A DNA stretch of 64,000 nucleotides. Origin: Patescibacteria group bacterium. Its GTDB lineage: Bacteria > Patescibacteriota > Minisyncoccia > Ryanbacterales > GWA2-47-10b. Each line of letters opens with the position of its first letter. Positions within the stretch are counted from its first letter, which is position 1. Positions 1-64,000 of this stretch are shown here, in pieces. The notes beneath the pieces are model-generated. The model saw only the letters and a list, made by a program, of their open reading frames with translations. It searched no databases and was not told the DNA's origin. The translations under genes and the position numbers were made by a program. Location of the stretch: assembly GCA_038064855.1 (NCBI GenBank), contig JBBTSE010000002.1, positions 8,530-72,529 of the forward strand. Reading direction: 5' to 3'.

Positions 1-1892
1 AGGCCCGGGGCGAGAGTCCCGAGCACCACGAGCGCCGAGCCCACGCCTACGCCGAGGCCAAGGGCTGGCAGGTCCGCGAGGTCTACCACCTCGAAGCGGT
101 GAGCGGGAAGTCGGTCCTCGGGCACCCGGAGGCCGAACGGATGCTCAAAGACGTCCGGGAAGGCCGGATCACCGGGCTCATCTTCTCGAAGCTCGCGCGC
201 AACACCCGAGAACTCCTTGATCTCGCCGATCGCTTCCGCGAGTACGAGGCCGATCTCATCTCGCTCCAGGAGTCGATCGACACCTCGAGCCCCGCGGGCC
301 GGCTCTTCTACACGATGATCGCGGCCATGGCGCAGTGGGAGCGGGAGGAGATCGCAGAACGCGTCGCGGCCTCGGTTCCGATCCGGGCCAAGCTCGGCAA
401 GCCGCTCGGAGGAGCGGCTCCGTTCGGCTACCGCTGGGAGGCCCGAGAACTCGTCCCGGCCCCGAACGAGGCTCCAATCAGGAAGCTCCTCTACGACCTC
501 TTCCTTGAGCATCGGCGGAAGAAGACGGTCGCTCGGCTGTTGAACGACGCCGGCCACCGAACCCGCAACGGATCGAAGTGGACGGACACGACCGTCGACC
601 GTCTGTTGCGTGATCCCACGGCCAAGGGTCTTCGAAAAGCCAACTACACCCGCAGCACCGGCGACAAGAAGCACTGGGTGCTCAAGCCCGAGGCGGACTG
701 GGTCTTCTCCGAGGTGGAGGCGATCGTCTCGGAGGAGATCTGGGAGCGGGCGAACGCCATCCTCGATGCGCGGCGAAAGACCGGAAAGGGACCTGCTCGG
801 CGAACCGTCCACCTCTTCGCGGGTCTCGTCTTCTGCCACTGCGGCGGGAAGATGTCCGTTCCCTCTAACTCCCCCAAGTACATCTGCCCGAAGTGCCGCA
901 ACAAGATCCCAACCGACGACCTCGAAGCCGTCTTCCGGGAGCAGCTCAAGGCGTTCGTCTTCTCGCCCGGCGACATTGCCGAGTACCTCACCCAGGCCGA
1001 TGAGGAGATGAAGAAGAAGGAGGATCTCCTGGGAGTCCTGGAGGGTGAGCGCGGCAAGCTCACCCGAGAGATGGACCGGGTGATGCAGCTCTACCTCTCG
1101 GACCAGATCTCGAAGGATGGCTTCGGCCGGGAATACCGTCCGATGGAGGAGCGCCTTAAGCAACTCGAAGACCAGATCCCGGCTCTCCAGGGCGAGCTCG
1201 ACTTCTTCCGCATCCAGCACCTCTCTCGGGACGAGGTGGTTGTCGAATCCCAAGACCTCGCCTCGCGCTGGTCAGACCTGACGCAGGACGAGAAGCGGGA
1301 GCTGGTCGAGAACATCACCGAACGGATCACGGTCGGCACCAACGAGGTCCAGATCGAGGTGTTCCACCTCCCTTTCGTCGGTAAGACCGTGGCAGAAAGG
1401 CAACGCAGTGCCATGGCAGCGTTGCCTTCTTGCCATTGGCTCCTCAGGGGCTCGAAACCACGAGGAAAAAACTACCCCCAGACTCCCAAATCCCTCGGCG
1501 ACCACCTCAAGCGGTGCCGGCTCGATCTCGGCCTCCGGCAAGAGGATGTTGCCGCCCAGATCAGGGTGACGGCGGAGACGATCTGCCATTGGGAGCTGGG
1601 CCAGCACGAGCCACCTGTCCGCCTCATCCCGGCAATCCACACCTTCCTCGGCTTCTGTCCCATCAATCCCGCCTGGACCCTTGGCGAGCGCCTTCGGGCT
1701 GCTCGGGAGGCCCGGGGGCTTTCTCGAAGACGAGTTGCCGGGCTGGTCGGTCTCGATGAGGGGACGGTCGCGCGGGCGGAGCAGGGCATCCCAAGGATGG
1801 CGCGGCGATCGGTCACGGCCGCCAGCGCCATCTTCACCGTTGGCGGCGTAGTCAAGCTGTCCACCAAAGCGGGGGAGGATCAGAATCACTGA
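1..1892 (+). CDS. Large serine recombinase (5'-partial; resolvase catalytic domain + recombinase domain + zinc ribbon + coiled coil) fused to two C-terminal XRE-type HTH domains
   Basis: The frame is open from nt 3 with no upstream start, so the gene begins before the window. GLIFSKLARN...SLQESIDTSS...MIAAMAQWERE matches the resolvase catalytic core. CHCGG...CPKCRNKI is a zinc ribbon. The tail (LGDHLKRCRLDLGLRQEDVAAQIRVTAETICHWELG and GERLRAAREARGLSRRRVAGLVGLDEGTVARAEQG) looks like two Cro/C1-type HTH modules. Confidence 0.8.
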   Translation, partial: ARGESPEHHERRAHAYAEAKGWQVREVYHLEAVSGKSVLGHPEAERMLKDVREGRITGLIFSKLARNTRELLDLADRFREYEADLISLQESIDTSSPAGRLFYTMIAAMAQWEREEIAERVAASVPIRAKLGKPLGGAAPFGYRWEARELVPAPNEAPIRKLLYDLFLEHRRKKTVARLLNDAGHRTRNGSKWTDTTVDRLLRDPTAKGLRKANYTRSTGDKKHWVLKPEADWVFSEVEAIVSEEIWERANAILDARRKTGKGPARRTVHLFAGLVFCHCGGKMSVPSNSPKYICPKCRNKIPTDDLEAVFREQLKAFVFSPGDIAEYLTQADEEMKKKEDLLGVLEGERGKLTREMDRVMQLYLSDQISKDGFGREYRPMEERLKQLEDQIPALQGELDFFRIQHLSRDEVVVESQDLASRWSDLTQDEKRELVENITERITVGTNEVQIEVFHLPFVGKTVAERQRSAMAALPSCHWLLRGSKPRGKNYPQTPKSLGDHLKRCRLDLGLRQEDVAAQIRVTAETICHWELGQHEPPVRLIPAIHTFLGFCPINPAWTLGERLRAAREARGLSRRRVAGLVGLDEGTVARAEQGIPRMARRSVTAASAIFTVGGVVKLSTKAGEDQNH

Positions 1893-2153
1893 TCGGCATG
1901 GGCCGGATTACGCACTCGAGGGAGGGGTAGCCCCACGGCACCTCCCATGGCCAAAAGGAGGTCCTGGCGCCTCCCAGGCGTTTTCTGCCCACTCGAAAGA
2001 ACCGCGAGGACCCGTCCGTCTATCTGGCGAGTTGGCTGCCGACGGGGCAGCCTCACATGGCCGTGCGTTTGCGATGCCCTCCTGATCGGGATAGTTGCCC
2101 GTGGTCGCACGTGACAGCCTGTGCGTAGGCGGCGACGTCTCTAGGGAGGGGGC

Positions 2154-2830
2154 TCAGTGCAGATTCGTTCGCTGCCAAGCAGCTTCTTCGGTCTCCGACG
2201 GAGTTCCCCCAAAAACCACCCTCCCCTCAGCTCGGCACTCGCAAGAAAGTCTGTTGACTGCCCAAAACCCACCCTGGCACCGTTGGCGTTCACAGACGAC
2301 TGCGCGCCCCCAACCATCATGGTCGCTCACTACCCGCACAAGCCCATGCGACCTCGCGCCGGCCATGGAATCGCCAGCGTCCTCGACGCACAGATTCAGA
2401 CCCGCGAGGGGGCGGGACAGGAGCTCGCGCAGCTTCTCGGCCGAGAGAGCGACGAAGCGCCGGGAGACGGTCGAGTGCGACACCGAACGCTCCGCCTCGC
2501 TCTTGGGCAGGACCTCGAGGGTGTCGGCGTAGCCCCGGGCGGACACGCCGCGCGAGACGGCGGCCAGGGGGTGGCGATCGAGGGGATCGCGCGAGGCGGC
2601 GAAGGCGAAGCTCGGCAGGGCGAGTTCGTGGCCGTCGACGGAGCGAGCCCGGAGCCGGCGCAGTGGGATCCGGCGGCCACCGAGAGTGACCTCGCTCGTC
2701 TTCGTACCGGCGCGGATGGCCGTGCAGCCGGGGTTGGGCAGCCACTTGGGGCCGCACAACTCGGGCGCTCGCCCTCCATCATCGCCGAGATGACCTGGCG
2801 ACCCGTCTTCCCGGACGTCCTCAGTATGTG
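2154..2830 (-). pseudogene. IS256/mutator-family transposase N-terminal fragment (degraded; DDE domain missing)
   Basis: The minus-strand translation ...IPLRRLRARS...GVSARGYADTLEVLPKSEAERSVSHSTVSRRFVALSAEKLRELLSRPLAGL... parallels the mutator-transposase N-region (IPKLRQGSYFPDW...GVSTRR...LSKSQVS...RPLD). Similarity then decays and the ORF stops after about 200 aa. Confidence 0.4.
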
Positions 2831-2962
2831 ATATCCTATGATTGACGGTTCCTTGACTACCCCGCCACCCATGGCGATCCCCATTCGGGGAGCCATGTGC
2901 TTTGCCTTGTACTGTGTCCCTCAAGCGAATCGCCGAAATTGCCGACGAGAAGGAGAGAGGTA

Positions 2963-3493
2963 ATGGGATCTTTGGCACTCCTCGCGCTACTTGCCTTCAT
3001 CCTCGCTGTCTACACGATCATTCGATATTGGGTTCTTGTGTACGCTCCCTCAGTTAAACATCTCGACTATGAGGATGCGTCGGATCATGTAAGGGACTTG
3101 ATCAAGGATATTGACGCCGCAAAATCCTCCATAACGATTCGTTGCCGTCGGTGTGACGTCGGAAACGCCAGCGCTGACCTTCAGGAGGAGTTTGTTAACG
3201 CAGCGCGACGCGCCGCAAAGAAAGGCGTCAAGAAGATCACCGTAGTTTGCGAGCAATTCCCCGAGTCGGAAGACCACATCATCAACCGGCTCGCTGCCGA
3301 AGGGATCGTCAAGCTAGAACAAGGGAACGTTCTAGTCTATGCGCGAGTTGTTGATGAGCGCACCGTAGTGACTGAGACCAATGCCAATTCTACCAACGCG
3401 CAACAGACGAGAGCTCTTGCGCCAGCTGGTTCCTGGGTCCGCGTTCGCCATGCGAGCAAGGCTCTCTTGGCAGACCTCCAGAAGGCCGCATAG
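2963..3493 (+). CDS. Hypothetical membrane-anchored protein
   Basis: ATG preceded by RBS gaaggagagagg. The N-terminal helix is MGSLALLALLAFILAVYTIIRYWVLVY. Local GC is lower (about 50%). Confidence 0.5.
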   Translation: MGSLALLALLAFILAVYTIIRYWVLVYAPSVKHLDYEDASDHVRDLIKDIDAAKSSITIRCRRCDVGNASADLQEEFVNAARRAAKKGVKKITVVCEQFPESEDHIINRLAAEGIVKLEQGNVLVYARVVDERTVVTETNANSTNAQQTRALAPAGSWVRVRHASKALLADLQKAA

Positions 3494-3560
3494 CGCGTCT
3501 CTGACTTTGGAAGTTCCTTCTGGATCCTGCTAGGTTCTCTGAGAAGGAGACCACCGGGAC

Positions 3561-4355
3561 GTGTCCACTGCTTGCGAAACCCATACGCTCTCTTGGGCGT
3601 ACTATTGTGTTTTCCCCGCGAAAGCAGCGACCGCGAGTGACTGTTTGCTTGGCGTAAATCCCCATCCCGGAATCACCTCAGCTGGATTCATCGATATTCG
3701 CACATGTCCCGATATCGAAACACAGTACTTCCTGCTGATAGCTCTTAGCATTGCGGCACTGAGCTATTTTCAGAGCATCATCAACGCACTCCCCGGCACG
3801 GTTGCAGGCATCGAAGAACGCGACGCTCTAACACCTGTATATACGAGTTTCGCGTTCGTAGGTACTGCGCCTCTTGTGCTGTTCGGGCTTGCGGGGATCT
3901 TTGCTGTCGTACCGTGGTGGTGGCATTTCGTCTGGGGGCTGTGGCTAGTGTTACTGCCCCTCTTTTTTTTGCGGGCGCAGGTTTTTGTGCGACGAGCGGT
4001 AGGGTCGCTTCGTGTCAGAGAGAGCTTGAGTCAGCTGAGAGCGCGACGAATTGCAAATCATGGCAACGCCGCAATTTGCCAAGCGATCGCCCGCCGCGCG
4101 GTCGTTGAGTTTACCTATGACGGGGCAACGCGAATCGTCGAACCTCACGCCCACGGCAGAAGTATCGAGGGAAACGAGGTCATGCGAGGTTTTCAGACAT
4201 CTGACCCAAGTCAGTCGGACGGGTCGATCGCTTGGGGACTCTACGAAGTGTCGAAAATCTCCGGCCTACGGGAGACCGGGGCAACATTTTCCAGTAATCG
4301 CTCCAATTACAATCCGAACGAGGAAGGAATGGGTGTCATCCATTGTCACGTCTAA
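3561..4355 (+). CDS. Hypothetical polytopic membrane protein with possible C-terminal WYL-like beta-barrel domain
   Basis: Several hydrophobic helices are present. The C-terminal segment VEFTYDGATRIVEPHAHGRSIEGNEVMRGFQ...WGLYEVSKISGLRET resembles the WYL pattern. The start codon within the ORF is uncertain. Confidence 0.45.
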   Translation: MSTACETHTLSWAYYCVFPAKAATASDCLLGVNPHPGITSAGFIDIRTCPDIETQYFLLIALSIAALSYFQSIINALPGTVAGIEERDALTPVYTSFAFVGTAPLVLFGLAGIFAVVPWWWHFVWGLWLVLLPLFFLRAQVFVRRAVGSLRVRESLSQLRARRIANHGNAAICQAIARRAVVEFTYDGATRIVEPHAHGRSIEGNEVMRGFQTSDPSQSDGSIAWGLYEVSKISGLRETGATFSSNRSNYNPNEEGMGVIHCHV

Positions 4356-4382
4356 CAGCGACCGCAACGGTCTTCTCTCGCG

Positions 4383-4478
4383 AATAGAATAGAGCCAGCT
4401 CCAAGTGGAGCTGGCTCGTGGCATTTCAGAGCTATCCCGATTCCACGAACGAGAAACGAGATGTAGCGGCCGCTGTTG
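4383..4478. repeat. Direct repeat copy A: hairpin GAGCCAGCTCCAAGTGGAGCTGGCTC plus a frameshifted remnant of the radC 3' end
   Basis: About 75% identical to 17990-18080. Both contain gagccagctcc...ggagctggctcgt...tttcaga.c..tcccg.ttccacgaacgaga...tagcgg. Confidence 0.7.
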
Positions 4479-4977
4479 GTGCCAGGCAACGCCTCCACAG
4501 CTACACGGGCTCCACTACCAGTGGACGCGCAAGGTCCAGGGCAAGACCGTCGCGCTCCGCATCACGCCTGTCGATGATCTCCTGAATCCGGAGGATCGAT
4601 GCACCGAGGGACGAAGCAAGCGGCTCCGAGTCGAACCAATCCCGGGGATCCAGGCGAGCCGGTCGTTCGAGGTGTCGCGATACCACCGCACACGCATAGT
4701 GGGATCACGAGTAACAGCTGCTCGGATGTGCGGTGGGTCGATGACAATAGCGGCGGATCAGACCACTACGTGTGCGGTGCGAGCCATACTCATGCGGTTG
4801 CCGTCGGTCCGGCGAGCGTTGGGGCGATCACCGGAGCCACGTCCTCTGCCGACAGCCGCCCGGAATTCGTGACCATCGCGCTCTGCCGAAAGAACTGACG
4901 GAGGAGTAGAGAGCAGGGTCACAACCCTGCTCTCTACTCCTCGCAGCCGCGAATGGAACAACGTCGGTGAGATCCAG

Positions 4978-7900
4978 CTACAGAACGTCCGTGGCCCTGC
5001 GGACACGTCGAGCGCCCTTTGCAAGTATGCGCGACACGGCCTCTACCCTGGCGCGGGAGTCGCTCGCGGTGGGTGCCCGGTAGTTGACGCGCACTTTGTA
5101 GCCGCGAACGGTCGCTGGTGTACCGGCTTCCGCCTCCTCGGTGTCGAGATGCACTATCAGCCCTTCCGGCGAGCAGACGGTGACGCGGGCTAGGCTCTCT
5201 GACGCAAGCGACGACTGGACTGCTCGTGAAAGGTCACGCAGCGCCGACTTCTCTCGCGCGACGGCGATCACTCGGTCGAAGCCGGCGGCAAGGCACTTCT
5301 GGATGTTCGCAAGCTCATGCTCGGGGTTGGTCGAGATTGAGATCTCGCAGGCGATGCGCTTTCCGTCACGCGAGAGCGCTACGTCGACTCGGCCCGCGCC
5401 ATCGAGGACGTCTTTCTCGATGGTCGCCTTCCAGCCGCGGTCCTCGGCAAGTCGCTTGATGAGGTGTTGGAGGTACTTGTGTTCGGCTCCGCCTCTGCCG
5501 GACGCCGGTGCGGCGGGTGACGTCGTCGCTGCAGGCGGACGTCGCGATGGCGGCGGTGTTGCCCTTGGCGGTAGGCAAGAGGTTGCAGGGACGGGGTGCT
5601 CCGCCACTACTGGCTCCATAGCCGCGATCGGGGTGTCGATCGTCGTTGGCCGCGGCTGCTCAACGTCGGTAGCCGCACGTTTGACTCCGAGCCCCGGCTC
5701 GACCGCTTCTCGCGGCCTCGCGTAGCTCTCGCGCGAAAGCCGGACAATCTCGTCCACCCGGGACCGAGCCTCGGAGGGATCGACCGCCTCGATCGGGAAC
5801 GTTCGCAAGTTGAAGTCCTGGTCACTGCGCTCAAGCCGGCAAATCGCCTCGCCCACGGCGAGGGACTGGAGATCGTTGGCATCGAACGAAGAGAATCCGT
5901 GCGCAAGCAGCCGCGCGTCCTGATCGCCGACGCGAAAGCAGATCCGGGTGGCGGGGTTGGTGAGCACAGCACTCGAAAGCCGTCCGTCCTGGTCTTGGAG
6001 TTGCCGCGTGTCTTGGTGCGCGAGCACCAGACCGAGATGGTACTTGCGAGCTTCGGCAAGGAGAGCGGCTACCGACGGGGTGGCAAAGTTCTGGAACTCG
6101 TCGATATAGAGGTGGAAGTCGGGCCGCTCGCTCTCGGCGAGCTGCTGGCGCGAGAGCGCAGCCTGATGGAATTTGGAGACAAGAAGCGCACCCAAGAGGT
6201 GCGCGTTTTCGTGTCCGATGATGCCCTGCGAGAGCTTGGCGAGGAAGATCTTCCGGCTGTCCATGAGTGACCGGAGGTCGAGCGTGCCTCGGCGCTGACC
6301 GACCATGAGCCGGATGAGCTTCGGGCGCAGGAACGCATCGAGTCGCGTCAAGATCGAGGCCGACGGATTGCCTTTGAGGAGCGGGTACTCCTTTTCGAAG
6401 TAGTAGACGACCTCCGCGTCCCGGACGCTCGCAAGGAACTCCTTCCGGAATGCCGGATCGACGAGGAACTTCCGGAGATCGAGGAGCGACCCGCCGGCGT
6501 CACTCTCGAGGAACGCGAGGATCGCGTTCCCCAAGATGGACGTCATCTGGTCCCCCCAGGATGTCGCGAATCTCCGGAAGATCGCGACGAGATCAGAGGA
6601 CAAAAGGTTCTTCTCGACCTCGGAGTGCGCTTCGAGCACGTTGAACCCGACCGGGTACTCCTCATCGGACGGATCGAGGATCGCAACGTCCGAGAACCGT
6701 TTCTCGGGAATCCGAGCAAGCACTTCGTCGATGAGGTCTCCGTGCGGGTCGAGCACCCCGACGCCGTCGCCGTTCTCGATGTCCTGCAGGATCATCCGGA
6801 GGAGCAGCGTGGATTTTCCGGTCCCTGATGCCCCGACCACGTAGGTGTGGCGCATCCGGAGATCAGGATCGATCGTGACCGTCCTGGTCTTCCCGCGATG
6901 CGTGTTCTCGCCAAGGACAACGCCCTTCCGCGAAGCTCCGGCCGCCGCTCTCGTGGTCCGTGCTTCCCGAGCGAGGCTCTCGGAGCGCACGGACACCGAC
7001 GGAAGGTGGACGAGCGAGACGACTTCATCACTCGAAAGGAGCATGCCTGACCGGTGCGTGCGCCGAGCGAGGAGATCTTCCTCGTGAAGGTCGTCCGGAT
7101 AGTCGTCGTTGGAAAGCGGGATCAGCTCATTGCCGCCGGGGTTCGCAAACTGCCCAAGGCTTCCGCCGAGCGTCCTGACCAATGACCATGCGCGTTCACG
7201 ATCGGGGCAGCGTGCGGCGACACGCACCACAGCAGCGAAGAAAGGATGCGCGATTTTCTCGGCTGCCTGCGATAAAATCTCGGGAGCGTCGGCAAAGAAG
7301 CTATCCCCATCACCATCCGTGACCGCGCGAAGAACGCTCGGCGCCCACGGGTTGCGTGTCGCCTGCGAGAGCACCTGTACGAGACCGACCTCATTGTCGC
7401 GAAGGTCCCCGAGTGCTGCCACCACCGAGATCAGAGGATCGACGTCGAAGTCCTTGGCAATCTTGAGCGGGAGCATGAACTCACGCGACAGCCCGAAGTC
7501 GACCACGAGGCCGTGCCCGTCATCCGCGCAGCTCCAGAGATCGCGAAGCGACTCGGTCGCTGGAACGATGCCCGTCTCGGGGAAGTAGGCACCGAGCGCA
7601 CGCCGGATATCCGCGGAGTCGGACGCACGACACGCGAGCGTGACTCGCACCTCGCCCGATCGGCCAGTTAGCTCGAAGGAGACCGGGTGCTCGACCGGCG
7701 AGAGCGCCAACAGAAACCGCTCGGCGCGCTCCTTGGTGACCTTCAGATCGCCGGGCAGCGTGATCGTGTGCTCGACGATCTCATCACCGAGCCGATCTTC
7801 GAGGGGAAGCGGTTCGTCATCGACCTCGCTTTGGAGGTGCCCGGCCTCGTTCGCCCGAGCGCTCGACCCGCGAAGGCGCTCCACCCAGCGGCTCAAGCGC

Positions 7901-8067
7901 GTGTGCTTGCGTCCATCGTCGCGCTGGCCCTGTCGTGGAGGCAGCGTGTGGCCGAAGAACGGCCGGAACGGAGGCTCGACGACGACCGGCGCATCCCACA
8001 CCTGCCAACCCCGACCGCGGATCTCCCAGCGGTAGAACTCCTGGGTGAGATGCTCCTCGACCGTCAC
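4978..8067 (-). CDS. Giant TraD/TrwB/VirD4-like (FtsK-HerA superfamily) P-loop ATPase with long N-terminal extension and a C-terminal restriction-endonuclease-like domain
   Basis: Walker A YVVGASGTGKSTLLL followed by DPHGDL; Walker B HLYIDEFQNFA; LVLAHQ motif. Pro/Ser-rich linker, then a C-terminal region (HKYLQHLIKRL...GRVDVALSRDGKRIACEISIS...FDRVIAV) with a PD-(D/E)xK-like pattern. It is the last gene of a five-gene operon. Confidence 0.8.
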   Translation of the reverse strand: MTVEEHLTQEFYRWEIRGRGWQVWDAPVVVEPPFRPFFGHTLPPRQGQRDDGRKHTRLSRWVERLRGSSARANEAGHLQSEVDDEPLPLEDRLGDEIVEHTITLPGDLKVTKERAERFLLALSPVEHPVSFELTGRSGEVRVTLACRASDSADIRRALGAYFPETGIVPATESLRDLWSCADDGHGLVVDFGLSREFMLPLKIAKDFDVDPLISVVAALGDLRDNEVGLVQVLSQATRNPWAPSVLRAVTDGDGDSFFADAPEILSQAAEKIAHPFFAAVVRVAARCPDRERAWSLVRTLGGSLGQFANPGGNELIPLSNDDYPDDLHEEDLLARRTHRSGMLLSSDEVVSLVHLPSVSVRSESLAREARTTRAAAGASRKGVVLGENTHRGKTRTVTIDPDLRMRHTYVVGASGTGKSTLLLRMILQDIENGDGVGVLDPHGDLIDEVLARIPEKRFSDVAILDPSDEEYPVGFNVLEAHSEVEKNLLSSDLVAIFRRFATSWGDQMTSILGNAILAFLESDAGGSLLDLRKFLVDPAFRKEFLASVRDAEVVYYFEKEYPLLKGNPSASILTRLDAFLRPKLIRLMVGQRRGTLDLRSLMDSRKIFLAKLSQGIIGHENAHLLGALLVSKFHQAALSRQQLAESERPDFHLYIDEFQNFATPSVAALLAEARKYHLGLVLAHQDTRQLQDQDGRLSSAVLTNPATRICFRVGDQDARLLAHGFSSFDANDLQSLAVGEAICRLERSDQDFNLRTFPIEAVDPSEARSRVDEIVRLSRESYARPREAVEPGLGVKRAATDVEQPRPTTIDTPIAAMEPVVAEHPVPATSCLPPRATPPPSRRPPAATTSPAAPASGRGGAEHKYLQHLIKRLAEDRGWKATIEKDVLDGAGRVDVALSRDGKRIACEISISTNPEHELANIQKCLAAGFDRVIAVAREKSALRDLSRAVQSSLASESLARVTVCSPEGLIVHLDTEEAEAGTPATVRGYKVRVNYRAPTASDSRARVEAVSRILAKGARRVRRATDVL

Positions 8068-8106
8068 GGCGAAGTCGATCTCACAGCGTGCTGGTGATCG
8101 GCAAGG

Positions 8107-8763
8107 CTACTTGTAGAACTCCCGCAAGACGGGCTTGCGTTCGAGCTCGGAGAGCGGCCGGAGACCCTTGGCCTGGGTTAAAGCGTCGATCACTTCCAAG
8201 ACGGCGCCATGCACCGCCTCCTGGAACATGAGCGTGGTGTCGATGCGAAAGTAGGTGAGCGGCCGGAAGAGGCGTTCGAACACCCAGCCGACCACCGGGA
8301 TCACGACGATGTAGACTTCCTTGCCGCTCTCGGAGAGCAGAACACCGACGATTCCCAGGCCGATCACGACAGCCAGAACTGAGACGAGCAGTCCCACGCC
8401 CATGCCGAGCTGAGAGCCGATCAGATTCCAGGCCACCATGAAGCCGATGACGGCTGCTGCGGTGGGCAGAACCGGCGACGGCCGCGGTTCCCCCAACCAC
8501 GTCGAGACGAAGAAGCTGTTGCCGAACGGTGCCGCGCAGATGTCAAAGCTGTGCCTGCCACGCGAAACCCGCAGGTACTCGCGCTTCGCGGACAGCAGAC
8601 CACCCTCTTGCCAGTCGATACGCGAAGGCTTTCCGTCGGGAACCTGACGCTTCTCGATCGCCTTCTCGACCGCGGTGTAGAACTCGAGCGACGAGGTCTC
8701 GAGATTCTCAATGAGCCGATGCCAATGGGAGATGATTGCAGCGGTGGGTATGGATCTCGGCAT
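8107..8763 (-). CDS. Hypothetical membrane protein (operon partner of the ATPase)
   Basis: Two central transmembrane helices (AAVIGFMVAWNLIG..., GLLVSVLAVVIGLGIVGVLL). Six-bp gap to the upstream gene and 40 bp to the ATPase gene. Start could be 8790 or 8763 (GGGGTGA RBS). Confidence 0.55.
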   Translation of the reverse strand: MPRSIPTAAIISHWHRLIENLETSSLEFYTAVEKAIEKRQVPDGKPSRIDWQEGGLLSAKREYLRVSRGRHSFDICAAPFGNSFFVSTWLGEPRPSPVLPTAAAVIGFMVAWNLIGSQLGMGVGLLVSVLAVVIGLGIVGVLLSESGKEVYIVVIPVVGWVFERLFRPLTYFRIDTTLMFQEAVHGAVLEVIDALTQAKGLRPLSELERKPVLREFYK

Positions 8764-8795
8764 GGCTTCACCCCTTGCTCCGGGGGTCACTCACA

Positions 8796-9359
8796 TCAAG
8801 GCTCTTGGTCCTTGTGCCGCGCGACACCCTCGTTGTGGTAGGCGAAGCCGGAGTAGGAGCCGTAGGGCGAGGAAAGCGTTCCAGTCCCGTCGGTGGACTC
8901 GGTTCGCGAATGGTCCTCGGTGAGCATACCGGCGAGAGTCCGGTCACGCCGGTGGTAGTTGGTCAGACCACGACGCTCGATGGTGTACTCGTAGACAAAG
9001 CGGTTGGTTGTGAAGCGAATCACCTTGCCGGCGTGGACCACTGCGTCATCCGTAAACTCGCCGCAATCTTTCGTATCTTGACTACACGGACCGCTCGGTG
9101 TGACGCAGGTCGTGATGGTCAAGCAGTAGCCCGCGATGATTGACTCTACGATCTCTGGCTTGCCGCCATCGCGCTCGACGGTTCTCCTCTTCGTTTTCCA
9201 AACCGAGAACGACATCCCCGTGTCCGCGTCGATGAGCTGGAACATGTTCGCGTTGAAGAACACGGTTCTTGAGGAGAAGCTCGAGGCCAGGGCAGGTGAT
9301 GCGATACCCGTAGCGACCGCTCCAATAAGTACAACTGTCGCTGCGGTCTTGTTCACCAT
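8796..9359 (-). CDS. Secreted hypothetical protein (signal peptide)
   Basis: The N-terminus MVNKTAATVVLIGAVATGIASPALA looks like a Sec signal. The gene is tightly packed in the operon. Confidence 0.55.
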   Translation of the reverse strand: MVNKTAATVVLIGAVATGIASPALASSFSSRTVFFNANMFQLIDADTGMSFSVWKTKRRTVERDGGKPEIVESIIAGYCLTITTCVTPSGPCSQDTKDCGEFTDDAVVHAGKVIRFTTNRFVYEYTIERRGLTNYHRRDRTLAGMLTEDHSRTESTDGTGTLSSPYGSYSGFAYHNEGVARHKDQEP

Positions 9360-9378
9360 ACGAGCGTCCAGCCCAGAG

Positions 9379-12300
9379 TTACGGCACGACGGTCAGCGGG
9401 CCGCTGGCGCAGACTGTCCCCGATGCCGTGCGGTAGTTGCAAACGCGGAGGGTGTACGTCCCCGCGGTCACGATCACGGAACCGCCAACGGTCAACTGGC
9501 CGATCGTACCGACGGGGCGTGTGTTCAGATCGGGTCGCGGTATCGGTGTGCCGTTCACATCCCACTGCAGGCTTAAGGCACCCTGGTTGTCCGAGTCTCC
9601 GAATACGAACCCGCTCCCGTTCACGCGGACATCATAGCCATTGAAGAGATTGCATGTCTGGCCGGCACGGCAGGTACCCGTGATCGATGAGATGACGGGC
9701 GATGGTTGATAGACCGCGAACTGGACGGTGTTGCTCCGCTGGCCGTTGGAGAAACTGGGCACGGGGTTATAGAGCTGGACAAAGTAGGTTCCTGGCCTCT
9801 CCGGGAATCCGACGCCGGAGCCCTCACCGAACGAATCGACATGGTAGGTCGCGAGTGTGCTGCTCGCAGGTGTTGCTCGAAGGCTCCCAAGCCCTGGCGG
9901 ATCAGAAGCACCCCACAAGAGATACAGGATCCCGGTACTGAAGTTCTGACCCGTGAATGAAAGATCGACAGCCCCCGTATTGAGCGTCACAGATGAAGGC
10001 GTGAAGTTATTGATTGCTGGCACGGGGAGCGCGGCGGTCGGTGTCGGTGAAGGGGTCGCTGTTGGGCTTGGAGTGATGCAGGCGAATTTCTGGATCCGAT
10101 CGATATCTGCGACATAGACATTGCTGGCAGAGTCAACGGCCACGCCGGTCGGTCCCCTGAACTCACCGCCGCCAGAGCCAGACATCCCCCATTGACCGAT
10201 GAATGTGCCGCTCTGGCTGAACTTCTGGATGCGACGGTTGGTAGTGTCGGCGACGTACACGTTACCACCATCGATCCGTACATCCTCCGGCCCCATGAGT
10301 TCGCCGACACCACTGCCCCCAGGTCCTCCCCACTTCGTGAGAAAAAATCCACCTGAACTAAATTTCTGGATGCGATTGTTCCCCGTATCGGCAACGTACA
10401 GGTTGCCTGTTGCATCCACCGCTACGGCGCGTGGTTGCAACAGCTCGCCGTCGAGACTTCCGACAGTCCCGATCTTCCCCACGAAGCCGCCGTTACCATC
10501 AAATATTTGGATTCTATGATTGTTTCGATCAGCTACATAGACCTTACCGCTAGTATCGAGAGCGACACCCGTGGGCTGATCGAATTGCCCATCGCCGGTA
10601 CCCCGCGTACCCCATACGAGCACGAATGTACCGGCAGTCGTGAACTTGTGAATGCGGTGATTCAGCCTATCGGTGACATACACATGCGTGCCATCAGTAG
10701 CGACGCCCGAAGGCGTGTCGAACTGTCCGTCACCCGCGCCGTAGCTTCCCCAACTACCAAGAAAGACCCCGTCGCTCGTGAATTTCTGTACGCGAAAGTT
10801 CTCCCTCTCGGTGACATACACGTTGTCGGCGGCGTCAACGGCGAGATGGTAGGCGCCGTTGAGCTGCCCATCCCCAGAACCAAGAGTTCCCCACTTGGTC
10901 ACAAATGTGTACTGGCACCCAGCGGTCGCTGTTGGGGTCGGCGTCGGAGAAGGAGGAGGTGTCGTGTAGAAGACCCGTGCCTGCACATAGTCCGCACGGC
11001 AGGTGTTGGTAGGCGTCGTGCCACGAGCCCAGCACCACATCCGTACGCGGAAGTTCAAGTCCGAAATCTCTCCCGGCGACCAGCTTCGTCCCCAGGTGTC
11101 GGTTGACCCACCGATCGTCCAGGTGCCACGACCACCAGAGAGACCACTCCCTCGGCAGTTGGGCGTCCCAGGTGTGGTGCTCACACATTCGCCGCCGCCT
11201 TCCGGATCAGGATTCACCATGTAAGCCGGAATGAACGAGCTACCGCCGTCGTACGACAGATCAGTGAAGATGTCGTCGAAGTAGTTACCTACGCCTACGT
11301 GTCCTTCAATCTGAACCTCGATACCGGTGACGGTTGCATCAGAGGGGAGTGAGAAGCCGAATCCGCCTACTTGGTGAGTTGGCCGCACGCTGCCAACCTT
11401 CATGCCGACTGCATCGAGATCATCGTCGGCGAAGAGGTTCTGGCCGTCGACCCAACCACCCGTCTGACTGCCGCCCAAGAGAAAACCCGTGTCAGTTGAG
11501 ACCGGGCTTGGCGTGTTTGTTGGAACTGGCGTTGGGCTGGGACTGGCGAGAGCGGGAGGTAGGCACACAAGGACGATGGTGTCCGTATCCTTCTGGCCAT
11601 CAATCCCAACCGTGCGGAGCTTGAAGGCCCGCGATGCTTTCTTGGGACCGTTCCGGCTCGACTTCAAGCGTACCCGAAGATCGACATCGCTCGTGTAGAG
11701 TGAGCCGATGAAGGGCAGGGCACCAACACCTGCAAGAGCATCGAGGAGCCCCATCCGGTTCATGGCGTCGTCCGCGTTCTTCTCCGAATCCTTCTCGCTT
11801 GGTTTCAAGAGTTCGTAGGACGCGATGCCCGGAGACACGCATGCGGGTAGCCGTAGGTCCTGGTGGTTGAAGATCAGCCGCGTGTTGAAGGTGCAGGCGC
11901 CATCAGCCGCGCCATCGAGATCGCACGCGGCACCGTCAGTGCAGGGCTGCTTCGACTTTGGCACACACTTGCGTGAGTCGAGTAGTAGCTCACCCGCAAG
12001 AGAAAACTCGCCGAAGCAGTCGGTCTTGGCAGAGCCGCCGCCCATCACGAGTGACTTGTCAGAGGCAGAACCGCACGAAAGGAGTCCTTTCAAGACATCA
12101 ATGTCGCCCTTGTCGATGACGCCGTTGCCGTTCAAGTCTCGCGGATCTTCGGGGTTTGCAGGGCGGCCGAGGGCGTCGCGGATGATTTTCTCATCTTTCG
12201 CATCAATACGGGTATCATCGGTCAAGTCACCACGGAACCGCGGCAGGCCGACTTCCAGCCGAATAATTCGTTGAGTACCACCCGGGAGATATACGAGGAG

Positions 12301-12897
12301 GCTGGCGACCCCGTAATCAATACCTGTAATTACAAACCGGGTCTTGCCTTGGCTTTCCTCACGTCGCACTGTGGCAACGCTCGGGTGAGCGGTCTCGATG
12401 AGGCTTTCCTGTAGGCCAGTTACATCAATGTCGACACCTTCGACGTAGGCATGAAGGGAAAGACTCTCTTCCTCGGCTGGGCGGACCGCCATCAGCTCCG
12501 GCACCTCAATTGCAGACCCATAGTCGAAATCGGGAAGCACTAATATCTCGACGCTATCGCGTAACACCGTCGTGCCAACTCGTCCGGCAATCCTCAGTGT
12601 AACGGGCCCGACGACGTCTGCAGGTAGCGGGAGCTGGATCATTCCGGAACCACCTGAGGCCCGGCCCGCCCCGCCGGGTACCGTCGCGACTAGCCCATCG
12701 AAGGTCACCCCGTGCGTATCTACCAGCACACTCACAATGTCGCCCCGCTGGAATTGCTCGCCAGGTGCGGGGCTAGTGATTTCGAGCATTGGGTCAGCCG
12801 CGGCTCGCCCAATCACGAGGAGCAAGACCGCAACCGTAACCACGACGATCGCAGTCGCTAGTAATGCCAACCGATTCATATACCAGGACATTATCAT
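9379..12897 (-). CDS. Large cell-surface protein with NHL-repeat beta-propeller, dockerin-like motif, Pro/Thr linkers and Ig-like C-terminal domains
   Basis: There is an N-terminal transmembrane/signal segment. Six NHL-type blades are visible (NFRVQKF, NHRIHKF, NHRIQIF, NNRIQKF, NRRIQKF, IDRIQKF). DLNGNGVIDKGDIDVL is dockerin-like. [21 protein letters not shown] are linkers. Confidence 0.75.
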   Translation of the reverse strand: MIMSWYMNRLALLATAIVVVTVAVLLLVIGRAAADPMLEITSPAPGEQFQRGDIVSVLVDTHGVTFDGLVATVPGGAGRASGGSGMIQLPLPADVVGPVTLRIAGRVGTTVLRDSVEILVLPDFDYGSAIEVPELMAVRPAEEESLSLHAYVEGVDIDVTGLQESLIETAHPSVATVRREESQGKTRFVITGIDYGVASLLVYLPGGTQRIIRLEVGLPRFRGDLTDDTRIDAKDEKIIRDALGRPANPEDPRDLNGNGVIDKGDIDVLKGLLSCGSASDKSLVMGGGSAKTDCFGEFSLAGELLLDSRKCVPKSKQPCTDGAACDLDGAADGACTFNTRLIFNHQDLRLPACVSPGIASYELLKPSEKDSEKNADDAMNRMGLLDALAGVGALPFIGSLYTSDVDLRVRLKSSRNGPKKASRAFKLRTVGIDGQKDTDTIVLVCLPPALASPSPTPVPTNTPSPVSTDTGFLLGGSQTGGWVDGQNLFADDDLDAVGMKVGSVRPTHQVGGFGFSLPSDATVTGIEVQIEGHVGVGNYFDDIFTDLSYDGGSSFIPAYMVNPDPEGGGECVSTTPGTPNCRGSGLSGGRGTWTIGGSTDTWGRSWSPGEISDLNFRVRMWCWARGTTPTNTCRADYVQARVFYTTPPPSPTPTPTATAGCQYTFVTKWGTLGSGDGQLNGAYHLAVDAADNVYVTERENFRVQKFTSDGVFLGSWGSYGAGDGQFDTPSGVATDGTHVYVTDRLNHRIHKFTTAGTFVLVWGTRGTGDGQFDQPTGVALDTSGKVYVADRNNHRIQIFDGNGGFVGKIGTVGSLDGELLQPRAVAVDATGNLYVADTGNNRIQKFSSGGFFLTKWGGPGGSGVGELMGPEDVRIDGGNVYVADTTNRRIQKFSQSGTFIGQWGMSGSGGGEFRGPTGVAVDSASNVYVADIDRIQKFACITPSPTATPSPTPTAALPVPAINNFTPSSVTLNTGAVDLSFTGQNFSTGILYLLWGASDPPGLGSLRATPASSTLATYHVDSFGEGSGVGFPERPGTYFVQLYNPVPSFSNGQRSNTVQFAVYQPSPVISSITGTCRAGQTCNLFNGYDVRVNGSGFVFGDSDNQGALSLQWDVNGTPIPRPDLNTRPVGTIGQLTVGGSVIVTAGTYTLRVCNYRTASGTVCASGPLTVVP

Positions 12898-12923
12898 GTT
12901 AATATTCTAGCACGATACTTTGC

Positions 12924-15900
12924 CTAGGGTTGTGGACTACTCGGGGGCACTCTAACAAACTGATCGACTACACCATCGAGCAAGTTAGCGATCTCGGCCG
13001 GAAGTTGCGGTCGCGAAAGGATTGATCGTGATGGAAATGGGGCATCCGGTATCCCGCAGTAGCCGACGGTGCCAGAGTAAACCTCCTGGATATCTCGCTG
13101 GAGTCTAAGATATCTCGCCAAAACAGTCGCGTCTGTGTGCAGATAGGGGCCGACTCCGGTCACCTGAGAGCCGGCTTGTGATAGCGTCTGACTCTGAATC
13201 GGCGACACGAGGTCCGTCAGGACCGCGGGGGAGCCCAAGAGCTGCGCCCCACCACTCGGCGGGCTCCATGCCACCGTACAGAAGGGCGGGGTCACAGGGA
13301 GATCCTGCAAATAGTCGGCGAGATGACAGAGGGCAGCATCCAGGCTGTTGGCATCATCCGCTGACGATGATGCAGAAACAAAATGCGTAGGTATCGAACC
13401 CGGCCGTGAGTTAAGCGTACGGAGGGCATCATTGGATGGGCAATCCGAAACCGGGCAGAGGTTCGCGACAGCTCCGTGGTGAGCCTGCCGAAGGTAGTTA
13501 CGCAGATCGTCATCGTCGTCAGAGAACCGAAGAACCGTGTCAACGATGCCGGCGACATCCGTCGAATACTCGAAGGGACAGGATACTATTGCGGACGCGA
13601 AGTCGAGGCCGACGGTGGCCCAGCGTGTGCCCTCGTGCGGTGTGTCGATGCTGACGAGCCTACGAACATCGCCCGCGAGAAAGTTCGACGGTCGCCTATA
13701 GAGGCCTCCAAGATGTTGATTTAATGCTTCAACACAGTCCTGAAAAAGGCCTGGAACCGGTTGGCAGAGTGGAAGAGTCCGAGTAGCCAGGGCACCCATA
13801 CTGTGTGCGACGACGTCGAGTTGGATCGCGACCGCATCGTTGTCGACTCCGAATCGATTGAGGCAGCCTCGAAGATCGCGAGCGATCTCGCCGGCGACAG
13901 TGGCGAAGGACGCGAATTGACTACCGGTGTAATCAGCTACGCAGTAGTAGTGCTTGTGAGGAGGCCGAATCGCAGGGGGAAAAGTCAGGTGAACGCTCGA
14001 ATCTGGGGGCGAGGCGGAGTTCAGGAATGACCGCCAAGTGTTTCTGCTGCCGCCGAAGCCATGCACGAGAAGAACAGGCGGCCGTAGAAGTCGCACGACT
14101 CGTTCAGGTGAGCTGCAAGGTTGATGAGGTGAAGACGGTGGATCTGGAGTAAACTGAATTGTATAGGGATAGGAACGGTCTCGAGTGGTGTCGTCCCCAA
14201 AATGATCGGGACTCTTGACGATGAAGTAGCCCAGGTGGCGAGTGACCGAGGCAGCGTTCTTTACTTCGGTCGTGCGTACCGATTGGCTGCAGGGATTTTG
14301 TGAAACAGCGCCCGCAAGGGTGTGGATGGATGGATTAAGGGAATTGGCAGGACAGTCGATTGAGAAGGTGATATCGCCCGGTTGCTGGGTCTCAAAAACA
14401 AAAAGGAGACGAGATACTCCGTCGCTGGCAAGCGCAGTTGGGTGCCATGCATAGTACGGAAGTCTAGAGGTAATTGAGGAGATATCTGAATTGACGAGTC
14501 CGGCGGAAGTCGCAAAGGATGAAGCGTCGTAGGTTATTACTTGCACAGAGTTGCAGGTAGATGTGGACGGTGAGCAACGGGGATCTAGGTCGTCGATAAA
14601 GTCGTTGCAGTCGTCGTCAGCGCCATTGGTGCAGGTGGGGTCACCCACGGGACCTTCAATGCCCGGTGGTGCGGGATAGTAACGGCAGGAATCGCCGACG
14701 CAGCGGTCGAGCGTGCATCCGTCCGCATCCTCGCAGTCGCCATTCAGCGCGCAGTCAGCAGAACCACCAATGCAGGCACAGGATGCGTTGCAGGTTTGGC
14801 CGGTTGAGCAATCGGACGGGGAGCCGTCACATTCTTCGTTGCAGCCGGCCTGGATGACATCGTCGCCGCAGTGAGGACCGCCCGCGCACACGCCGGCGGT
14901 GCAGCGGTCGTTGATCGTGCACGGGTCGGGGTCGGTGCAGCTGGTGTTGTTGGGGCGGGACTGTCTTTGGCAAGCGTGTGTAATGAGATTACAGACACCC
15001 GTGTTGCAGTCGTTGGCTAAGCTGGTGCACTGGGTATCGCTGGTGCAGCCGAGTATTTCGCACGCACCGCAGTCGCTTGCGCGGCACGTCTGGCCGCCGG
15101 CACAGCTTGACGGCAATCCGGTGTCACAGGCCTCCGTACCACAGACCCTTCCGTCGCCACACGAGACGGGACGGGGCTGTTGGACACATTGGTCGTTCGA
15201 TTCATTGCAGACACCCGTGTTGCATAGATCAGTCTGAGCGCTGCAATCTCTGGCCGTTCCGCCGACGCAGGTGCCGGCACCGTTGCACGCGTCGTTGATC
15301 GTACAGAACTGTGTATCGTCGCATGAGACGGTGTTGTTCGCTGTGACGCATTGCGCAGTGCTCGGGTTACAGGAGTCATTCGTGCAGGAGTTACCATCGT
15401 TGCAGCTCGTATGGCCGGGATCACTGCACGAACAACCGGCCGAATCGACAACCTGACCAGAGGAAGTCCCCGGACACGAGTCGCTCGCATCCGGAACACT
15501 GTCGCCATCGGCATCCGGAGGTACCCCACCTTGGCAGGTGCATGAAGCGGTGCAGGTCTGGCCGGCCGAGCAGCCGACTGGTGATCCATCACACTGCTCG
15601 CTACCTTCCTTGGTGTTGTTCCCGCAGGTTGTGATTAGCCAGTGTCCGTTGGTGCTCCAACCGGTCCCAGGGGACCCGGAGAGTTGCCACCAGAGGTTCT
15701 GCCCGATGTTCGTTCCCGCGTCGGCGCAGGTCGGTCCGCCGACAACGGTCATCTGTGTACCCGACGGCATCGTCGCCACGAGTGTTCCGGTGACACCTGC
15801 CGGATTGCGCAACCGTAAGTTGTGGCCATCGGCTGTGACGCTTACTGTGATCCCGATCGAGGGAAATGGTGTGAGCCATTCGGCGACCGCACTCCAGCCC

Positions 15901-16205
15901 TCGCGGTTCTGGTCGTCGCGCACCTGCCACCACCGAAAACCATCTGGCGTTACCGTGACGCCGTCACCGATTACCTGGAGGAAGTCGAGTGGTGGGTTTG
16001 TCCCGATCTCTGAGGAGGCAACCCCGGGCCCGTTCCTGAGTTTCAGGCCCGTCCCGCAGGTGTTGACGATCTGGACCTGCTGTCCGACCGAGATGGCAAG
16101 TGCCGGTGTCGCGTGAGCGAGAACCACTGCCGAAAGGAGAATGCTGGCTCCGCGGCACGCTCTCCGTGCCCACAGTCTGGACCAAGTCGCAGGCGTCTCC
16201 GCCAT
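12924..16205 (-). CDS. Secreted multidomain protein: tandem SH3b-like modules, Myxococcus-type cysteine-rich repeats, C-terminal alpha/beta-hydrolase (lipase-like)
   Basis: RBS GGAGGGGAG precedes ATG (MAETPATW...). Signal sequence with RR (WARRACRGASILLSAVVLAHATPALA). Repeats such as CGDGRVCGTEACD...C, and later PVLLVHGFGGSRN plus VVAHSMGALA (GxSxG). The alternative upstream start at 16286 is less likely. Confidence 0.7.
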   Translation of the reverse strand: MAETPATWSRLWARRACRGASILLSAVVLAHATPALAISVGQQVQIVNTCGTGLKLRNGPGVASSEIGTNPPLDFLQVIGDGVTVTPDGFRWWQVRDDQNREGWSAVAEWLTPFPSIGITVSVTADGHNLRLRNPAGVTGTLVATMPSGTQMTVVGGPTCADAGTNIGQNLWWQLSGSPGTGWSTNGHWLITTCGNNTKEGSEQCDGSPVGCSAGQTCTASCTCQGGVPPDADGDSVPDASDSCPGTSSGQVVDSAGCSCSDPGHTSCNDGNSCTNDSCNPSTAQCVTANNTVSCDDTQFCTINDACNGAGTCVGGTARDCSAQTDLCNTGVCNESNDQCVQQPRPVSCGDGRVCGTEACDTGLPSSCAGGQTCRASDCGACEILGCTSDTQCTSLANDCNTGVCNLITHACQRQSRPNNTSCTDPDPCTINDRCTAGVCAGGPHCGDDVIQAGCNEECDGSPSDCSTGQTCNASCACIGGSADCALNGDCEDADGCTLDRCVGDSCRYYPAPPGIEGPVGDPTCTNGADDDCNDFIDDLDPRCSPSTSTCNSVQVITYDASSFATSAGLVNSDISSITSRLPYYAWHPTALASDGVSRLLFVFETQQPGDITFSIDCPANSLNPSIHTLAGAVSQNPCSQSVRTTEVKNAASVTRHLGYFIVKSPDHFGDDTTRDRSYPYTIQFTPDPPSSPHQPCSSPERVVRLLRPPVLLVHGFGGSRNTWRSFLNSASPPDSSVHLTFPPAIRPPHKHYYCVADYTGSQFASFATVAGEIARDLRGCLNRFGVDNDAVAIQLDVVAHSMGALATRTLPLCQPVPGLFQDCVEALNQHLGGLYRRPSNFLAGDVRRLVSIDTPHEGTRWATVGLDFASAIVSCPFEYSTDVAGIVDTVLRFSDDDDDLRNYLRQAHHGAVANLCPVSDCPSNDALRTLNSRPGSIPTHFVSASSSADDANSLDAALCHLADYLQDLPVTPPFCTVAWSPPSGGAQLLGSPAVLTDLVSPIQSQTLSQAGSQVTGVGPYLHTDATVLARYLRLQRDIQEVYSGTVGYCGIPDAPFPSRSILSRPQLPAEIANLLDGVVDQFVRVPPSSPQP

Positions 16206-16314
16206 CTCCCCTCCGTCAGGTTGTCCCCGGTGCCGAGCACCAAGAGCTAGACCGGCCGGAACGCAAAAGTCAACCAGTACCGTCACCTACACCAAATGGT
16301 GTATCTCGCTCGGG

Positions 16315-17538
16315 GTGGCGGAACCGAAAGACGAACGGTCAGCCAGGCGGCGCTCTCATGCGCCGCACCCTCGCGATCTTCACCTGACCGATCTGGTCGG
16401 TCAGATCTACGAGGCCGTGGGAACCAGCGATGGCTGGGGTGTCTTCTTGGGCGGCCTTGCCGGAAGGATGCGCAGCGTAGCCCCGGCCCTCAACCTGACC
16501 GGCAAGGAACGTGACGCCGGTACGCTCTGGATCGCCCCTGGTCAGGACGACGAAGAGACGCGGCGCGTCTACGACACCTACTACCTCGCCCGTGATCCGA
16601 GGCGCCCCAAAATCCAGGAGACACCTGCCGGCGGAACCTTCATCGGCAACAGGGTCTTCCTCGATCGCGAGCTTGTCCGAAGCGAGTTTTTCAACGACTT
16701 CCTCCGGCCCCGAGACTTCTTCCACATCATGGGAGGAGTTCCCATCAAAGAGCCCGAACGGATGGCGGTGATCCGCCTCATTCGGCCGAGGAAGGCGCCA
16801 CCTTTCGGGAATCAAGAGCTTCGGCTCCTCAGAGTCGTCATGCCGCACCTCACCCGAGCCCTCCACCTCCACTGCGAGATTGCTCGCGTCGCGGACGCGC
16901 GAGACAGCGCTCACGAGGTGCTCGACCGGTTTCGGACGGGAGTCATCCTGCTCGATCGTGAGGGCAAGGTCATCACCGCAAACCTCCAGGCCCGTGCGAT
17001 CCTCGATCGCAGCGATGGTCTGTTGGTGAAGGACGCCACTCTCACTGCGGAGAGCACCGCTGCGAGAAGCGAGCTTGCCTCGACGGTCGCAGGGGTGCAG
17101 GCGCCCGACGGCAACGAGTCTGCGTCGCTTCGCATCCCGCGCTCCTCGGGGAAGAGACCGCTCGGGCTCCTCATCGCGCGGCTTCGAGGCAGACTTCTCG
17201 GCGACATCTCGAATCGAGCAGCGGTCGTTGTCTTCGTGAGCGATCCCGACGAGCAACGAGTGGCGCCGATCGACTTCGTCCGGCAGTCGCTCGGTCTCAC
17301 CAAGGCCCAGGCTCGTCTCGTTGTTTCGCTCGCTGCCGGCGGACGCCTGAAGGACATCGCCGAGAAGCTCGGCATCACCTATGCGACTGCACGCAGGGAG
17401 CTCTTCGACGCGTTCAAGAGAACCGGGGTGCACCGGCAGAAAGATCTGATCGGGCTCGTGGTATCGAGCGTCGGCTCGGTCATGCAACATGCGGACCTCG
17501 AGGTCGTCGGTGGTAGCGGCCATCGCCGATCTTCGTGA
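16315..17538 (+). CDS. LuxR-family transcriptional regulator (C-terminal GerE/LuxR HTH)
   Basis: C-terminal LTKAQARLVVSLAAGGRLKDIAEKLGITYATARRELFDAFKRTGVHRQKDLIGLV. The N-terminal DLVGQIYEAVGTSDGWGVFLGGLA is typical of large LuxR regulators. The start (GTG 16315) is uncertain; the gene is divergent from the 16205 operon. Confidence 0.65.
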   Translation: MAEPKDERSARRRSHAPHPRDLHLTDLVGQIYEAVGTSDGWGVFLGGLAGRMRSVAPALNLTGKERDAGTLWIAPGQDDEETRRVYDTYYLARDPRRPKIQETPAGGTFIGNRVFLDRELVRSEFFNDFLRPRDFFHIMGGVPIKEPERMAVIRLIRPRKAPPFGNQELRLLRVVMPHLTRALHLHCEIARVADARDSAHEVLDRFRTGVILLDREGKVITANLQARAILDRSDGLLVKDATLTAESTAARSELASTVAGVQAPDGNESASLRIPRSSGKRPLGLLIARLRGRLLGDISNRAAVVVFVSDPDEQRVAPIDFVRQSLGLTKAQARLVVSLAAGGRLKDIAEKLGITYATARRELFDAFKRTGVHRQKDLIGLVVSSVGSVMQHADLEVVGGSGHRRSS

Positions 17539-17920
17539 TCGCCTTCCCGCGAGACCAGCGCGCGACGGCCATGACCGCGGCTCTCGGATTGCGCGAGAGG
17601 GCAGGGATCCTCTTCTGGATTTCTGCGAGCGTGAACTCGTTCGGCAGTCCCGCGAGCACCTTGTCCCAGTCGATGCCGGAGGGCTGATTCCGCTTGCGGA
17701 CGACCTTCCTCGTTCGGGAGGACCGAGCCGGAGACCGAACGCGCACGCCCTGGGGCTGCCCTCGGCCAATACCGGAGAGTGCCGCGGTCCACTTCAGAGC
17801 TTCTTGTCGGAGACCCGAGAGGTGATTCTCCACGTCGGCGATCTCTCGGCGTATCAGGTCGAGCGTACGGTCGACCTGTCTGCGCAGGTTCCCGAAGATG
17901 TCGCGCTGTCTCGGCATGTC
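17480..17920 (-). CDS. Hypothetical protein
   Basis: ATG preceded by GGAGGGG RBS (MPRQRDIFGN...). Convergent with, and overlapping, the 3' end of the LuxR gene. No recognisable domain. Confidence 0.35.
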   Translation of the reverse strand, partial: DMPRQRDIFGNLRRQVDRTLDLIRREIADVENHLSGLRQEALKWTAALSGIGRGQPQGVRVRSPARSSRTRKVVRKRNQPSGIDWDKVLAGLPNEFTLAEIQKRIPALSRNPRAAVMAVARWSRGKAITKIGDGRYHRRPRGPHVA

Positions 17921-17989
17921 CCCTCCTGTTTGGCAGGCGAGAAGAACTGAAACGGGCGGCAACGTCAACGACAGCGCGGGTTGGATGCC

Positions 17990-18080
17990 GAAAAGAAAAG
18001 AGCCAGCTCCCTTTGGAAGCTGGCTCGTATCGTTTCAGAACCTTCCCGTGTCCACGAACGAGACATAGCGGTCATCGCCG
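17990..18080. repeat. Direct repeat copy B (hairpin GAGCCAGCTCCCTTTGGAAGCTGGCTC + intact radC 3' end)
   Basis: Matches 4383-4478. Here the radC reading frame is intact through the repeat. Confidence 0.7.
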
Positions 18081-18469
18081 ATCACGACATGGTCGAGAAT
18101 GCGGATGCCGAGGAGGTCTCCGGCCTCTTTGAGGCGGCGGGTGAGCGCAACGTCCTCGGCGGACGGCTCGGGATCTCCCGACGGGTGATTGTGAACGAGG
18201 ATGAGGGTGGCAGCATTCGCGATGATCGCCGCCTTGAACACCTCGCGCGGATGGACGAGCGACGCGGTCAGCGACCCGACCGACACCGTGTTGAAGCCCA
18301 TCACGCGACCCTTGCCGTCGAGGAGCACGGCGATGAACTCCTCGCGGTCGAGCTTCAGGAAGCGGTCACGGAAGGTGCGGAAGATCTGCTCGGAGCCGGC
18401 AACCGGCGAGCCGGCCAGACCGTAGCCGCCTCGCCGCTCTCGGACGACCTTGAGCTCCCACATGGTCAA
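18035..18469 (-). CDS. radC: RadC-like JAB/MPN domain protein
   Basis: HNHPSGDPEPSAEDVALTRRL (JAMM HxHPSG...S..D motif) and C-terminal DDRYVSFVDTGRF. Confidence 0.85.
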   Translation of the reverse strand: MTMWELKVVRERRGGYGLAGSPVAGSEQIFRTFRDRFLKLDREEFIAVLLDGKGRVMGFNTVSVGSLTASLVHPREVFKAAIIANAATLILVHNHPSGDPEPSAEDVALTRRLKEAGDLLGIRILDHVVIGDDRYVSFVDTGRF

Positions 18470-18846
18470 TCCTCCCCGGGGAGCATGATCGTGGCGACCG
18501 GTTCGCCTTCATCGCCAGGTCCGACATGGAGGATCATCTCCACAACCTCGGCGTCGATGAGGACCGAGAACGAGACAGAGCTGTCGTCGGGCCGTTTGCG
18601 GGCGGCGAGTGAGGACATCCACAGAACGTCGTGGGCTCTGCCGCGGGTGTCCTCGTGACTGTCCGCGGGCGCTTGGACGAGAGCCCAGACGGCGGCCGTC
18701 ATGGCGACCGGAATCCGGAATCCACCCATCATCTCGCGGGTGCTTGCCCACTCGGTCATGTCGACGAGCACGCCATCCTCGATCGCCTGACCGCGCGTGT
18801 AGCGGTGGACGACATCGGCGTCCGAAAAGAACTTTTCCATGGTCAC
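18466..18846 (-). CDS. Hypothetical protein (translationally coupled upstream of radC)
   Basis: ATGA overlap with the radC start. No recognisable motif. Confidence 0.5.
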   Translation of the reverse strand: MTMEKFFSDADVVHRYTRGQAIEDGVLVDMTEWASTREMMGGFRIPVAMTAAVWALVQAPADSHEDTRGRAHDVLWMSSLAARKRPDDSSVSFSVLIDAEVVEMILHVGPGDEGEPVATIMLPGED

Positions 18847-18998
18847 CCCTCGGGTGACTGTTCAGAGAGAGGAATCTCCCCCCGGGAGGTCTCGTCAAAG
18901 AACTCCCCGGGAGAGGTCTGCGAAAATGCAGACCGGATCGGGTGAAAGGTGATAGCGACAGTCGCGTCTCTTCCATCAACACAGAGGAGGACTCGCCG

Positions 18999-19211
18999 AT
19001 GCGCAGGTTTCTTGTTGGATCGATCGTGACTGTCGTTCTCGGATATTCAGCCTTCCCGCTGCAGGGGAGCACGCAAGCGGAGATCGCACCCGTCGTTCCT
19101 GATATCGTCGAGAGGAGCGGCTGCTGCTCATGGCACGGCGGCGTCTGCGGTTGCGACTCTGGGCGCGCCGTGTGTTGCGACGGTATGCTCAGCCCGTCGT
19201 GCGGCTGCTGA
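18999..19211 (+). CDS. Small secreted cysteine-rich peptide (about 70 aa, at least 9 Cys)
   Basis: RBS GAGGAGG precedes ATG. Signal-like MRRFLVGSIVTVVLGYSAFPLQGSTQA, then SGCCSWHGGVCGCDSGRAVCCDGMLSPSCGC. Confidence 0.45.
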   Translation: MRRFLVGSIVTVVLGYSAFPLQGSTQAEIAPVVPDIVERSGCCSWHGGVCGCDSGRAVCCDGMLSPSCGC

Positions 19212-19238
19212 TGGCGCGGTGACCGGCCATCTCGGAAT

Positions 19239-20456
19239 TCAAGCGATGTCGCGAGGTGCCAGCGTCTCCGCGCTGAATGGGTGCGTCTGGATGCCGAGGG
19301 TCATGAGCTTCAGGTAGATCTCGTGGTTCGGCAGGTAGACGAGATCGCCCTCCGAGATCTCGGGGTAGAACTCGCGCGCGACGATCTCGGCATCGGCCAA
19401 GCCGATCCGAAACGAGATGATCGTGCCGACGTTGCCGATGATCGCGTCGCGGATCTCCGGTGCCAACTGCGAGAGGTACTGGTGCGCGAGCACCAACCCC
19501 ACGCGGTACTTGCGGAGCTCCGAGAGCATGTTCGCGAGCGAGAGGGTCGTGAAGTTCTGGAACTCGTCGAGGTAGACCCAGAAGTGTCGCCGCTCGGTCT
19601 CCGGGATCTCCGCTCGGCCGAAGGCGGCGTTGCCGATCGACGAGACAAGTAGCGATCCCAAGAGGTTCGCGGTGTCCTCGCCGATCTTCCCCTTGGCGAG
19701 GTTGACCAGCAGGATCTTGCCCTCGTCCATGACGCGCCGAAGATCGAGGCCTTCTCCCTTGCCGTTCAAGATCCCGTAGAGGAGGGGGTTGGCAAGGAAC
19801 GCCCCCACCTTGTTTTGGATTGGTGCGATCGCCTCGGCGCGAAACCGATCCGGATACCCCGGAAATTCCCGCAGCCAGAAGGACCGGACCTGCGGGTTCT
19901 CGACTCGTTGTCCGACGCCTCGCCGGTAGTCGTCGTCCGAGAGCAGGCGAAGGACATCCGCGAGCACCGGCTTCTCCTGGTCGAGAAGCGCCAAGAGCGC
20001 ATTCCGCAGGATGTGCTCGAGGCGCGGTCCCCAGGAGTCAGCCCACAGCTTTCGGAACACCTCGAGCATCGCGGAGGCGGCAAGTGACCTCTTCTCGAAG
20101 GGAACCCCGCCGAGCGGGTTGAAGGAGAGGGTCCGCGATCGGTCAGGCACGTCGAAGTAGATGACATCGCCCTTGCGCTCGTCGGGGACCGCGCCGAGCA
20201 CGCGCTCGACCAGATCTCCGTGGGGATCGACCAGGGCGAAGCCGTAGCCTGCACGAAGATCATCCCGCATCAAGGTTTCAAGGAGCGTCGACTTTCCGGT
20301 TCCCGTCTTGCCAAGCATATATATATGGAAGAGCCGATCGGTGGTCCGAATCCCGAAGGGCCTGTGTTCTGTGCGAAAGTTCGTCCGGGCGAAGACGGCA
20401 AGGTGGTTCTGGGTGTGGTGCATCCTCACCCATGATCGAGCCCATCGCTCCAGCAC
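19239..20456 (-). CDS. TraD/TrwB-like P-loop ATPase (short paralog of the 4978-8067 product, ATPase core only)
   Basis: Walker A MLGKTGTGKSTLLETL, DPHGDL, Walker B VYLDEFQNF, LVLAHQ. About 40% identity with the giant ATPase is apparent by eye. Confidence 0.8.
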   Translation of the reverse strand: MLERWARSWVRMHHTQNHLAVFARTNFRTEHRPFGIRTTDRLFHIYMLGKTGTGKSTLLETLMRDDLRAGYGFALVDPHGDLVERVLGAVPDERKGDVIYFDVPDRSRTLSFNPLGGVPFEKRSLAASAMLEVFRKLWADSWGPRLEHILRNALLALLDQEKPVLADVLRLLSDDDYRRGVGQRVENPQVRSFWLREFPGYPDRFRAEAIAPIQNKVGAFLANPLLYGILNGKGEGLDLRRVMDEGKILLVNLAKGKIGEDTANLLGSLLVSSIGNAAFGRAEIPETERRHFWVYLDEFQNFTTLSLANMLSELRKYRVGLVLAHQYLSQLAPEIRDAIIGNVGTIISFRIGLADAEIVAREFYPEISEGDLVYLPNHEIYLKLMTLGIQTHPFSAETLAPRDIA

Positions 20457-20560
20457 ACGAGACGGGAGGACTTGCCGTTCGCGGCAACATGCCCCGTCTA
20501 CTCGGCCCGCTCCATCCTCCTACGCTGAAGGCAGACGCTCTTTGGACAAAGGAGGATACG

Positions 20561-21100
20561 ATGAGCCAGGAGCAGAACGGTCGGACGCGATCGGCCGCAA
20601 GAGGTCCGGTCGCCCAGATGCGGGTGAAGCGAAGCGTGAGCCCCGACGGCAGGATCGACTCGCTCTCGGTCGAGATCACCTCGCCCCTCGAGAGTCTTGC
20701 GCCAGATGAACTCACGCGATGCGCGAAAGAGATCATCGCCAGCGAGGCCGAGGTCGTCGAGGTCTTTCTCGGGAAGCAGCAGGCGGAAACCCTCCCTCGG
20801 TCGAAGTCGCGAGCGAACGGCAACGGAGCCAAGGGAACCCCGGCCCAGATGCTGTCAGTCGGCGGCATGGACACCGAGTGGGGTAGGCGCCTCTTCATCA
20901 CCTTCAAGGTGAATGGGGAGACCGCCCGCGTGTTCGGCTCGACGCGGAAGGTTGCGGGCCTGCTCGCCTCGGCCGGCACGCCCCTCGAGGAGTCGGCGAT
21001 CGAAGAGGGTCTTGATCTGAACATCCCGTGCAGGGTCCTCACGGGCAAGACCAAGGACGGCCGCTACCTCTCGATCGAGAAGGTGCTGCCGGCGACCTAA
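20561..21100 (+). CDS. Hypothetical protein
   Basis: RBS aaggagga precedes ATG (MSQEQNGRT...). Divergent from the ATPase paralog. Confidence 0.45.
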   Translation: MSQEQNGRTRSAARGPVAQMRVKRSVSPDGRIDSLSVEITSPLESLAPDELTRCAKEIIASEAEVVEVFLGKQQAETLPRSKSRANGNGAKGTPAQMLSVGGMDTEWGRRLFITFKVNGETARVFGSTRKVAGLLASAGTPLEESAIEEGLDLNIPCRVLTGKTKDGRYLSIEKVLPAT

Positions 21101-21212
21101 CCCACAAGGCCAGACGTTCCTCGGAGCGTCTGGCCTCTTTTTCAAGCTGGTTCCGGAAGGCAAAGAAAAAGCCGATTGGTTGGTCCAGTCGGCGGGGCGT
21201 ACCCGATTCGGG

Positions 21213-21461
21213 TCAGGAAAGGAGCGAGAGACGCCTGAGGTCGTCCTCCGTCCAGCGGGCTTGGAGTTCGATCATGCTCCGGAGAGTCTTTGGCGGGAAA
21301 GTGTCGCCAGAGTGGTGGAAGGTCACGGTGACGCGGCGCCCGTCAGCATGCGTGTAGTGGCGGTGGCTGCCGCGCTGGCGATCGAGAGTGAACCCGTCGG
21401 CGAGAAGAGCTCGAACGAGTTCGCGGGCTGTGAGGGAGCGGAGTCGGCTGTAGTCGATCAT
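21213..21461 (-). CDS. hicA: HicA-family mRNA interferase toxin
   Basis: RELVRALLADGFTLDRQRGSHRHYTHADGRRVTVTFHHSGDTFPPKTLRSMIEL matches the YcfA/HicA GSH...H motif pattern. Confidence 0.8.
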   Translation of the reverse strand: MIDYSRLRSLTARELVRALLADGFTLDRQRGSHRHYTHADGRRVTVTFHHSGDTFPPKTLRSMIELQARWTEDDLRRLSLLS

Positions 21462-21739
21462 CCGATGGTGACGGCCACCACGGGTTCATCCAGTACCTTG
21501 ACGTCTGCTGGCAAGGCCTCGCCGTCCTCGAGAAGGCTCTCGAGAACCATCTGGGCAACCTCCTCGATATTGCGGAGCGCCTCGTCCTTGGTCTTGCCCC
21601 ACGTGGCGGCACCCCTCGCCTCGAGGGCGGGGACGTAGGCGCGCCAAGCGTCAGCGTCCGGCTCAACGACGACCGGGAAGACATACGACTTCACGATTCC
21701 ACCTCCTTTCTTGAGGATCTGGGTTGATTCCATACCCAA
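21458..21739 (-). CDS. hicB: HicB-family antitoxin
   Basis: YVFPVVVEPDADAWRAYVPALEARGAATWGKTKDEALRNIEEVAQMVLESLLEDGEALP is the UPF0150/HicB fold signature. There is a 4-nt overlap with hicA. Confidence 0.75.
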   Translation of the reverse strand: MGMESTQILKKGGGIVKSYVFPVVVEPDADAWRAYVPALEARGAATWGKTKDEALRNIEEVAQMVLESLLEDGEALPADVKVLDEPVVAVTIG

Positions 21740-21909
21740 GTGTAGGGAGACCGGCCAACAGTGTCAACCTATGTTTAGTAGCTTGTAAAGAACGCCGCGC
21801 TCTTCTCCTGATTGTCCACGTGACGATGAAGCCCTGCATGCTCGTAGTGTTGTTTGTAAGGAGTACGAGGTCGCCGATTTGGCGATTCACTTCCGAGCCG
21901 GAACGTCTC

Positions 21910-22593
21910 CTACTTGTGGCGGGTATCGGTCGATCGGGAGGGTTGGACGAAGCCGACAGGACTCTTCTCGACGCGGGCTGGTGGCAGTTTTGTCGTCCCG
22001 AGATCTTCGCCAACGCGGTCGAGGACTTCCTTGATCCCGGGAATCCATGGGACGCTTTGACGGAGCGGGAGATCGAACCAACGGAAGGACGAGAACTCTC
22101 GGAAATTTAGCTTCACTGCTCCCTTGTTGGCGAGGCAGAGAAAGCGGATGCCGGGGATGACTCGCTGTTCGGTAGGCACGTGGATTGAGTACGCCTCGAG
22201 AATCTGTCTCGGCTCAATGGCGAGTCCGAGTTCTTCGAAGATCTGCCGCTTGATGGCAGCTTCGAAGCTCTCTCCGGGGAGCACCGAACCACCGCCACAT
22301 TCCCAGTGGCCCGGAAAGAGAGATCGTTCCCGTGAGCGTTTCGCCCCGAGTACCTTCCAGCGTCCCGCATCCTGGCGAACGCAGACGCCCGCGACGTGTA
22401 CCTCGATGAGGGGTGGGCCATCCTCGCGGATGGGAAAGTGTGCGTGCTCAAGCTTCACATTCTCATTATACACCGCCCGTGAAGAATCCAAGCGATCCGA
22501 TATCGGGCGGTCATAGCCTCGGAGCGGGAAGCATCGAGACGGCTCTTGTAGATGTCGCGGATCAGCTTCTTCGCGTCGACGAGTCCTTTCCAT
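21910..22593 (-). CDS. NUDIX hydrolase
   Basis: Nudix box GSVLPGESFEAAIKRQIFEELGL (G-x5-E-x7-R[E/Q]UxEExGU). The start is uncertain (ATG 22593 versus GTG 22458). Confidence 0.55.
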   Translation of the reverse strand: MERTRRREEADPRHLQEPSRCFPLRGYDRPISDRLDSSRAVYNENVKLEHAHFPIREDGPPLIEVHVAGVCVRQDAGRWKVLGAKRSRERSLFPGHWECGGGSVLPGESFEAAIKRQIFEELGLAIEPRQILEAYSIHVPTEQRVIPGIRFLCLANKGAVKLNFREFSSFRWFDLPLRQSVPWIPGIKEVLDRVGEDLGTTKLPPARVEKSPVGFVQPSRSTDTRHK

Positions 22594-23115
22594 CCTCCCG
22601 CATGGCGGGGGAGGTTGCCACGAAGGGAACACCACCCCTCTTGGTTCCTGATCGAGCCAGGGTCATACTTGGGCAGCATCACGCGGCGATGCTGCGGCCA
22701 TCGTGTGCTTGAGTGTCGGTGAGTTCTCGTATCTTCGCGAGCGTCGCAAGAGCGGAGGCATCAGCGCTCAGGGCAAGGGTTCGAACGTCCTCTACGTAGG
22801 TCCACATCTCAATAAAGAATCGAACTCCGGACTGCTGGGGGCAGTCCGCGGGCGAGCTGTGGGAGCGAGCAAGATTCTCCCCAGGTCCACCACTTCGCTT
22901 CGGTGTTATGATAATTGTATAGAATCGAAAAAAAATAAAGTTAATCGTCTTGTCTATCGAAGTTAAATTGTGACCATTAAAATAGCTTAGTTTATATGAT
23001 TCCCCTCTTAAATATGGCATTTCACGTGAAATATTGGACATTTCTGTGTATATCTATTGGACATTGTGGATAAAGGACATTAAAATCATGTCTTTTATGT
23101 CCTTTTGCCTTATGT

Positions 23116-23625
23116 ATGCCTCAATATAGCGAAAAGCGTCGTATAGGGAACATTGCCGAAGACGTATCGGTGGTGTTTCTTGTGAAAAGCGGTCATATGG
23201 TTTTAGATAGAAACTATCTAAAGAAGTGGGGCGAACTCGATATTGTATCGGTTGACCGATCCGATACTATCCATTTTATAGAGGTTAAGTCTAAAACTAT
23301 CGGCTTTTCACGTGAAATGAATATAGATAATACTCAAAATTTAGTTTCACGACAAGTTTCACAAAAAAGTTTCACAGCAAATACATTTAAAATAGAGCTT
23401 TCACGTGAAAGCATTGATGAGGAAAGTGATGGATATCGACCAGAAGATAATGTCCATTACTTTAAGCAGAAGCGCATGATGCGGGCGATCGAGTCATATA
23501 TAATGGAAAACGAAAGTAAGATGGGGGATAGAGAGTGGCAGATTGATGTTTTGGCCGTAGCCCTCGATTTTTCACGGGAAACGGCTATAATGAGGCATAT
23601 TGAAAATGTGATTTTTGATATATAG
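23116..23625 (+). CDS. yraN: YraN/UPF0102 family endonuclease-like protein with about 60-aa internal insertion
   Basis: RRIGNIAEDVSVVFLVKSGHMVLDRNYLKKWGELDIVSVD...IHFIEVKSK and C-terminal REWQIDVLAVALD match UPF0102. The insertion is encoded by TTTCAC/GTGAAA repeats. Confidence 0.55.
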   Translation: MPQYSEKRRIGNIAEDVSVVFLVKSGHMVLDRNYLKKWGELDIVSVDRSDTIHFIEVKSKTIGFSREMNIDNTQNLVSRQVSQKSFTANTFKIELSRESIDEESDGYRPEDNVHYFKQKRMMRAIESYIMENESKMGDREWQIDVLAVALDFSRETAIMRHIENVIFDI

Positions 23626-23660
23626 TCGTGTGAGACTATTTTTCACGTGAAAGCATGATT

Positions 23661-23734
23661 CGGAGTGTAGTATACCGGTAGTACGTCTGCTTTGGGAGCA
23701 GATAGACTGGGTTCGATTCCCAGCACTCCGACAA
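23661..23734 (+). tRNA. tRNA-Pro (anticodon TGG)
   Basis: Acceptor CGGAGTG/CACTCCG, anticodon arm TCTGC-TTTGGGA-GCAGA, T-arm CTGGG-TTCGATT-CCCAG, discriminator A. CCA is not encoded. Confidence 0.7.
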
Positions 23735-23988
23735 TTCATAATAAAAGGGAATCGAAGGGAAGTCTGGGAGACTTCCCCAGCTCCGCACTAAGCGAAGCGC
23801 AGAAGGAGGATTCCCAGCCCGCCCAGGGCGAGGCAGGCACTCCGACAGTCTCTATGGGGCTTGCAAATAAGTTGTTTTTGTGATATAGTTTTTTCGACAC
23901 TTTAGGCCCTTGAGAACTGAATAATATAGGATTAACGCATTCAGAGAGAATCTCGGATGCTTACAGAGAAGAGAAAAGGAAGGAGAGA

Positions 23989-25353
23989 ATGGTTATGAAG
24001 CGTTCACTGTTCGGATTTTTGGTGGTTCTCATGTTCGTGCCGCACTTTGCTGGCGCGAGTGAGATGCCCCGTAACCTCGAAGACTACTGTGTCTTCGCGA
24101 ACAAGAAGTTGCTGCTTGGCACCAACGCCGCCATCATCGGTGGTAGTGCTGGCGTCAATCGCGTGATAGAACGAGCGTCGCGGTTTTCGATGGTGATGCA
24201 ATCGCACTCCATCGTCGACCCCAGCTTCCCAGTCGCCGCCTCGTCGATCAAGATGGTCGACTACGCGACGGTAGGGGGTCTGTTTAGGGATTTCCTCACG
24301 AGAGTGGGGATCGTCAACGTCAACTGGGAGTTCGATGGTGATTTCCCTGTCCTTACCTTGCCCGACCTCCCATTCTTCTTGCCGGAGGACATTCACATCA
24401 TCCCGCAAGAAGGGACGACATGGCTCGGACCCGGCCGGTATGGAATCCTCGAAGTAGGACCCGGCGCGACCGTCGTTCTGACGGGCGGCGAGTATCACTT
24501 TCTGCAGACCTGGTTTCGTGCCGGTTCGCAGTTCTACTACGAGAATCCAGTCGAGGTCAGGGTGCAGGGAAAATTCATGGGCGACGAAGGCATCGTCGTC
24601 CGCTCTGCGCCTTGGGCTGATGTACTACCACACGATGCAAACTTCGTGGTAGGTGGTGCGATGGCGACCTTTGGACCCTATGGTTCATACGATGGGATGT
24701 TCTATGCCCCGCGCAGTAGCATTCGAGTCCAGAGGCAGACTACGATCACGGGTCAGGTGGTTGGTAACAAGGTTCGGTTCTCCGATAACGTTCGGTGCAT
24801 TTGGGCGGCGGGAATCGTACCAACACCAACACCGAGCCCAACTCCAACTCCTATGGCGACCCCGACACGGACTCCCACACCCACTCCTACTCTCACGCCG
24901 ACACCAACTCGTACGCCCACACCGACGGCAACACAGGTTCCAACTCCTACTCCGGCGCCTACGGCGACACCCACTCCGACCCCGACTCCCACACGCACGC
25001 CAAGTCCGACTGTAGCGCCTACGGCGACTCCCAGTCCCACGCCAGTACCTACTGCAACCCCGACAGGAACTCCTACGCCGACCGCGGTACCAACACAAAC
25101 GCCGCCAGTATGCATCCCAAGCGCAGAAGTGTGCAACGGGCGTGACGATGACTGCGATACCAAGATCGACGAGGGTAATCCTGGTGGTGGCATCTCGTGT
25201 AGTACCGGGAACCTCGGTGTGTGCGCGGCGGGTGTGACCAAGTGCCACCAAGGCAATGTGATCTGCACACAGAACACGGGCGCCTTCCCCGAGATCTGTA
25301 CCGATCAGCTCGACAACGACTGCGATGGTACGGTCAACGACGGATGCCCGTAA
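23989..25353 (+). CDS. Secreted protein with about 100-aa Pro/Thr-rich linker and C-terminal MopE-like putative metal-binding Cys motif
   Basis: RBS aaggaaggagaga. Signal [21 protein letters not shown]. (TPTP)n linker. C-terminal [15 protein letters not shown]...[18 protein letters not shown]. Confidence 0.7.
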
Positions 25354-25414
25354 CCGCTCTTCGAAACCAGAAACCAAACCATAGAAGGGCAAACCCTTCG
25401 AATCACAGCCCAGT

Positions 25415-25452
25415 GCGCTCCAATGCGTGCTGGGCTTTTTCATTGCTGGGGA
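25415..25452 (+). terminator. Rho-independent terminator
   Basis: cagcccagtgcgctccaatgcgtgctgggctttttc: GC-rich stem followed by a T run. Confidence 0.5.
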
Positions 25453-25596
25453 GTATTGACTTTTTCGTTAAAAAATGTTAAAGTTTCTCCGTTATATCGG
25501 CTCCTTAAAAACTTCATAGCGACGAGCAAGATACTCAATTTCAGCAAATAAACTTATTACTGGATTCGAAAAAAAATAAACTAGAAACAATATCTT

Positions 25597-27861
25597 ATGA
25601 AGAAGGGAATACTTTCCGTATTCTTTTCTCTTGCATTGGTATTTTTCCCAGTACTCGCACACGCAGAAGATATTAGTGAAAATAATCTTCCGCAGTGGTT
25701 TGGGCTCTCATCTACCTCTGTAGGGGTAGGAGATCCAGTGGAGTTCACAATTGGCGTAAATGATTTGGATGGCGATCCTCTCACTGTTACGACCGAACTT
25801 CCTGATGGTGCATCGTACGACTTGCCGACGGGTATCTTTTCATGGACGCCAAGCGCGGCTGGTATTTACACTGCTAACTTTTCAGCGAATGACGGTCATG
25901 GTGTAGGCTCACATCTTGTAACAATCGAAGTTAATGCAGTAAACAACCTTCCTGTTTGGTCAGGTCCTCGTAGTGCAACGACAACCGTCGGCACTCTCAT
26001 CAATTATGTAATTGGCGTGAATGATCTCGATGGTGACGCGTTGACTATTACGACGACATTGCCTGATGGCGCGTCGTACGATCAATCAACGGGCGTCTTT
26101 TCATGGACACCTACTGCAATTGGTATGTACACTGCGCGCTTCTCAGCTTCAGATGGAAAAGGTGTCGGGGAGCATACACTTACTGTTGAGGTGGTTGAAA
26201 GCTTAAATCATCTCCCTGTTTGGTCAGGTCCTCGTAGTGCAACGACAACTGTCGGCACTCTCATCAATTATACATTTGGTGTGAATGATCTTGACGGCGA
26301 TCCACTTACACTCGAAATCATGCGTCCCGCAGGCGCCACCTATGCCACAAGCACGGGGGCGTTTATCTGGACACCGACAACTCAAGGGCTCTTCGTTGCC
26401 ACATTCATCGCTTCTGATGGTGTTGGTAGCGCAACGCATACATTTACTATTGAGGTCAATGAAGTAACGAGTGGCAATCGCCCTCCGTACTTTGTAAATT
26501 TCAATCCCGGTATTTTTGCGACAGCACTTGAGAAATACGAATATGACGCGAATGCCGAAGATCCCGATGGGGATACTTTGAGCTATTTGCTTACAAAGCG
26601 CCATGTTGGTATGGTGATTGCCACATCAACAGGTGTTATCACATGGACTCCAGAAATAGCACAGGTATCGTCAACGCCATATGACGTTATCGTCGCGGTT
26701 ACAGATGGTACCTATACGGTCACTGAAGATTTTAAAATCACAGTTACCCAAAACCATCTTCCTGTTTGGTCAGGTCCTCGTAGTGCAACGACAACCATAG
26801 ATACTCTGGTCATGTTCACCATCGGAGTAAATGATCTCGATGGCGATCCGCTCAAGCTTTCACTTGTGCGGCCCGTAGGATCAGTATATGCCACGAGCAC
26901 AGGCGTCTTTATGTGGACGCCAACCATGATCGGTACCACTGATGTTTTATTCAGTGCGTACGATGGCACGGGTACATCAACACACAAAACTACTATTGAA
27001 GTAGTAAGTGGCAATCACCCGCCCATCTGGTCAGGTCCTCGTAGTGCAACGACAACCGTCGGCACTCTCATCAATTATACATTTGGTGTGAATGATCTTG
27101 ACGGCGATCCACTTACACTCGAAATCATGCGTCCAGCAGGCGCCACCTATGCCACAAGCACAGGGGTGTTCTCATGGACGCCGGGTGCAACTGGCACTTT
27201 TATCGCAAAGTTCACTGCAAGCGATGATAAATTTGCTACCAGCACCCACACATTTACTATCGAAGTGAATCCCAAGCCAGTAGATCCTCCACCACCACCC
27301 CCACCGCCACCCGGCGGAGGGGGAGGCGGAGGCGGTGGAGGAGGCGGAGGCAATGGGCCTCCATGCCTCATCAATAATAGTTGTAACACTCCACCAGCAC
27401 CCGCACTTCCACCCCCACCTGCACCGAGTACTCCCGTAAATAATCCAGTTCCTTCACAACCAAACCCCAGCCCACGACCCGTGCAGCCAACGCCAGCCAT
27501 ACGGCCGGCACCTGCACCAGATCTTGCTCTCGTATCAAACCTGATTGCGACGACGACGCCCGCTGAAGGCCCGTCGCTTGCGTCTGTATTACTTGCGGGA
27601 TTATTCAACTTCTTAGGTTGGCTCCGCTCAAATTGGTGCATCCTTGGTTGGTTGCTCTGGCTTCTCACGCTTCTCGCGTTTATCCTCTATGTGATCTTTA
27701 CGAACACAGACGAAGATGACGAGGAAGTAAAAGAGTCAACGCCACCTAACGGATTGCCAATCATGCCGTTCGATGATGAATCGAATGAGCCGATAAAAGA
27801 AGCTGTATCGGAGAATACGCTCAGCGAATACTGGGAAACAACTCCACAAGAGAATAAGTAA
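25597..27861 (+). CDS. Surface protein with 7 cadherin-like/putative-Ig (He_PIG-type) repeats, poly-Pro/poly-Gly tract and C-terminal membrane anchor
   Basis: Signal MKKGILSVFFSLALVFFPVLAHA. Repeated unit LPVWSGPRSATTTVGTLINY..GVNDLDGDPLT...TG.FSWTP...G.Y.A.F.ASDG. PPPPPPPPPGGGGGGGGGGGGG, then a C-terminal hydrophobic anchor and an acidic tail. Confidence 0.75.
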   Translation: MKKGILSVFFSLALVFFPVLAHAEDISENNLPQWFGLSSTSVGVGDPVEFTIGVNDLDGDPLTVTTELPDGASYDLPTGIFSWTPSAAGIYTANFSANDGHGVGSHLVTIEVNAVNNLPVWSGPRSATTTVGTLINYVIGVNDLDGDALTITTTLPDGASYDQSTGVFSWTPTAIGMYTARFSASDGKGVGEHTLTVEVVESLNHLPVWSGPRSATTTVGTLINYTFGVNDLDGDPLTLEIMRPAGATYATSTGAFIWTPTTQGLFVATFIASDGVGSATHTFTIEVNEVTSGNRPPYFVNFNPGIFATALEKYEYDANAEDPDGDTLSYLLTKRHVGMVIATSTGVITWTPEIAQVSSTPYDVIVAVTDGTYTVTEDFKITVTQNHLPVWSGPRSATTTIDTLVMFTIGVNDLDGDPLKLSLVRPVGSVYATSTGVFMWTPTMIGTTDVLFSAYDGTGTSTHKTTIEVVSGNHPPIWSGPRSATTTVGTLINYTFGVNDLDGDPLTLEIMRPAGATYATSTGVFSWTPGATGTFIAKFTASDDKFATSTHTFTIEVNPKPVDPPPPPPPPPGGGGGGGGGGGGGNGPPCLINNSCNTPPAPALPPPPAPSTPVNNPVPSQPNPSPRPVQPTPAIRPAPAPDLALVSNLIATTTPAEGPSLASVLLAGLFNFLGWLRSNWCILGWLLWLLTLLAFILYVIFTNTDEDDEEVKESTPPNGLPIMPFDDESNEPIKEAVSENTLSEYWETTPQENK

Positions 27862-27871
27862 TACTCTATCA

Positions 27872-27905
27872 AAAACCACCCTCTCGGGTGGTTTTTGGTT
27901 TTTAT
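27872..27905 (+). terminator. Rho-independent terminator
   Basis: aaaaaccaccctctcgggtggtttttggttttt. Confidence 0.6.
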
Positions 27906-27958
27906 GCGTGGTGCTAGAATGTTTATAGAGAGGTTTTATCAGCTTAAATGTAATTTTT

Positions 27959-28276
27959 ATGACAAATTTTGAAGGTGGGCCGAAAGAAGAGTCCGAGAAG
28001 GTTGATCTCGTAGAAGTAATGGAGCGATTAAAAGATCCCGCAGAGATAAAAGCATTTTACGATGAATATGTTGAAAGTGTTCGAGCCCAGGACCCGGGAG
28101 GAGACGCTGAGGGTCTGGTAAAACAAAATATAGGGTTTGTACTTGATCGTCTCGCAGATCAAGAGGTAGCACAGCGCTGGCGAGACGCTTTGCCCGGCAC
28201 AGAATATGCGGGGTATATGGAAGTTAAGAGGTCGGAAATACCTAAGAACTCAGAAATTAAGGGAAAGAAAAAATAA
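27959..28276 (+). CDS. Hypothetical small acidic protein
   Basis: ORF followed by a strong terminator. No recognised domain. Confidence 0.4.
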   Translation: MTNFEGGPKEESEKVDLVEVMERLKDPAEIKAFYDEYVESVRAQDPGGDAEGLVKQNIGFVLDRLADQEVAQRWRDALPGTEYAGYMEVKRSEIPKNSEIKGKKK

Positions 28277-28336
28277 AGAAGCATCAAGGGTGATAGGTTC
28301 CCCAGGTACTCTTGGCTATAAAACTTAAAAAAACAA

Positions 28337-28367
28337 AAAAGCGCCGCAAGGCGCTTTTTTGTTTTAT
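28337..28367 (+). terminator. Rho-independent terminator
   Basis: aaaaaagcgccgcaaggcgcttttttgtttt. Confidence 0.7.
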
Positions 28368-28505
28368 GTGCGGTCGGCGGGAGTCGCTTTGCCTCCACAG
28401 CAAAGCCACGGATTTTTGCTCGAACCAGTGGCGCAAAAATCCGGTTCGACCCCCTTTCATCCAAAACAAATAAAAATAACCCCGCACTACGTGGGGTTAT
28501 TTTTA
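28368..28505. repeat. 135-bp direct repeat copy 1 (begins with a reverse-complemented tRNA 3'-end-like GTGCGGTCGGCGGGAGTCG; contains three hairpins)
   Basis: About 95% identical to 30055-30190. Hairpins: GCTTTGC...GCAAAGC, GGATTTTTGC...GCAAAAATCC, CCCCGC...GTGGGG + T run. Confidence 0.75.
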
Positions 28506-28517
28506 TATGCAAATTTA

Positions 28518-30011
28518 TTAATCCAAATGAGGTGGGAAAAGGGTCGCGCAATCAGGATTTTTACTTGCTTCCGATAAGTATGTACGAATAGTAGACAATC
28601 CATAAGTCGCATCATTCCACAGTTTTGGATAATCATAATTGACTGCCTGACATATGTCGCGCGCACTTTTATTTGATGTTGTCTGCTCAGGGTATTTCAT
28701 AAAAATGAATGCTACTTTGAAGTCCTTAACAAATTCCTTCCCATTGTCGTGAGAGTTTAAAATACGACTTCCATCTCCCGTATAGTAAATCCTATTACTA
28801 AACTGAGGATTATTATAAGGATTATATTGAGGATCTTTCATGCAGGCTGTTAGTTGTTTTAGCATTGTTTTGAAGTTGTCTAAAGTGATATTTTTGCGGA
28901 CGCCGTAAAATGTATCCCCTTCAGAGCCTTTCCTTTCAAGGTCATAGGCAATAAACATATCTTTAGTTGCAAGTTCTTCTTCAGTCATCAAACCCATCGC
29001 GTAGAGGTCAATATAATTAAATCTAGGGGTGGTGTTCGTTATGCCTTCCATGCCAGTAGTGGTGAATGTACCGTCCTTATTGTCTATGATTCTGCTGAGA
29101 CGAGGTTGAAGGTATGTGCCATTTTTAGCTTGCAATGCCCCTCCAACTATTACGCTCAGCGGGCCAGCCTCAAAATTTGATGACCAATGTCCCGATGGAA
29201 AGTCGTACACATATGAGGCCCACGAATCAAAGCATTGAGGTGCCCCCTGAACACCCCAGCCGACCCCCCAGTAATGCCCGAGTTCATGAACAAATACATA
29301 GCCGGAAAGAGTGGTATCATCCCACATTTTAAATTGTTGTATATATCTTAGGCGTGTAGGGTATCCGCTACAGTTCATATTCTCTACCGTAGAGCACTCG
29401 TTAATCTGCCCAATATTCGAAGGTACATAGCGTCTCATAAAACCATTGCTCCACCCATTGTATTTGTTATTTTGTTTGCCAACATCAAATGTTACCAACA
29501 TATCAAATTCATCAGGATATATTTCATAGAATTTTTGAACCACTGCATTCATAGACATGACACCATTTTCGTATCGACTCGGATCATTTTCTGGAACTTC
29601 TAAGATTAAAACATTTGGTATGGGTTTTGTTAGGGTTTGCGGTGGCGGGAGAAGTTTTTTGACGGTAGGAGGTAGAGGTTGAGCGACAGGAGGCATGACC
29701 ACGACCGGTGTCGGTATTGGTTGTTGAGGCGGCGTCGACTTCTGTGGGAGCTGTCTTTGCTCAGGTTTTTTCTCTAAGATTTTTGTATTCGTTGTTTCCT
29801 GTTGGTCTTCTTTTTTAATCACAGAAGAGTTTTCGGTAGTATCTACTACCTTTTGGTTTTCCAGCTCTTCGGATGTTTTGGTTGGTATGGTTGCGCGCTC
29901 CTTGTCTTCAGAAGTTTCTAATTCATAAAAATAAACTCCGCCTCCAACAGCTATGACACTAACAATTACAAGCAAAAAAACCACTGGTGCGAATCCTGTT
30001 CGATGATTCAT
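28518..30011 (-). CDS. Membrane-anchored secreted zinc metalloprotease (HExxH)
   Basis: N-terminal transmembrane segment FAPVVFLLVIVSVIAVGGGVYFY. Pro-rich linker, then a catalytic domain with VFVHELGHYWGVGWG. Confidence 0.7.
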   Translation of the reverse strand: MNHRTGFAPVVFLLVIVSVIAVGGGVYFYELETSEDKERATIPTKTSEELENQKVVDTTENSSVIKKEDQQETTNTKILEKKPEQRQLPQKSTPPQQPIPTPVVVMPPVAQPLPPTVKKLLPPPQTLTKPIPNVLILEVPENDPSRYENGVMSMNAVVQKFYEIYPDEFDMLVTFDVGKQNNKYNGWSNGFMRRYVPSNIGQINECSTVENMNCSGYPTRLRYIQQFKMWDDTTLSGYVFVHELGHYWGVGWGVQGAPQCFDSWASYVYDFPSGHWSSNFEAGPLSVIVGGALQAKNGTYLQPRLSRIIDNKDGTFTTTGMEGITNTTPRFNYIDLYAMGLMTEEELATKDMFIAYDLERKGSEGDTFYGVRKNITLDNFKTMLKQLTACMKDPQYNPYNNPQFSNRIYYTGDGSRILNSHDNGKEFVKDFKVAFIFMKYPEQTTSNKSARDICQAVNYDYPKLWNDATYGLSTIRTYLSEASKNPDCATLFPPHLD

Positions 30012-30054
30012 ACCCTCATACTATCTTTGTTATTAGAGATGTACAATTAGTTCC

Positions 30055-30190
30055 TTGTGCGGTCGGCGGGAGTCCCTTTGCTTCCACAGCAAAGCCACGG
30101 ATTTTTGCTCGAACCAGTGGCGCAAAAATCCGGTTCGACCCCCTTTCATCCAAAACAAATAAAAATAACCCCGCATAGCGCGGAGTCATT
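30055..30190. repeat. 135-bp direct repeat copy 2
   Basis: Matches 28368-28505. A third, truncated copy (30195-30216) continues into a tRNA 3'-half-like sequence. Confidence 0.75.
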
Positions 30191-30296
30191 TTTACTTGTG
30201 CGGTCGGCGGGAGTCGAACCCGCGTCTGCTGCTTGTCCCGCAAAATACAGAGCGCAGCGACAATATTTTGTGAGGATCCCGTGACAAGGGTGATTC

Positions 30297-30370
30297 TGGT
30301 GCGAGCGGCGAGAATCGAACTCGCGCCCTCTGCTTGGAAGGCAGACGTTCTACCATTAAACTACGCTCGC
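30297..30370 (-). tRNA. tRNA-Gly (anticodon TCC)
   Basis: The reverse complement GCGAGCGTAGTTTAATGGTAGAACGTCTGCCTTCCAAGCAGAGGGCGCGAGTTCGATTCTCGCCGCTCGCACCA forms a canonical cloverleaf. CCA is encoded. Confidence 0.85.
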
Positions 30371-30549
30371 GTTTTTATATGGATTGACGCTCTGTATAAC
30401 GGGATCTTCGCAGAACATAGTCGTTTCACTCCTTGTTCTGCGGGAGAAGGCAGCCATAATAGCCGTTATACGACGACCGCTTTTTAAAAATGCCGCTTTC
30501 ATCCCCTTCCGGAGAAGGGTTTACAGCGGCATCGGTATCGTAGCATACG

Positions 30550-30807
30550 CTAGCGAATTTCAAAAGACGAAAATTCACCGCTATACTCACCCCATGCAGT
30601 TTCACAATGATCAACCGTTGAGAACTCGGGGCCTTTGCCGGTCCAGTCTGCGAGTTTTTGGAGTGCCGCGTGATCACCCTCGGCGACAATGTCTACTGAC
30701 TCGTCAGGATTATTTTTCACGAAGCCGCAAAGGTCAAGCTCGTCAGCTTTTTGTTTTGTGTAAAATCGAAACGACACTCCCTGCACGCGGCCGGTTATCT
30801 TGATCAT
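30550..30807 (-). CDS. acyP: Acylphosphatase
   Basis: MIKITGRVQGVSFRFYTKQKADELDLCGFVKNNPDESVDIVAEGD matches the acylphosphatase signature (V.G.VQGV.FR). AAGGA RBS precedes ATG. Confidence 0.75.
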   Translation of the reverse strand: MIKITGRVQGVSFRFYTKQKADELDLCGFVKNNPDESVDIVAEGDHAALQKLADWTGKGPEFSTVDHCETAWGEYSGEFSSFEIR

Positions 30808-30847
30808 GATGCGTCCTTGTGGTTTCATTGGTTTCATTAAAACAAAA

Positions 30848-30878
30848 ATACCTCGCGGGTGCGAGGTATTTTTGTATA
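30848..30878. terminator. Bidirectional rho-independent terminator (perfect palindrome)
   Basis: aaaaatacctcgcgggtgcgaggtatttttg lies between hup and acyP. Confidence 0.7.
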
Positions 30879-30889
30879 GTGGCAGATTC

Positions 30890-31162
30890 TTACTTAACTG
30901 CGTCTTTGAGGCCTTTGCCTGCGCGAAACTTTGGAACTTGCATTGCAGGTACTTGTACTGCAGCGCCCGTGCGCGGGTTGCGTGCGGTGCGAGCTTGGCG
31001 CTTTTTGGTAAGAAAGGTGCCAAAGCCAGATACCGCTACCTCGTCTCCCTTTGAGAGAGTTTTTGTGATTGAATCGAATACGGTGTCAACTGCTTCTTCA
31101 GCACCTTTTTTGGTACCGCCGATTTTGTTGAAGACTGCTTCGATTAAGTCGCCTTTGTTCAT
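30890..31162 (-). CDS. hup: DNA-binding protein HU
   Basis: MNKGDLIEAV...GFGTF...RTGRNP-like arm (RTARNPRTGAAVQVPA). Confidence 0.9.
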   Translation of the reverse strand: MNKGDLIEAVFNKIGGTKKGAEEAVDTVFDSITKTLSKGDEVAVSGFGTFLTKKRQARTARNPRTGAAVQVPAMQVPKFRAGKGLKDAVK

Positions 31163-31281
31163 GTGAGAAAAAAATTATTTTGAGTTACGACCTTTTTCGT
31201 TTTGCATGAAATGCTACAGACATAGTATCACAAATCCTTTGTTTGCAACACATTTTGCACTTTCATTATGCACAGCCCACT

Positions 31282-32811
31282 TTAGCGGGCGTATTCGATG
31301 GACCTGGACTCGCGGATGACATTTACCTTGATCTCGCCCGGATACTTGAGCTCTTGCTCGATACGGTCGGCGATGTCACGAGCAAGCTTCTTGGCCTCCA
31401 AGTCACCAATCTTCTCGGGGGTGACAAATACGCGGATTTCACGGCCTGCCTGAATGGCATATGACTTTTCGATACCTGGGAAAGATCCCGCGATACGCTC
31501 AAGATCTTCTAAGCGTTTGAGATAGTTTTCTACTGAATCACGCCGTGCTCCAGGGCGTGATGCAGATATTGCATCGGCGGTCTGGACGATGATCGATTCG
31601 AGCGTTTCATACGGGTATTCTTCGTGGTGTGACTGCATCGCCTGGATAACGGCAGTATCAACCCCAAATTTTTGTAGAATGCGGCGACCAATCTCGACAT
31701 GCGTTCCCTGTACTTCGTGATCGACTGCTTTGCCGATGTCATGCAAGAGTGCGCCTTTTTTGGCGATAGCAATATCAGCGCCAAGTTCGGATGCAAGCAT
31801 ACCCGAGATGTGCGTCATCTCAACCGAGTGTTGAAGGACATTTTGCCCGTAGCTGGTGCGAAAGCGCAAGCGACCAAGTAGCTGCATAAGGCGGGGGTCA
31901 AGGTCAAAGATGCCGACCTCGTACGCGGCGGCGTCTGCCGCGTCTTTCATTATTTTTTCAATTTGTGATTTTGCTTTATCGACTGATTCTTCAATGCGCG
32001 CGGGCTGGATACGCCCGTCAGAGATCAAGTCTTCGAGTGCCATCTTGGCTATATGCCGACGCACGGGGTCAAAGCCGGAAATGGTGATCATGCCCGGTGT
32101 ATCATCGACGATGATTTCAACGCCAGCCGCGCGCTCAAGGGTGCGAATATTGCGACCTTCGCGTCCAATAATTTTACCTTTGAGTTCTTCGGATGGGATG
32201 ACGACGCTGGTGGTAGTCACCTCAGACGCGGTCGAGGTAGCGACGCGTTGGATGATAGCCGCTAAAATATCGCGTGCTTTTTTGCCAAGGCGTTCTTCGC
32301 CCTGCAGTTCGAGCTTATGGAGACGACCTAAAAAGTCTGACTCGTATTTTTTCTCAATGGCGCCAAAAAGTTGCTCGCGGGCATCTTCTTGTGAGAGTTG
32401 CGCTACGCGCTCGAGAGCTGCGCGCTGTTCTTCTTCTTTGTTTTTAAGCGTTTCTTGTGCTTGGCGGATTCTCTCCACTTTGTCGCGGAGGCCCGTTTTT
32501 TCGTCTTCGAGTTCTTGCGACTTTTTTTCGAGTGTTTCTTCTTTGCGTGTGTTACGGTCTTCCCATTTGTGAATTTCAGCTTCGCGTTCTTTGATTTCCT
32601 TTTGAGCTCCTTCGAGGACGCTTGTTGCTTTTGTTTGTGCCTCGAGGATTAATTGTTGGCCTCCAGTCTTAGCTTCGAGAAGTTTTTTCTGAATCTCGAG
32701 CTCGATCGAGTTTTTTTGTTGTTGAGCAATAAATTTGCGCAAGACATACCCGATGCCAACGCCCGCCAGAAGCACCAAAGCCACAACGCCGAGTTGTGAG
32801 GTGAGGTACAT
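31282..32811 (-). CDS. rny: Ribonuclease Y
   Basis: N-terminal transmembrane segment, coiled coil, KH domain (IGREGRNIRTLERAAGV) and HD domain (LLHDIGKAVDHE). Confidence 0.9.
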   Translation of the reverse strand: MYLTSQLGVVALVLLAGVGIGYVLRKFIAQQQKNSIELEIQKKLLEAKTGGQQLILEAQTKATSVLEGAQKEIKEREAEIHKWEDRNTRKEETLEKKSQELEDEKTGLRDKVERIRQAQETLKNKEEEQRAALERVAQLSQEDAREQLFGAIEKKYESDFLGRLHKLELQGEERLGKKARDILAAIIQRVATSTASEVTTTSVVIPSEELKGKIIGREGRNIRTLERAAGVEIIVDDTPGMITISGFDPVRRHIAKMALEDLISDGRIQPARIEESVDKAKSQIEKIMKDAADAAAYEVGIFDLDPRLMQLLGRLRFRTSYGQNVLQHSVEMTHISGMLASELGADIAIAKKGALLHDIGKAVDHEVQGTHVEIGRRILQKFGVDTAVIQAMQSHHEEYPYETLESIIVQTADAISASRPGARRDSVENYLKRLEDLERIAGSFPGIEKSYAIQAGREIRVFVTPEKIGDLEAKKLARDIADRIEQELKYPGEIKVNVIRESRSIEYAR

Positions 32812-32910
32812 AGAGGTGAATTAATACTTGGTTCATAAATAACGACAATAGTTAAGGTAGCTTTACTATATGATTTTTCAGCGCTTTCGTCAATGTGATA
32901 CACTGGAGAC

Positions 32911-34488
32911 ATGAACTTCAAACCGATAGTGCTCGCGGTGCTCGATGGCTTTGGTATCAACACATTGCCGGGCGAGTCGCCTTTGCAGATGGCAAAAAAA
33001 CCTACCTTCGATGACATTCATCAGTTCTATCCGTTTACTACCTTGCAGGCATCGGGTCTTGCGGTGGGTTTACCGTGGGGCGAGGAAGGAAACTCTGAAG
33101 TAGGCCACCTGACCATCGGTTCAGGGCGCGTACTCTATCATCATTTGCCACGCATCATTGTCTCAATTCAAGATGGTACTTTTTTTGAAAATCCCGCGTT
33201 TGTTGACGCGCTTGCACACGCACGATCAAACAAGGGCACGCTGCATATCGTGGGACTTTGCTCGTCTGGATCCGTGCACGCGTATGTCGATCATCTTTAT
33301 GCGCTGCTCAATTTTGCGCGTCGTGAAAATGCTGAGCGGGTCGCGGTACATATTTTTGGTGATGGGCGAGATGCGGCAGTGCGCGAACTCAAAACTTTTT
33401 TACCGCAGCTCGAAGAGCGTATGCGTACCGAGTGCCCCAATGCGTTTATCGCCTCGATCATCGGGCGACATTTTACGATGGATAGAGAAGAGCAATGGGC
33501 GTTAACCCAACAAGCATATGATTGTCTCATTGGCAAAAAGGGCGCGGCCTTTGAATTTCCAAAAAAATATATTGATGATCAGTATACTGCCGGTATCACT
33601 GATGAATTTTTTACGCCCGCATGGCGTGTCAACGAAAAGGGGGAGCCACAGGGACGCATTCGCGAGGGTGATGCGGTGATCTTTATGAATTTTCGTGAAG
33701 ATAGTGAGCGGCAGATGGCGCACTCGTTTGTCGATCATGATTTTACCAAGTTTGATCGCGCGTTTATCCAAAATTTGTTTTTTGTAACGATGACCGAATA
33801 TGAAAAGGGCTTGCCCGCACATGTGGCATTTCCCCCGCTCAATCTTGAGTGGCCGCTCTCACGCGTGATCTCGTATGCGGGGCGCAAACAATTTCATATC
33901 GCCGAGACCGAAAAGTACGCGCATGTGACCTATTTTTTTAACGGTGGCAAAGAGCAGCCGTTTCCGGCCGAAGATCGTAAGCTCATGCCATCTGCACGCG
34001 TGCCATTTGATCAAAAACCGGAAATGTCCGCACGCGAGATTACTGACTCGGTACTCGAGATTATGCCTCAGTATGATTTTATACTGATCAATTTTGCCAA
34101 TGCTGATATGGTGGGGCACACAGGTAATTTTGACGCAACCGTAAAAGCAATCGAGACGCTCGATGAATGCTTGGGTAAGCTCAAGAAAAAGCTTGATGAG
34201 ATGGGCGGCGCGCTTGTCATCACCGCTGATCATGGCAATGCCGAGGAAAAACGCTACCGGCTAACCGGTGAGCCACGCACGAAGCACTCGGCAAACCCCG
34301 TGCCGTTCTATCTCGTAGCAGGTCAATTTCGTAGAAAAGAAGCTCGATCACAGCAAGAAATCGATGCGCGTCTCAATCAGATCGAGGGTGTACTCTCGGA
34401 TGTAGCACCCACCGTACTCGACCTCATGGGTCTTTCCGTACCCGCTGAGATGACGGGGATTAATCTACTCCCGCGTTTGCTCGTATAA
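32911..34488 (+). CDS. gpmI: 2,3-bisphosphoglycerate-independent phosphoglycerate mutase
   Basis: VLAVLDGFG...NSEVGHLTIGSGRV and C-terminal ADHGNAE metalloenzyme motifs. Confidence 0.9.
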   Translation: MNFKPIVLAVLDGFGINTLPGESPLQMAKKPTFDDIHQFYPFTTLQASGLAVGLPWGEEGNSEVGHLTIGSGRVLYHHLPRIIVSIQDGTFFENPAFVDALAHARSNKGTLHIVGLCSSGSVHAYVDHLYALLNFARRENAERVAVHIFGDGRDAAVRELKTFLPQLEERMRTECPNAFIASIIGRHFTMDREEQWALTQQAYDCLIGKKGAAFEFPKKYIDDQYTAGITDEFFTPAWRVNEKGEPQGRIREGDAVIFMNFREDSERQMAHSFVDHDFTKFDRAFIQNLFFVTMTEYEKGLPAHVAFPPLNLEWPLSRVISYAGRKQFHIAETEKYAHVTYFFNGGKEQPFPAEDRKLMPSARVPFDQKPEMSAREITDSVLEIMPQYDFILINFANADMVGHTGNFDATVKAIETLDECLGKLKKKLDEMGGALVITADHGNAEEKRYRLTGEPRTKHSANPVPFYLVAGQFRRKEARSQQEIDARLNQIEGVLSDVAPTVLDLMGLSVPAEMTGINLLPRLLV

Positions 34489-34738
34489 CCTTTCCTTGCT
34501 ACTCTCAGTGGAGTCTTCCTTTTTTACTCCAGCGAGTAAGCAGTGTGCTTGCTGGGGGCCGTAGGTCGCTCGGTTTGTTCCGCCTCTCACCGTTTGAGTT
34601 GCTACCCCGACCCGAGCAATGAGGTGTCTGAGGAGTTCGGACGCGCTACTGGGGAGTCAGCCAGTCTCTCATCAGTAAACGACCAACTGGCGTTTTTACC
34701 CACTCTCGATATCATCGAGAGTGTTTTTATTTTATAAA

Positions 34739-34770
34739 CAAAAAAGCCCCTGCGGGGGCTTTTTTGTTTT
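34739..34770. terminator. Rho-independent terminator (serves clpP on minus strand; bidirectional)
   Basis: aaaaaagcccctgcgggggcttttttgtttt. Confidence 0.7.
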
Positions 34771-34774
34771 GAGT

Positions 34775-35359
34775 TTATTTTGTTTTAGATTTGATGACCT
34801 CGTCGATGATGCCATATTTTTTAGCTTCTTCTGGATCCATATAGAAGTCGCGATCAGCATCTTTTTCAATTCTATCGAGCGATTGCCCCGTGTGCTTTGC
34901 CAAAATTTTATTGAGGCGATCTTTGACTTTGAGGATGTGGCGCGCGTTGATCTCAATGTCAGATGCTTGACCCTCTGCGGCACCCAATACTTGGTGGATC
35001 ATGATATCAGCGTTGGGGAGTGAATAGCGTTTGCCCTTTTGACCAGCACCGAGCAAGATAGCACCACCCGAGGCTGCCATGCCTACGCAGATGGTAGCGA
35101 CATCAGGCTTGATGTGCTGCATAGTGTCATAGATAGCGAGTGTTGAGGTTACTGATCCGCCCGGCGAGTTGATATAAAATGAAATGTCTTCTTTGGGGCT
35201 TTGGAGCTCCAAGAACAAAAGTTGAGCGATAATCGCGTTTGCTACCTGATCATTGATCTGGCTACCCAAGAAAATAATGCGGTCTTTGAGAAGACGCGAG
35301 TAAATATCATAGGCGCGTTCGCCGTAGCTTGATTTTTCGATAACAGTTGGGATAAGCAT
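34775..35359 (-). CDS. clpP: ATP-dependent Clp protease proteolytic subunit
   Basis: [20 protein letters not shown]...[14 protein letters not shown]...MIHQ catalytic-triad context. Confidence 0.9.
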
Positions 35360-35360
35360 A

Positions 35361-36374
35361 TTATTGGATCTCTAAGAGTTCTATTACTTTTTCGTTTCGT
35401 AAGACGCCTTTAGCGTACTCCTCTACGCGACCTCGGTCAATCTGTGCTCGGTCTTTTTCTTCGTAGGGGCGGAGCATGACTTCTACGCGTTTGGTGACTT
35501 CGTCGGTGGTTGCTTCGGTCGATTCCTTGTGCGCAATTTCGCGAAGGGTGAGCGATACGCATACACGGCGCGCCGCATCTTCTTTAAATCCTGCGCGGAT
35601 TTCAGTCTCAGGTTTTTTTAGATGCGCCAAGTATTCGCTCCAGACAAGACCCATCTCCTCAATGCTGTGACGCAACTCGTCCACCATCTTGGTCTGCTCG
35701 GCGTCGATCATGATCTCTGGGATTTCAACCGTAGCAGCTTTGGCGATTTCTTCGATAAGGCGCATGCGATGCGCGTCGCGTGCTTTACTATTTTTTTCTT
35801 CTAAAATGCCTTGCTTGATATTATCTTGTAACGCTGCAAGTGTTGAAAAGCTCCCGAGTGTTTGTGCATAGGCGTCATCAATTGGTGGGGGAGTCGTGCC
35901 TTCAGGCGTGCGCACGCGCTGGATGTAGGTAAGTGTATCGGTTATTTCTTTTTCAGTTACCTCGAGTGTCGGTGTCTCTTTTTTGCTATTTACTTCGTGT
36001 GCGATACCTCTCCAGTCGGGCAGGGTAATATCAGGCATGACTGCTACGCGCGCCGTCCATTCAAGGGGGTTGCCGCGCGCAATTTTAGTTATGTGAAATT
36101 CGGCAGGACCAATAGCTTCAATTTTTTGCTCCGCCAAAACTTTCGGCCATTCATGTTGCAGGGCGGCTTCTGCCGATTCTTGCAAGATTTTATCTTCGCC
36201 AACTTTGTCGACTACCATTTTTTCGGGCGCTTTACCTTTTCGAAAGCCATCGAGCTCCGCATCGGCTACAACGCGCGTGGTTGTCTTCAATATATATGAG
36301 TCAAAGACATGCGTGTCGATAGCGCCCTTGATCTCAACACGCGAGTTCTCAATTTTTATGATCTCTACACTCAT
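35361..36374 (-). CDS. tig: Trigger factor (short form)
   Basis: N-terminal ribosome-binding domain with GFRKGKAP. Located immediately upstream of clpP. Confidence 0.8.
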
Positions 36375-38348
36375 TTAGTTCAAAAACGGGATGATAAGAA
36401 GTGCTACGATATTGACGACTTTGATCATAGGGTTGATGGCGGGGCCGGCCGTGTCTTTGTATGGGTCGCCAACGGTATCGCCGGTGATGGCTGCTTGATG
36501 GGCAAATGATTTTTTGCCTCCATGGTGGCCGTCCTCAATATATTTTTTCGCGTTGTCCCACGCAGCTCCCCCCGCGGTCATCGAGAGACCGACAAAAAGT
36601 CCTGTGGTGATAACGCCGATGAGAAGGCCGCCCAATGCTTCGGCGCCAAGTGCGAACCCGACGATAAGGGTGACGAGGATTGGTAAGAGAGCTGGTACTA
36701 TCATCTCGCGGAGTGCCGCTTGGGTTACGATATCTACCGTGCGCGCATAGTCAGGTTTTGCGGTACCTTCCGCAATACCCTTGGTGGTGGTCCACTGTCT
36801 GCGTACTTCGTGTACGACAGCGCCCGCCGTGTTACCTACTGCACGCATAGCGATTGAAGCAAAGATGTATGGGAGTGCGCCGCCGATAAAGAGACCGGCG
36901 AGTACCACGGGATCTGCCATATTGAGAAATACTGTTTTTCCGAGATGGGCTGCTTCATCGAGATACGCCGAGAACAAAACGATAGCGGCAAGACCTGCTG
37001 ACGCGATAGCATATCCTTTGGTGACTGCTTTGGTGGTGTTGCCCACCGCGTCGAGAGGGTTGGTGTTCGCGCGCACTGACGCCGGAAGATTCGCCATCTC
37101 GGCGATGCCACCCGCGTTGTCAGTGATAGGACCGAACGCGTCGATGGTGATGATGATGCCAGCGAGTGAGACCATGCTAAACGCCGCGATCGCTATACCA
37201 TAGAGATCTGCAAGCGCGTAGGCGCCGAGCATGCCAGTGACAATAATAAGAATCGGCACAAAAGTTGCCTCAAGTCCCACCGAAAGTCCGATGATGACAT
37301 TGGTGCCGTGTCCCGACTCAGACGCTTTTGCGATTGATTTAACAGGGCGGAATTTTTTTGATGTGTAATATTCAGTAATGAGGACCATTGCGAGCGCTAC
37401 AGCGATACCAATGGCTGCTGACAAAAACATCGCCATAGCGTCGCGCACAAAAAACATGCGCGTGACGGGGATGAAGAATACCGCGGCAAGGATAGAGGTC
37501 GCGACAAGCGACCTGTAGAGTCCTTGCATGATGGTTGCTTCACCTTTTATCTTGGCAAAGAAAAAGCCAATGATCGATGCGATGAGTGCCGCGCCACCCA
37601 ATACAAGCGGGTAGAGCTGTAAAGTTTCTTGGCCTGACGCAAGAAGCAATACGGCGACAAGCGTGACAGCATAGGTCTCAAAAAGATCAGCTGCCATACC
37701 CGCACAATCACCTACATTGTCGCCAACATTGTCAGCGATGACTGCGGGATTTCGTGGATCATCTTCGGGGATGCCGAGCTCGATTTTGCCTACGAGATCT
37801 GCGCCCACATCAGCACCCTTGGTATAAATACCGCCGCCGAGGCGCGCAAATACCGAGATGAGTGATCCACCAAACCCAAGGCCGATCAGCGCGTCTACTA
37901 GATGCGCGGTGCCTGCGTATGCGGCATAAAAGAGTGTAACCGCCAAAAGAGCGAGGCCTGCTACCAAAAATCCAGTAACCGCACCTCCTTTGAATGCGAC
38001 ATCGAATGCTTGTTTGATGCCTGTTCGCGCGGCCTCAGCAGTGCGGACATTTGCCATGACCGCTGTTTGCATGCCGATAAAGCCGGCAAATGCGGAGAAG
38101 ACCGCGCCTATCAAAAATCCGAGAGCTAAATGCATCGAATAAGCGACAGCGAGTACTACAAAGAGTACGGCAGCTACGATACCTACGGTACGGTATTGGC
38201 GCTTGAGGAATGCGTATGAACCTTCGCGGATTGCGGTTGCGATTTCTTGCATGCGCTCGTTGCCTTCGGGGAGTTTGATGATCGCGAGGCGAAGCCAAAA
38301 GGCGAACGCGATAGAGATGAGACTGGTGATAATTGCGAATGTAATCAT
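36375..38348 (-). CDS. hppA: Membrane-bound proton-translocating pyrophosphatase
   Basis: [22 protein letters not shown] and [21 protein letters not shown] signatures. Polytopic membrane protein. Confidence 0.9.
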
Positions 38349-38377
38349 AGGAGTGTGATCAGTAGGCTAATAATCTT

Positions 38378-39589
38378 TTATGATTTCTCTTCAGTTGAGG
38401 TTTCCTCGGTTTTTTCAGATTCGCTCGGTGTTTCTTCAGAATCAGTATCATGAGCTTCTCTACCTTCGCGGGTTACGATATCAATCTTCCAACTGGTGAG
38501 TTTGGCGGCCAAACGAACATTTTGACCATTGCGGCCGATAGCGAGCGAAAGTTGAGAATCGTCAACAAGTACGGTTGCCGTATGGGTATCTTCATCGGTA
38601 GTGACATCGAGTACTTTGGCAGGCGAGAGAGCGTTCGCGATAAACTTGGTAGGGTCGTCTGACCATTCGATGATGTCGATTTTCTCGCCACCAAGCTCGG
38701 CGATGACGGTGCCAACACGCACACCCTTTTGACCGACGAGCGATCCTACCGGATCAATACTTTGGTCGTGTGAAATGACGGCAATCTTTGTGCGAGAGCC
38801 AGCTTCGCGGGCAAGACCCTTGGTCTCCACAATGCCTTGGCCGATTTCCGGTACTTCTATCTCAAAGAGTTTACTGACAAAGCGCGGGTGTGAGCGAGAG
38901 AGATACATGAGTGGGACGCGTGCTTGCCGTTCGCTCATCAGCAAAAGCCCTTTGATGCGCTCACCAATGCGATAGCGTTCGTGTTGTACCTGTTCTTCGG
39001 CGGGCAAGAGGGCGGTGGTGCGTCCGAGATCAAGATACACATTGCGTCCTTCTACGCGCTGGACAATACCGCTGACGACTTCCCCCTGCTTTTCTTTAAA
39101 TTCTTCGTAGATAGCTTCGCGTTCTGCCTCGCGAATACGCTGGATGATGACCTGTTTTGCGGTTTGCGCGGCGATTCGACCATAGTCGGCGTGAGTCTCG
39201 AGTGGGAAGATGAGTTCTTCACTCAATACGGCATCTTTTTTGATTTTATGTGCTTCGTCTACCATTATATGGCGCTCAGGATTGAACCGAACACGCTTTT
39301 GCTCACCCCCCATTTCCTCGTCTCGTTCGGAGTGACCCGAAGAGTCTTCGGCGGCCACTTCTTCTTCTGACTTGAGCATTGACTGGTCGACGACGATTTT
39401 GACCTGCGAAAAGGATATCCCACCTGAATCAAGGTCAAAAGTTGCTCGTATAATCTGTCCACGCTTGCCGTAGTCGCGTTTATAGGCGGCAGCGAGCGCC
39501 ATATCAATGGTCTCGAGGACCTTGTCTTTTGATATTCCCTTTTCTTCGGCGAGCTCTTCGAGCGTTGCTTTGATTATTTTGAGATCCAT
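38378..39589 (-). CDS. nusA: Transcription termination/antitermination factor NusA
   Basis: N-terminal domain, S1 and two KH domains (GRNGQNVRLAAKLTSWKIDI). The start is assigned to MDLKIIKATLEEL. Confidence 0.85.
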   Translation of the reverse strand: MDLKIIKATLEELAEEKGISKDKVLETIDMALAAAYKRDYGKRGQIIRATFDLDSGGISFSQVKIVVDQSMLKSEEEVAAEDSSGHSERDEEMGGEQKRVRFNPERHIMVDEAHKIKKDAVLSEELIFPLETHADYGRIAAQTAKQVIIQRIREAEREAIYEEFKEKQGEVVSGIVQRVEGRNVYLDLGRTTALLPAEEQVQHERYRIGERIKGLLLMSERQARVPLMYLSRSHPRFVSKLFEIEVPEIGQGIVETKGLAREAGSRTKIAVISHDQSIDPVGSLVGQKGVRVGTVIAELGGEKIDIIEWSDDPTKFIANALSPAKVLDVTTDEDTHTATVLVDDSQLSLAIGRNGQNVRLAAKLTSWKIDIVTREGREAHDTDSEETPSESEKTEETSTEEKS

Positions 39590-39743
39590 GAGTGTATAGT
39601 TGTTTTTTGGATAAAAAATGGCCCGTTTCAGACGGACCATCAGAACAATCACAATGACTCTTCTATTATAGCAGTATTCTTTTCACAGTCAAGCACCCTC
39701 CCCGTAGTGGCTTACAGGGTGTATACTAAAGGCATCAGTTCTT

Positions 39744-40697
39744 ATGAATACTTTCCATGTCGTCTCACAATGTCGTAAGTATAATGTTTCGTTATGGACT
39801 TGTCCGCCCTTTCTCTTTATTGTCATGGGCGGAGTCAATGTAGCGGGTATGGTTACGACCGCGATTGCGGCACAGCGTTTTTCTGATGATCCGGCGGTTG
39901 TTATCATCTCGGTGTCGATGATGGCGGCGTTTCTCTTTGTGGTTGGCAATGCCGTTGTCTCATCGTTTCAGCGTTTGGCTGACGCATCGCGCATCAAATC
40001 CGAGTTCGTCAATATTGTCTCGCATCAGCTTCGCTCGCCGCTCTCGGCTATCAAGTGGCAGTTAGAGCTTATGCTTGACCAGATGAAGACGGTGACAGGA
40101 GATGTCGCCGCCACTATGGGCACGATTAGACGACAGAACGAACGCATGATCGCGCTCGTCAATGACCTGCTCGAGGTTAACCGTATTGAGGACGACCGTG
40201 TCATTTTGCGGCCAACAGCGATTACAATCGACAATTTTGTCGAGCAAATCGCCAACGGCTACAAGCCACTCGCGGAGCAGGCAGACGAAAAGCTTGTGTT
40301 TGTGGGTGAGGCAAGGCCTTTGGTGGTATTTGCTGATGAAGTAAAGCTTCGTTGGGTGACAGAAAACCTCATCGACAATGCCGTACGCTACACTAAGAAA
40401 GGCGGCGAGGTGACGGTAAAAGTATTGCGTGCTAAAAATACGGCACGCGTCGAGGTGACTGATTCGGGTATTGGTATTCCGGTAGCCGATCAGGCGATGA
40501 TTTTCCAGAAGTTCTTTCGATCGGAAAATGCCCTGCGGATGCGCGCCGAGGGCACGGGGCTCGGCCTCTATCTGGTGCGGTCACTGGTAGGTGCTATGGG
40601 TGGCAAGGCAGGTTTCGCTTCCATGGAAGGTAAAGGGTCGACATTTTGGTATACGCTCCCGCTCGTTTCGGGCGAGGCGATGGTCCAGAAAAAGTAA
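39744..40697 (+). CDS. Sensor histidine kinase (membrane, HisKA + HATPase_c)
   Basis: IVSHQLRSPLSAIKWQLELM is the H-box. DSGIGIPVADQAMIFQKFFR and GTGLGLYLVRSL are the G-boxes. Confidence 0.8.
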   Translation: MNTFHVVSQCRKYNVSLWTCPPFLFIVMGGVNVAGMVTTAIAAQRFSDDPAVVIISVSMMAAFLFVVGNAVVSSFQRLADASRIKSEFVNIVSHQLRSPLSAIKWQLELMLDQMKTVTGDVAATMGTIRRQNERMIALVNDLLEVNRIEDDRVILRPTAITIDNFVEQIANGYKPLAEQADEKLVFVGEARPLVVFADEVKLRWVTENLIDNAVRYTKKGGEVTVKVLRAKNTARVEVTDSGIGIPVADQAMIFQKFFRSENALRMRAEGTGLGLYLVRSLVGAMGGKAGFASMEGKGSTFWYTLPLVSGEAMVQKK

Positions 40698-40728
40698 TTA
40701 CAAAAATTAAAAATATATAGTATAGAGT

Positions 40729-41094
40729 ATGAAAAAACTTCTTATTATCGAAGACGAAGCGGCACTCCAAGACGCACTTCAAAAAGCGTTTGCCGCCGAT
40801 GGATATGAGATATTCCAAGCGTTTGATGGCGAAGAGGGTATCAAGCTCGCGAAAGAAAAGAAGCCAGATATGATTTTGCTCGATCTCATTTTACCGAAAA
40901 AACACGGATTTGAGGTTTTACAGGAAATCAAACAGGACGAGACAATCAAGGAGGTACCCGTGTTGGTGCTGACCAATCTTGAAGAAAGTACCGAGGTGAT
41001 GAAGGCGATTGAGCTTGGCGCGCGCGGATATTTGGTCAAGGCAAACTACGCACTCAAGGAAGTTCTTGCAAAGGTAAAAGATATTCTCGGATAA
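40729..41094 (+). CDS. Single-domain response regulator (CheY-like receiver)
   Basis: LLIIEDE...DMILLDLILP...VPVLVLTNL...GARGYLVKA. Confidence 0.85.
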   Translation: MKKLLIIEDEAALQDALQKAFAADGYEIFQAFDGEEGIKLAKEKKPDMILLDLILPKKHGFEVLQEIKQDETIKEVPVLVLTNLEESTEVMKAIELGARGYLVKANYALKEVLAKVKDILG

Positions 41095-41108
41095 AGTACT
41101 ATCCTCGG

Positions 41109-42863
41109 ATGAGAATCGATTCAGGGCAACTCAAAGCGTTTCTTCTTGATTCGGGGCTTGTCTCCGAAAAAGATATTGACGCCGCAGTTAAAAAGGCCAA
41201 AGAGCAGGATTTGCGTCCTGGAGATATTCTCGTCGCCCAAGGGAAAATAACCCAAAAAGATATTGAGCGCGTGTATGGGTACATCCTCGGGATTCCATTT
41301 GTAAATCTTGAAGGTGAAAAGATTGACCCCGAAGTGCTTCATGCGGTGCCCGAACCTATTGCGCGAGCGCACAATATCATCGCTTATAAAAAGATGGGTA
41401 AGGATTTGGAGGTAGCGATGCTCGATCCGGAGGATCTCGAGACTATTGAGTTCATCCACAAAAAATCGGGGCTTACTATCAAGCCACGCATGACTAACGA
41501 AAAATCGATGAAGTATCTCCTTTCTCTCTATCAGAAGAGTCTGGAGGCGGAGTTCGGTGAGATTATCAAGGGCGAGTCGGACGGGCTTGTTATGAGTGCC
41601 GCGTCAGTTGGTGAGGCGGGTGAGAGTGGCGAGGATCTCGAGAAGGTGGCGCAAGAGTTGCCCATCATCAAGATCGTCGATACTCTTATCCGCCACGCGA
41701 TTTTGCAAAAAGCATCTGACATTCATATCGAGCCCCTCGAAAACGAGCTTTTGGTACGGTACCGCATCGATGGTATATTGCGTGATGCGATGGTGTTGCC
41801 CAAGAAAATCGCATCAGCTGTTATCGCGCGCGTCAAAGTGCTCTCGAGCTTAAAGCTTGATGAAAAACGATTGCCACAAGACGGTCGTTTCAAGATCGAA
41901 TCGCCCGAATATAAGTTTTCAACTCGTGTCTCGGTATTGCCAGTGTATGACGGTGAAAAGATCGTCATGCGTTTGTTGCCGGAGAATGCGCGTGGCTTCA
42001 CGCTCGAATCACTCGGGTTTCATGGTGAAGGACTTGAACTGTTACATCAAAATATTAAAAAATCTGTCGGTATGATTTTAGCCACTGGTCCTACCGGATC
42101 AGGTAAGACGACGACGCTCTATACGATGATGGATTTGGTGAATACTCCCGATGTCAATATTTCTACCATTGAAGATCCGATTGAATACCGTATGCCTCGC
42201 ATTAATCAGACACAGGTGCGTCCCGATATCGGGTTTACCTTTGCCAACGGTTTGCGCAGTCTGTTGCGTCAAGATCCTGATATCTTGATGGTAGGTGAGG
42301 TTCGTGACTCGGAGACCGCTGGTCTCGCTATCAATGCCGCGCTCACTGGTCACTTGGTACTGACGACATTGCATACCAACTCTGCGGCAGGCGCGTTGCC
42401 GCGTCTCATTGATCTTGGCGTCGAGCCCTTTTTGATCGCGTCAACGGTCAATGTGATTATCGCTCAACGATTGGTGCGCACACTCTACAAATCAAGAGAG
42501 GAGTATCGTTTGACAAAAGATCAAATCGCCCAGCTCGCAAAGATTGTTGATATCGATCGTATACTTGGGTTTTTACGCGCGGAAAAAATTATCGCGCCAA
42601 AAGCAAAGATCGAAGATGTGCCATTTTATAAACCGGTACCCGCATCTGATGTGCCCGATGGCTACCAAGGGCGTATCGGTGTGCATGAGGTTATGACGGT
42701 GACGCCCGCGATGCGTGAGATGGTAATGAAAAACACGAATCCATCGGAGATTGATGCGATCGCGCGTAAGTCAGGCATGATGAGTATGCTCGAAGACGGT
42801 ATTTTTAAAGCGGCGCAGGGGATTACTACGGTCGAAGAAGTATTGCGCGTGACACAAGAATAA
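41109..42863 (+). CDS. pilB: Type IV pilus assembly ATPase PilB (GspE family)
   Basis: N-terminal GSPII_N domains, then Walker A LATGPTGSGKTTTLY and the His box. Confidence 0.9.
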   Translation: MRIDSGQLKAFLLDSGLVSEKDIDAAVKKAKEQDLRPGDILVAQGKITQKDIERVYGYILGIPFVNLEGEKIDPEVLHAVPEPIARAHNIIAYKKMGKDLEVAMLDPEDLETIEFIHKKSGLTIKPRMTNEKSMKYLLSLYQKSLEAEFGEIIKGESDGLVMSAASVGEAGESGEDLEKVAQELPIIKIVDTLIRHAILQKASDIHIEPLENELLVRYRIDGILRDAMVLPKKIASAVIARVKVLSSLKLDEKRLPQDGRFKIESPEYKFSTRVSVLPVYDGEKIVMRLLPENARGFTLESLGFHGEGLELLHQNIKKSVGMILATGPTGSGKTTTLYTMMDLVNTPDVNISTIEDPIEYRMPRINQTQVRPDIGFTFANGLRSLLRQDPDILMVGEVRDSETAGLAINAALTGHLVLTTLHTNSAAGALPRLIDLGVEPFLIASTVNVIIAQRLVRTLYKSREEYRLTKDQIAQLAKIVDIDRILGFLRAEKIIAPKAKIEDVPFYKPVPASDVPDGYQGRIGVHEVMTVTPAMREMVMKNTNPSEIDAIARKSGMMSMLEDGIFKAAQGITTVEEVLRVTQE

Positions 42864-42866
42864 TCT

Positions 42867-44111
42867 ATGGCGCGTTTTCAATTTCGGGCGCGTGACCGGC
42901 AGAGTGTTGAGCAGTCGGGTCTTCGTGATGCAGGTGATCGTTTTGAGCTCGCGCGCTTTTTGCGTACCGAGGGCCTCCTGTTGCTTGAAGCGCACGAGAT
43001 CAGCGCCTTACCCGGTGTGAATATGCCTGGCGGGCTCAAAAAAAATGTTTCCATCGATCTTAGTACCTATTTACGGCGCGTCACGCTTTCTGACAAAATC
43101 GTATTTTCAAAAAACTTGGGAGTGATGATTGGCGCAGGTCTCCCACTCACGCGCGCACTCGACGCGCTTTCCAGGGAGTCACATAACCCAAAGTTTAAAG
43201 TTACGATCTTAGCTATCGAAGATCAGATTCGGCAGGGTAAGACATTTGCTGAATCGCTCGGCAAGCATCCAAAAATTTTCCCTTCCCTCTATATTGCTAT
43301 GGTTGATGCAGGCGAGAAGTCAGGTAAGCTCAAAGAATCGCTCACACTTCTAGCTTCCCAGATGCAGGCGGATTACGATCTCGTGCGCAAGGTGAGGGGA
43401 GCGATGATGTACCCATCGATTATTTTAGCGGCGATGGTGCTCATCGGTGCGCTCATGATTGTGTATGTAGTACCAACACTCTCCGCGGTGTTTAAAGAGC
43501 TCGATGTCGAGCTACCAGCTTCCACACAATTCATCATCGACTTCTCCGACTTTTTTACTAACCACTTTATGCTGGTCATCCTCGGTTTTTTTGGGTTTAT
43601 TTTTAGTGTCATCGCATTTTTTCGTACAACCTTCGGCAAGCATTTGGCGGACAATGTTGTTATTCGTCTACCAGTGATCGGCCCGCTCGCCAAAAAGTTC
43701 AACGCCGCACGCGCTTCGCGCACGCTCTCGTCACTCTTATCGGCAGGAGTGCAGGTGATGGAAGCGCTCGAGATTACCGCGCGTGTGGTGCAGAATCATT
43801 TGTATTCACAGACGCTCTCGGACGCAAAAAAATCGATCCAAAAAGGCGATACGATTTCAAAAGTATTTTTAGCAAACGAACATCTCTATCCATCACTGGT
43901 AGGCGAGATGCTCTCGGTAGGTGAAGAGACGGGCGAGAGCTCAAAGATGCTCGGCGAGGTCGCGTCGTTTTATGAACAGCAAGTTGCCGATGCTACCAAA
44001 GATCTCTCGACCATTATCGAGCCGGTGCTCATGCTTATCATTGGTGCGGTCGTAGGTTTTTTTGCTGTCTCGATGATCACACCGATGTATTCATTGGTAG
44101 GTGCCATTTAA
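42867..44111 (+). CDS. pilC: Type IV pilus platform protein PilC (GspF family)
   Basis: Two GspF repeats and polytopic membrane helices. Confidence 0.9.
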   Translation: MARFQFRARDRQSVEQSGLRDAGDRFELARFLRTEGLLLLEAHEISALPGVNMPGGLKKNVSIDLSTYLRRVTLSDKIVFSKNLGVMIGAGLPLTRALDALSRESHNPKFKVTILAIEDQIRQGKTFAESLGKHPKIFPSLYIAMVDAGEKSGKLKESLTLLASQMQADYDLVRKVRGAMMYPSIILAAMVLIGALMIVYVVPTLSAVFKELDVELPASTQFIIDFSDFFTNHFMLVILGFFGFIFSVIAFFRTTFGKHLADNVVIRLPVIGPLAKKFNAARASRTLSSLLSAGVQVMEALEITARVVQNHLYSQTLSDAKKSIQKGDTISKVFLANEHLYPSLVGEMLSVGEETGESSKMLGEVASFYEQQVADATKDLSTIIEPVLMLIIGAVVGFFAVSMITPMYSLVGAI

Positions 44112-44112
44112 T

Positions 44113-44706
44113 ATGCGCAGAGCATTTACCATGATTGAGCTCATTATCGTGATAGGCGTCATTGGTCTTTTGGCAGCACTCATCATACCGAGCTTTGGTA
44201 CATGGCGTGAGCGGACAGTGGTCAGGTCCGCGGCGCGTGATGTTGAGAGTATTTTGAAACTTGCGCGGTCAAAGTCTCTCGCGTCAGAAGATGGAGCCAA
44301 GTACGGCGTGCTTTTTTATGATGGGGCGACAACTTTTTCTCTTTGTAAAAATCCAGATGCTATACGATTGGGCGATAGTGGCTACTATATATATACCTGT
44401 CCCACGCTTGTAAATAGCTACTCTTTGCCAAACTCGCTTTCTTTTTGTACTCCGTATACTTCGAGTATCGAACTTCAAAGTATCAGTCCAGGGTGGACTA
44501 TCATACCCGGCGTTATATTCTCAAAACTGACTGGTGAATATGAAGATATTACGCCATCCGCTACCGAAGGAGTGATATACTTTTATAATAAGAATAAGAT
44601 CGCGAGTCCCTGTGGTAGTGGTGAGGCGGCACTGACAATTTGTCGTAACAACAAAACTTGCGGTGGAGTCGTGATCACAAAATCTGGTGTGATTTATGAA
44701 AAATAA
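44113..44706 (+). CDS. Prepilin-type N-terminal cleavage/methylation domain protein (type IV pilin)
   Basis: MRRAFTMIELIIVIGVIGLLAALIIP is a class III signal. Confidence 0.75.
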   Translation: MRRAFTMIELIIVIGVIGLLAALIIPSFGTWRERTVVRSAARDVESILKLARSKSLASEDGAKYGVLFYDGATTFSLCKNPDAIRLGDSGYYIYTCPTLVNSYSLPNSLSFCTPYTSSIELQSISPGWTIIPGVIFSKLTGEYEDITPSATEGVIYFYNKNKIASPCGSGEAALTICRNNKTCGGVVITKSGVIYEK

Positions 44707-45187
44707 TAAAAAAGCCTTTTTACTCCTCGAGCTTCTTGTAGCGATAGCGCTTATCTCTACGGTGTTTGTCACACTTTTTTTCTTGCAGTCAAAACTTTTA
44801 CAGATCAAACAAGACGGCATCATGAAAGTACGCGCAACCTATTATGCACAAGAGGCGTTTGAGGCGCTACGGTATTTGCGCGCGACTGGCGGGTGGTCAA
44901 CGATCTCGTCACCAACTACTGGTGCTACAGATTATTATGCGACATTTGCCAGTAACACATGGTCGCTGAGTACTACGCCTCCCGCAGCGCTCGATGGTAT
45001 TTTCACGCGCAGTATTCGGTTTTCCCCCGTTTATCGTCAGGGCGACCAGCAGGGGGTTATTATTACAGGCCCCTCTGGATATGATGACCCCGGCACACGC
45101 AAAGTGACGGTGATGGTGAGCTGGGATAATGGATCGAAAAACATAGTACTCGATACGTATCTTACTGATTGGACTTCAAATCTATGA
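44696..45187 (+). CDS. Pseudopilin/minor pilin (prepilin-type N-terminus)
   Basis: KKAFLLLELLVAIALIS. Confidence 0.65.
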   Translation: MKNNKKAFLLLELLVAIALISTVFVTLFFLQSKLLQIKQDGIMKVRATYYAQEAFEALRYLRATGGWSTISSPTTGATDYYATFASNTWSLSTTPPAALDGIFTRSIRFSPVYRQGDQQGVIITGPSGYDDPGTRKVTVMVSWDNGSKNIVLDTYLTDWTSNL

Positions 45188-45702
45188 GACGGCGCGCCTT
45201 TACTCTTATTGAACTCTTGGTGTATGTGGGTGTGCTGGTAATAGTACTCGGCGCCATTTTCTTTTTTATGGTCAATATTATTACCAATGAACGCTCAATC
45301 GGCGACCGTGTGCGCATGATGGACGAAGCAGACTTCGCGATGCGCCAAGTACTGGACCATGCGCGTGGTGCAAAAAATTTAGAATCGACAGATTTTGCTT
45401 TTAGTAATGATGGCGAACTTACACTCACAAAGACAGATGCCGTAGTCACTATTAAGGTTGATAAATCTGATCCTACCAAGCCAAAGCTTATTATGACGAA
45501 AAATGACGGCATCAATCCTGTTTCCACGCGCATACTTACATCACCGCGTGTGGCAGTTGATATTTTTACTCTCGAGTGTGCGGGTACTATAAGCCCGTGT
45601 AGTAGTAATGCCAAAGGTGTGCGTATTAAGCTCGGTCTTCGTGATCTGGTGACGTATCAAACTATTACTATTACCACGGGCGCTACCCCGCGTGGTTATT
45701 GA
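45184..45702 (+). CDS. Pseudopilin/minor pilin (prepilin-type N-terminus)
   Basis: MRRRAFTLIELLVYVGVLVIVLGAIFFF. Confidence 0.65.
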   Translation: MRRRAFTLIELLVYVGVLVIVLGAIFFFMVNIITNERSIGDRVRMMDEADFAMRQVLDHARGAKNLESTDFAFSNDGELTLTKTDAVVTIKVDKSDPTKPKLIMTKNDGINPVSTRILTSPRVAVDIFTLECAGTISPCSSNAKGVRIKLGLRDLVTYQTITITTGATPRGY

Positions 45703-48589
45703 TATGAAATACGCAGGATACAACAGGGGGCTCGCAGCACTCACGACGATGATTATCGTACTTGTGATACTTGTGATACTGATCGCGAGCTATGGGCTTA
45801 TCACTGCGAGCTCTGCGCGGCAATTTTCCAATGTGTACCAGTCGGCGCGCGCATACTATGTGTCCGAAGCGGGTACAGAAGATGGTATCGCGCGGTATTT
45901 GCGCTCAGGGGGTGTAGTTACTGGCAGTTGGACGGTCGCCGGCCTCGTATCTGGTACGACCGATGTTGTCGCCCCTACACCAACTAACAACAATTTGATC
46001 AGTACGAGTAATGTTGGTGGGCGTAAGCGCGCTTTAAAGATAACGCTACAACTCAATCCTATCTATACCTACGCGGGTTTTATCGGCGACGGCGGTCTCT
46101 GGATGTCTGATAGTACGGATATCAAATGTGTGAGCGGTACTGGCTGTAAGGGCGAAGATGAAGCTGGTGATGCAGGTACAGTCTGGGTCAATGGTCCTGT
46201 ATGGGCAAATGGATCTGATGGTGGCGGAAAGCTTGGCAAAAGTGCGACTGATGCACGCGTGGTAGGGCATGTATATACAACCGGCAAAGTTGATATCAGG
46301 CCATCAGAGAGAAAAGAACCCGATCCCGTTAGCTCAAATCATAAGTTTGTGTGTCTGACGGACAATCCTGTCGCATTAACTGAACTGGTGTCTCCCGAAT
46401 GCAATGAAGTAGGAGCTATCAAGGCGACAGCAATCGCGCAAAGAGTGCGGATTCATGAAGGAGGTAAAAACTCAAAACGCTACGCATTTCGTGTTGCATA
46501 TCACGGAAGCGCTGATAAGTTGCCCACCGTGAAGTCATATCCCGTGCGTGAAGTGGGTAGTACGGGAGTTTGGGATACACCACAAAGAATTTTGCTCGAA
46601 AAAGATATTGGTATCGGTGCGAATGACGAACGGCTTTTTGCAAAATATAAAATTGACACTGATCATGATGGTTTAACAAATAGTCCGGGTGAAGTACTCA
46701 CTGCGGATACGCCCGAGTGGGTGTATTTCAATATTCCTGGTTCGAGCGGCCTTCAATCTGTCGATGACGATGACGGCGTTTATATCGTACTGCAGGCGGA
46801 AGGCTCTGGCGGCGATGTAAATAGTTATTACAAGGTTTATTATGATGAGAGTGCGACGCCGTGTAAGAACGATGTTTGTGGTCTTGTTCACACGGGCGGG
46901 TACGGGCAATATATTACCTCGAACCTTTTTTGCTCGAAGGACGCGAGTACGCCTTTTACCTGCAATGCAAATCTCACCAATGGCACCGCACCTCTTCTCC
47001 CGGCGGACGCTTTTAATAAACCGCGTACCGATTTTCATTTTCGTGTGTATTCACAAGGTACCGAAGATGATAACTATGAAAACTCGCTACAAGTATTCGG
47101 CGAGCTTCACGCCGATGAAGCCATTGGCGCGAGCGTCATAGGTGAAGGGTCATCCGCCAACAAAGATATTGCGTTTGTGGGCAGACGCTTTGCCTCGGCG
47201 TTTTGGAAAGATCGCCAAGCGCATGCGCGACTCTGGGGGTATAGTTTCGTTCAGCAGCTTGATAATTGCGATCTTGGAGGTTCGGGTACGGAGACGGTAG
47301 GTGATGATATTGAATCGCGCCGAGGGTGGCGGCCATTTTGTGATTCACAGGTACGCGACGTGCGAAAAACAACAAATGGGACTAATTTTAGCAGGGTAAA
47401 TTATGGCGTTTCTGAGCGCAGATATTCAGTAAATTCCACACTCTATCCGGTCAATACGGATGTTGCCACGCGCTTTTACTGCAATCCTTATAAAAACGCA
47501 GGCAATGTGACGCACGGTGGTACTGCGGCATCATGTACACAGGATTCACCGTTCAATACTTACACTCCGTATGAGTTTAATACCATGTCACAATCGAGCG
47601 GGCGCGGATGTTACTTTGGTTGTGGATCGGGCGAGAACACTAGCTGCGGCTCGGATGTATATAAGACGCACTATATTTATCCCGCGCCTGATATAAGCGC
47701 ATACGGACAGTATCCATATAATTTCTGTAAATACGCAGGCGGTGCGGAAGATATAGCATATGTCGACGAGGCAGCACTTAAAACTATACTTACTGCTCCA
47801 GCGCCCACCGGTTATGGTATTGATTCGGCAGTGCAAGATCTCTATCTACCCAAAGCACCACCAGAAAAAGGTCCATGGCCTATTTCTGAATCAAAAATCA
47901 ATGGGTGGGTAAGTTCGATTTTTACAAGTACGTGCCTTCCTGGCCCGCACATTATCACTGCATCACAGTCATGGCCTCCACTAGGACAGGCAGGCGCACC
48001 AACCTGCATAAACGGTGACCTTGTCGTACGCAACGGGGCAAAACTTACTCTCAACAGTGGTGCACATATGCACGTTAAAGGCAATTTACATCTTGTAAAA
48101 GACCCAGGCAAGCAAGGCGGCAAGATTGAGATGAACAATAGTAGCGGTGCGTTAGGATGGCCTGCTAACACTGCAGGGATTGTGATCGTCGATGGGTTTG
48201 TAGACACCGAAAATGATACTCAACTTTTAGGTGGCAACAAAGCGCAGGATGAATATATGCTTGTTATTTCACGCTCGTACAATCAAGGCGATTATGATCC
48301 CTTTAACTACCAGAATCCAACTGATCTGACTTCGGAAAACGACAAAGCGGCGATTTATAGTTTGAGCCGTCAAGACGGAGGGGCAACGGTATCGTTTTAT
48401 GCTCCCAATGGTTCCGTAGTGCTCGGGCGAGATCCTTCCAATCCCAACGCTATGCAGGTGGCGGCATATAAGTTGGTAATGCGCCGCAATACCCAAGTAA
48501 GCTATGATTATGGTGTGCTCGATATGATCTTCCCAGGTGGGCCCGCAAGCGCGTCTGGGGTCAGTGACTATGATGAAATTGCACCATAA
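45692..48589 (+). CDS. Giant pilus-associated protein with PilX-like N-terminal domain (965 aa)
   Basis: N-terminus GLAALTTMIIVLVILVILIASYGLITASSARQFSNVYQSARAYYVSEAGTEDGI matches the PilX_N pattern. A large Cys-containing extracellular region follows. Confidence 0.6.
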   Translation: MVIDMKYAGYNRGLAALTTMIIVLVILVILIASYGLITASSARQFSNVYQSARAYYVSEAGTEDGIARYLRSGGVVTGSWTVAGLVSGTTDVVAPTPTNNNLISTSNVGGRKRALKITLQLNPIYTYAGFIGDGGLWMSDSTDIKCVSGTGCKGEDEAGDAGTVWVNGPVWANGSDGGGKLGKSATDARVVGHVYTTGKVDIRPSERKEPDPVSSNHKFVCLTDNPVALTELVSPECNEVGAIKATAIAQRVRIHEGGKNSKRYAFRVAYHGSADKLPTVKSYPVREVGSTGVWDTPQRILLEKDIGIGANDERLFAKYKIDTDHDGLTNSPGEVLTADTPEWVYFNIPGSSGLQSVDDDDGVYIVLQAEGSGGDVNSYYKVYYDESATPCKNDVCGLVHTGGYGQYITSNLFCSKDASTPFTCNANLTNGTAPLLPADAFNKPRTDFHFRVYSQGTEDDNYENSLQVFGELHADEAIGASVIGEGSSANKDIAFVGRRFASAFWKDRQAHARLWGYSFVQQLDNCDLGGSGTETVGDDIESRRGWRPFCDSQVRDVRKTTNGTNFSRVNYGVSERRYSVNSTLYPVNTDVATRFYCNPYKNAGNVTHGGTAASCTQDSPFNTYTPYEFNTMSQSSGRGCYFGCGSGENTSCGSDVYKTHYIYPAPDISAYGQYPYNFCKYAGGAEDIAYVDEAALKTILTAPAPTGYGIDSAVQDLYLPKAPPEKGPWPISESKINGWVSSIFTSTCLPGPHIITASQSWPPLGQAGAPTCINGDLVVRNGAKLTLNSGAHMHVKGNLHLVKDPGKQGGKIEMNNSSGALGWPANTAGIVIVDGFVDTENDTQLLGGNKAQDEYMLVISRSYNQGDYDPFNYQNPTDLTSENDKAAIYSLSRQDGGATVSFYAPNGSVVLGRDPSNPNAMQVAAYKLVMRRNTQVSYDYGVLDMIFPGGPASASGVSDYDEIAP

Positions 48590-49106
48590 CAAAGGCATGA
48601 GTATTCTCGAGCTTCTCATCGTTATCGGCGTGATGGGTATGCTCGCGGCGATGTCATTTGTGGCCTTTCGATCATTTTTTAACAACCAAGAACTCAACGC
48701 GGCTACCGAGCAGGTAGTAGCAATATTGCGTAGCGCCCGAACCTATACTCTGTCTTCACGCAATGATAGTGCTGGGGCTACGACCAGCACATGTTATGGG
48801 GTAGCTGTTACTCCAAGTAACATAACGCTTATGTTTGACGATAGTTGTAACTGCTCACTTGATAGCGTGGTGAGCACCACGCAGTCATTGCCGGGGGGCA
48901 CATATATATCCATTGAGACATTTCCCACATATGGAGGATATGACGGCCTCTCTTTTCAACGAATAACCGGAAATGCGCAGGATATTGGCTCAAGTTGCGC
49001 GTCACTACCGGCTGGGGGCCGTATCCTTATCCTCACCTCCCGCCGCAACATCAGCATGGCGAAAGTTATAAAGATAACACCTTTGGGCAATATTGAGGTA
49101 CAATGA
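48570..49106 (+). CDS. Pseudopilin (prepilin-type N-terminus)
   Basis: MMKLHHNKGMSILELLIVIGVMGMLAAMS. Confidence 0.7.
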   Translation: MMKLHHNKGMSILELLIVIGVMGMLAAMSFVAFRSFFNNQELNAATEQVVAILRSARTYTLSSRNDSAGATTSTCYGVAVTPSNITLMFDDSCNCSLDSVVSTTQSLPGGTYISIETFPTYGGYDGLSFQRITGNAQDIGSSCASLPAGGRILILTSRRNISMAKVIKITPLGNIEVQ

Positions 49107-49621
49107 ATATAATGCATAAAGGTTTTACGCTCGTAGAGGCGCTCGTAGCCCTTGCGGTGATAGTTACTGCAGCTCTTACGGTGTATGGCGGCGTGGCGCT
49201 CTCGCACCGTGCCACAGTGCGGGGTGGCGAGCGCGCGCAGGCCGCCTTTTTGCTCGAAGAAGGGTACGAGGCGCTTTTGTATCTGCGGGATGTACACTTT
49301 GCTGATCGGTTGGGCGGCCTTACCGCTAATGGCAGCCAAATATACTGTCTAAATGATATATCTGCTGGCGGATCAATCGGGCTCATGGCTGTCCCTACAG
49401 TTGATTTGTGTACTCCGTTCGACGGTTTTACACGATCGGTGACATTTAAAAATGCTTGTCGTGATAATACTAGTCATAATATTATGGGGCAAACTACTAC
49501 CGTCTCTTGTCCTGTCGGACAAAATTTGGATACTGATACCAAGTACGCACTCATAAAAGTCACTTGGGGTACCAAAAGCGAGCAGGTCGAGGCCTATATT
49601 GCAAACCTCTTTTTGAGATGA
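49103..49621 (+). CDS. Pseudopilin (prepilin-type N-terminus)
   Basis: MHKGFTLVEALVALAVIVTAALT. Confidence 0.7.
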   Translation: MNIMHKGFTLVEALVALAVIVTAALTVYGGVALSHRATVRGGERAQAAFLLEEGYEALLYLRDVHFADRLGGLTANGSQIYCLNDISAGGSIGLMAVPTVDLCTPFDGFTRSVTFKNACRDNTSHNIMGQTTTVSCPVGQNLDTDTKYALIKVTWGTKSEQVEAYIANLFLR

Positions 49622-50169
49622 TGGCCAAGCCAATGTACAAACGGGGTGTGGGTTTAGCCGAGCTTGTAATTTATGTCGCGGTGTTCTCTATTATTGTTAC
49701 GGTTGTAGTCTCCGGCATGATTCAAGAGGCCAAACTTTTACGCCGGGCGCGCGCCGAGCGCGCAGTGGCCACCGCGGCCGAGACTATTTTGGAGCGCATC
49801 GTGCGGGAGCTCAGGCTCGCCTGCAGTACCCCGACCCCACTGACAACGCCGAGCAATACTATTTCGCTTGCCACTTTTGCGGATCTTTCTTCGCCGAGTG
49901 CCGCGGATTGTACTACAGCTTTATCAACGCGCACAATTAGTCTTTCTGGGCAGGATGTTTTATTGGGTAGCGCGCAGTTAGATCCTTCCGGTATTACAGT
50001 TAGCGGCCTTACATTTATAAAGGTGACGACTCCGGTTTCAACGGTTTCGGACGCAATTGCCGTCAAACTGACACTCTCATCTGGAGCCGCAGGCAGCTAT
50101 CAAGTTACGCGCACATATCACACGACTGCTATAATGAGGGGAAGCTATGATGCCAAAAATCCTAACTAA
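49618..50169 (+). CDS. Pseudopilin-like protein
   Basis: MMAKPMYKRGVGLAELVIYVAVFSIIVTVVVSGM. Confidence 0.6.
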   Translation: MMAKPMYKRGVGLAELVIYVAVFSIIVTVVVSGMIQEAKLLRRARAERAVATAAETILERIVRELRLACSTPTPLTTPSNTISLATFADLSSPSAADCTTALSTRTISLSGQDVLLGSAQLDPSGITVSGLTFIKVTTPVSTVSDAIAVKLTLSSGAAGSYQVTRTYHTTAIMRGSYDAKNPN

Positions 50170-52258
50170 CCGAAAAGGCTTTGCCGCGCTGGCGGTATCC
50201 ATATATATAGTGGTCATTACAGTAGTGGTGGCGGGCACATTCGGGGCGCTGGCAGTCTCCCAATTGCGTGCGGCCCGCGAGCTTATGCTTGGCAAAAAAA
50301 GTTTTGTGACTGCCCAATCGGGGCTCGAAGATATCATCCGCCGCATAAATACGGGAAAAAATTATACTACCGGTCTTGCGTTTCCCACTACCAATGGTGG
50401 TAGCGCTAGTTTTGATATACAAAATGCCACAACGCTTACCCCAAGTATCACAGCTAAGGCCAATATTTCCAATCACTTTCGCTCGGTGAAGGTAGTTTTT
50501 ACCAAAGTGGTTAGCGAGGGCGTCTCTTTTAAGTCAGGCGTACAGGCGGGGTTTCTGGGGGTGTTGATAGAAGATACTAATTTTATTGGTCATACCAGTC
50601 CAAGCAAGAGCGGAGGGGATATTTTTTCAAACGGTTCTGTCAGAGATAAAATGGCATATGGCCCCAACGATTTTGTTACGGGTAGCACTACAGTGGCCAG
50701 GACTATTGCTCATGACGCCTCCGAACCCCCGCTCTATAGAAGTGAAAATAAGCTTCCCAGTGATTTACCAAACTGCCCAAATATAATACTAAATAACTCC
50801 AGTGCGCATCAAGACGCTGCACAAAGTTTTGTAGTGCCTAAAAATGTTACTGCCTATCCGCTTAGCGTAAAGCTTGCTGTAAGGAAGTTCGGCAGTCCCC
50901 CTGGAGATATGACCATCAGAGTGGTGCCAAACAACGACAATGGGACCCCCGATCCTGCAGACGATCGACCCAGAGACACGCCAGTTTTTGGGTCCAAGAG
51001 TTTTTCGAAAGAACTTTTTGGTACCACTTTTACGCCGCAGGAGTATGTTTTGAGCCCCGCGGCCTTTCCGGTCTACGAGGGAGAAAAGTATTGGATTATA
51101 TTTGATAATAGTAACTTTTCGGCTTCTGCTTATTACGAACTATGCAAGGGGACCAATATAAATGGTACTGATTCGCAGTTCAAGTATGTTACAAATTATA
51201 CCGTTGGTTCGGACTGGAGTGCAGATGCCACTAGTGACGCCGCCTTCACTGTATATTTTGGAGATAACGATACCGATGTCTTTGGCAATTTCACCACGAT
51301 GATCGAAGGTGTGCATGCGGGCGGTAATCTTACGGCCATGACTATTATAAACTCCAAAGCTACCACAACTCTCATAGGGCCGCCTCCGAGCAATTTGCCA
51401 CAAACACCAAGCAAAATATTTTACGAGAATCTAACCGCGCCCGTGACATCCAGAGGGACGGCCTGCGCCGATGATGTCATTCCCCCCGGCCATGAATGTG
51501 TAGATTACTATCCTACAATCCCATCCTTTCCGTATGCCCCCGCGCCAGAGCCCGCGGCCCTTATCACTATTAGCAACTGCGAGTGGCAGGAGTGTGTTAA
51601 TATATGGAAGGAAACCGCAGCGGATCCAGTAAAATATGCGGGATTACCAATAGCGGACGACTATAATGTTAGCGGAGTCGACGCACTCGAGGGCCCACAG
51701 GTGATTAACGGAGCTTTAAATATAAATGGTTCCAATGGATGTGTTTTGACCCTGACTGCAGATGCGGGTTCTTCTCGCATATACCACATTAAAGGTATGA
51801 ACGGCCTAGGCTTTGGGGGTAATTTTGGCAACAACTGCAAAGTTGTGGTTGACGGTGCAAATGCGGATGGTTCTGGGGCCAGCGCGTTTTTGATATTTGA
51901 CCATAAAGTATCAGTGGAAAATCGATTCACCTTAGAGGCTACATGTACAGTTGGATGTGACGTCACTAAACCCAAAGGACATATTTATATAATCAGTCTT
52001 GAAAAAAAACCCGCGGATAGTTCGGAGCCCCTAGATACTATTAGAATCCAAGACCACGCGACTGGCGGTGTATATTTTGCCCCGTATGGCCAAATTACGA
52101 TCCAGAATCAGGCCACAGGTGTCGCGGTGAGTGCGGCAGAGGTGCGGCTGCTCGACGGAGCTGAAGTGCACTATGATGATTCGGTGGCGATCGGGGCCTC
52201 GCCGGGGACGAGCTATGAGTATATCCCGCAATTTTCCTCATTTTACGAATCGCCGTAA
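50147..52258 (+). CDS. Giant pilus-associated protein with PilX-like N-terminal domain (703 aa)
   Basis: KGFAALAVSIYIVVITVVVAGTFGALAVSQLRAARELMLGKKSFVTAQSGLEDII, then a large extracellular region. Confidence 0.6.
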   Translation: MMPKILTNRKGFAALAVSIYIVVITVVVAGTFGALAVSQLRAARELMLGKKSFVTAQSGLEDIIRRINTGKNYTTGLAFPTTNGGSASFDIQNATTLTPSITAKANISNHFRSVKVVFTKVVSEGVSFKSGVQAGFLGVLIEDTNFIGHTSPSKSGGDIFSNGSVRDKMAYGPNDFVTGSTTVARTIAHDASEPPLYRSENKLPSDLPNCPNIILNNSSAHQDAAQSFVVPKNVTAYPLSVKLAVRKFGSPPGDMTIRVVPNNDNGTPDPADDRPRDTPVFGSKSFSKELFGTTFTPQEYVLSPAAFPVYEGEKYWIIFDNSNFSASAYYELCKGTNINGTDSQFKYVTNYTVGSDWSADATSDAAFTVYFGDNDTDVFGNFTTMIEGVHAGGNLTAMTIINSKATTTLIGPPPSNLPQTPSKIFYENLTAPVTSRGTACADDVIPPGHECVDYYPTIPSFPYAPAPEPAALITISNCEWQECVNIWKETAADPVKYAGLPIADDYNVSGVDALEGPQVINGALNINGSNGCVLTLTADAGSSRIYHIKGMNGLGFGGNFGNNCKVVVDGANADGSGASAFLIFDHKVSVENRFTLEATCTVGCDVTKPKGHIYIISLEKKPADSSEPLDTIRIQDHATGGVYFAPYGQITIQNQATGVAVSAAEVRLLDGAEVHYDDSVAIGASPGTSYEYIPQFSSFYESP

Positions 52259-52275
52259 AATTTCTCATCCTTCCA

Positions 52276-52391
52276 GTACAAAGGCAGCTTTTGTACTTGG
52301 GGTGGTTGTGGTAGAATAGAGTCATGGAAAGAAAAATCGTGTTTTCTGTCGGCGAGTACTATCATGTGTATAATCGTGGCGTTGATATCTT
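52276..52391. repeat. REP hairpin (GTACAAAGGCAGCTTTTGTAC) plus truncated duplicate of the RAYT promoter/5' end (first 20 codons)
   Basis: Nearly identical to 52878-52993. The truncated ORF MERKIVFSVGEYYHVYNRGV stops shortly after. Confidence 0.75.
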
Positions 52392-52925
52392 TGAGTTATT
52401 GTTGTAATATAAATCCATGGTTAATGTTTCAGTAAAAATAAAAAAACGCTCTGGCGAAGTAGCGTTGAAAGAAGTCTTAGAAGAAGTCCAGAAACTTCGT
52501 CGGGAGGTTTCCCTCTTTTTTCCGCAAGAGGATATCGGAGGATATGCCAACCAAAAACGCATTCGAGAATCTTTTCTGCGCGCGCAACATAAGTATCCTG
52601 TGCGATCTCGCCAATAAATGTTATTGAGACGCAAGATTTCGCAGTGTCTCTTGGCAAATTGCCGCCTAGCATAAGGCGGCTTTTTGCTAGGCAGAAAACA
52701 CTTTTTCTGGATGATCCTCGCGATCAGCGGCTTCATGTAAAGCTTGTCAAAGGACTTTCATCAGTTTTTTCTTTTCGGGTGACGAGGCGGTATCGTACAC
52801 TTTTTTATTTTCATGGCGTTCACACAGCAGTCTTTTTCGAAATTGATCACCGTAAGGATATCTATCGATAAATCATAGTACAAAGGCTGCCTTTGTACTT
52901 GGGGTGGTTGTGGTAGAATAGAGTC

Positions 52926-53582
52926 ATGGAAAGAAAAATCGTGTTTTCTGTCGGCGAGTACTATCATGTGTATAATCGTGGCGTGGAAAAACGAAGAATT
53001 TTTCTCGACAGAAATGACAAAGAACGCTTTCTTCGCCTGCTCTATATAGCAAACAGCGATATACCCGTTGTCTTTCGCCTTAGCCAAAAGAAACCGCTTG
53101 CCGATATTCCTGTCGGCAAAAAAGCAGTAGCAATCGGTGCTTATACGCTGATGCCCAATCATATACATTTACTTATCAAAGAGGTTGTAGACGGTGGATT
53201 GTCTTTGTTTATGGAAAAACTGATGACAGCGTATGCCAAGTATTTCAACAAGAAATATGATCGCGTCGGATCTCTGTTCCAAAGTAGATTTAAGGCCGAG
53301 CATATTGATCGGGATGAATATCTAAAGTATATATATGCCTATATACATCTGAATCCCATAAAACTCATTGAGCCAACCTGGAAGGAAAAGGGTATTGGTG
53401 ATATGAAGCGTGCAAAAAAATTTCTGGATACATATCGATATTCAAGCTATCAAGACTACGCTGGTCTACATCGGCCGGAGAAGATTATCCTTGCGCCAAA
53501 GGGATTTCCCGCGTATTTCGAAGACAGATATGCCTTTGCCGACGCGCATCAAGATTGGTTAGATTTCAAACCAACCACCTAA
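52926..53582 (+). CDS. REP-associated tyrosine transposase (IS200/IS605-like Y1 HUH transposase, RAYT)
   Basis: HUH motif PNHIHLLI and catalytic Tyr region YIYAYIHLNP. REP-like hairpins at 52880-52902 and 53578-53600 flank the gene. Confidence 0.75.
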   Translation: MERKIVFSVGEYYHVYNRGVEKRRIFLDRNDKERFLRLLYIANSDIPVVFRLSQKKPLADIPVGKKAVAIGAYTLMPNHIHLLIKEVVDGGLSLFMEKLMTAYAKYFNKKYDRVGSLFQSRFKAEHIDRDEYLKYIYAYIHLNPIKLIEPTWKEKGIGDMKRAKKFLDTYRYSSYQDYAGLHRPEKIILAPKGFPAYFEDRYAFADAHQDWLDFKPTT

Positions 53583-53594
53583 GGCTGCCTTTGT

Positions 53595-53623
53595 ACTACT
53601 TATCTACTTCGAAGGACAGTAAG
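53595..53623 (+). promoter_or_regulatory. Putative sigma70-like promoter for pilM (TTCGAA-17-TATACT)
   Basis: ttcgaaggacagtaagagtggtgtatact. The same GGTGTATACTAAA element occurs upstream of the histidine kinase gene at 39717-39729. Confidence 0.3.
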
Positions 53624-53643
53624 AGTGGTGTATACTAAAAGCA

Positions 53644-54708
53644 ATGAAGCCGTTTTCCTTCCCGGCCATTGGCGTTGATATATCTGACGAATCGTTTAAA
53701 TACATGCGATTTGGTATGGAGCAAGGTCGCCGTACGATCGCATTTTTTGGCGATCACGATTTGCCGAGCGGTTTGATTGAAGCAGGAGAGATTCAAGATG
53801 TGGCGGGTGTGGCCAAGGTGATTAAAGAGGTTTTGCATCCATATCATCACCACACACCGTACCTTACCTGCTCGTTACCAGAGGAAAAAGGGTTTTTGCG
53901 TCTTGTGCGTATGCAAAAATTGCCCGCATCCGAGGTGCGTCAAGCGCTCGAGTTTCAGCTCGAAGAGCATGTCCCGTATCCACCGGGGGATCTCTATTTT
54001 GATTACCAGGTTTTGCCGCAGGGGAGCATACCCAAAGCCGATATGCAGGTGGTGGTGACCGCGTATCCCAAGGCACTCATTGAGTCATACATCCAAGTAT
54101 TTGAGCAGGCCGGATTTATCCCTGTAGTCTTTGAGCTCGAATCGCAGGCAGTCGCGCGCGCAGTATCGCCTCGCGGGAGCGCGGAGGCGATACTGGTGGG
54201 TGATATTGGCCGTACGCGCACGACTTTTTCCATCGTCTACCATGGCAATGTCCTTTTTACCTCTACCGTAAAGATGGGCGGACGCGATCTTGACGCGACA
54301 CTTCGTGATTCGCTCCATGTCACCGAAGCGCAGGCGCGCGAGATCAAAATCGGCCGCGGTATCGATTTTTCTTCCGAAGAAATAATCAAATCAATGTCAC
54401 CCGCGTTAGCAGTTCTCAAGGCGGAGGCAGAGCGACAGATTCATTTTTGGGAGCGAAGGCGTGAGGAGGGGGAGCCCGCGATCACGACTGCGTATTTGTG
54501 CGGAGGCGACGCGCATCTCAAGGGGTTGCCTGAGTTTCTTTCGCGCGATCTTGGTGTGGCAGTCACGCGCGCAAAGATTTGGGAAAATCTTTTTGATCTC
54601 ACTCACTATGTGCCACCTATGCGCGCGCACGCTACCATGCGGTACGCAACCGCGTTTGGGCTTGCGATGCGCGGTGACGACGATTTATTTTCCGATATAC
54701 ATATATAG
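53644..54708 (+). CDS. pilM: Type IV pilus assembly protein PilM (actin-like ATPase fold)
   Basis: AIGVDISDESFKYMRF and later ASKHA-fold motifs (LVGDIGRTRTTF). Confidence 0.8.
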   Translation: MKPFSFPAIGVDISDESFKYMRFGMEQGRRTIAFFGDHDLPSGLIEAGEIQDVAGVAKVIKEVLHPYHHHTPYLTCSLPEEKGFLRLVRMQKLPASEVRQALEFQLEEHVPYPPGDLYFDYQVLPQGSIPKADMQVVVTAYPKALIESYIQVFEQAGFIPVVFELESQAVARAVSPRGSAEAILVGDIGRTRTTFSIVYHGNVLFTSTVKMGGRDLDATLRDSLHVTEAQAREIKIGRGIDFSSEEIIKSMSPALAVLKAEAERQIHFWERRREEGEPAITTAYLCGGDAHLKGLPEFLSRDLGVAVTRAKIWENLFDLTHYVPPMRAHATMRYATAFGLAMRGDDDLFSDIHI

Positions 54709-54710
54709 AT

Positions 54711-55259
54711 ATGAATTTATTGCCCCCGCATTATAAAGCAGGATTGAGGCTTGAGGCGTGGAGGCGATTTTTGGTATTTTTCGGCATCTATATGTCAGTT
54801 ATCGGTGTGGCTGCAGTAGCCTTATTGCTACCCTCGTATTTCTTTTTACAGTTTCAGATAGATGAGCTCAAATCATTCGAAGAGACTACCAAGGGTTCTC
54901 CCGACTATAGAAACACAGAAGATGGCAAAAAAACTGTGAGCAGAGTCGGGCAGCTTCTTACCACTACCAACCAATTTTTTCAAAGTGACGCAAAAGCCAC
55001 CCCGCTTATCGAAGATATTGTCTCACGCATGCCCATATCGGTATCATTATCAGACTTTTCGTATGCGCGCACAGAAGGAGAGCTCGGGACACTCAAACTC
55101 TCTGGTATCGCGGGGCATCGCGATGACTTAACACGATTTGCCGAGATACTTCAGAAAAGTCCCTATGTAAAGGAAAAAATATCAGTACCCGAATCGAGCT
55201 ATCTACGCGAGCTCAATACTTCGTTTACTCTGTCCTTGGTTATTGGCCCTGCAAACTAA
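54711..55259 (+). CDS. pilN: PilN-like bitopic membrane protein
   Basis: Short cytoplasmic N-terminus, single transmembrane helix (FLVFFGIYMSVIGVAAVALLL), periplasmic domain. Sits directly after pilM. Confidence 0.65.
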   Translation: MNLLPPHYKAGLRLEAWRRFLVFFGIYMSVIGVAAVALLLPSYFFLQFQIDELKSFEETTKGSPDYRNTEDGKKTVSRVGQLLTTTNQFFQSDAKATPLIEDIVSRMPISVSLSDFSYARTEGELGTLKLSGIAGHRDDLTRFAEILQKSPYVKEKISVPESSYLRELNTSFTLSLVIGPAN

Positions 55260-55783
55260 TGAGTGGTTTTCGTAAAAACTTTTTTATAACAGTGGGAACG
55301 ATTATCGTAGCATTCGGTGTGTTGTTTGGCGCATTTTTATACCTTTTCGCAGGTATCATCTCGCCGCTTTCATCTGAGTTTCGTTTGGTGCAGGAAAATA
55401 TTAAAATCGCGGAAGAACGCATTGCGGATTTCAAGGGCCGCGTCGCGCCCTCACTCGAGCGTGAAGAGGCTGATATGATAAAGATTGAAAAATCATTTTT
55501 TGTCTACTCCCCCGATACCGCCAAGGAGTTCATCGTGTTTCTTGAAACCGCCGCCCGCCGCAATAATTTGATAGGTGAGATAGGCAGTCTCCCCCAGGCG
55601 ATTTCTCCTACCGCATCTATGAATATTACTGGTAGCTTTGACGATATTATTGTTTTTCTACGCGAGATTGAAAATGGGCCGCTTTTACTGGCCATTGATA
55701 GCGTAGCACTCCGTGGTACGGGTAAGTCGATCTCGCTTGCCATACAAATGCGTTTACCCGTGCCGCCTCAAAGCTCGCAATAA
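55259..55783 (+). CDS. pilO: PilO-like bitopic membrane protein
   Basis: Transmembrane helix FFITVGTIIVAFGVLFGAFLYLF, then a coiled-coil segment. Translationally coupled to pilN. Confidence 0.55.
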   Translation: MSGFRKNFFITVGTIIVAFGVLFGAFLYLFAGIISPLSSEFRLVQENIKIAEERIADFKGRVAPSLEREEADMIKIEKSFFVYSPDTAKEFIVFLETAARRNNLIGEIGSLPQAISPTASMNITGSFDDIIVFLREIENGPLLLAIDSVALRGTGKSISLAIQMRLPVPPQSSQ

Positions 55784-55790
55784 TATTTTT

Positions 55791-56135
55791 ATGGCAATCA
55801 ACTGGAATATGAATATAGAATCGCTCGGGGCTCTCTTCAAAAAAAGGAAGACATCTTCTCGTGTTTCGGGCGCATTGATACCGGCCACAAAAAAAGTATG
55901 GCGTTTTTCTATCATGTTTCTCGCTATTTTCGCAGTACTTGTTGTAGCTTGTGATGCTTATATTTTTTGGGAATATGTTATCAACCAACAGGATGTAGAC
56001 ATTGGCGAGCGAGGTACCGTTGTAGGGATCAACCGCGCGCTTTTTGATAATGTTTCAAACTTAATTGATGAGCGCGCGACGCGTTTTGGACAAGCGAAAA
56101 CAGTAGAACCGATCAGGAATCCATTTGATAAATAG
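55791..56135 (+). CDS. Hypothetical membrane protein (possible PilP-like accessory)
   Basis: Transmembrane helix VWRFSIMFLAIFAVLVVA. Last gene of the pilMNO block. Confidence 0.4.
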   Translation: MAINWNMNIESLGALFKKRKTSSRVSGALIPATKKVWRFSIMFLAIFAVLVVACDAYIFWEYVINQQDVDIGERGTVVGINRALFDNVSNLIDERATRFGQAKTVEPIRNPFDK

Positions 56136-56139
56136 TTTG

Positions 56140-56213
56140 TGCCCCGGGAGGGAATCGAACCCCCATCAACGGCTTAGAAGTCCGCTGCACTATCCATTGT
56201 GCTACCGGGGCTT
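56140..56213 (-). tRNA. tRNA-Arg (anticodon TCT)
   Basis: Reverse complement GCCCCGGTAGCACAATGGATAGTGCAGCGGACTTCTAAGCCGTTGATGGGGGTTCGATTCCCTCCCGGGGCA. One A-G mismatch at 31-39. Confidence 0.65.
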
Positions 56214-56227
56214 ACCTCTAGTCTATC

Positions 56228-56752
56228 CTAGAGTGCTCTCAATTTTTTGTATACCTCGTACGCGGTACGCGCTCCGTTGATGGCGCGGTGTGGCATTGGT
56301 TCTTTTTCAATGGCAAGTCGTTTGCATATAGCGGTGAGCTTGATTGAAAAGTCCGGCTCGAGGCGCAATTTTTCATATGCGACGCTGGCGACATCAAGAC
56401 TGTGATAATCGAGAGGGTTTTTGATACCGTTTTGACGATAGGCCTCCACCAGAAATGTCCAATCATATGGCGTATTCCATGCGGCGAAGAGTGCGCCGCG
56501 CGCGAGCGCGCTGTACTCTTCGAGTGCCTCGCGTATCGATATAGCGTCTTTCCATAGTTCGTCACGATATCCCAAAAATACGAGCGACTCGGGGTCGGCA
56601 CTCTCGGGCCTTTCCATCCGTACTTTTTTATCCATCTCGCCTATAATCTCGAGGGTATCAGCATCAGCGACAACCACACCAAACTCAACGATCTCATGAC
56701 GCAACGAATCAAGGCCTGACATTTCAAAATCTGTAAATGCTATGTTGCTCAT
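56228..56752 (-). CDS. DEDD-family 3'-5' exonuclease (DnaQ-like)
   Basis: Exo I motif FTDFEMSGLD...EIVEFG and Exo III motif YHSLDVASVAYE. Confidence 0.7.
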   Translation of the reverse strand: MSNIAFTDFEMSGLDSLRHEIVEFGVVVADADTLEIIGEMDKKVRMERPESADPESLVFLGYRDELWKDAISIREALEEYSALARGALFAAWNTPYDWTFLVEAYRQNGIKNPLDYHSLDVASVAYEKLRLEPDFSIKLTAICKRLAIEKEPMPHRAINGARTAYEVYKKLRAL

Positions 56753-57360
56753 ATGCCGATGATTAGTCTGATGATATATTCGCTCACGGTGCTCACGACG
56801 GGAGATAAAAAGAAGATAAAGACCAAAAGAAGCACGAAGCCATATTGTTCAAGCAACGCCTCATACCGATGCCAATAGTAGGGAAAGAAGCTAAAGAGTA
56901 CCTTGGAACCATCGAGCGGGGGGATCGGTACCATGTTGAATACCGCGAGGATCACATTGACCATCGTGATCATAAGGCAAATTTGTAAAAATGCCGACGG
57001 TAGCAGGTCGCCACCAAACCGAAAGATGAGCCCAAACGAAAGAGCGAGCAATATGTTTGAGAGTGGGCCCGCGACTCCTACGATAGCCGAGCCCCACTTT
57101 TGGTTGCGTAGGTTATACGGGTTATATGGTACGGGTTTGGCCCAGCCGATCATAAAAGGACTCCCCGTCACTACTAATAGAAGGGGAAGTGCGATAGAGC
57201 CGATAGGATCGAGGTGCGGCAGGGGGTTAAGTGTGAGGCGGCCGGCATATTGTGCCGTCTTGTCACCCTGCGCGTAGGCAGCAATCCCGTGAGAAACCTC
57301 GTGGATGACTACCGACATCACGAGAATGGCTATTTGAAAGAGAATATCTATTGCGTCCAT
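56749..57360 (-). CDS. Site-2 protease family (peptidase M50) membrane metalloprotease
   Basis: HEVSHG (HExxH) in a transmembrane helix and downstream NMVPIPPLDGSKV motif. Confidence 0.7.
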   Translation of the reverse strand: MDAIDILFQIAILVMSVVIHEVSHGIAAYAQGDKTAQYAGRLTLNPLPHLDPIGSIALPLLLVVTGSPFMIGWAKPVPYNPYNLRNQKWGSAIVGVAGPLSNILLALSFGLIFRFGGDLLPSAFLQICLMITMVNVILAVFNMVPIPPLDGSKVLFSFFPYYWHRYEALLEQYGFVLLLVFIFFLSPVVSTVSEYIIRLIIGI

Positions 57361-57400
57361 AAGGAGAATATGATATACATAATATGTTTTCCGATGACTT

Positions 57401-57589
57401 ATGGCAACTAAAACTTGTACAATCTGTGGCAAAGGATCAGTGATGGGCGGCAAGCGCAAGCTTCTTCGCGGTCACTACAATCCTGTAAAATGGGAGCGCA
57501 AACACCCAAATCTCCAATGGCTTCGCGTAGGTAAGACTCCGCGCGTTTTGGCGTGTACGACCTGCATTCGCAAACGCAAGAGCGCGTAA
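57401..57589 (+). CDS. rpmB: 50S ribosomal protein L28
   Basis: MATKTCTICGKGSVMGGKRKLLRGHYNPVKWERKHPNLQWLRV fits the L28 pattern. Confidence 0.8.
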   Translation: MATKTCTICGKGSVMGGKRKLLRGHYNPVKWERKHPNLQWLRVGKTPRVLACTTCIRKRKSA

Positions 57590-57598
57590 CACGCTTTC

Positions 57599-57672
57599 CG
57601 GAGTGTAGTATACCGGCAGTACGCATGCATGGGGTGCATGTAGACCGGGTTCAATTCCCGGCACTCCGACCA
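57599..57672 (+). tRNA. tRNA-Pro (anticodon GGG)
   Basis: Acceptor, D- and T-arms are identical to tRNA-Pro(TGG) at 23661. Anticodon arm CATGC-ATGGGGT-GCATG. CCA is encoded. Confidence 0.75.
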
Positions 57673-58040
57673 TGAAAAAGAAACTTTGGTTTCGGGCAAA
57701 AGACTATGGGTGGGGTTGGCAGCCGTCTTCGTGGGAGGGTTGGCTGGTTATCGTTGCATATATCGCTGGCATGTTTTTTATTTTTTCTCGCGTAGATGCG
57801 GATTCACATTCAGCGAGTGATACGCTCATCAATTTTATACCGCAGTCGATTATTTTGACTGCAATTCTCATTTGGATTGCCTCGGCATTTGGTGAGCGTC
57901 CCGAATGGCGTTGGGCAGGCAAGCGTATACCCGCACGCATAGTGCTTTTTAAATCTGTGATCTTGGTAGTAGTTTTTACCGTTCTCATAGTAGGCGTCAT
58001 GCTGACGCTCAACTCACTGGGATTGGTAGTTTCAAAATAA
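57672..58040 (+). CDS. Hypothetical membrane protein
   Basis: Three predicted transmembrane helices. Starts at the last base of the tRNA CCA. Confidence 0.45.
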   Translation: MKKKLWFRAKDYGWGWQPSSWEGWLVIVAYIAGMFFIFSRVDADSHSASDTLINFIPQSIILTAILIWIASAFGERPEWRWAGKRIPARIVLFKSVILVVVFTVLIVGVMLTLNSLGLVVSK

Positions 58041-58107
58041 TATTTATCGAGCTAATTGCATAAAGATACGAGGTAGGGCATAGTATTTATGGAAAAGGAG
58101 GAAGGTC

Positions 58108-58536
58108 ATGAGTACCATACCAAAGCCCTTTGAACTCAAGCCAGAGGACATCAGCTATGCGACGACGCCTGATGGTAAGCGCGTACGCGCGACACTCACG
58201 CTCATCCGTGATGGGTGTGCGGCTCAAGCATCGGCCGAGCAAGATGATTTAGTGTCTGCTGTGATTGCCGCCGTCAATCGTGCCCTCGAACGCTGGTTTG
58301 ATGCGGGGCGCGTGAATGCCGCGCCAAATGGCAGTATACTCTCAACACCCGATGGTTGGCTGTGCTGCGCTTTCGCGTATTGCATGGGAGGCCGCCTCGA
58401 GAGGGGCGAAGCTACGCATGTGGATGTCGCCAAGGCCGCAGCATTGGCCTATGTCACGGCCGTCAATAAGCTCGTCGCCGTTCTCGGCATCGAGGCGCTT
58501 TTCACCTCAGACCCAAAAGCCACCCAATCCGCCTAG
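58108..58536 (+). CDS. Hypothetical protein (locally GC-rich gene)
   Basis: RBS aaaaggaggaagg. Followed by terminator gcctagagcaaccctctaggcgatttt. Confidence 0.45.
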   Translation: MSTIPKPFELKPEDISYATTPDGKRVRATLTLIRDGCAAQASAEQDDLVSAVIAAVNRALERWFDAGRVNAAPNGSILSTPDGWLCCAFAYCMGGRLERGEATHVDVAKAAALAYVTAVNKLVAVLGIEALFTSDPKATQSA

Positions 58537-58560
58537 AGCAACCCTCTAGGCGATTTTCTT
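58528..58560 (+). terminator. Rho-independent terminator (GCCTAGAG-caaccc-TCTAGGCG + T run)
   Basis: An identical hairpin recurs at 61404-61440. Confidence 0.6.
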
Positions 58561-58593
58561 TTTCATTTATCAGTAATATGTTTTAATAGAGGT

Positions 58594-58884
58594 ATGGATA
58601 AGATCTTTTTAAGACGGCAAATTATCTCGCTCGGTTTTCTGGTGTTTCCGTGGTTGGTGGTTTTATTTTTGTTTGGTATAAAACCAGGATTTCTCGCCGG
58701 CATGTTTTTTATCTCATTTAGTTTTTTTCTTAGTTTGGTTGCATTATTTCGTATTGCGAAAGATTGTTATGCACGACCAAGGCCGCTTTCTTTTGTGTTG
58801 CTTATTTTAGCTATCGGTAATGCCAGTTTATTTAGTCTTTGGATATTTGGTTTTTTTGCTTTTTTCGGGCTCAACCCTGCTTAG
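58594..58884 (+). CDS. Hypothetical small membrane protein
   Basis: Three hydrophobic helices. AT-rich codon usage consistent with its neighbours. Confidence 0.35.
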   Translation: MDKIFLRRQIISLGFLVFPWLVVLFLFGIKPGFLAGMFFISFSFFLSLVALFRIAKDCYARPRPLSFVLLILAIGNASLFSLWIFGFFAFFGLNPA

Positions 58885-58964
58885 TTGACTAATTTATAAT
58901 AACGGGTTATTCTTTCTTCGGAAGTTCGTTTCAATCTTTCACCAACCGAAGAAGGAGATGAAAA

Positions 58965-61397
58965 ATGCACTCGAAGAAAAGTGGCCTCATCACCGTGGCG
59001 ACGATTTTCGTCACCGTTCTACTTTCTGCAACAGCTGATGCGTATCAGACTATCGCGCACCGCTACATCACCTGCAAGGCGCTCGAGGGCTTGCGTGACC
59101 CTTTGCCCGAAGCTCATACGGAGTTTCGTCAGTACGCCCATTGCGACGACTGCACTATCTTCAAAGGGGACTACTGCATTGGTCTTTCTCTTTTACCCCC
59201 TGCCCCTTCTCAGTCGCTAATTCACGCCATTCGAACGCCAGAGTGGCAGGAGGTAGAGTTTTGCGGCGGTCTGAATGGACCAACCTATCAACCTCCTGGG
59301 CATATTACTATCGCAGAACTAGAGGTTCTATACGACGGCGATGATCTAGTTACGGGGTCGTCAGTTGAAGATGCTTTGAATGCAGTTGATCCACGAAGTA
59401 ATCTTTTTACGCCAGCCTTCGCCAGTCACTTTTGGGATCCTGATATCTATCACTCTTCATTTGTAGGTGACTTTGATGGAGGGCTAGCTGTCGCCGTTCG
59501 ACCAATAACCCGTTTTCTCTTCTGCGATTCTGGTATCTCAAATAAGTGTCGTGTTCGTCAGTCTTCGTATCATCGAGCTCAGGCACTTTGGGCGACTGCC
59601 GTCTCGCTTTATCGCGAAGGCAAGACCCGAGAGTCGTACTATGCTCTAGGTCGCGTCGCTCATCTACTTGAAGATCTCACGAGTCCTGCGCACGTGCATG
59701 GTGATAACCATAATGGGGATAAGAGATCTAGACCATTCTTGCATACTTGCTGTGGAGGCGGTCGTCACCCCGACTCTCGTCCAGACACCCTCGAAACCTA
59801 CACGGCGAGCAAAGAGGTACTCCAGCGAATGAATCGCAAGAAGATCCGTCCATACAAAGACGAGCAACTTTTGAGTGATGACATTTGGGATTCGCTCGAT
59901 GCTGACCAAAAAGGGCGTCTCTTCAAACTCTTTTGGTTTACCGCTCAGAAGACACAATACTGGGCGAGCAATGGTGATCAAAATCCAAACGGGCCGCTTC
60001 CCGGTGATCAGCAATGTAGCGAGGATATCCCTGATACTTCAACCATCTGCGACGAGTATGCGTTTGGTACGCTCGGCGAGCCGAACATTTACTTCGATAA
60101 AGATGGCAATACAGGATTTCTCCCGCTCGATCTCTGGTCAGCAAGCAACTCGCCGCTCACACTTCCGTGCAGAATCAATACTTCACTGCCGGGAGAGCAG
60201 AAGCGAATGGCGAAAGCTCTCTTGGGGCACAGCCTTTCCGCCGTCTCCGGTCTGTACCGCCTATTCTGGGATCAGACGCACGATCAAGACGGCGATGGAT
60301 ACGGCGTAGTCACTGACTGCGACGATGCCAATCAGTCGCGCTTTCCCGGCAACGCCGAGATCTGCACTGACCAGTTCGACAACAACTGCGACGGCACGGT
60401 CAACGAAAACTGCCCGTCGTTCACCATCACGCACAACCCGTGGAATGGTGACGGGCACCCGCACAACCTTGCCGATATTCAAGTTATTCGATCGGGACTC
60501 CTCTCTTCGTTGACAAGGCTTACTATAAATCCGGTGGGTGGATTCAATGAAGATGTGGAATTGCGTCTTGTGGGTGTTGCTCCCGACGAAGAACCGACAG
60601 GTCTTCCTGACGGTCTCGATGATGACTCTCTCCCTGATATTGGTGACGGCATACCTGATAGTGCGTATTCTCTCACCAGTCCTCCATGCTTGCCTCAATG
60701 TATAGGCGCGCGGTTCGGTGTCGGCGCAGGCATTCCCATCGACACAGTGAGCGCGAGCAACTACTCTATAGACTTCAGGGTAAAGACTCTCCCAGCGTTG
60801 CCGGTAGGGCGCTATATGGTCAAAGTTGAGGGCACAGCGGCTACCCCAGATGGCCCCGTGACTGGCTTTACTGAACTCGTGCTTGTGGTCGGTGACAGTA
60901 CATCAGTACCCTCCTTTACCATCACGCACAATCCCCGACCCGATTCTCACCCGCACCATCTGGCAGACATGACGATGGGTAGCTCTCAGCTCTCCTCCGA
61001 AGTCATCATTGGTGTGCAAGGCGTCGACGGGTTCGATGGTATGGTGACATTGACCGTCGTCGGTATGTCTCTCGACTATGAGCCCGTCAGAGTGCCCGAT
61101 GGCCCCGATAGTAATTCTTTGCCAGACGATCAGGGTGACGGTATTCCCGACGATTCAACCTATAGTACCGCAGTAGCTCAAAAGCTTACGCCCGTATTAG
61201 ATGGCGTCAACCGCTACTCAATCAATGTTTTGGCGGGGAGTAGTGTCGCGTTCAAGATTAGGAGAGTCAATCTCCCTCCTAATCGATACATGATCAAAAT
61301 CGTGGGTACCGCGACCGTCGGCAGTGATATCATCACAAATTCCAGTGAGATCTTGGTGGCAGTCGGCGAAGGTACATCCGGCTACATCGAGCAGTAG
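58965..61397 (+). CDS. Secreted multidomain protein: zinc-dependent phospholipase C/P1-nuclease-like N-domain, MopE-like Cys motif, two Ig-like repeats
   Basis: Signal peptide. ALGRVAHLLEDLTSPAHVHGDNHNG resembles the PLC/S1-P1 zinc-site motif. CTDQFDNNCDGTVNENCP is present. Two repeats SFTITHNP...H.LAD. Confidence 0.6.
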   Translation: MHSKKSGLITVATIFVTVLLSATADAYQTIAHRYITCKALEGLRDPLPEAHTEFRQYAHCDDCTIFKGDYCIGLSLLPPAPSQSLIHAIRTPEWQEVEFCGGLNGPTYQPPGHITIAELEVLYDGDDLVTGSSVEDALNAVDPRSNLFTPAFASHFWDPDIYHSSFVGDFDGGLAVAVRPITRFLFCDSGISNKCRVRQSSYHRAQALWATAVSLYREGKTRESYYALGRVAHLLEDLTSPAHVHGDNHNGDKRSRPFLHTCCGGGRHPDSRPDTLETYTASKEVLQRMNRKKIRPYKDEQLLSDDIWDSLDADQKGRLFKLFWFTAQKTQYWASNGDQNPNGPLPGDQQCSEDIPDTSTICDEYAFGTLGEPNIYFDKDGNTGFLPLDLWSASNSPLTLPCRINTSLPGEQKRMAKALLGHSLSAVSGLYRLFWDQTHDQDGDGYGVVTDCDDANQSRFPGNAEICTDQFDNNCDGTVNENCPSFTITHNPWNGDGHPHNLADIQVIRSGLLSSLTRLTINPVGGFNEDVELRLVGVAPDEEPTGLPDGLDDDSLPDIGDGIPDSAYSLTSPPCLPQCIGARFGVGAGIPIDTVSASNYSIDFRVKTLPALPVGRYMVKVEGTAATPDGPVTGFTELVLVVGDSTSVPSFTITHNPRPDSHPHHLADMTMGSSQLSSEVIIGVQGVDGFDGMVTLTVVGMSLDYEPVRVPDGPDSNSLPDDQGDGIPDDSTYSTAVAQKLTPVLDGVNRYSINVLAGSSVAFKIRRVNLPPNRYMIKIVGTATVGSDIITNSSEILVAVGEGTSGYIEQ

Positions 61398-61403
61398 CTC
61401 AAC

Positions 61404-61440
61404 CCGCCTAGAGCAACCCTCTAGGCGATTTTTTTTTGGT
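61404..61440 (+). terminator. Rho-independent terminator (same hairpin as 58528)
   Basis: aacccgcctagagcaaccctctaggcgattttttttt. Confidence 0.65.
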
Positions 61441-61463
61441 GTGGTAACAGCTACACTATATAC

Positions 61464-62096
61464 ATGAAATTAAATCTTTCTCGCGGTTCTTCGCCTCTCA
61501 TTATTGTCGCTCTCACTATTGTCGTAATCATCGTCATCGGTGGGGGGTACTATTATTTTACTCAGTCTCCAAAAGGTGAGATGGCCTGCTCTGCCGAGGC
61601 AAAGCTTTGCCCTGACGGTAGTGCCGTGGGCCGCACGGGTCCCAACTGCGAATTTGCCCCGTGTCCCAATGCGGATATGCCAAAAGATGCGTTGCCGCCT
61701 CCGGCGAAAGAAACACAACCCATCACTTTCACTGGCACGGTGCTAGCAGGATCAAAGTCACCGCTCATTGATTACAACAAAGCTGATTATGACAAGGCGC
61801 TTGCGTCAGACAAATTGGTAGTGTTGTATTTCTATGCAAATTGGTGCCCTATTTGCCGTGTAGAATTCCCTGAAGCACAAAAAGCATTCAATGAACTTAA
61901 CGATGATCGCGTGGTGGGCTTCCGTATCAACTACGAAGATAGTGATGTCACGCCTGATGAAAAAGTACTCGCGCGCGAGTTCAATATTACCTACCAGCAC
62001 ACCAAGGTGTTGATCAAAAATGGCAAGCGTATTCTTAAAGCGCCCGAGACTTGGAATAAAGATCGTTATCTTTCAAAGATTAAAGAGAATCTCTAA
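61464..62096 (+). CDS. Membrane-anchored thioredoxin-fold thiol-disulfide oxidoreductase (TlpA/ResA-like)
   Basis: N-terminal transmembrane segment. LVVLYFYANWCPICR carries the CxxC motif. Confidence 0.75.
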   Translation: MKLNLSRGSSPLIIVALTIVVIIVIGGGYYYFTQSPKGEMACSAEAKLCPDGSAVGRTGPNCEFAPCPNADMPKDALPPPAKETQPITFTGTVLAGSKSPLIDYNKADYDKALASDKLVVLYFYANWCPICRVEFPEAQKAFNELNDDRVVGFRINYEDSDVTPDEKVLAREFNITYQHTKVLIKNGKRILKAPETWNKDRYLSKIKENL

Positions 62097-62099
62097 GGT

Positions 62100-62864
62100 A
62101 TGAAACCAAAGCGCGATTGGAATATATTTTTCTCGGCAGTATTCTTTGTCCTTGGGTTTTCTCTCGTTTTCTCATTGTTGGGTGTGCTCTTGCAAACAGT
62201 TCTCTCAAATCTTGCATATGACGCGCAGATATGGGCACAGCGGATTGGCGGTGCCGTTGTCATTCTTTTCGGTCTGTATCTGACGGGTCTGGTCCGCATT
62301 CCGTTTCTTGAACGCGAATACAAAGTAAAAGTGCGCGGGCATTTTCGCTCGCACTTTATTACTTCGTTTTTGTTTGGCGCCGCGTTTGCTGCTGGCTGGA
62401 CGCCGTGCGTGTCAGCGGCGCTCGGTGCTATCTTGGCGCTTGCGAGTACCAACCCATCGTCAGCATTTGTGTTGCTCTTTGCCTACACGCTCGGCATTGG
62501 CATTCCGTTTTTACTCGTCGGGCTTTTTACCACACAAGCGCAAGAGCTTATCGGTCGCGCAGGAAAAAAACTTTTGTATTTCCAATATTTTTTCGGCGCC
62601 ATACTCATCGCCATCGGCGTTTTGATGTTTGTGGGCGATTTGAGCCGAGTCGCTAACCTCGAGATTTTGACGACCATTCTTCTCAAGTTTGGAGTTGGCA
62701 CAAGCGCGGGCGATGGCATCATGGCGCTCAGCCCCATCACCTTTGGCATCGCGCTCTTTGCTGGGTTTGCGTCATTTCTGAGTCCGTGCATATTACCTAT
62801 CGTGCCCGGATTTTTGACATATCTTGCGTCAACCGCAGCAAAAGAAAACGAAACTCATGGATAA
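62100..62864 (+). CDS. ccdA: Cytochrome c-type biogenesis/thiol-disulfide transporter CcdA (DsbD beta-domain family)
   Basis: Conserved Cys in transmembrane helices: AGWTPCVSAALG and SFLSPCILPIVPGFL. Confidence 0.85.
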   Translation: MKPKRDWNIFFSAVFFVLGFSLVFSLLGVLLQTVLSNLAYDAQIWAQRIGGAVVILFGLYLTGLVRIPFLEREYKVKVRGHFRSHFITSFLFGAAFAAGWTPCVSAALGAILALASTNPSSAFVLLFAYTLGIGIPFLLVGLFTTQAQELIGRAGKKLLYFQYFFGAILIAIGVLMFVGDLSRVANLEILTTILLKFGVGTSAGDGIMALSPITFGIALFAGFASFLSPCILPIVPGFLTYLASTAAKENETHG

Positions 62865-64000
62865 TACTTTACGCACGAGTATCCTTGTCGTTGTACTCGC
62901 ACTCATCGGCGGCAGTATTTATTATTTTGAATCGCAAAAAGTAAAACCAAATATTTCGATGCCGGAAAGTACTCAGGCAGATATCGCCCCGCGCGTCGTT
63001 GATGCCGATATGTTGCCGCCAGCACCTGGTGAAGGAAAGCCAGCCACTGCACCTGCTGGCATAAAAAAATCGGAGATGTATGGGCTCGCCAAAGAAATCG
63101 CCTCACCGTCAGGGTTCGTCAACACCAAACCATTTCGCATTCAGGATTTGATTGGCAAAAAAGTTATCTTAGTAGATTTTTGGACATATTCGTGTATCAA
63201 CTGTCAGCGTACTCAACCGTATCTCAACGCGTGGTATGACAAATATCACGACCAAGGTCTTGAGATTGTAGGTGTGCATACGCCCGAGTTTGGCTTCGAG
63301 AAAATATTGGCAAATGTGGAAAAGGCATCGCGCGATGCGAACATAAAGTATCCGGTAGTGCTCGATAATGATTATGCGACATGGAACGCGTACAAAAATC
63401 GTTTTTGGCCGCGCAAATATTTAATCGATATCGATGGCTATATCATCTACGATCATATCGGTGAGGGCGGGTACGCCGAGACCGAAAAGAAGATTCAAAC
63501 GGCACTCAGCGAGCGCATGGTAGTTTTAAATGAACGAGGGAGTGTTGCTGGCGGTACGGTGACACCTAGCGCTGATACGCCGAGTTTCAATCAGCAAATG
63601 TCGCGAGAGACTTATTTTGGCGCGTGGCGCAATACCAACTTTGGCAATGGTACACCGAGCACAGAAGGTGAGAAAACATTTGCGGTACCCGATGCAAAAA
63701 ATATTGATGCAGAAAAGTTTTATCTTGATGGTGCGTGGCAGATAGCGCGCGAGTATGCGAAAAACACTGAGAAGGGCGCGCGGCTCGTATTTCGATTTCG
63801 AGCCAAAGATGTCCATATGGTAGCGGGAGCGCCCAATGGCGCCAAAATCCGTATACTGCAAGATGGTAAGCCAGTCTCGGGAGGGGATGTCAAAAATGGC
63901 GAGCTCCAGATCCATGACTCAAAGCGCTACCATCTCATAGAAAATAGCTCATTTGGCGAGCATGTACTCGAGATATATATAGAAGACGCAGGACTTGAGG
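62857..64000 (+). CDS. Redoxin/TlpA-like thioredoxin-domain protein with C-terminal extension (3'-partial)
   Basis: Transmembrane anchor, then ILVDFWTYSCINCQRTQPYLNAWYDKY (CxxC). The ORF runs off the window end. Confidence 0.7.
   Translation, partial: MDNTLRTSILVVVLALIGGSIYYFESQKVKPNISMPESTQADIAPRVVDADMLPPAPGEGKPATAPAGIKKSEMYGLAKEIASPSGFVNTKPFRIQDLIGKKVILVDFWTYSCINCQRTQPYLNAWYDKYHDQGLEIVGVHTPEFGFEKILANVEKASRDANIKYPVVLDNDYATWNAYKNRFWPRKYLIDIDGYIIYDHIGEGGYAETEKKIQTALSERMVVLNERGSVAGGTVTPSADTPSFNQQMSRETYFGAWRNTNFGNGTPSTEGEKTFAVPDAKNIDAEKFYLDGAWQIAREYAKNTEKGARLVFRFRAKDVHMVAGAPNGAKIRILQDGKPVSGGDVKNGELQIHDSKRYHLIENSSFGEHVLEIYIEDAGLE

Follow-up and report, generated by a model that had tools for sequence, protein, structure and literature searches.

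A high-GC block in a Patescibacteria genome, probably an integrated element divided within its own serine recombinase gene

In mycobacteriophages with integration-dependent immunity (BPs, Brujita, clusters G, N and P) attP falls within a coding gene, toward its 3' end. Such immunity is named in PMC9635641 and PMC9262239, self-splitting tyrosine integrases (SSV/pTN3/pT26-2) have been described as exclusive to archaea in a 2021 review (PMC8371274), and aquifer Patescibacteria have been found to carry horizontally acquired islands with donors sometimes from outside the phylum (Gios et al., 2025, PMC12455944). The locus that we compare with these systems lies in a window of 64,000 nt (the whole stretch of DNA that was analysed) from a Patescibacteria group bacterium. 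In the explanation that we consider, as a whole, very probable, the high-GC block on the left of this window is an integrated element of ~31.3 kb with its right attachment site (attR) at 22,802-22,806, and our analysis supports a genuine cross-phylum acquisition via an attP located inside a gene.

The compositional break at this locus is real. The sharp GC drop near 22,900 given in the preliminary description is present, the GC fraction falling from 0.60 at 22,800-22,899 to 0.26 at 22,900-22,999 between adjacent 100-nt windows, which then keep values of 0.29-0.44 until ~23,700. The accompanying figures of 65% and 40% GC fit this local step, although the right side averages 48% rather than 40%; on a larger scale GC is 57-66% left of the boundary and 41-55% right of it, with 60.7% for the whole island and 48.4% for the host part of the window. 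Codon usage also differs by side as had been claimed, with GC3 values of 0.63-0.83 in six island genes, high but not saturated as the left-hand genes had been called, and of 0.36-0.54 in nine host genes. Tetranucleotide signatures, proposed beforehand as a check on each side, proved to be two, since the profiles of island and host correlate with r = 0.18 only; 5-kb chunks left of the junction match the island profile (r = 0.86-0.98) and those right of it the host profile (r = 0.77-0.92). The gene content described earlier was recovered on the left (large serine recombinase, two TrwB/TraD-like ATPases, HicA/HicB, NUDIX, RadC) and on the right (rny, gpmI, clpP, tig, hppA, nusA, PilB/PilC/PilM, thioredoxin/CcdA), while no confirmation was obtained for a supposed transposase remnant in the left part. 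The recombination junction itself sits ~97 bp left of the GC step, and the first host-side bases (22,807-22,903) have a GC content of 61%.

The left end of the element is at L004:52, which is 8,477 nt before window position 1, and its features are collected in Table 1 together with those of the adjoining host DNA. The backbone of the element family comprises two outward-facing large serine recombinase (LSR) genes, a conserved protein of ~450 aa, HTH regulators, two TrwB/TraD-like ATPases and RadC, and in the island it is 72-87% identical at the nucleotide level to L039, L041 and L052. One of the two LSRs, Rec(+), has its start codon 75 nt before the first window position, matches the Pfam families Resolvase (PF00239), Recombinase (PF07508) and Zn_ribbon_recom (PF13408) plus HTH_31/HTH_3, and carries a double-HTH extension at its C-terminus; the other, Rec(-), has precomputed matches (L002/L004) to the same Resolvase, Recombinase and zinc-ribbon families. 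The larger TrwB/TraD-like ATPase shares 75-80% amino acid identity with proteins on contigs carrying relatives of the recombinase module, and the block around RadC has an identical gene order in L052 (72-85% nucleotide identity). The two large cargo proteins, an NHL-repeat protein (1172 aa) and an SH3-domain protein (1093 aa), were not found in the Binatia and L039/L052 copies of the element.

Table 1. Coordinates of element and host features in the window.
Feature	Position	Strand	Evidence
Window part of the ~31.3-kb element	1..22806	.	leftward extension by L004/L002, 100% identity
Rec(+), intact large serine recombinase, 655 aa	1..1892	+	Pfam; 655-aa call in L002
Putative unused attP of Rec(+), in its own coding sequence	1399..1426	.	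GGCAACGC-N12-GCGTTGCC dyad; homology break
TrwB/TraD-like coupling-type ATPase, 1029 aa	4978..8067	-	Pfam DUF8128 + TrwB_AAD_bind
Cargo, two large secreted-type proteins	9379..16205	-	Pfam; gene calls in L001/L002
Backbone block: RadC, DUF6573, second TrwB-like ATPase (394 aa), 179-aa gene	18035..21100	.	Pfam in L001
Right-end cargo: HicA, HicB, NUDIX (182 aa), 74-aa gene	21213..22679	-	L001 gene calls, Pfam
Rec(-) 3' fragment	22679..22806	-	minus-strand translation; blastn L039 81%, L041 85%
attR crossover core CCACA	22802..22806	.	four-way register: attL, attR, uninterrupted L039 and L041 genes
Host-side target arm B'	22807..22903	.	61% GC; TCGAACT mirrors AGTTCGA of left arm
AT-rich host intergenic region	22904..23115	.	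29% GC
Host yraN (UPF0102), 169 aa	23116..23625	+	Pfam; 84% nt identity to L048
Host tRNA-Pro(tgg)	23661..23732	+	ARAGORN and Rfam; 98.8% identity to L048

Several familiar classes of mobile DNA were considered for this island and rejected. No island protein matched capsid, portal, terminase or tail genes in Pfam or PHROGs, the matches toward phage being solely an M78 peptidase/regulator plus weak matches, which speaks against a prophage. Likewise, neither a relaxase nor VirB4 was found in Pfam scans of large ORFs and in the precomputed Pfam matches, the two TrwB/TraD-like ATPases standing alone, and the island was therefore not classed as an integrative conjugative element. Matches in plasmid databases were distant, with at most 36% identity to the closest plasmid-borne ATPases and only in the ATPase core, and a circular contig or plasmid was dismissed because the two ends of contig R2_724, which reaches from -8,528 to 23,725 in window coordinates, share no sequence.

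The two ends of the element are formed by the two parts of the Rec(-) gene, the first 490 codons lying at the left end and the last 40 codons, on the minus strand, at 22,679-22,801. Through '...PSNSELW' the left-end LSR shares 78-79% identity with its relatives; beyond this point it diverges, and its reading frame now closes with 10 codons from host DNA. The minus strand at 22,679-22,815 encodes the missing end ('EMWTYVEDVRTL...') with 81-85% nucleotide identity to uninterrupted genes, this fragment consisting of a W codon inside the core, 40 codons ('TYVEDVRTLALSADAS...SIAA') and a stop codon. The core CCACA (5 nt) is present at both breaks, with the attL copy at L004:52-56, and attL, attR and attP-like sequences align in register on it. 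Moreover, joining the two parts of Rec(-) gives a seamless in-frame ORF of 531 aa that is collinear with intact homologues across the joint, and recombining attL with attR in silico restores a contiguous attP, collinear with the uninterrupted L039 and L041 genes. The exchange was conservative and reciprocal, the element sequence being complete after joining. Since each end of the element holds one half of a single recombinase gene and borders directly on CPR DNA, both joins came from one reciprocal recombination of a circle, and the reconstruction predicts ...CTACGTAGGTCCACAGTTCAGAATTTG... as the free-form joint of the excised circle and ...GATATAATGACACCACATCTCAATAAAGAATCG... as the empty target. 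An inversion as the source of the split was rejected because both Rec(-) parts lie on the same strand, as circular permutation predicts, and insertion of the CPR repeat as a MITE into the recombinase gene was rejected because the missing 3' end is found at the opposite island border rather than after the repeat.

Judged by their sequence, both flanks of the island are CPR DNA. All contigs end 51 nt into the left flank, and the link to CPR on this side consists of that single 51-nt CPR-specific sequence. It is a repeat whose terminal 28-mer, GTTCGAGCAAATGATATAATGACACCAC, has 32 exact matches among GTDB representatives; where the record names a phylum or lineage, which applies to 24 of the 32 loci, this is Patescibacteria in all cases (24/24). 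Related LSR genes adjoin the 28-mer repeat in seven other CPR loci examined, and over ~475 aa the CPR-native LSRs beside this 28-mer share 35-37% identity with Rec(-), but not with Rec(+). A right half-site motif recurs after the 28-mer in 13 of the 32 loci, mostly homologous copies of one module, and this recurrence is weak evidence. The idea that the left repeat is a TnpB/IscB omega-RNA or the end of a transposon was not supported, its loci having no consistent upstream ORF (SerRS, AlaRS and methyltransferases occur there) and no Rfam family.

On the right side homology to an island-free relative begins at ~22,999. This relative, a 304-kb CPR contig from Hainich (L048), is syntenic from yraN and tRNA-Pro(tgg) through acylphosphatase/HU/rny with 82-99% nucleotide identity, and left of yraN it carries ordinary host genes with 41-59% GC and no island. 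The exact target sequence is not conserved in L048, where the equivalent place is arranged differently, and the B' arm of an unoccupied target had no match in a scan of JGI metagenomes; contigs of close relatives, which were sought via RNase Y, end before the junction. The host region is also syntenic with other CPR contigs, and the host PilB falls in a 90% cluster with a member labelled Candidatus Ryanbacteria. Within the B' arm a tRNA-Ala-like 3' fragment at 22,861-22,892 agrees in 18/18 nt with the 3' end of the L048 tRNA-Ala(cgc), and no complete tRNA was found in this arm. Integration at tRNA-Pro(tgg) was rejected, as 855 bp separate this gene from attR, to its left, and no second copy occurs at the left end. 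The locus was not regarded as a tRNA-targeting island either, as it has no tyrosine integrase and the tRNA-Ala-like fragment, 55 bp right of the crossover, does not occur in attL.

The junction recurs in separate assemblies. Window positions 13,116-26,889 are found at 99.96% identity in the ENA contig Hain_H51_01um_R3_588 from another sample, with all 5 differences at the contig end within a repeat gene, and contig R2_724 of a third assembly agrees with the window at 100% identity. In total, attR, which is unique sequence, occurs in at least three contigs that differ in sample or assembler; all assemblies derive from a single aquifer (Hainich) and probably one population, being identical save for the repeat-gene contig end, and the Logan run may represent the same library as one ENA assembly. 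A false join of a high-GC contig or free plasmid to a CPR contig might be suspected from the very abrupt change in GC, codon usage and gene content, from the low coverage of the metagenomes (6-10x) and from the terminal position of the block in every contig carrying its left part. Such an assembly chimera is nonetheless extremely improbable, as it would require two false joins, each repeated in several assemblies from different assemblers, and as the joins are reciprocal halves of one gene with a common 5-nt core, which is not a product of misassembly. In addition, attR does not lie in sequence common to several genomes, and within the same sample the coverage of the block-bearing contig R2_724 (8.5x) matches that of the adjoining host contig R2_657 (9.7x). 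The contig breaks are accounted for by k-mer-sized overlaps in a multi-copy CPR repeat on the left, which fits better than polymorphism of the island, and in the tRNA-Pro gene on the right, an assembly-graph branch point where R2_724 and R2_657 overlap by 55 nt.

We propose that the element entered the chromosome of a Ryanbacteria-like member of the Patescibacteria through site-specific recombination. Its circular form would have been opened within Rec(-) by a crossover in or beside CCACA, which would have kept the first 490 codons at the left end and moved the last 40 to the right end, and the target would have been the end of the CPR-wide 28-mer repeat joined to a unique arm with a mirror-image TCGAAC motif. 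An outer inverted repeat of 7 bp, perfect and with its centre at the crossover, is present in the reconstructed target and was reached by 35 of 5000 shuffles. Rec(-) itself probably catalysed the integration. It could be argued that the integration was real but resulted from illegitimate or microhomology-mediated recombination of taken-up DNA, since the common core is just 5 bp, the dyad of the reconstructed Rec(-) attP is not significant (1075/5000 shuffles), the host has PilB/PilC/PilM and CPR cells carry type IV pili and competence-like genes, and no virgin attB was found at the L048 place or in JGI metagenomes. We regard this as very unlikely, because the break lies inside an LSR gene and the other LSR gene of the family is divided at a dyad site in a different phylum, no element sequence was lost in the reciprocal exchange, the target dyad is centred on the crossover, and the crossover falls at the exact end of the repeat that related LSR genes adjoin elsewhere in CPR genomes.

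A comparable division affects Rec(+) in a Binatia genome. The homology of Rec(+) to the L039 and Binatia genes (90% and 70% amino acid identity, respectively, up to aa ~492-500) breaks at its internal site, a clear dyad. The Binatia element is circularly permuted and opened inside Rec(+), which is split at GGCAACGC-N12-GCGTTGCC, so that site halves and gene halves stand at the two element ends; these ends have a common 13-nt core, CACGGCCGCGTTG, and the ORF is continuous at the far end. No fragment that would provide a second example of a split Rec(+) was found on the L039/L052 contig, which ends 5.4 kb past TrwB. In that genome an element of this kind is opened in Rec(+) instead of Rec(-), and each LSR gene of the element family appears, from these alignments, to carry an attP in its own 3' region. 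It is conceivable, though rather unlikely, that the two integration modules, each an LSR with its own 3' attP, serve different host phyla, Rec(+) being used for Binatia-type hosts and Rec(-) for a site conserved across many CPR lineages, and that the element is a shuttle between CPR and high-GC hosts. If this were true, the element would move between CPR episymbionts of ultra-small size and the high-GC bacteria that host them, the donor lineage would indicate the host of the CPR organism, and the 28-mer with Rec(-) would represent a natural landing-pad system for CPR genetics.

The taxonomy of the matches, the other check proposed in the preliminary description, separates the two sides, the island pointing to Binatia and other high-GC bacteria and the YraN homologues to Patescibacteria/Ryanbacteria. 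A 429-aa protein of the island is 85-89% identical to proteins on two contigs, one from Binatia and one with 62.5% GC, and identities to the same two contigs are 75-80% for TrwB and 70-90% for Rec(+). Among thousands of homologues those with names belong to Binatia, Acidobacteria, Deltaproteobacteria and Nitrospinales, and in each of two homologue listings the MAG itself is the only CPR entry among the best 120 matches listed. These observations bear on the alternative that the block is old native CPR DNA of odd composition, or that transfer ran from CPR to high-GC bacteria, for which it may be said that TrwB-like ATPases and related LSRs exist in other CPR genomes (L022, seven loci) and that genomic islands are common in Patescibacteria (PMC12455944). 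We give this alternative next to no credence, since the named homologues are non-CPR, a related CPR genome lacks the block, its GC content is 12 points over that of the host with GC3 up to 0.83, and its tetranucleotide profile correlates with Binatia-type loci at r = 0.95 compared with 0.18 for the host. Of the two readings offered earlier, chimera or acquisition, the latter, described there as remarkable, is favored by the junction in separate Hainich assemblies at similar contig coverage, by split-gene ends that each abut CPR DNA, by the related CPR genome without the block, and by the nearest relatives of the block in sequence and composition, which are elements in Candidatus Binatia and other high-GC bacteria. 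The transfer most likely proceeded from a high-GC donor to CPR, and the element may be mobile at present. That the acquisition was very recent, as had been suggested, agrees with the unameliorated composition and intact genes, but the nearest sampled relatives are just 72-87% identical at the nucleotide level, and hence the direct donor is not among the sampled genomes.

Through reconstruction of the free-form joint of the element, of the target and of the two junctions, a suspicious MAG junction becomes a case with a resolved mechanism, in which a large mobile element would have left a high-GC phylum for the streamlined genome of a CPR bacterium. For the curation of MAGs this means that dropping a segment for its deviant GC would here lose real biology. 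The bacterial serine recombinases with a putative attachment site inside their own gene represent an arrangement previously ascribed to archaeal tyrosine integrases only (PMC8371274), and as integration would swap the C-terminal tail of the recombinase, this could act as a built-in switch between integration and excision. The 28-nt sequence, exact across many CPR lineages, is probably a recombination hot spot, and, combined with its cognate recombinase, it could be developed into a tool for organisms in which genetics hardly exists, while the affinity of the donor may hint at the bacteria on which the CPR organism lives.

Among known systems, integrative mobilizable and actinomycete-type elements with FtsK- or TraD-like ATPases likewise combine a site-specific recombinase with TrwB/TraD-like ATPases and lack a complete type IV secretion system; in contrast to these, no relaxase or replication initiator was recognised here by Pfam in the large ORFs. 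The survey of Gios et al. predicted islands by composition, and a term search of its main text (PMC12455944) found no mention of recombinases or integrases, whereas the present case resolves the element family, the target and the two junctions. Similar to LSR elements and prophages (phiC31, Bxb1, A118, SPbeta; Tn4451/Tn5397; SCCmec Ccr), the present element combines Resolvase, Recombinase and zinc-ribbon domains, a conservative exchange of attP with the chromosome at a core of a few bp, the absence of long direct repeats and a recombinase gene at the element edge. It differs from them in an attP that appears to lie inside the recombinase coding sequence, so that integration swaps the C-terminal tail, in the presence of two such LSR genes with alternative use in different host phyla, in having no phage structural genes, and in its CPR host. 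As in mycobacteriophage integration-dependent immunity, the integrated and free forms would encode different C-termini and thereby provide a built-in switch; however, the split gene of these phages is the repressor and their integrase a tyrosine recombinase, while here the serine recombinase itself is split. As with the archaeal 'suicidal' tyrosine integrases of the SSV type (SSV1, pTN3, pT26-2; PMC8371274), the site lies within the recombinase gene and the gene is partitioned, both in Rec(-) here and in Rec(+) in Binatia, although as serine recombinases in bacteria these enzymes do not belong to the SSV/pTN3/pT26-2 superfamily. Moreover, the split inactivates the SSV-type enzyme, whereas the bacterial Rec(-) loses only the last 40 of its 531 residues and Rec(+) in Binatia loses a HTH tail of ~155 residues.

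The abrupt fall in GC content near 22,900 recorded in the preliminary description was confirmed, with values of 0.60 (22,800-22,899) and 0.26 (22,900-22,999) in adjacent 100-nt windows and, at kilobase scale, 57-66% left of the step versus 41-55% right of it. With defined boundaries, GC content was 60.7% in the island, the high-GC block ending at window position 22,806, and 48.4% in the host part of the window. GC3 was 0.63-0.83 in island genes versus 0.36-0.54 in host genes, and the tetranucleotide comparison proposed in that description separated the two sides cleanly (r = 0.18). The difference in gene content that it had named was likewise found: the island encodes a large serine recombinase (LSR), two TrwB/TraD-like ATPases, giant NHL- and SH3-domain proteins, RadC, HicAB and NUDIX, whereas yraN, tRNA-Pro, surface proteins, rny, gpmI, clpP, tig, hppA and nusA lie right of the junction, together with a two-component system, PilB/C/M and Trx/CcdA. 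The 90% cluster containing the host PilB includes a member labelled Candidatus Ryanbacteria. The visible step is located about 97 bp right of the crossover because the first 97 host-side bases (22,807-22,903) still have 61% GC.

The high-GC block extends 8.5 kb further left than the window start and ends at about position 52 of L004, the locus that continues the window leftwards, where it is flanked by 51 nt of AT-rich sequence in which every contig stops. A second LSR gene, Rec(-), is positioned at this extreme left end. Up to '...PSNSELW' its product is 78-79% identical to homologues from a Candidatus Binatia locus (L041) and a 62.5%-GC contig (L039), which both run on as 'RYVxDVRT...' where Rec(-) continues with 10 unrelated codons from a repeat of Patescibacteria (CPR). 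Window 22,679-22,815 encodes, on its minus strand, the missing tail ('EMW-TYVEDVRTLALSADAS...' through to the stop), with 81-85% nucleotide identity to the uninterrupted genes. The core CCACA is common to attL, attR and both intact relative genes, and the joined parts form a seamless in-frame 531-aa ORF that aligns with the relatives across the joint. As read from its sequence, the island is a circle whose opening lies in its own recombinase gene, within the 3' end. The split halves, the shared core and the restored ORF identify both junctions as products of one reciprocal event; an assembly chimera, which the preliminary description had considered for so abrupt a join, is thereby excluded, as are a MITE insertion into the recombinase gene and an inversion as the cause of the split.

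Attachment sites of the island
Site	Sequence	Core position	Basis
attL	...AATGACA-CCACA-GTTCAGAATTTG...	L004:52-56	in-register alignment
attR	...CTACGTAGGT-CCACA-TCTCAATAAAG...	window 22,802-22,806	in-register alignment

ENA contigs of Hainich groundwater that were assembled separately contain the same junction. R3_588 (34.4 kb) corresponds to window 13,116-26,889 with 5 differences, all within the repeat gene at the contig end, and R2_724 (32.3 kb, 8.5x) to window -8,528 to 23,725 at 100% identity. R2_724 and the adjoining host contig of the same sample, R2_657 (9.7x coverage), have an overlap of exactly 55 nt within tRNA-Pro, a de Bruijn graph branch. The gene ending R3_588 with its near-identical internal repeats encodes a 754-aa Ig/cadherin/PKD-repeat surface protein (25,597-27,861), and the 24-30 kb region (MopE-like, Ig-repeat and 497-aa genes) varies among close relatives.

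The closest yraN homologues are from CPR, and one of them (83% aa identity) is located on L048, a 304-kb Hainich H41 contig that shares with the window the order and orientation of tRNA-Ala(cgc), a 102-aa ORF, yraN, tRNA-Pro(tgg), surface proteins, acylphosphatase, HU and rny. Left of this run L048 lacks a high-GC island and carries ordinary genes such as those for the CCA-adding enzyme and rpsO; its nucleotide homology to the window begins at about 22,999, and the exact integration target is not conserved in it. Together with the origin of both junctions in one reciprocal recombination, this island-free relative upholds the cross-phylum acquisition that had been the other reading of the join: the junction marks the attR end of an element whose integration into a CPR genome, across phyla, is genuine and resolved in its mechanism.

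Several further features were observed. Towards the end of the 61%-GC host arm lies a tRNA-Ala-like T-arm/acceptor fragment (22,861-22,892) comprising a T-stem with an oversized loop, an acceptor strand and CCA; a complete tRNA is absent there, and 18/18 nt are identical to the tRNA-Ala(cgc) at the equivalent L048 position. The palindrome TTCACGTGAA, which may be a regulator binding site, is found four times in 630 bp around and inside yraN (23,021, 23,307, 23,400 and 23,642) and is absent from the rest of the window (chance expectation 0.1), with two copies conserved in L048. Directly after tRNA-Pro(tgg), a patch of about 115 bp (23,733-23,850; up to 63% GC per 100-nt window) ends in a partial tRNA 3'-end duplicate, ATTCCCAGC...[19-nt insert]...CACTCCGACA (23,809-23,848), and resembles a scar left by an earlier integration. 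Inside the host type IV pilus region there is a gene for an IS200-like Y1 transposase (52,926-53,582). Another yraN homologue (P0264), 82% identical to the CPR protein, was found on a 390-kb contig of a 'Methylomonas sp.' MAG; this contig is probably of CPR origin and was binned with a methanotroph genome by mistake.

The reconstructed pre-insertion site, AGTTCGAGCAAATGATATAATGACA-CCACA-TCTCAATAAAGAATCGAACT, contains a 7-bp outer inverted repeat that is perfect and has the crossover at its centre (reached by 35/5000 shuffles). Dyad symmetry of the reconstructed Rec(-) attP was not significant in the shuffle test. The left half of the target is exactly a CPR-wide 28-mer, GTTCGAGCAAATGATATAATGACACCAC, with 32 exact matches in GTDB species representatives; all 24 of these with a lineage in the record title are Patescibacteria (Nomura-, Ryan-, Kaiser-, Vogel-, Zambryski- and Yanofskybacteria, Saccharibacteria, Paceibacteria, Minisyncoccia and two H51 bins). 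A stem-rich repeat, 250-400 nt long, terminates at its 3' end in this 28-mer; no Rfam family was found for the repeat, and its upstream genes vary. Since this repeat can be present in several copies per genome, many of them at contig ends, the assembly breaks at the left end. At seven other CPR loci an LSR gene lies about 140 nt beyond the 28-mer, and these LSRs are 35-37% identical to Rec(-) over about 475 aa, with no detectable similarity to Rec(+), the intact recombinase at window 1..1892 (+). We infer Rec(-) to be the enzyme that integrated the element, and its target to be a site on which a related clade of CPR recombinases acts.

In this repeat (L004:1-55 and loci L007-L038) the 28-mer includes an extended -10-like motif, TGATATAAT, and the repeat is often followed by tRNA genes or by a small hairpin plus T-run module and then an LSR gene. 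In L023 and L033 the module behind the 28-mer is directly joined to its own inverted copy, giving a long perfect palindrome, and inverted pairs of the CPR repeat occur on three contigs with an estimated spacing of 8.5-11.6 kb if the paired loci are contiguous stretches. Orphan tRNA fragments comparable to that in the host arm follow the repeat or tRNAs in L017 and L035. The repeat may be the end of a CPR-native element, an ncRNA gene or a promoter module.

For a 429-aa backbone protein of the island there are more than 4,900 homologues, with identities of 85-89% for the best and named matches from Binatia, Acidobacteria and Deltaproteobacteria, and contigs carrying these best homologues also encode proteins 75-80% identical to the 1029-aa TrwB-like ATPase. 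About 12 kb of backbone shows 72-87% nucleotide identity to ENA contig ctg30344 and the Binatia contig, sharing Rec(-), a 450-aa gene, HTH genes, Rec(+), TrwB, a 218-aa gene, RadC, DUF6573, a second TrwB-like gene and a 179-aa gene. The cargo differs from that of the relatives and comprises NHL and SH3 proteins, HicAB, NUDIX, M78/RHH and CBM96. Searches of the island proteins turned up neither phage structural genes nor a relaxase or type IV secretion system, and the plasmid collection yielded distant ATPase-core matches only. Cargo of the relatives includes likely defence genes, Patatin with E2/ThiF/JAB (L052:13,358-17,869, on the 62.5%-GC contig) and DUF6119 with HEPN_AbiV (L041:3,090-6,559), and the element family appears to bear variable defence and toxin cargo. 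In Candidatus Paceibacterota DATKGV010000014.1 (L022:2,500-5,500), a serine recombinase and a TrwB-like ATPase 40% identical (aa) to the island's 394-aa copy lie near the CPR repeat in a 43-49% GC patch within a genome of about 32% GC, which suggests that CPR-resident relatives of this type of element exist.

Both relatives have an intact Rec(-), with the TrwB block on the opposite side of it compared with the island; this is the circular permutation that a circle opened elsewhere would show. Homology of their Rec(+) genes to the island's intact 655-aa Rec(+) ends at about aa 492-500, adjoining host genes. The missing HTH tail is located at the far end of the Binatia element, so that a split Rec(+) was seen at both ends in this copy; the contig of the second relative ends short of the far end. 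The dyad of the intact Rec(+) gene, GGCAACGC-N12-GCGTTGCC (window 1,399-1,426), has as its Binatia counterpart two half-junctions with CACGGCCGCGTTG in common, across which the ORF runs on ('AALPCW...' versus 'AALPSCHW...'). On these alignments, the element is an integrative element of the LSR type, and both of its recombinase genes are predicted to contain their own attP.

Genomic islands and horizontal gene transfer into aquifer Patescibacteria have already been documented (PMC12455944); the main text of that survey mentions neither 'recombinase' nor 'integrase' and thus gives no att-site analysis. No report of an LSR with attP within its own coding sequence was found, in a literature coverage that was incomplete and is not proof of absence. 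In mycobacteriophage integration-dependent immunity attP lies inside the repressor gene, whereas here it lies in the recombinase gene. A review confines self-splitting integrases to tyrosine recombinases of archaea (PMC8371274); in contrast to these, the split enzyme here is a serine recombinase in a bacterium.

Follow-up and report, generated by a model that had tools for sequence, protein, structure and literature searches.

A cluster of putative parS-type sites in and around the yraN gene of a Patescibacteria genome

Results and Discussion

A palindrome cluster at yraN

The yraN gene in the 64-kb stretch of Patescibacteria DNA analyzed here (the window) contains, and is flanked by, copies of a 12-bp palindrome, TTTCACGTGAAA, which is identical to the central 12 bp (positions 3-14) of the parS consensus TGTTTCACGTGAAACA. 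We propose, with a probability of roughly 0.7, that these palindromes represent closely clustered centromere sites of the parS type, and hence a candidate ParB-loading cluster. Judged by sequence, conservation and clustering, the element appears to belong to the parS kind.

Four exact copies of TTTCACGTGAAA were detected in the window, compared with 0.01 expected from shuffled sequences, and no further exact copy was found in the whole 64 kb. A relaxed search added one copy with a single mismatch (TTTCACGGGAAA) and one with two mismatches (TTTCTTGTGAAA). In addition, GTTTCAC half-sites are present at 23344, 23356 and 23369, which are three of the six in the window. The cluster as a whole thus comprises six full or near-full sites and three half-sites in 640 bp (Table 1). 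An earlier analysis of the same DNA by inspection of its letters (the sequence-only reading) had located the four perfect copies, with positions that differ from ours by 0-5 bp, as well as the one-mismatch variant and the half-sites. It had also correctly placed one copy upstream of the gene and one between its stop codon and tRNA-Pro. The degenerate copy at 23176 was absent from its list.

Table 1. Features of the yraN region in the window
Feature	Position	Strand	Remarks
16-mer around the upstream copy	23018-23033	.	CATTTCACGTGAAATA
Upstream parS-core palindrome	23020..23031	.	Exact match; 85 bp before yraN ATG
DnaA-box-like 9-mer TGTGTATAT	23045..23053	-	1 mismatch to TGTGNAWAA
Promoter-like TGGACA-17-TAAAAT	23058..23086	+	Consensus match only; DnaA box in spacer
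Perfect DnaA box TGTGGATAA, reverse complement TTATCCACA	23065..23073	-	The only perfect one in the window
yraN, UPF0102, PD-(D/E)xK nuclease-like, 169 aa	23116..23625	+	Pfam PF02021, E 2.9e-13
Degenerate parS-like site TTTCTTGTGAAA	23176..23187	.	Codons 21-24 = F-L-V-K
Coding region of YraN insert, residues 62-108	23299..23439	+	Two perfect cores and three half-sites
Perfect core	23306..23317	.	In-frame F-S-R-E
Three direct GTTTCAC half-parS units	23344..23375	+	Spacing 12 and 13 bp
Perfect core	23399..23410	.	In-frame L-S-R-E
1-mismatch copy TTTCACGGGAAA	23570..23581	.	F-S-R-E-T; turn between last two beta strands
Perfect core	23641..23652	.	In 35-bp spacer, yraN stop codon to tRNA-Pro
tRNA-Pro(UGG)	23661..23732	+	Syntenic neighbor

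Three of the copies inside the ORF are read in one and the same frame, as G-F-S-R-E-M, E-L-S-R-E-S and D-F-S-R-E-T. The recurring peptide FSRE, which had been assigned to all three, is therefore encoded twice; the remaining copy specifies LSRE, and only two of the three are perfect. The copy at 23176 lies in another frame and is read as F-L-V-K, and the third frame would contain TGA. Because the palindrome is readable without a stop in two frames (V/F-S-R-E-T and F-H/L-V-K), sites of this type can be written into coding DNA. The half-sites at 23344-23375 are read as VSR-Q-VSQ-K-SFT and are spread over two reading frames.

The core at 23399 extends to a 16-bp palindrome, GCTTTCACGTGAAAGC (23397-23412), and these positions were also flagged, inside the ORF, as one terminator-like stem of six pairs on the minus strand. 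An RNA hairpin or terminator was rejected as the general role of the element, as a loop-less 12-bp palindrome makes a poor hairpin. Rfam searches of the window and of four typical related loci yielded tRNAs only. The copies share a few flanking bases (families D1 and D2).

The 12-mer corresponds to the center of the parS consensus TGTTTCAC-GTGAAACA, the site at which ParB nucleates. The consensus TGTTTCACGTGAAACA is quoted as the ParB site by Jalal et al. (bioRxiv 10.1101/724823), and this exact 16-mer recurs in the published literature. With regard to the 14-16-bp parS motif TGTTNCACGTGAAACA, the core is perfect in four of the window copies and the full consensus is present in the orthologous sites of relatives. 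Over 16 bp, each of the four perfect cores has 3-4 mismatches to the parS 16-mer, all at outer positions, because the clade to which the window belongs has largely lost the outer G/C. The outer G and C of parS are present in 93% and 82%, respectively, of 220 sites outside this clade, and the frequency of the outer G/C is 40% within the clade versus 87% elsewhere. The effective motif of the window's clade is the 12-bp core only. Jalal et al. (bioRxiv 10.1101/724823) name two bases by which parS can be told from the Noc site, NBS; the outer guanine is one of them, and its loss predicts a matching change in the ParB of this clade.

It had been suggested that the palindromes are a dense operator array for a CACGTG-binding regulator. 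The idea of a binding-site array is retained here, but since the motif coincides with the parS core, ParB, rather than a transcription regulator, would be the likely binder of the yraN-locus palindromes.

Conservation of the sites in related genomes

We collected 160 related Patescibacteria yraN loci, of which subsets of 153 or 152 loci, or of 132 distinct loci, were used for counts, and mapped sites with at most one mismatch in the core relative to the KKWGE anchor of YraN. In 153 loci the sites were concentrated at three positions, i.e. upstream of the ATG, at codon ~21 and just after the EVK strand, and a fourth, broader peak was observed 850-1050 bp upstream, inside the divergent cca gene. 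The density at the locus was 1.74 sites/kb. Outlying DNA of the same loci (more than 1.6 kb upstream or more than 0.7 kb downstream of the anchor) contained 12 sites in 868 kb, or 0.014/kb, so that the locus is enriched more than 100-fold. As would be required of parS, the conservation is at the level of DNA, is independent of coding and is confined to one or a few regions.

Many of the orthologous sites are longer than those in the window. Of the 132 distinct loci, 52 have the perfect 14-mer GTTTCACGTGAAAC in the 350 bp that precede yraN and 18 have the perfect 16-mer; the full TGTTTCACGTGAAACA stands directly upstream of the gene in, for example, L010, L028, L029, L031, L041, L043, L048, L056 and L062.

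The window's clade (the window, L001-L003 and L081-L084) has the most sites per locus among the 132 distinct loci, 4-7 versus a median of 1-2. Within the clade the layout of the linker region is conserved and consists of a site, two to four half-sites and a second site. The first of these, at the offset of 23306, is also present in L001, L002, L003, L081, L082 and L084. The half-sites, two to four direct GTTTCAC units with spacings of 12-13 or 25 bp, are found at corresponding offsets in all eight clade loci, and the core at 23399 is kept in the clade. An extra site downstream of yraN was likewise detected in 8/8 clade loci (in the window it lies between yraN and tRNA-Pro), and the copy at 23570 is common to L001 only. 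The synteny of yraN and tRNA-Pro is kept in L001, L003 and L081-L084. An assembly chimera at the GC jump was rejected as the sole explanation, as the island-yraN junction is repeated in an independent contig.

The orthologous positions of the sites across a class-level lineage argue against a mobile element. A mobile or self-spreading palindromic repeat (REP/MITE-like, multiplied by local duplication or gene conversion) that settled in yraN without a host function would be in line with a copy number that is lineage-dependent and highest in the window's clade, and the copies do have a few flanking bases in common (D1, D2); an IS200-like Y1 transposase gene is also present in the window, at 52926-53582. 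However, there are zero copies elsewhere in the 64 kb and only the 12 mentioned above in the outlying DNA of relatives, the sites keep their orthologous positions across very divergent genomes, terminal repeats and target duplications are absent, and the unit is a universal protein-binding site. The many dispersed, mostly intergenic copies and variable presence at orthologous positions that define REP and MITE elements were not observed, as all copies in the window fall within 640 bp. Such an origin is extremely unlikely. The sequence-only reading had also considered a miniature repeat that colonized a coding region; what holds of this suggestion is that the units are in frame and vary in number by lineage, but they are not dispersed.

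A transcription factor that recognizes TTTCAC-GTGAAA and controls yraN and/or the flanking tRNA genes should also be considered. One copy precedes a promoter-like element by 27 bp and a second comes directly ahead of tRNA-Pro, the sites of the clade largely lack the outer G/C that is typical of parS, and no ParB match was found in the examined DNA, which amounts to ~1% of each relative's genome. On the other hand, most relatives have an exact 14-16-bp parS, five of the 6-7 full or near-full sites are in coding DNA or past the gene, sites in relatives continue for about 1 kb within the divergently oriented cca, and no regulator gene is conserved beside the locus. We consider an operator array of this kind unlikely.

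Selection on DNA within coding regions

The window protein could be assigned to the YraN/UPF0102 family by its Pfam match, its D...E-x-K motif and its fold. A protein from a Patescibacteria MAG has exactly the same sequence (100% identity), and all homologs of the window protein are from Patescibacteria (Ryan-, Nomura-, Wolfe-bacteria and others), with the exception of a few MAG records labeled Methylomonas/Lentisphaeria. The alignment shows no variation at residues G39, E40, D42, E56 and K58. The match to the PF02021 profile breaks after position 45 of 80, past the EVK motif. Between EVK[ST] and PE[DE]N, the loci have linkers of 8 to 53 aa (mode, 19 aa), and those of the window's clade are about 33-53 aa long. 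In the window the linker has 50 aa, and the insert, which had been put at ~60 aa, is therefore only about 30-45 aa long. In relatives this variable linker harbors one to four in-frame units of the VSRET type and is largely made of them.

We built an AlphaFold model of YraN from a 30-sequence alignment. The nuclease-like core was predicted with pLDDT values of 82-94 and matched the UPF0102 structure 3fov with a target-normalized TM-score of 0.86 (102-residue target), whereas residues 62-108 had values of 39-56 and were mostly coil. The insert is thus probably a disordered loop in the model. The combination of a low-confidence coil and a confident core suggests a tolerated surface loop whose length tracks the number of DNA sites.

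Codon usage within the sites points to selection on DNA. The codon-21 site in relatives has the form xxG TTT CTC GTG AAA CAx and encodes K/R-F-L-V-K-H/Q; its single mismatch to parS is due to Leu (CTC), which stands for His (CAC). Lys is encoded by AAG in 61 cases and by AAA in 13 (the background share of AAG is 24%). Likewise, CTC accounts for 72 of the 134 codons at the Leu position (background share, 13%) and GTG for 65 of 69 Val codons (background share, 22%). In the VSRET units, Val is GTT in 26/28 (p about 1e-10), Arg is CGT in 21/28 (p about 1e-10 to 1e-11) and Glu is GAA in 27/28 (p about 1e-3). Arg is never AGA or AGG in these units, though no Arg codon is more frequent than AGA in these loci, and Ser is never AGY. 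As synonymous codons are skewed towards parS, selection acts on the DNA.

In the VSRET units, parS position 6 falls on the third base of Ser and drifts freely (TCT 8, TCA 8, TCG 7 and TCC 5), and the in-gene sites may therefore be selected as near-parS rather than perfect parS sequences. It should be noted that selection for optimal ParB binding would not predict free drift at this position.

Two additional observations concern the same units. First, the cca gene of relatives contains VSRET, VPRET or VTHET units, one to four per gene, in the loop between FGTVGV and IEVTPYR. Second, the window's clade has preserved its GTTTCAC half-sites in two reading frames, as VS-R/Q and as S-F-T. In addition, parS-like copies occur in non-coding DNA on both sides of yraN.

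It is conceivable that S-R-E or V-S-R-x is a functional peptide repeat in a lineage-specific YraN domain and that the palindromes are its by-product. Every copy inside the ORF is in frame, alignment of the proteins shows conservation of the peptide VSRxVSxxSFT, and the longer pattern VSRxVSxxSFT...SRE is common to orthologs down to 45% identity. However, the same sequence occurs in the non-coding DNA to the left and right of the gene, the choice among synonymous codons is fixed in favor of the palindrome, the half-sites are conserved across two reading frames, identical units are found in an unrelated neighboring protein, and the segment in question is a low-confidence coil with a length of 8-53 aa. 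An explanation at the level of protein cannot cover the codon skew, the cca units, the intergenic copies and the two-frame half-sites, and we regard a peptide function as very improbable; the recurring YraN peptide looks like a passenger of the DNA element. The sequence-only reading had held that, if the motif were not enriched elsewhere and the insert were common to orthologs, the repeats would be just a lineage-specific domain. Both were observed in the literal sense, but the test was mis-posed, because the intergenic copies, the occurrence of the same units in the cca loop and the synonymous-codon skew show that it is the DNA and not the peptide that is under selection.

DnaA boxes and the origin of replication

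The upstream palindrome is adjoined by putative DnaA boxes and a promoter-like element (Table 1). In L001 and L081, TGTGGATAT is found at the place of the DnaA-box-like 9-mer at 23045. The promoter-like element is flanked by direct repeats of TATTGGACATT (23032 and 23055) and by an inverted pair, AAAGGACAT at 23072 and ATGTCCTTT at 23097. In about 100 of 152 related loci, the 300 bp or so that precede the yraN ATG include a perfect DnaA box. In relatives it is part of a conserved block of roughly 230 bp, which can be represented as tRNA 3' end - TGTCCTTTA - TGTGGATAAcTaTGTtggtA.TGTttATAAAgGACAt - TgTCTtTta - ... - ataaaagaca - GTTTCACGTGAAAC - ATG and for which no Rfam match was found. Its function might be that of a promoter under DnaA control or of a cluster that titrates DnaA; alternatively, it may belong to an origin.

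We examined GC skew, gene orientation and gene content around the locus. The skew of the near flanks was higher on the right than on the left in 60 of 69 loci, a comparison that is confounded by cca on the minus strand. For the far flanks this was the case in 23 of 32 (p 0.003), with a right-flank value of +0.049 and a left-flank value near zero. About 60-70% of genes are on the plus strand on both flanks, with no divergence at the locus, and signatures of dnaA, dnaN, parA and gyrB were not detected within +-6 kb of it.

It is possible to view the palindromes and the adjacent DnaA boxes together as origin-associated sites, i.e. as oriC or a DnaA-titrating locus. The occurrence of a perfect box with weaker tandem boxes beside the upstream palindrome in so many loci is consistent with this view, as is the higher skew of the right flank, both near and far. 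At an origin, however, the left-flank skew should be negative and not about zero, the orientation of genes does not change at the locus, the dnaA and dnaN signatures are absent from the vicinity, and there is a single strong box only. Taken as an alternative to parS, this view is quite improbable; an origin would be compatible with the parS interpretation rather than opposed to it.

In their arrangement, the sequences resemble DnaA-box clusters, as known from oriC and from other places, in that, in relatives, a perfect TTATCCACA is followed by two weaker tandem boxes that adjoin the palindromes. They differ from such clusters in the small number of boxes, the lack of an adjacent dnaA gene and the ambiguous evidence for a strand switch.

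A possible role in chromosome segregation

In the ParABS family, ParB nucleates at parS, binds CTP and then slides along the flanking DNA (PMC7053999; 10.1101/816959), and parS sites near the origin serve to load SMC condensin (PMC4536313). By analogy, ParB dimers would nucleate on the yraN-locus palindromes, and CTP-bound ParB would then close into clamps and slide to flanking DNA. The resulting ParB-DNA complex would serve ParA-driven chromosome segregation and SMC loading. In general, ParA moves the ParB-parS complexes apart. The dense packing of many sites might lead to faster loading of ParB at this locus, and the half-site triplet may add local low-affinity ParB binding. In this scheme, sites would have been placed in the N-terminal helix of YraN (FLVK) and in the surface linker that follows the EVK catalytic strand, and extra copies would have lengthened the linker to give an insert of roughly 50 aa.

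We searched for a ParB gene with a signature regular expression and by tblastn with four real ParB proteins; no match was detected in the window, the 160 related loci and three extensions, in total 1.29 Mb or ~1% of each relative's genome. No ParB was present among the 53 window ORFs annotated by Pfam or in a 10-kb right-hand extension, which reached ribosomal protein operons, and a protein-database search with a consensus ParB returned Firmicutes ParBs only.

Judged by its sites, the yraN locus would act as a centromere. A broader proposal is that a whole class-level lineage of Patescibacteria (Paceibacteria-type) has its chromosomal centromere, conserved throughout, at cca-tRNA-yraN, beside a conserved DnaA-box cluster, and that copy number was raised in frame in disordered loops of YraN and the CCA-adding enzyme. 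This proposal is tentative, and we would put its chances at somewhat below even. If it is true, a cis-acting DNA element would be the selective cause of lineage-specific protein insertions, and the drift to a 12-bp core would imply a clade ParB with altered specificity for the outer bases.

A full-text search found no literature that combines parS, ParB and Patescibacteria, what was retrieved on ParB with Parcubacteria or Saccharibacteria was irrelevant, and centromere sites in Patescibacteria therefore appear to be undescribed. The type of element is well known, and established biology is extended here rather than overturned. What appears to be new is the setting, namely a centromere candidate at cca-tRNA-yraN with units in frame in the loops of two proteins and an expansion of copies that creates an insert. 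The locus provides a concrete and widely conserved candidate centromere for Patescibacteria. It also illustrates how a DNA-binding site may shape a protein, in that conserved peptides (VSRET, FSRE) and a lineage-specific insertion can be passengers of cis-acting DNA, and this may be relevant to the many unexplained protein insertions in small-genome bacteria of this kind.

Comparison with known ParB and Noc sites

The sites resemble chromosomal parS of ParABS systems, such as those of B. subtilis and Caulobacter, in the palindrome core and in the exact 14-16-mers at the orthologous sites of relatives. Some chromosomal parS sites are located in coding DNA, for example inside spo0J of B. subtilis. 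The clustering of several sites in one short region is also a property of Caulobacter parS, where at least five sites are clustered near the origin (PMC5815017). There are four differences from these chromosomal systems. The window's clade keeps the 12-bp core only; six sites and three half-sites are packed in 640 bp; most of them are in frame in one small gene, where they lengthen a loop of the protein; and the locus is cca-tRNA-yraN, not the parAB or dnaA region.

In P. aeruginosa, ParB binds the half-parS GTTTCAC in vivo without spreading, and this sequence, one of the half-parS forms GTTCCAC/GTTTCAC, is one of six heptamers enriched at ParB ChIP-seq peaks (PMC5961200). The half-sites of the window may in this way contribute low-affinity binding of ParB, as judged from their identity with this heptamer. 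The half-parS sequences of P. aeruginosa are scattered genome-wide, whereas those at yraN are arranged as a conserved triplet in tandem, at intervals of 12-13 bp, within a predicted parS cluster.

Noc is a paralog of ParB in Firmicutes, and its sites do not form clusters but are dispersed over regions away from the terminus. The palindromes are similar to these sites (NBS, TATTTCCCGGGAAATA) in overall architecture. Moreover, the upstream copy, CATTTCACGTGAAATA, carries A at the outer specificity position, and the copy at 23570 has a GGG half. An NBS, however, has a central CCCGGG within ATTTCCCGGGAAAT, and the center in the window is of the parS type, with CACGTG in all four perfect copies.

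parS-like sites within yraN and cca

VSRET is a peptide read from in-frame parS-like sites, and in the YraN linker of the related patescibacterial loci the third base of its Ser codon, which is parS position 6, was found to be free (TCT 8, TCA 8, TCG 7 and TCC 5), with the remaining synonymous positions of these units fixed. The mismatch of the conserved FLVK site also falls at position 6. Sites within genes thus consistently miss the perfect palindrome by one step.

The divergent gene cca, which codes for a CCA-adding enzyme-like protein, carries 1–4 in-frame VSRET, VPRET or VTHET units in related loci. These units are located 600–1500 bp upstream of the YraN anchor, the conserved KKWGE motif (e.g., in loci L048, L108, L034 and L073), and are hosted by a variable loop of the product between FGTVGV and IEVTPYR. 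They are parS-like sites and represent the same phenomenon as in YraN.

Non-coding block upstream of yraN

In the window, the upstream palindrome is adjoined by a perfect DnaA box, TGTGGATAA, and by a box with one mismatch. A perfect box was detected in ~100 of 152 related loci, within a conserved non-coding block of ~230 bp that lies ~100–300 bp upstream of yraN. This block contains three box-like 9-mers in tandem and two inverted pairs, TGTCCTTTA/TAAAGGACA and TGTCTTTTA/TAAAAGACA; no Rfam family matched it.

Separately, a 16-nt inverted repeat (TATGCCTCAATATAGC/GCTATAATGAGGCATA, 94% complementary) has one arm in the start-codon region of yraN and the other at the 3' end of the ORF.

Genomic surroundings of yraN

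A GC-rich island (62% GC, compared with 48% in the remainder of the window and 38% in yraN) runs up to the yraN promoter. Besides a recombinase and two coupling ATPases, it codes for giant NHL and SH3 proteins, HicAB, RadC and a NUDIX protein. The island probably represents an integrative (conjugative) element. The island-yraN junction was also found in a contig of an independent assembly (L163).

Positions of features in the window
Feature	Position	Remark
GC-rich island	1-22900	
Large serine recombinase	99-1892	HTH domains; in island
TrwB/TraG-like coupling ATPases	4978-8067; 19239-20456	in island
1-mismatch DnaA box	23045	
Perfect DnaA box	23065	
DnaA-box region	23045-23105	
Inverted repeat arms	23115-23130; 23584-23599	
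tRNA-Pro 3' repeat	23723-23733; 23837-23847	114 bp apart
Looser repeat	23715-23729; 23809-23823	
Large secreted-looking proteins	23989-25353; 25597-27861; 58965-61397	
Type IV pilus cluster	41109-55783	PilB-like ATPase, PilC, PilM, PilN
IS200-like Y1 transposase gene	52926-53582	splits pilus cluster

On the other side of yraN, the 3' end of tRNA-Pro, GCACTCCGACA, recurs downstream, as more loosely does its longer form GATTCCCAGCACTCC, and a short GC-rich stretch separates the tRNA end from the downstream copy. The repeat looks like an att-type scar left by an element integrating at the tRNA.

The three large secreted-looking proteins have Pro/Thr-rich linkers, MopE-type metal-binding motifs, and He_PIG, Big_9 and cadherin-like Ig domains. 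A break in an independent assembly of this population maps to ~26.8 kb, within the second, repeat-rich gene. Several pseudopilins with N-methylation motifs are included in the type IV pilus cluster.

Follow-up and report, generated by a model that had tools for sequence, protein, structure and literature searches.

Results

A protease-like gene lies between two structured repeats next to a split tRNA gene

Within the 64,000-nucleotide stretch of DNA that we analyzed (hereafter, the window), an open reading frame encoding a 497-aa protein with an HExxH motif (28518-30011, minus strand) is bracketed by two direct repeats (28358-28505 and 30047-30194). As the preliminary description of this DNA had noted, the repeats are nearly identical: they align without gaps over 148 nt at 92% identity, and across 120 nt the identity reaches 98.3%. 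The repeats, the ORF and a split tRNA-Gly gene all lie on the minus strand, and the annotated ORFs in the neighborhood encode an acylphosphatase, HU, RNase Y, iPGM and an Ig-domain protein. An 18-mer, GTGCGGTCGGCGGGAGTC, occurs exactly three times (starts at 28368, 30057 and 30198), compared with 0.17 expected occurrences, and none of 100 shuffles gave three. The copy at 30198 opens a partial third repeat that runs on into a T-arm and adjoins an intact tRNA-Gly(UCC) gene (30297-30370), again as first described. A 46-nt repeat core has no extra copy within the window. A 1656-nt Logan unitig in ENA, found in three samples, shows the same arrangement, with the ORF carrying unit fragments at both ends.

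Each repeat corresponds to a discrete unit that ends in a copy of a tRNA tail. On the minus strand, Unit 2 (30054..30197) reads AAG, hairpin, P1, P2, P3, S2, AAG: after AAG it has a terminator-like hairpin (30198->30156), continues with the 5′ strand of helix P1 (GGGGGTC, 30143->30137), which is antisense to the tRNA T-loop/T-stem, and with hairpins P2 and P3, and closes with tail copy S2 (30074->30057) followed by AAG. Unit 1 (28366..28505, minus strand) likewise comprises a terminator-like hairpin (28509->28466), P1 (5′ strand, 28454->28448), P2, P3 and a 19-nt tail copy, S3 (28386->28368). Directly after S3 lies a strong intrinsic-terminator-like hairpin (28330..28365, minus strand), which probably represents the ancestral terminator for the tRNA locus. 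Both units are predicted to fold as a terminator-like hairpin followed by a helix that closes off two more hairpins, with energies of −59 and −60 kcal/mol (z = −4.6 and −4.7), bearing out the stable hairpins reported earlier; the closing helix with its two enclosed hairpins appears in the MFE and centroid folds of both.

The DNA between the units is a 1548-nt cargo segment (28506..30053, minus strand) that begins 3 nt past S2. Within it are a weak promoter-like sequence, TTGTAC-17-TAGTAT (30046->30018), seen by eye and not called by our scan, and the ORF itself (30011->28518), whose ATG lies 45 nt past the end of S2 and whose stop codon is separated by 12 nt from the start of Unit 1. The HExxH motif of the encoded protein (H242-E243-x-x-H246) is invariant in 11 homologues. 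Searches of Pfam, NCBIfam, PDB sequences and Foldseek returned no match for the protein, and the term "metalloprotease" used previously derives from the HExxH motif only; we call it protease-like. An N-terminal transmembrane segment, read off the translation, precedes a linker, and the structure model has low confidence over residues 1-128. Overall, the cargo is an acquired surface gene with a protease-like motif. Since the contigs of two homologues (P0002 and P0003) carry neither a unit nor a tRNA gene nearby, linkage between this protein family and the units does not appear to be general.

An insert carrying a replacement tRNA splits tRNA-Gly

The sequence into which the third repeat copy runs had been described as a tRNA-like 3′ half. 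It is indeed the 3′ part of a tRNA, but its membership in a split gene had been missed: it is the genuine 3′ half (nt 36-73; 30198..30235, minus strand) of a tRNA-Gly(UCC) gene, here termed #1, whose 5′ half (nt 1-35; GCGGTCGTCGTATAACGGCTATTATGGCTGCCTTC) lies at 30446..30480 (minus strand). The last 18-19 nt of this tRNA constitute tail copy S1 (30198-30216, minus strand). Four relatives (L003, L093, L105 and L107) carry the same 73-nt tRNA gene intact; both halves are 100% identical to it, the 5′ half over its first 35 nt.

Comparison with these intact genes sets the boundaries of a 210-nt insert (30236..30445, minus strand) between anticodon-loop nucleotides 35 and 36. The insert ends in imperfect 17-nt terminal inverted repeats, and its two arms, of 75 nt and 61 nt, are predicted to pair as a long rod (−112.9 kcal/mol, z = −6.2). 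Inside it lies the intact tRNA-Gly(UCC) #2 (30297-30370, minus strand), called by ARAGORN and scoring 76.5 bits with Rfam; tRNA-Gly #2 is a replacement tRNA carried by the insert that splits tRNA-Gly #1. A search for intron-bearing tRNAs (ARAGORN -i) produced spurious models only.

The same sequences could in principle be read as a two-piece (permuted) tmRNA, with the tRNA 3′ half as the acceptor piece and the start of the unit, GGGGGTCGAACCGGAUU, as the 5′ end of the coding piece. ARAGORN does call a permuted tmRNA at relaxed thresholds, and the Rfam tmRNA_permuted model gives a 20-bit alignment that covers the T-arm, the acceptor and GGGGUCGAACCGGAUU; but these scores (20.4 bits for RF00023, 20.0 bits for RF04321) stand against a gathering score of 47, and ARAGORN at default settings finds none. 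There is no plausible tag ORF, the relaxed call reporting "tag not identified" and placing its proposed tag inside the protease ORF. Moreover, the supposed 3′ domain is nt 36-73 of a normal tRNA-Gly(UCC), intact in the four relatives, and the pairing partner of the G-rich start is the T-loop/T-stem copy instead of the acceptor strand, as it is in units behind other tRNAs. With both tRNA halves matched to intact tRNAs, we rejected tmRNA and permuted tmRNA; this reading is hardly credible.

Similar units follow tRNA genes in related Patescibacteria

Units of this kind sit close behind a tRNA gene and share its orientation, often opening with a terminator-like hairpin. The core of a unit is a junction of at least two hairpins closed by P1 (a three-way junction in the Gly units). 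In P1, a 5′ segment that is the reverse complement of the tRNA T-loop and 3′ T-stem pairs with a 3′ segment, S, that is an exact copy of the last 18-19 nt of the tRNA; in some units, the antisense 5′ segment reaches over the acceptor strand too. At nine loci, the region 74-430 nt past a Gly, Arg or Ala tRNA holds an 18-nt tail copy with at most 2 mismatches. In a strict test (at most 1 mismatch), a tail copy follows 12 of 97 tRNAs, against a chance expectation of about 0.007. In all, we found about 20 units in related Patescibacteria, including two further ones in the window, in agreement with the earlier suggestion of a family of structured elements tied to tRNA 3′ ends. Tandem arrays occur in L055, L061 and L029, and some arrays end with 3′-truncated units; some units in L023, L029, L031, L047 and L055 have a full acceptor plus T-stem helix ending at the discriminator or CCA.

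One of the further units in the window is of an Ala type (22814..22893, plus strand) and ends in GATTCTCCCCAGGTCCACCA. Upstream of it lies a tRNA-Ala remnant and no intact tRNA-Ala; the unit is similar to one behind tRNA-Ala in L011 and has TCGAAC(T)CCGGA...TCCG(Y)GG in common with the Gly units. The other, of a Pro type (23745..23852, plus strand), lies behind tRNA-Pro(UGG) (23661-23732); its GGGAATCGAAGG is antisense to the T-loop/T-stem, and a 19-nt hairpin splits its tail copy. Both Gly units, the Ala unit and the Pro unit have the same-strand position 3′ of a tRNA and a terminal copy of its last ~18 nt. The two repeats at the protease-like gene are thus members of the family.

With a covariance model (R1) built from four units, more units came to light downstream of Gly, Pro and Arg tRNAs. 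The model aligns the Gly units of the window over their full length but with weak scores that are not significant (16.2 bits for Unit 1 and 13.9 bits for Unit 2; E about 1-4). A GGAG-type subtype (A2/A4 consensus) has the same layout of P1 plus two hairpins, but its CGGAG/CGAG internal loop and GGUCGC/GUGACC helix are absent from the Gly units of the window, which are a different subtype whose closest counterparts are the Ala units and those of L023 and L049. Because little conserved sequence is common to the two subtypes and the covariance-model scores are weak, their common architecture may reflect homology but does not prove it.

Rfam searches, run with the gathering threshold as well as with a cut-off of E ≤ 10, returned nothing relevant for the window, for the locus itself, for the units of a relative or for the Ala region. 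The preliminary description had considered that the repeats might be a known Rfam family present at many loci without cargo; many loci without cargo do exist, but the unit is no known Rfam family. We found no close copy of a window unit outside this genome and none in viral contigs. Scanning metagenomes for the tail 18-mer, we obtained 49 loci with one copy each, most of them chance matches in GC-rich genomes. Our literature searches yielded no description of such units, turning up only a study of group I introns (PMC13011429). Overall, the units apparently form an undescribed family of tRNA-linked structured elements in Patescibacteria (Parcubacteria/Paceibacteria), here tiny bacteria of groundwater.

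The unit structure is under selection

In the GGAG-type units, 91% of cells are paired, with compensatory changes at 22 of the 28 pairs. None of 500 shuffles attained these values, and the paired share was just 39-49% in slid controls. The tRNA-sense strand gives the better fold for 19 of 21 units (p = 0.0014). From the covariation, the shuffled and slid controls and this strand preference, we conclude that the units are under structural selection. Covariation and strand asymmetry would equally suit hairpins in single-stranded DNA.

The units are also tailored to the tRNAs that they follow. In L037, three units have cores that are ~85% identical, while the P1 and S segments of each correspond to a different tRNA, namely Gly-UCC, Gly-GCC or Arg; the tail copies are 100% identical to their tRNAs even as the cores diverge by 15%. 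In L047, homologous cores lie behind four different tRNA types. These data bear on whether the units could be functionless local duplications of the tRNA trailer, with structure and tail copy as by-products of tRNA duplication or decay (pseudo-tRNAs). The tRNA-specific segments of a unit do follow tRNA order (acceptor 5′, T-stem 5′, T-loop 3′, T-stem 3′, acceptor 3′), and the truncated units at the ends of some arrays would fit such decay. Nonetheless, compensatory changes keep non-tRNA hairpins paired across genera, internal loops are conserved, tail copies remain perfect beside diverged cores, and an element follows about 12-20% of the tRNAs sampled, in what we take to be strongly reduced genomes. 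We consider functionless duplication quite unlikely. Reverse transcription primed by mature tRNA was rejected separately: tail copies have no CCA where the gene lacks CCA, and they have a genomic flank, AAG, in common.

The locus is a tRNA-flank insertion site

The four relatives with an identical intact tRNA-Gly (L003, L093, L105 and L107) have no units, no 210-nt insert and no protease gene, and L005 likewise has neither units nor protease. Because relatives with a 100% identical tRNA lack all three features, the locus is a tRNA-flank insertion site with an empty counterpart, as the preliminary description had suspected. In pairs of occupied and empty sites (L031 vs L033; the window vs L003), the flanks are too diverged to give insertion boundaries.

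The order of elements on the minus strand, S1-AAG-X-S2-AAG-cargo-X-S3-ATA, where X is the part of a unit that precedes its tail copy, invites comparison with scars of site-specific integration. Here, small integrase-less elements of the CIME/IME type would sit in tandem at the tRNA-Gly 3′ end, mobilized by a tyrosine integrase in trans: S1, S2 and S3 would be attL, a middle att site and attR, X an attP arm, and the first hairpin a terminator supplied for the rebuilt tRNA. Three exact 18-nt copies of the target tRNA's 3′ part do flank the inserted DNA. The direct repeats span the T-loop to the tRNA 3′ end, with identity from T-loop nucleotide 56/57, which is reportedly the classic sublocation of integrase att sites. 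The empty sites, the arrays, the hairpin after S1 with a separate strong terminator after S3, and an ICE-like GC-rich segment (1-22.8 kb) adjoining the tRNA-Ala remnant in the same window also agree with this reading. Against it, the ORFs annotated in 23-64 kb include no integrase and no other tyrosine or serine recombinase, the elements measure just 120-260 bp, and an antisense tail copy closing a covarying multi-hairpin junction is no feature of att arms. The cores behind four tRNA types in L047 would require a very small genome to have integrases of several specificities, and there is usually no dyad partner left of S for a core-type binding site. Integrase att scars thus fit the units only partly, and we regard this reading as unlikely. 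The sole recombinase candidate in 23-64 kb is a Y1/IS200-like gene (52926-53582); we rejected this Y1/RAYT transposase as the mobilizer since the hairpins on either side of it are its own and unrelated to the units, and the occurrence of its homologues does not follow that of the units.

The element order would also suit insertion of a circle into an integron-like array, in which units correspond to attC and the tRNA tail to attI, the antisense segment guides insertion, and circles of a gene plus a unit are mobilized. The units are imperfect palindromes of 90-150 nt that keep structure instead of sequence, their structure is strand-specific, a core site recurs at each junction, and arrays exist. 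Set against this are the presence of cargo in just 1 of ~20 units, the absence of RYYYAAC/GTTRRRY boxes, a three-way junction in place of a single bulged hairpin, protease homologues without units, and the lack of an intI-like gene adjoining any anchoring tRNA. Unit ends read GGGGGTCGAAC... and ...GACTCCCGCCGACCGCAC, and the T-loop GTTCGAC does not fit GTTRRRY; near the locus we found no integron integrase with attI and no recombinase among the neighbors. With boxes, integrase/attI and regular association with promoter-less ORFs all wanting, we rejected an attC identity for the units, and we view integron-like or guide-directed cassettes in the wider sense as very doubtful.

Discussion

The preliminary description had taken the repeats for the boundaries of a tRNA-targeted cassette that delivers a secreted protease. 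Because ~20 equivalent units follow tRNA genes and the others have no cargo, the repeats are not dedicated protease cassette boundaries but members of a family of tRNA-linked structured elements; the occurrence of protease homologues away from units and tRNAs likewise speaks against a protease-delivering device. We cautiously favor an explanation, to which we give somewhat better than even credence, in which the repeats are tandem units of this family that act as recombination anchors with incidental cargo and give rise to a tRNA-mimicking trailer RNA.

From the arrangement of the locus, we infer that the gene arrived through recombination between units. A circle or segment [S-AAG-cargo-X] would have recombined with a resident unit, with the crossover at S or at any point in the ~140-nt X-S homology. 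Recombination between units predicts both the AAG and ATA flanks and cargo that begins 3 nt after a tail copy, as is found at S2. The units would then be portable recombination anchors behind tRNA genes, and the protease-like gene incidental cargo; no recombinase was found near the locus. The weakest step in this proposal is a role for the units as RNA. They would probably be made as tRNA 3′-trailer or read-through RNA, folding as a mimic of the acceptor/T-arm helix of their own tRNA, and may engage the tRNA end-processing machinery, either as a substrate or by competing for it. Since each core sits behind a terminator-like hairpin, such expression would require read-through. The arrays that end in 3′-truncated units and the perfect antisense tailoring to each tRNA count against the proposed explanation. 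A bolder variant, which we judge improbable, would make the units a self-targeting mobile or recombination element: the antisense segment would act as a guide that picks a matching tRNA 3′ end, each insertion would leave a second copy of the 18-20-nt tail, and attC-like anchors would capture and exchange genes, together forming a tRNA-anchored, structure-based cassette system of Patescibacteria with a putative recombinase.

If the family holds, then within a major uncultured bacterial radiation a sizeable share of tRNA genes have a conserved folded appendix in which the tail of the tRNA is copied along with its complement. Rfam has no such feature, and we did not find one in the searchable literature. 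The units might then be tRNA-mimicking RNAs of a new class, with a bearing on the processing of tRNAs or on decoy functions, in a radiation whose genomes are expected to have a minimal RNase repertoire. They might also represent a new recombination anchor, explaining gene gain behind tRNA genes without a nearby integrase.

Several known systems resemble the units in part. Like integrase att repeats, including those of CIMEs, the units involve direct repeats that span the tRNA gene from its T-loop to its 3′ end, tandem copies, a variable region downstream of the tRNA, empty sites and one case of cargo. Unlike them, the units are non-coding and only ~120-260 bp long, carry an antisense tail copy that closes a covarying hairpin junction, and place homologous cores behind several tRNAs in one genome with no integrase found. 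With integron attC sites (~60-150 nt), they share imperfect palindromes, structure over sequence, a strand-specific fold, one site after the gene and a core sequence that recurs at each junction; they differ in having no R/L boxes or intI/attI/Pc platform, in an anchor that is an 18-20-nt tRNA tail as opposed to a 7-nt core, and in being branched junctions that are nearly all empty. Among tRNA-like RNAs (the tmRNA TLD, the Y-RNA YrlA and viral examples), the likeness lies in mimicry of the acceptor/T-arm part, extending in some units (L023, L029, L031, L047 and L055) to a full acceptor-plus-T-stem helix. Here, however, the mimic is an exact copy of the neighboring tRNA's own 3′ end, a two-hairpin insertion replaces the T-loop, the window units have no acceptor 5′ strand, and no Rfam family matches.

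The split tRNA-Gly has its own parallels among disrupted tRNA genes. In Patescibacteria, group I introns interrupt tRNA-Asn/Asp at position 35/36 (PMC13011429), the same anticodon-loop site as the 210-nt insert, and as in group I or archaeal split and intron-bearing tRNAs, the ends of the insert pair as a helix at the junction. Unlike a group I intron, the insert has boundaries C|U...A|C, with neither the U before the 5′ splice site (−1) nor a terminal G; it gave no match to RF00028 (group I) at E ≤ 10 or to any other Rfam family for the insert itself, and just 136 nt of it are non-tRNA. It also differs from archaeal split or intron-bearing tRNAs, whose bulge-helix-bulge geometry it does not have, and from disrupted tRNA genes at large in holding a complete second tRNA. 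A split tRNA-Gly with a nested replacement tRNA represents a second unusual kind of tRNA-gene disruption, at the very 35/36 site that group I introns occupy.

Direct repeats and a split tRNA-Gly gene

We confirmed the arrangement as first described: two near-identical direct repeats (28358-28505 and 30047-30194; ungapped, 92% identity overall and 98.3% over the inner 120 nt), here termed units, bracket the ORF encoding the HExxH protein (28518-30011, minus strand). The 18-mer GTGCGGTCGGCGGGAGTC occurs at positions 28368, 30057, and 30198, against a chance expectation of 0.17. The minus strand is the natural reading direction for all features of the locus. Identical order is found in an ENA contig from Hainich groundwater, and a Logan unitig present in three samples has the ORF between unit fragments.

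We compared the locus by BLAST with 80 related loci, retrieved via the neighboring RNase Y gene. In L003 (RNase Y identity 94%) and L005, the equivalents of 30480->30446 and 30235->30198 are contiguous and form a normal 73-nt tRNA-Gly(UCC), and three metagenome contigs (L093, L105, and L107) carry an uninterrupted tRNA that is 100% identical to the split one in the window. What had been called a tRNA-like 3′ half is indeed tRNA sequence, but it is half of a real tRNA-Gly(UCC) that is whole in relatives; in the window (30198-30480, minus strand), 210 nt are interposed between nt 35 and 36 in its anticodon loop; a permuted tmRNA was rejected on the same ground. The insert has imperfect 17-nt terminal inverted repeats, and its arms (75 nt and 61 nt) pair into a long rod prolonging the anticodon stem (z = -6.2), at whose tip ARAGORN and Rfam both report a complete tRNA-Gly(UCC). 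The insert may be a tRNA intron of a new kind; alternatively, it may be mobile and supply its own replacement tRNA.

Read on the minus strand, each Gly unit comprises a terminator-like hairpin, a closing helix (P1) formed by GGGGGUC and, from the tail copy, GACUCCC, an 11-bp and a 6-7-bp hairpin inside P1, and, at the unit end, a copy (S) of the tRNA's final 18-19 nt. The core of each unit thus lies behind a terminator-like hairpin, and the three hairpins originally noted are found in both Gly units. The sequence of the 5′ strand, GGGGGTCGAAC, is reverse-complementary to nt 53-63 of the tRNA when one G·U pair is allowed.

A family of structured units behind tRNA genes

For every tRNA in the related loci, we asked whether its own 3′ end occurs a second time. 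Such copies lie on the same strand, 74-430 nt downstream of the tRNA, in nine loci, and the tRNAs concerned are Gly-UCC, Gly-GCC, Arg-UCG, and Ala-CGC; by a stricter count they follow 12 of 97 tRNAs, against a calculated chance expectation of ~0.007. All tail-copy units have a common layout: an antisense T-loop/T-stem segment, at least two hairpins, and a sense tail copy. The antisense segment reaches the acceptor strand in L023, L029, L031, L047, and L055, and is sometimes interrupted by an extra hairpin. The last nucleotide of the tail copy is the discriminator, unless the gene encodes CCA, in which case the copy runs through CCA; priming by mature tRNA was rejected, since tail copies match the gene and not the CCA-tailed RNA. 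A covariance model built from four units (R1) matched additional units that follow tRNAs for Gly, Pro, and Arg. In the window, R1 also matched a unit of a third type, Ala-type (22814-22893, plus strand), with no intact tRNA-Ala upstream. A fourth unit (23745-23852, plus strand) lies behind tRNA-Pro(UGG); its tail copy is split by a 19-nt hairpin (in order, GATTCCCAGC, CCGCCCAGGGCGAGGCAGG, CACTCCGAC).

One locus (L037) contains three units with cores ~85% identical and ends fitted to three different tRNAs. Tandem arrays with 3′-truncated last copies occur in L055 (13281-13707), L061 (11261-11622), and L029 (12890-13170); 100-N runs inside the L055 and L061 arrays probably mark scaffold gaps where repeats collapsed, so the arrays may in truth hold more copies. 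Relatives with an identical tRNA lack the units, providing the empty site sought in the preliminary description. At ~5466-5495 of L116 and in the same region of L085, a tRNA-Gly(GCC) shares its 3′ end with the window tRNA; behind it come a 25-nt mini hairpin, AAAGGAGGTGAGCGACTCCCGCCGA, with a 13-nt partial tail copy, and then immediately tRNA-Leu. This hairpin may be a vestigial unit.

In the best-supported subtype of units, pairing holds in 91% of cells, and compensatory changes mark 22 of the 28 pairs, values reached by 0 of 500 shuffles; slid controls are paired at 39-49%. The tRNA-sense strand gives the better fold in 19 of 21 units (p = 0.0014). Together, pairing, compensatory changes, and strand asymmetry are evidence that unit structure is under selection. 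The reading of units as integrase att scars fits in part, accounting for the duplicated tail, the empty sites, and both terminators, but leaves this antisense-closed, covarying junction unaccounted for; moreover, the units are tiny, several tRNAs are targeted in one genome, and the annotated part of 23-64 kb in the window yielded no integrase. The window's Gly units lack the CGGAG/CGAG and GGUCGC/GUGACC motifs, both conserved in the best-supported subtype, and score only 16 and 14 bits against R1, so that they are assigned to the family by position and architecture, not sequence. They are akin to the Ala units and those of L023 and L049, with TCGAAC(T)CCGGA...TCCG(Y)GG in common.

The cargo gene and neighboring features

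The locus reads S1-AAG-X-S2-AAG-[1548 nt]-X-S3-ATA, where X is the unit body, followed by a terminator. The 1548-nt cargo comprises a weak promoter-like site (for which the scan gave no call), the ORF, and 12 nt past its stop. At its N terminus the encoded protein has a membrane anchor, as judged from the translated sequence; a linker (residues 1-128, modeled with low confidence) and a domain bearing an invariant HExxH follow. Neither this protein nor its homologues P0002-P0011 matched any Pfam, NCBIfam, PDB, or Foldseek entry, and the designation "metalloprotease" therefore stays at the level of the motif. The family has ~55 invariant positions, including four cysteines. Several homologues in other candidate-phyla (CPR) bacteria have SLH domains, and the family is one of uncharacterized CPR surface proteins. 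The contigs of homologues P0002 and P0003 show unrelated contexts and no units. Among ~20 units, cargo is present only at this locus, so the units do not serve as a device for protease delivery.

The first 22,800 nt of the window are GC-rich (~62% versus ~48% in the remainder) and contain genes for a TrwB/TraG-like type IV coupling protein (19239-20456, minus strand) and a NUDIX protein. At the GC boundary (~22780-22810), a tRNA-like remnant, GGGTTCGAACGTCCTCTACGTAGGTCCAC, adjoins the Ala-type unit; the 22.8 kb are either an ICE-like island at tRNA-Ala or an assembly chimera. A Y1/IS200-like (RAYT-like) gene of 218 aa (52926-53582, plus strand) lies within a type IV pilus gene cluster, with copies of the hairpin GTACAAAGGCTGCCTTTGTAC on both flanks; a homologue adjoins P0002 in L083. 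A low-complexity CCACC / GGAGG block (27277-27480) forms a 27-nt inverted repeat in the C-terminal part of a gene for a 754-aa Ig/cadherin-like protein (25597-27861).

Discussion

The units form a family with tRNA-specific ends, a conserved fold, tandem arrays, and absence from relatives with an identical tRNA. The earlier interpretation was therefore partly right: a structured family tied to tRNA stands, and protease delivery does not. It had weighed cassette boundaries against a known Rfam family present at many loci without cargo; cargo-less loci do predominate, but Rfam has no family matching the units. No description of them turned up in the literature searched, and this tRNA-linked family of structured elements, beside an unusual split tRNA gene, is apparently undescribed.

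If S-AAG-cargo-X, on a circle or a segment, recombined with a unit already resident, the observed order would follow; the crossover could be in S or anywhere within the 140-nt homology. Units may thereby serve as recombination anchors. They are probably also transcribed as tRNA trailer RNA, which would probably mimic the acceptor/T-arm helix of the unit's own tRNA.

Group I introns of Patescibacteria tRNA-Asn/Asp have been reported at position 35/36 (PMC13011429), the same position as our insert, but, apart from its tRNA-Gly, the insert has no Rfam match, and it is flanked by C|U...A|C, and we rejected it as a group I intron. As for the units, an integron-like cassette system fails, since the core motifs do not fit, there is no platform, and cargo is nearly absent; the likeness to integron cassette systems is that the junction order agrees and that both have palindromic sites with conserved structure.
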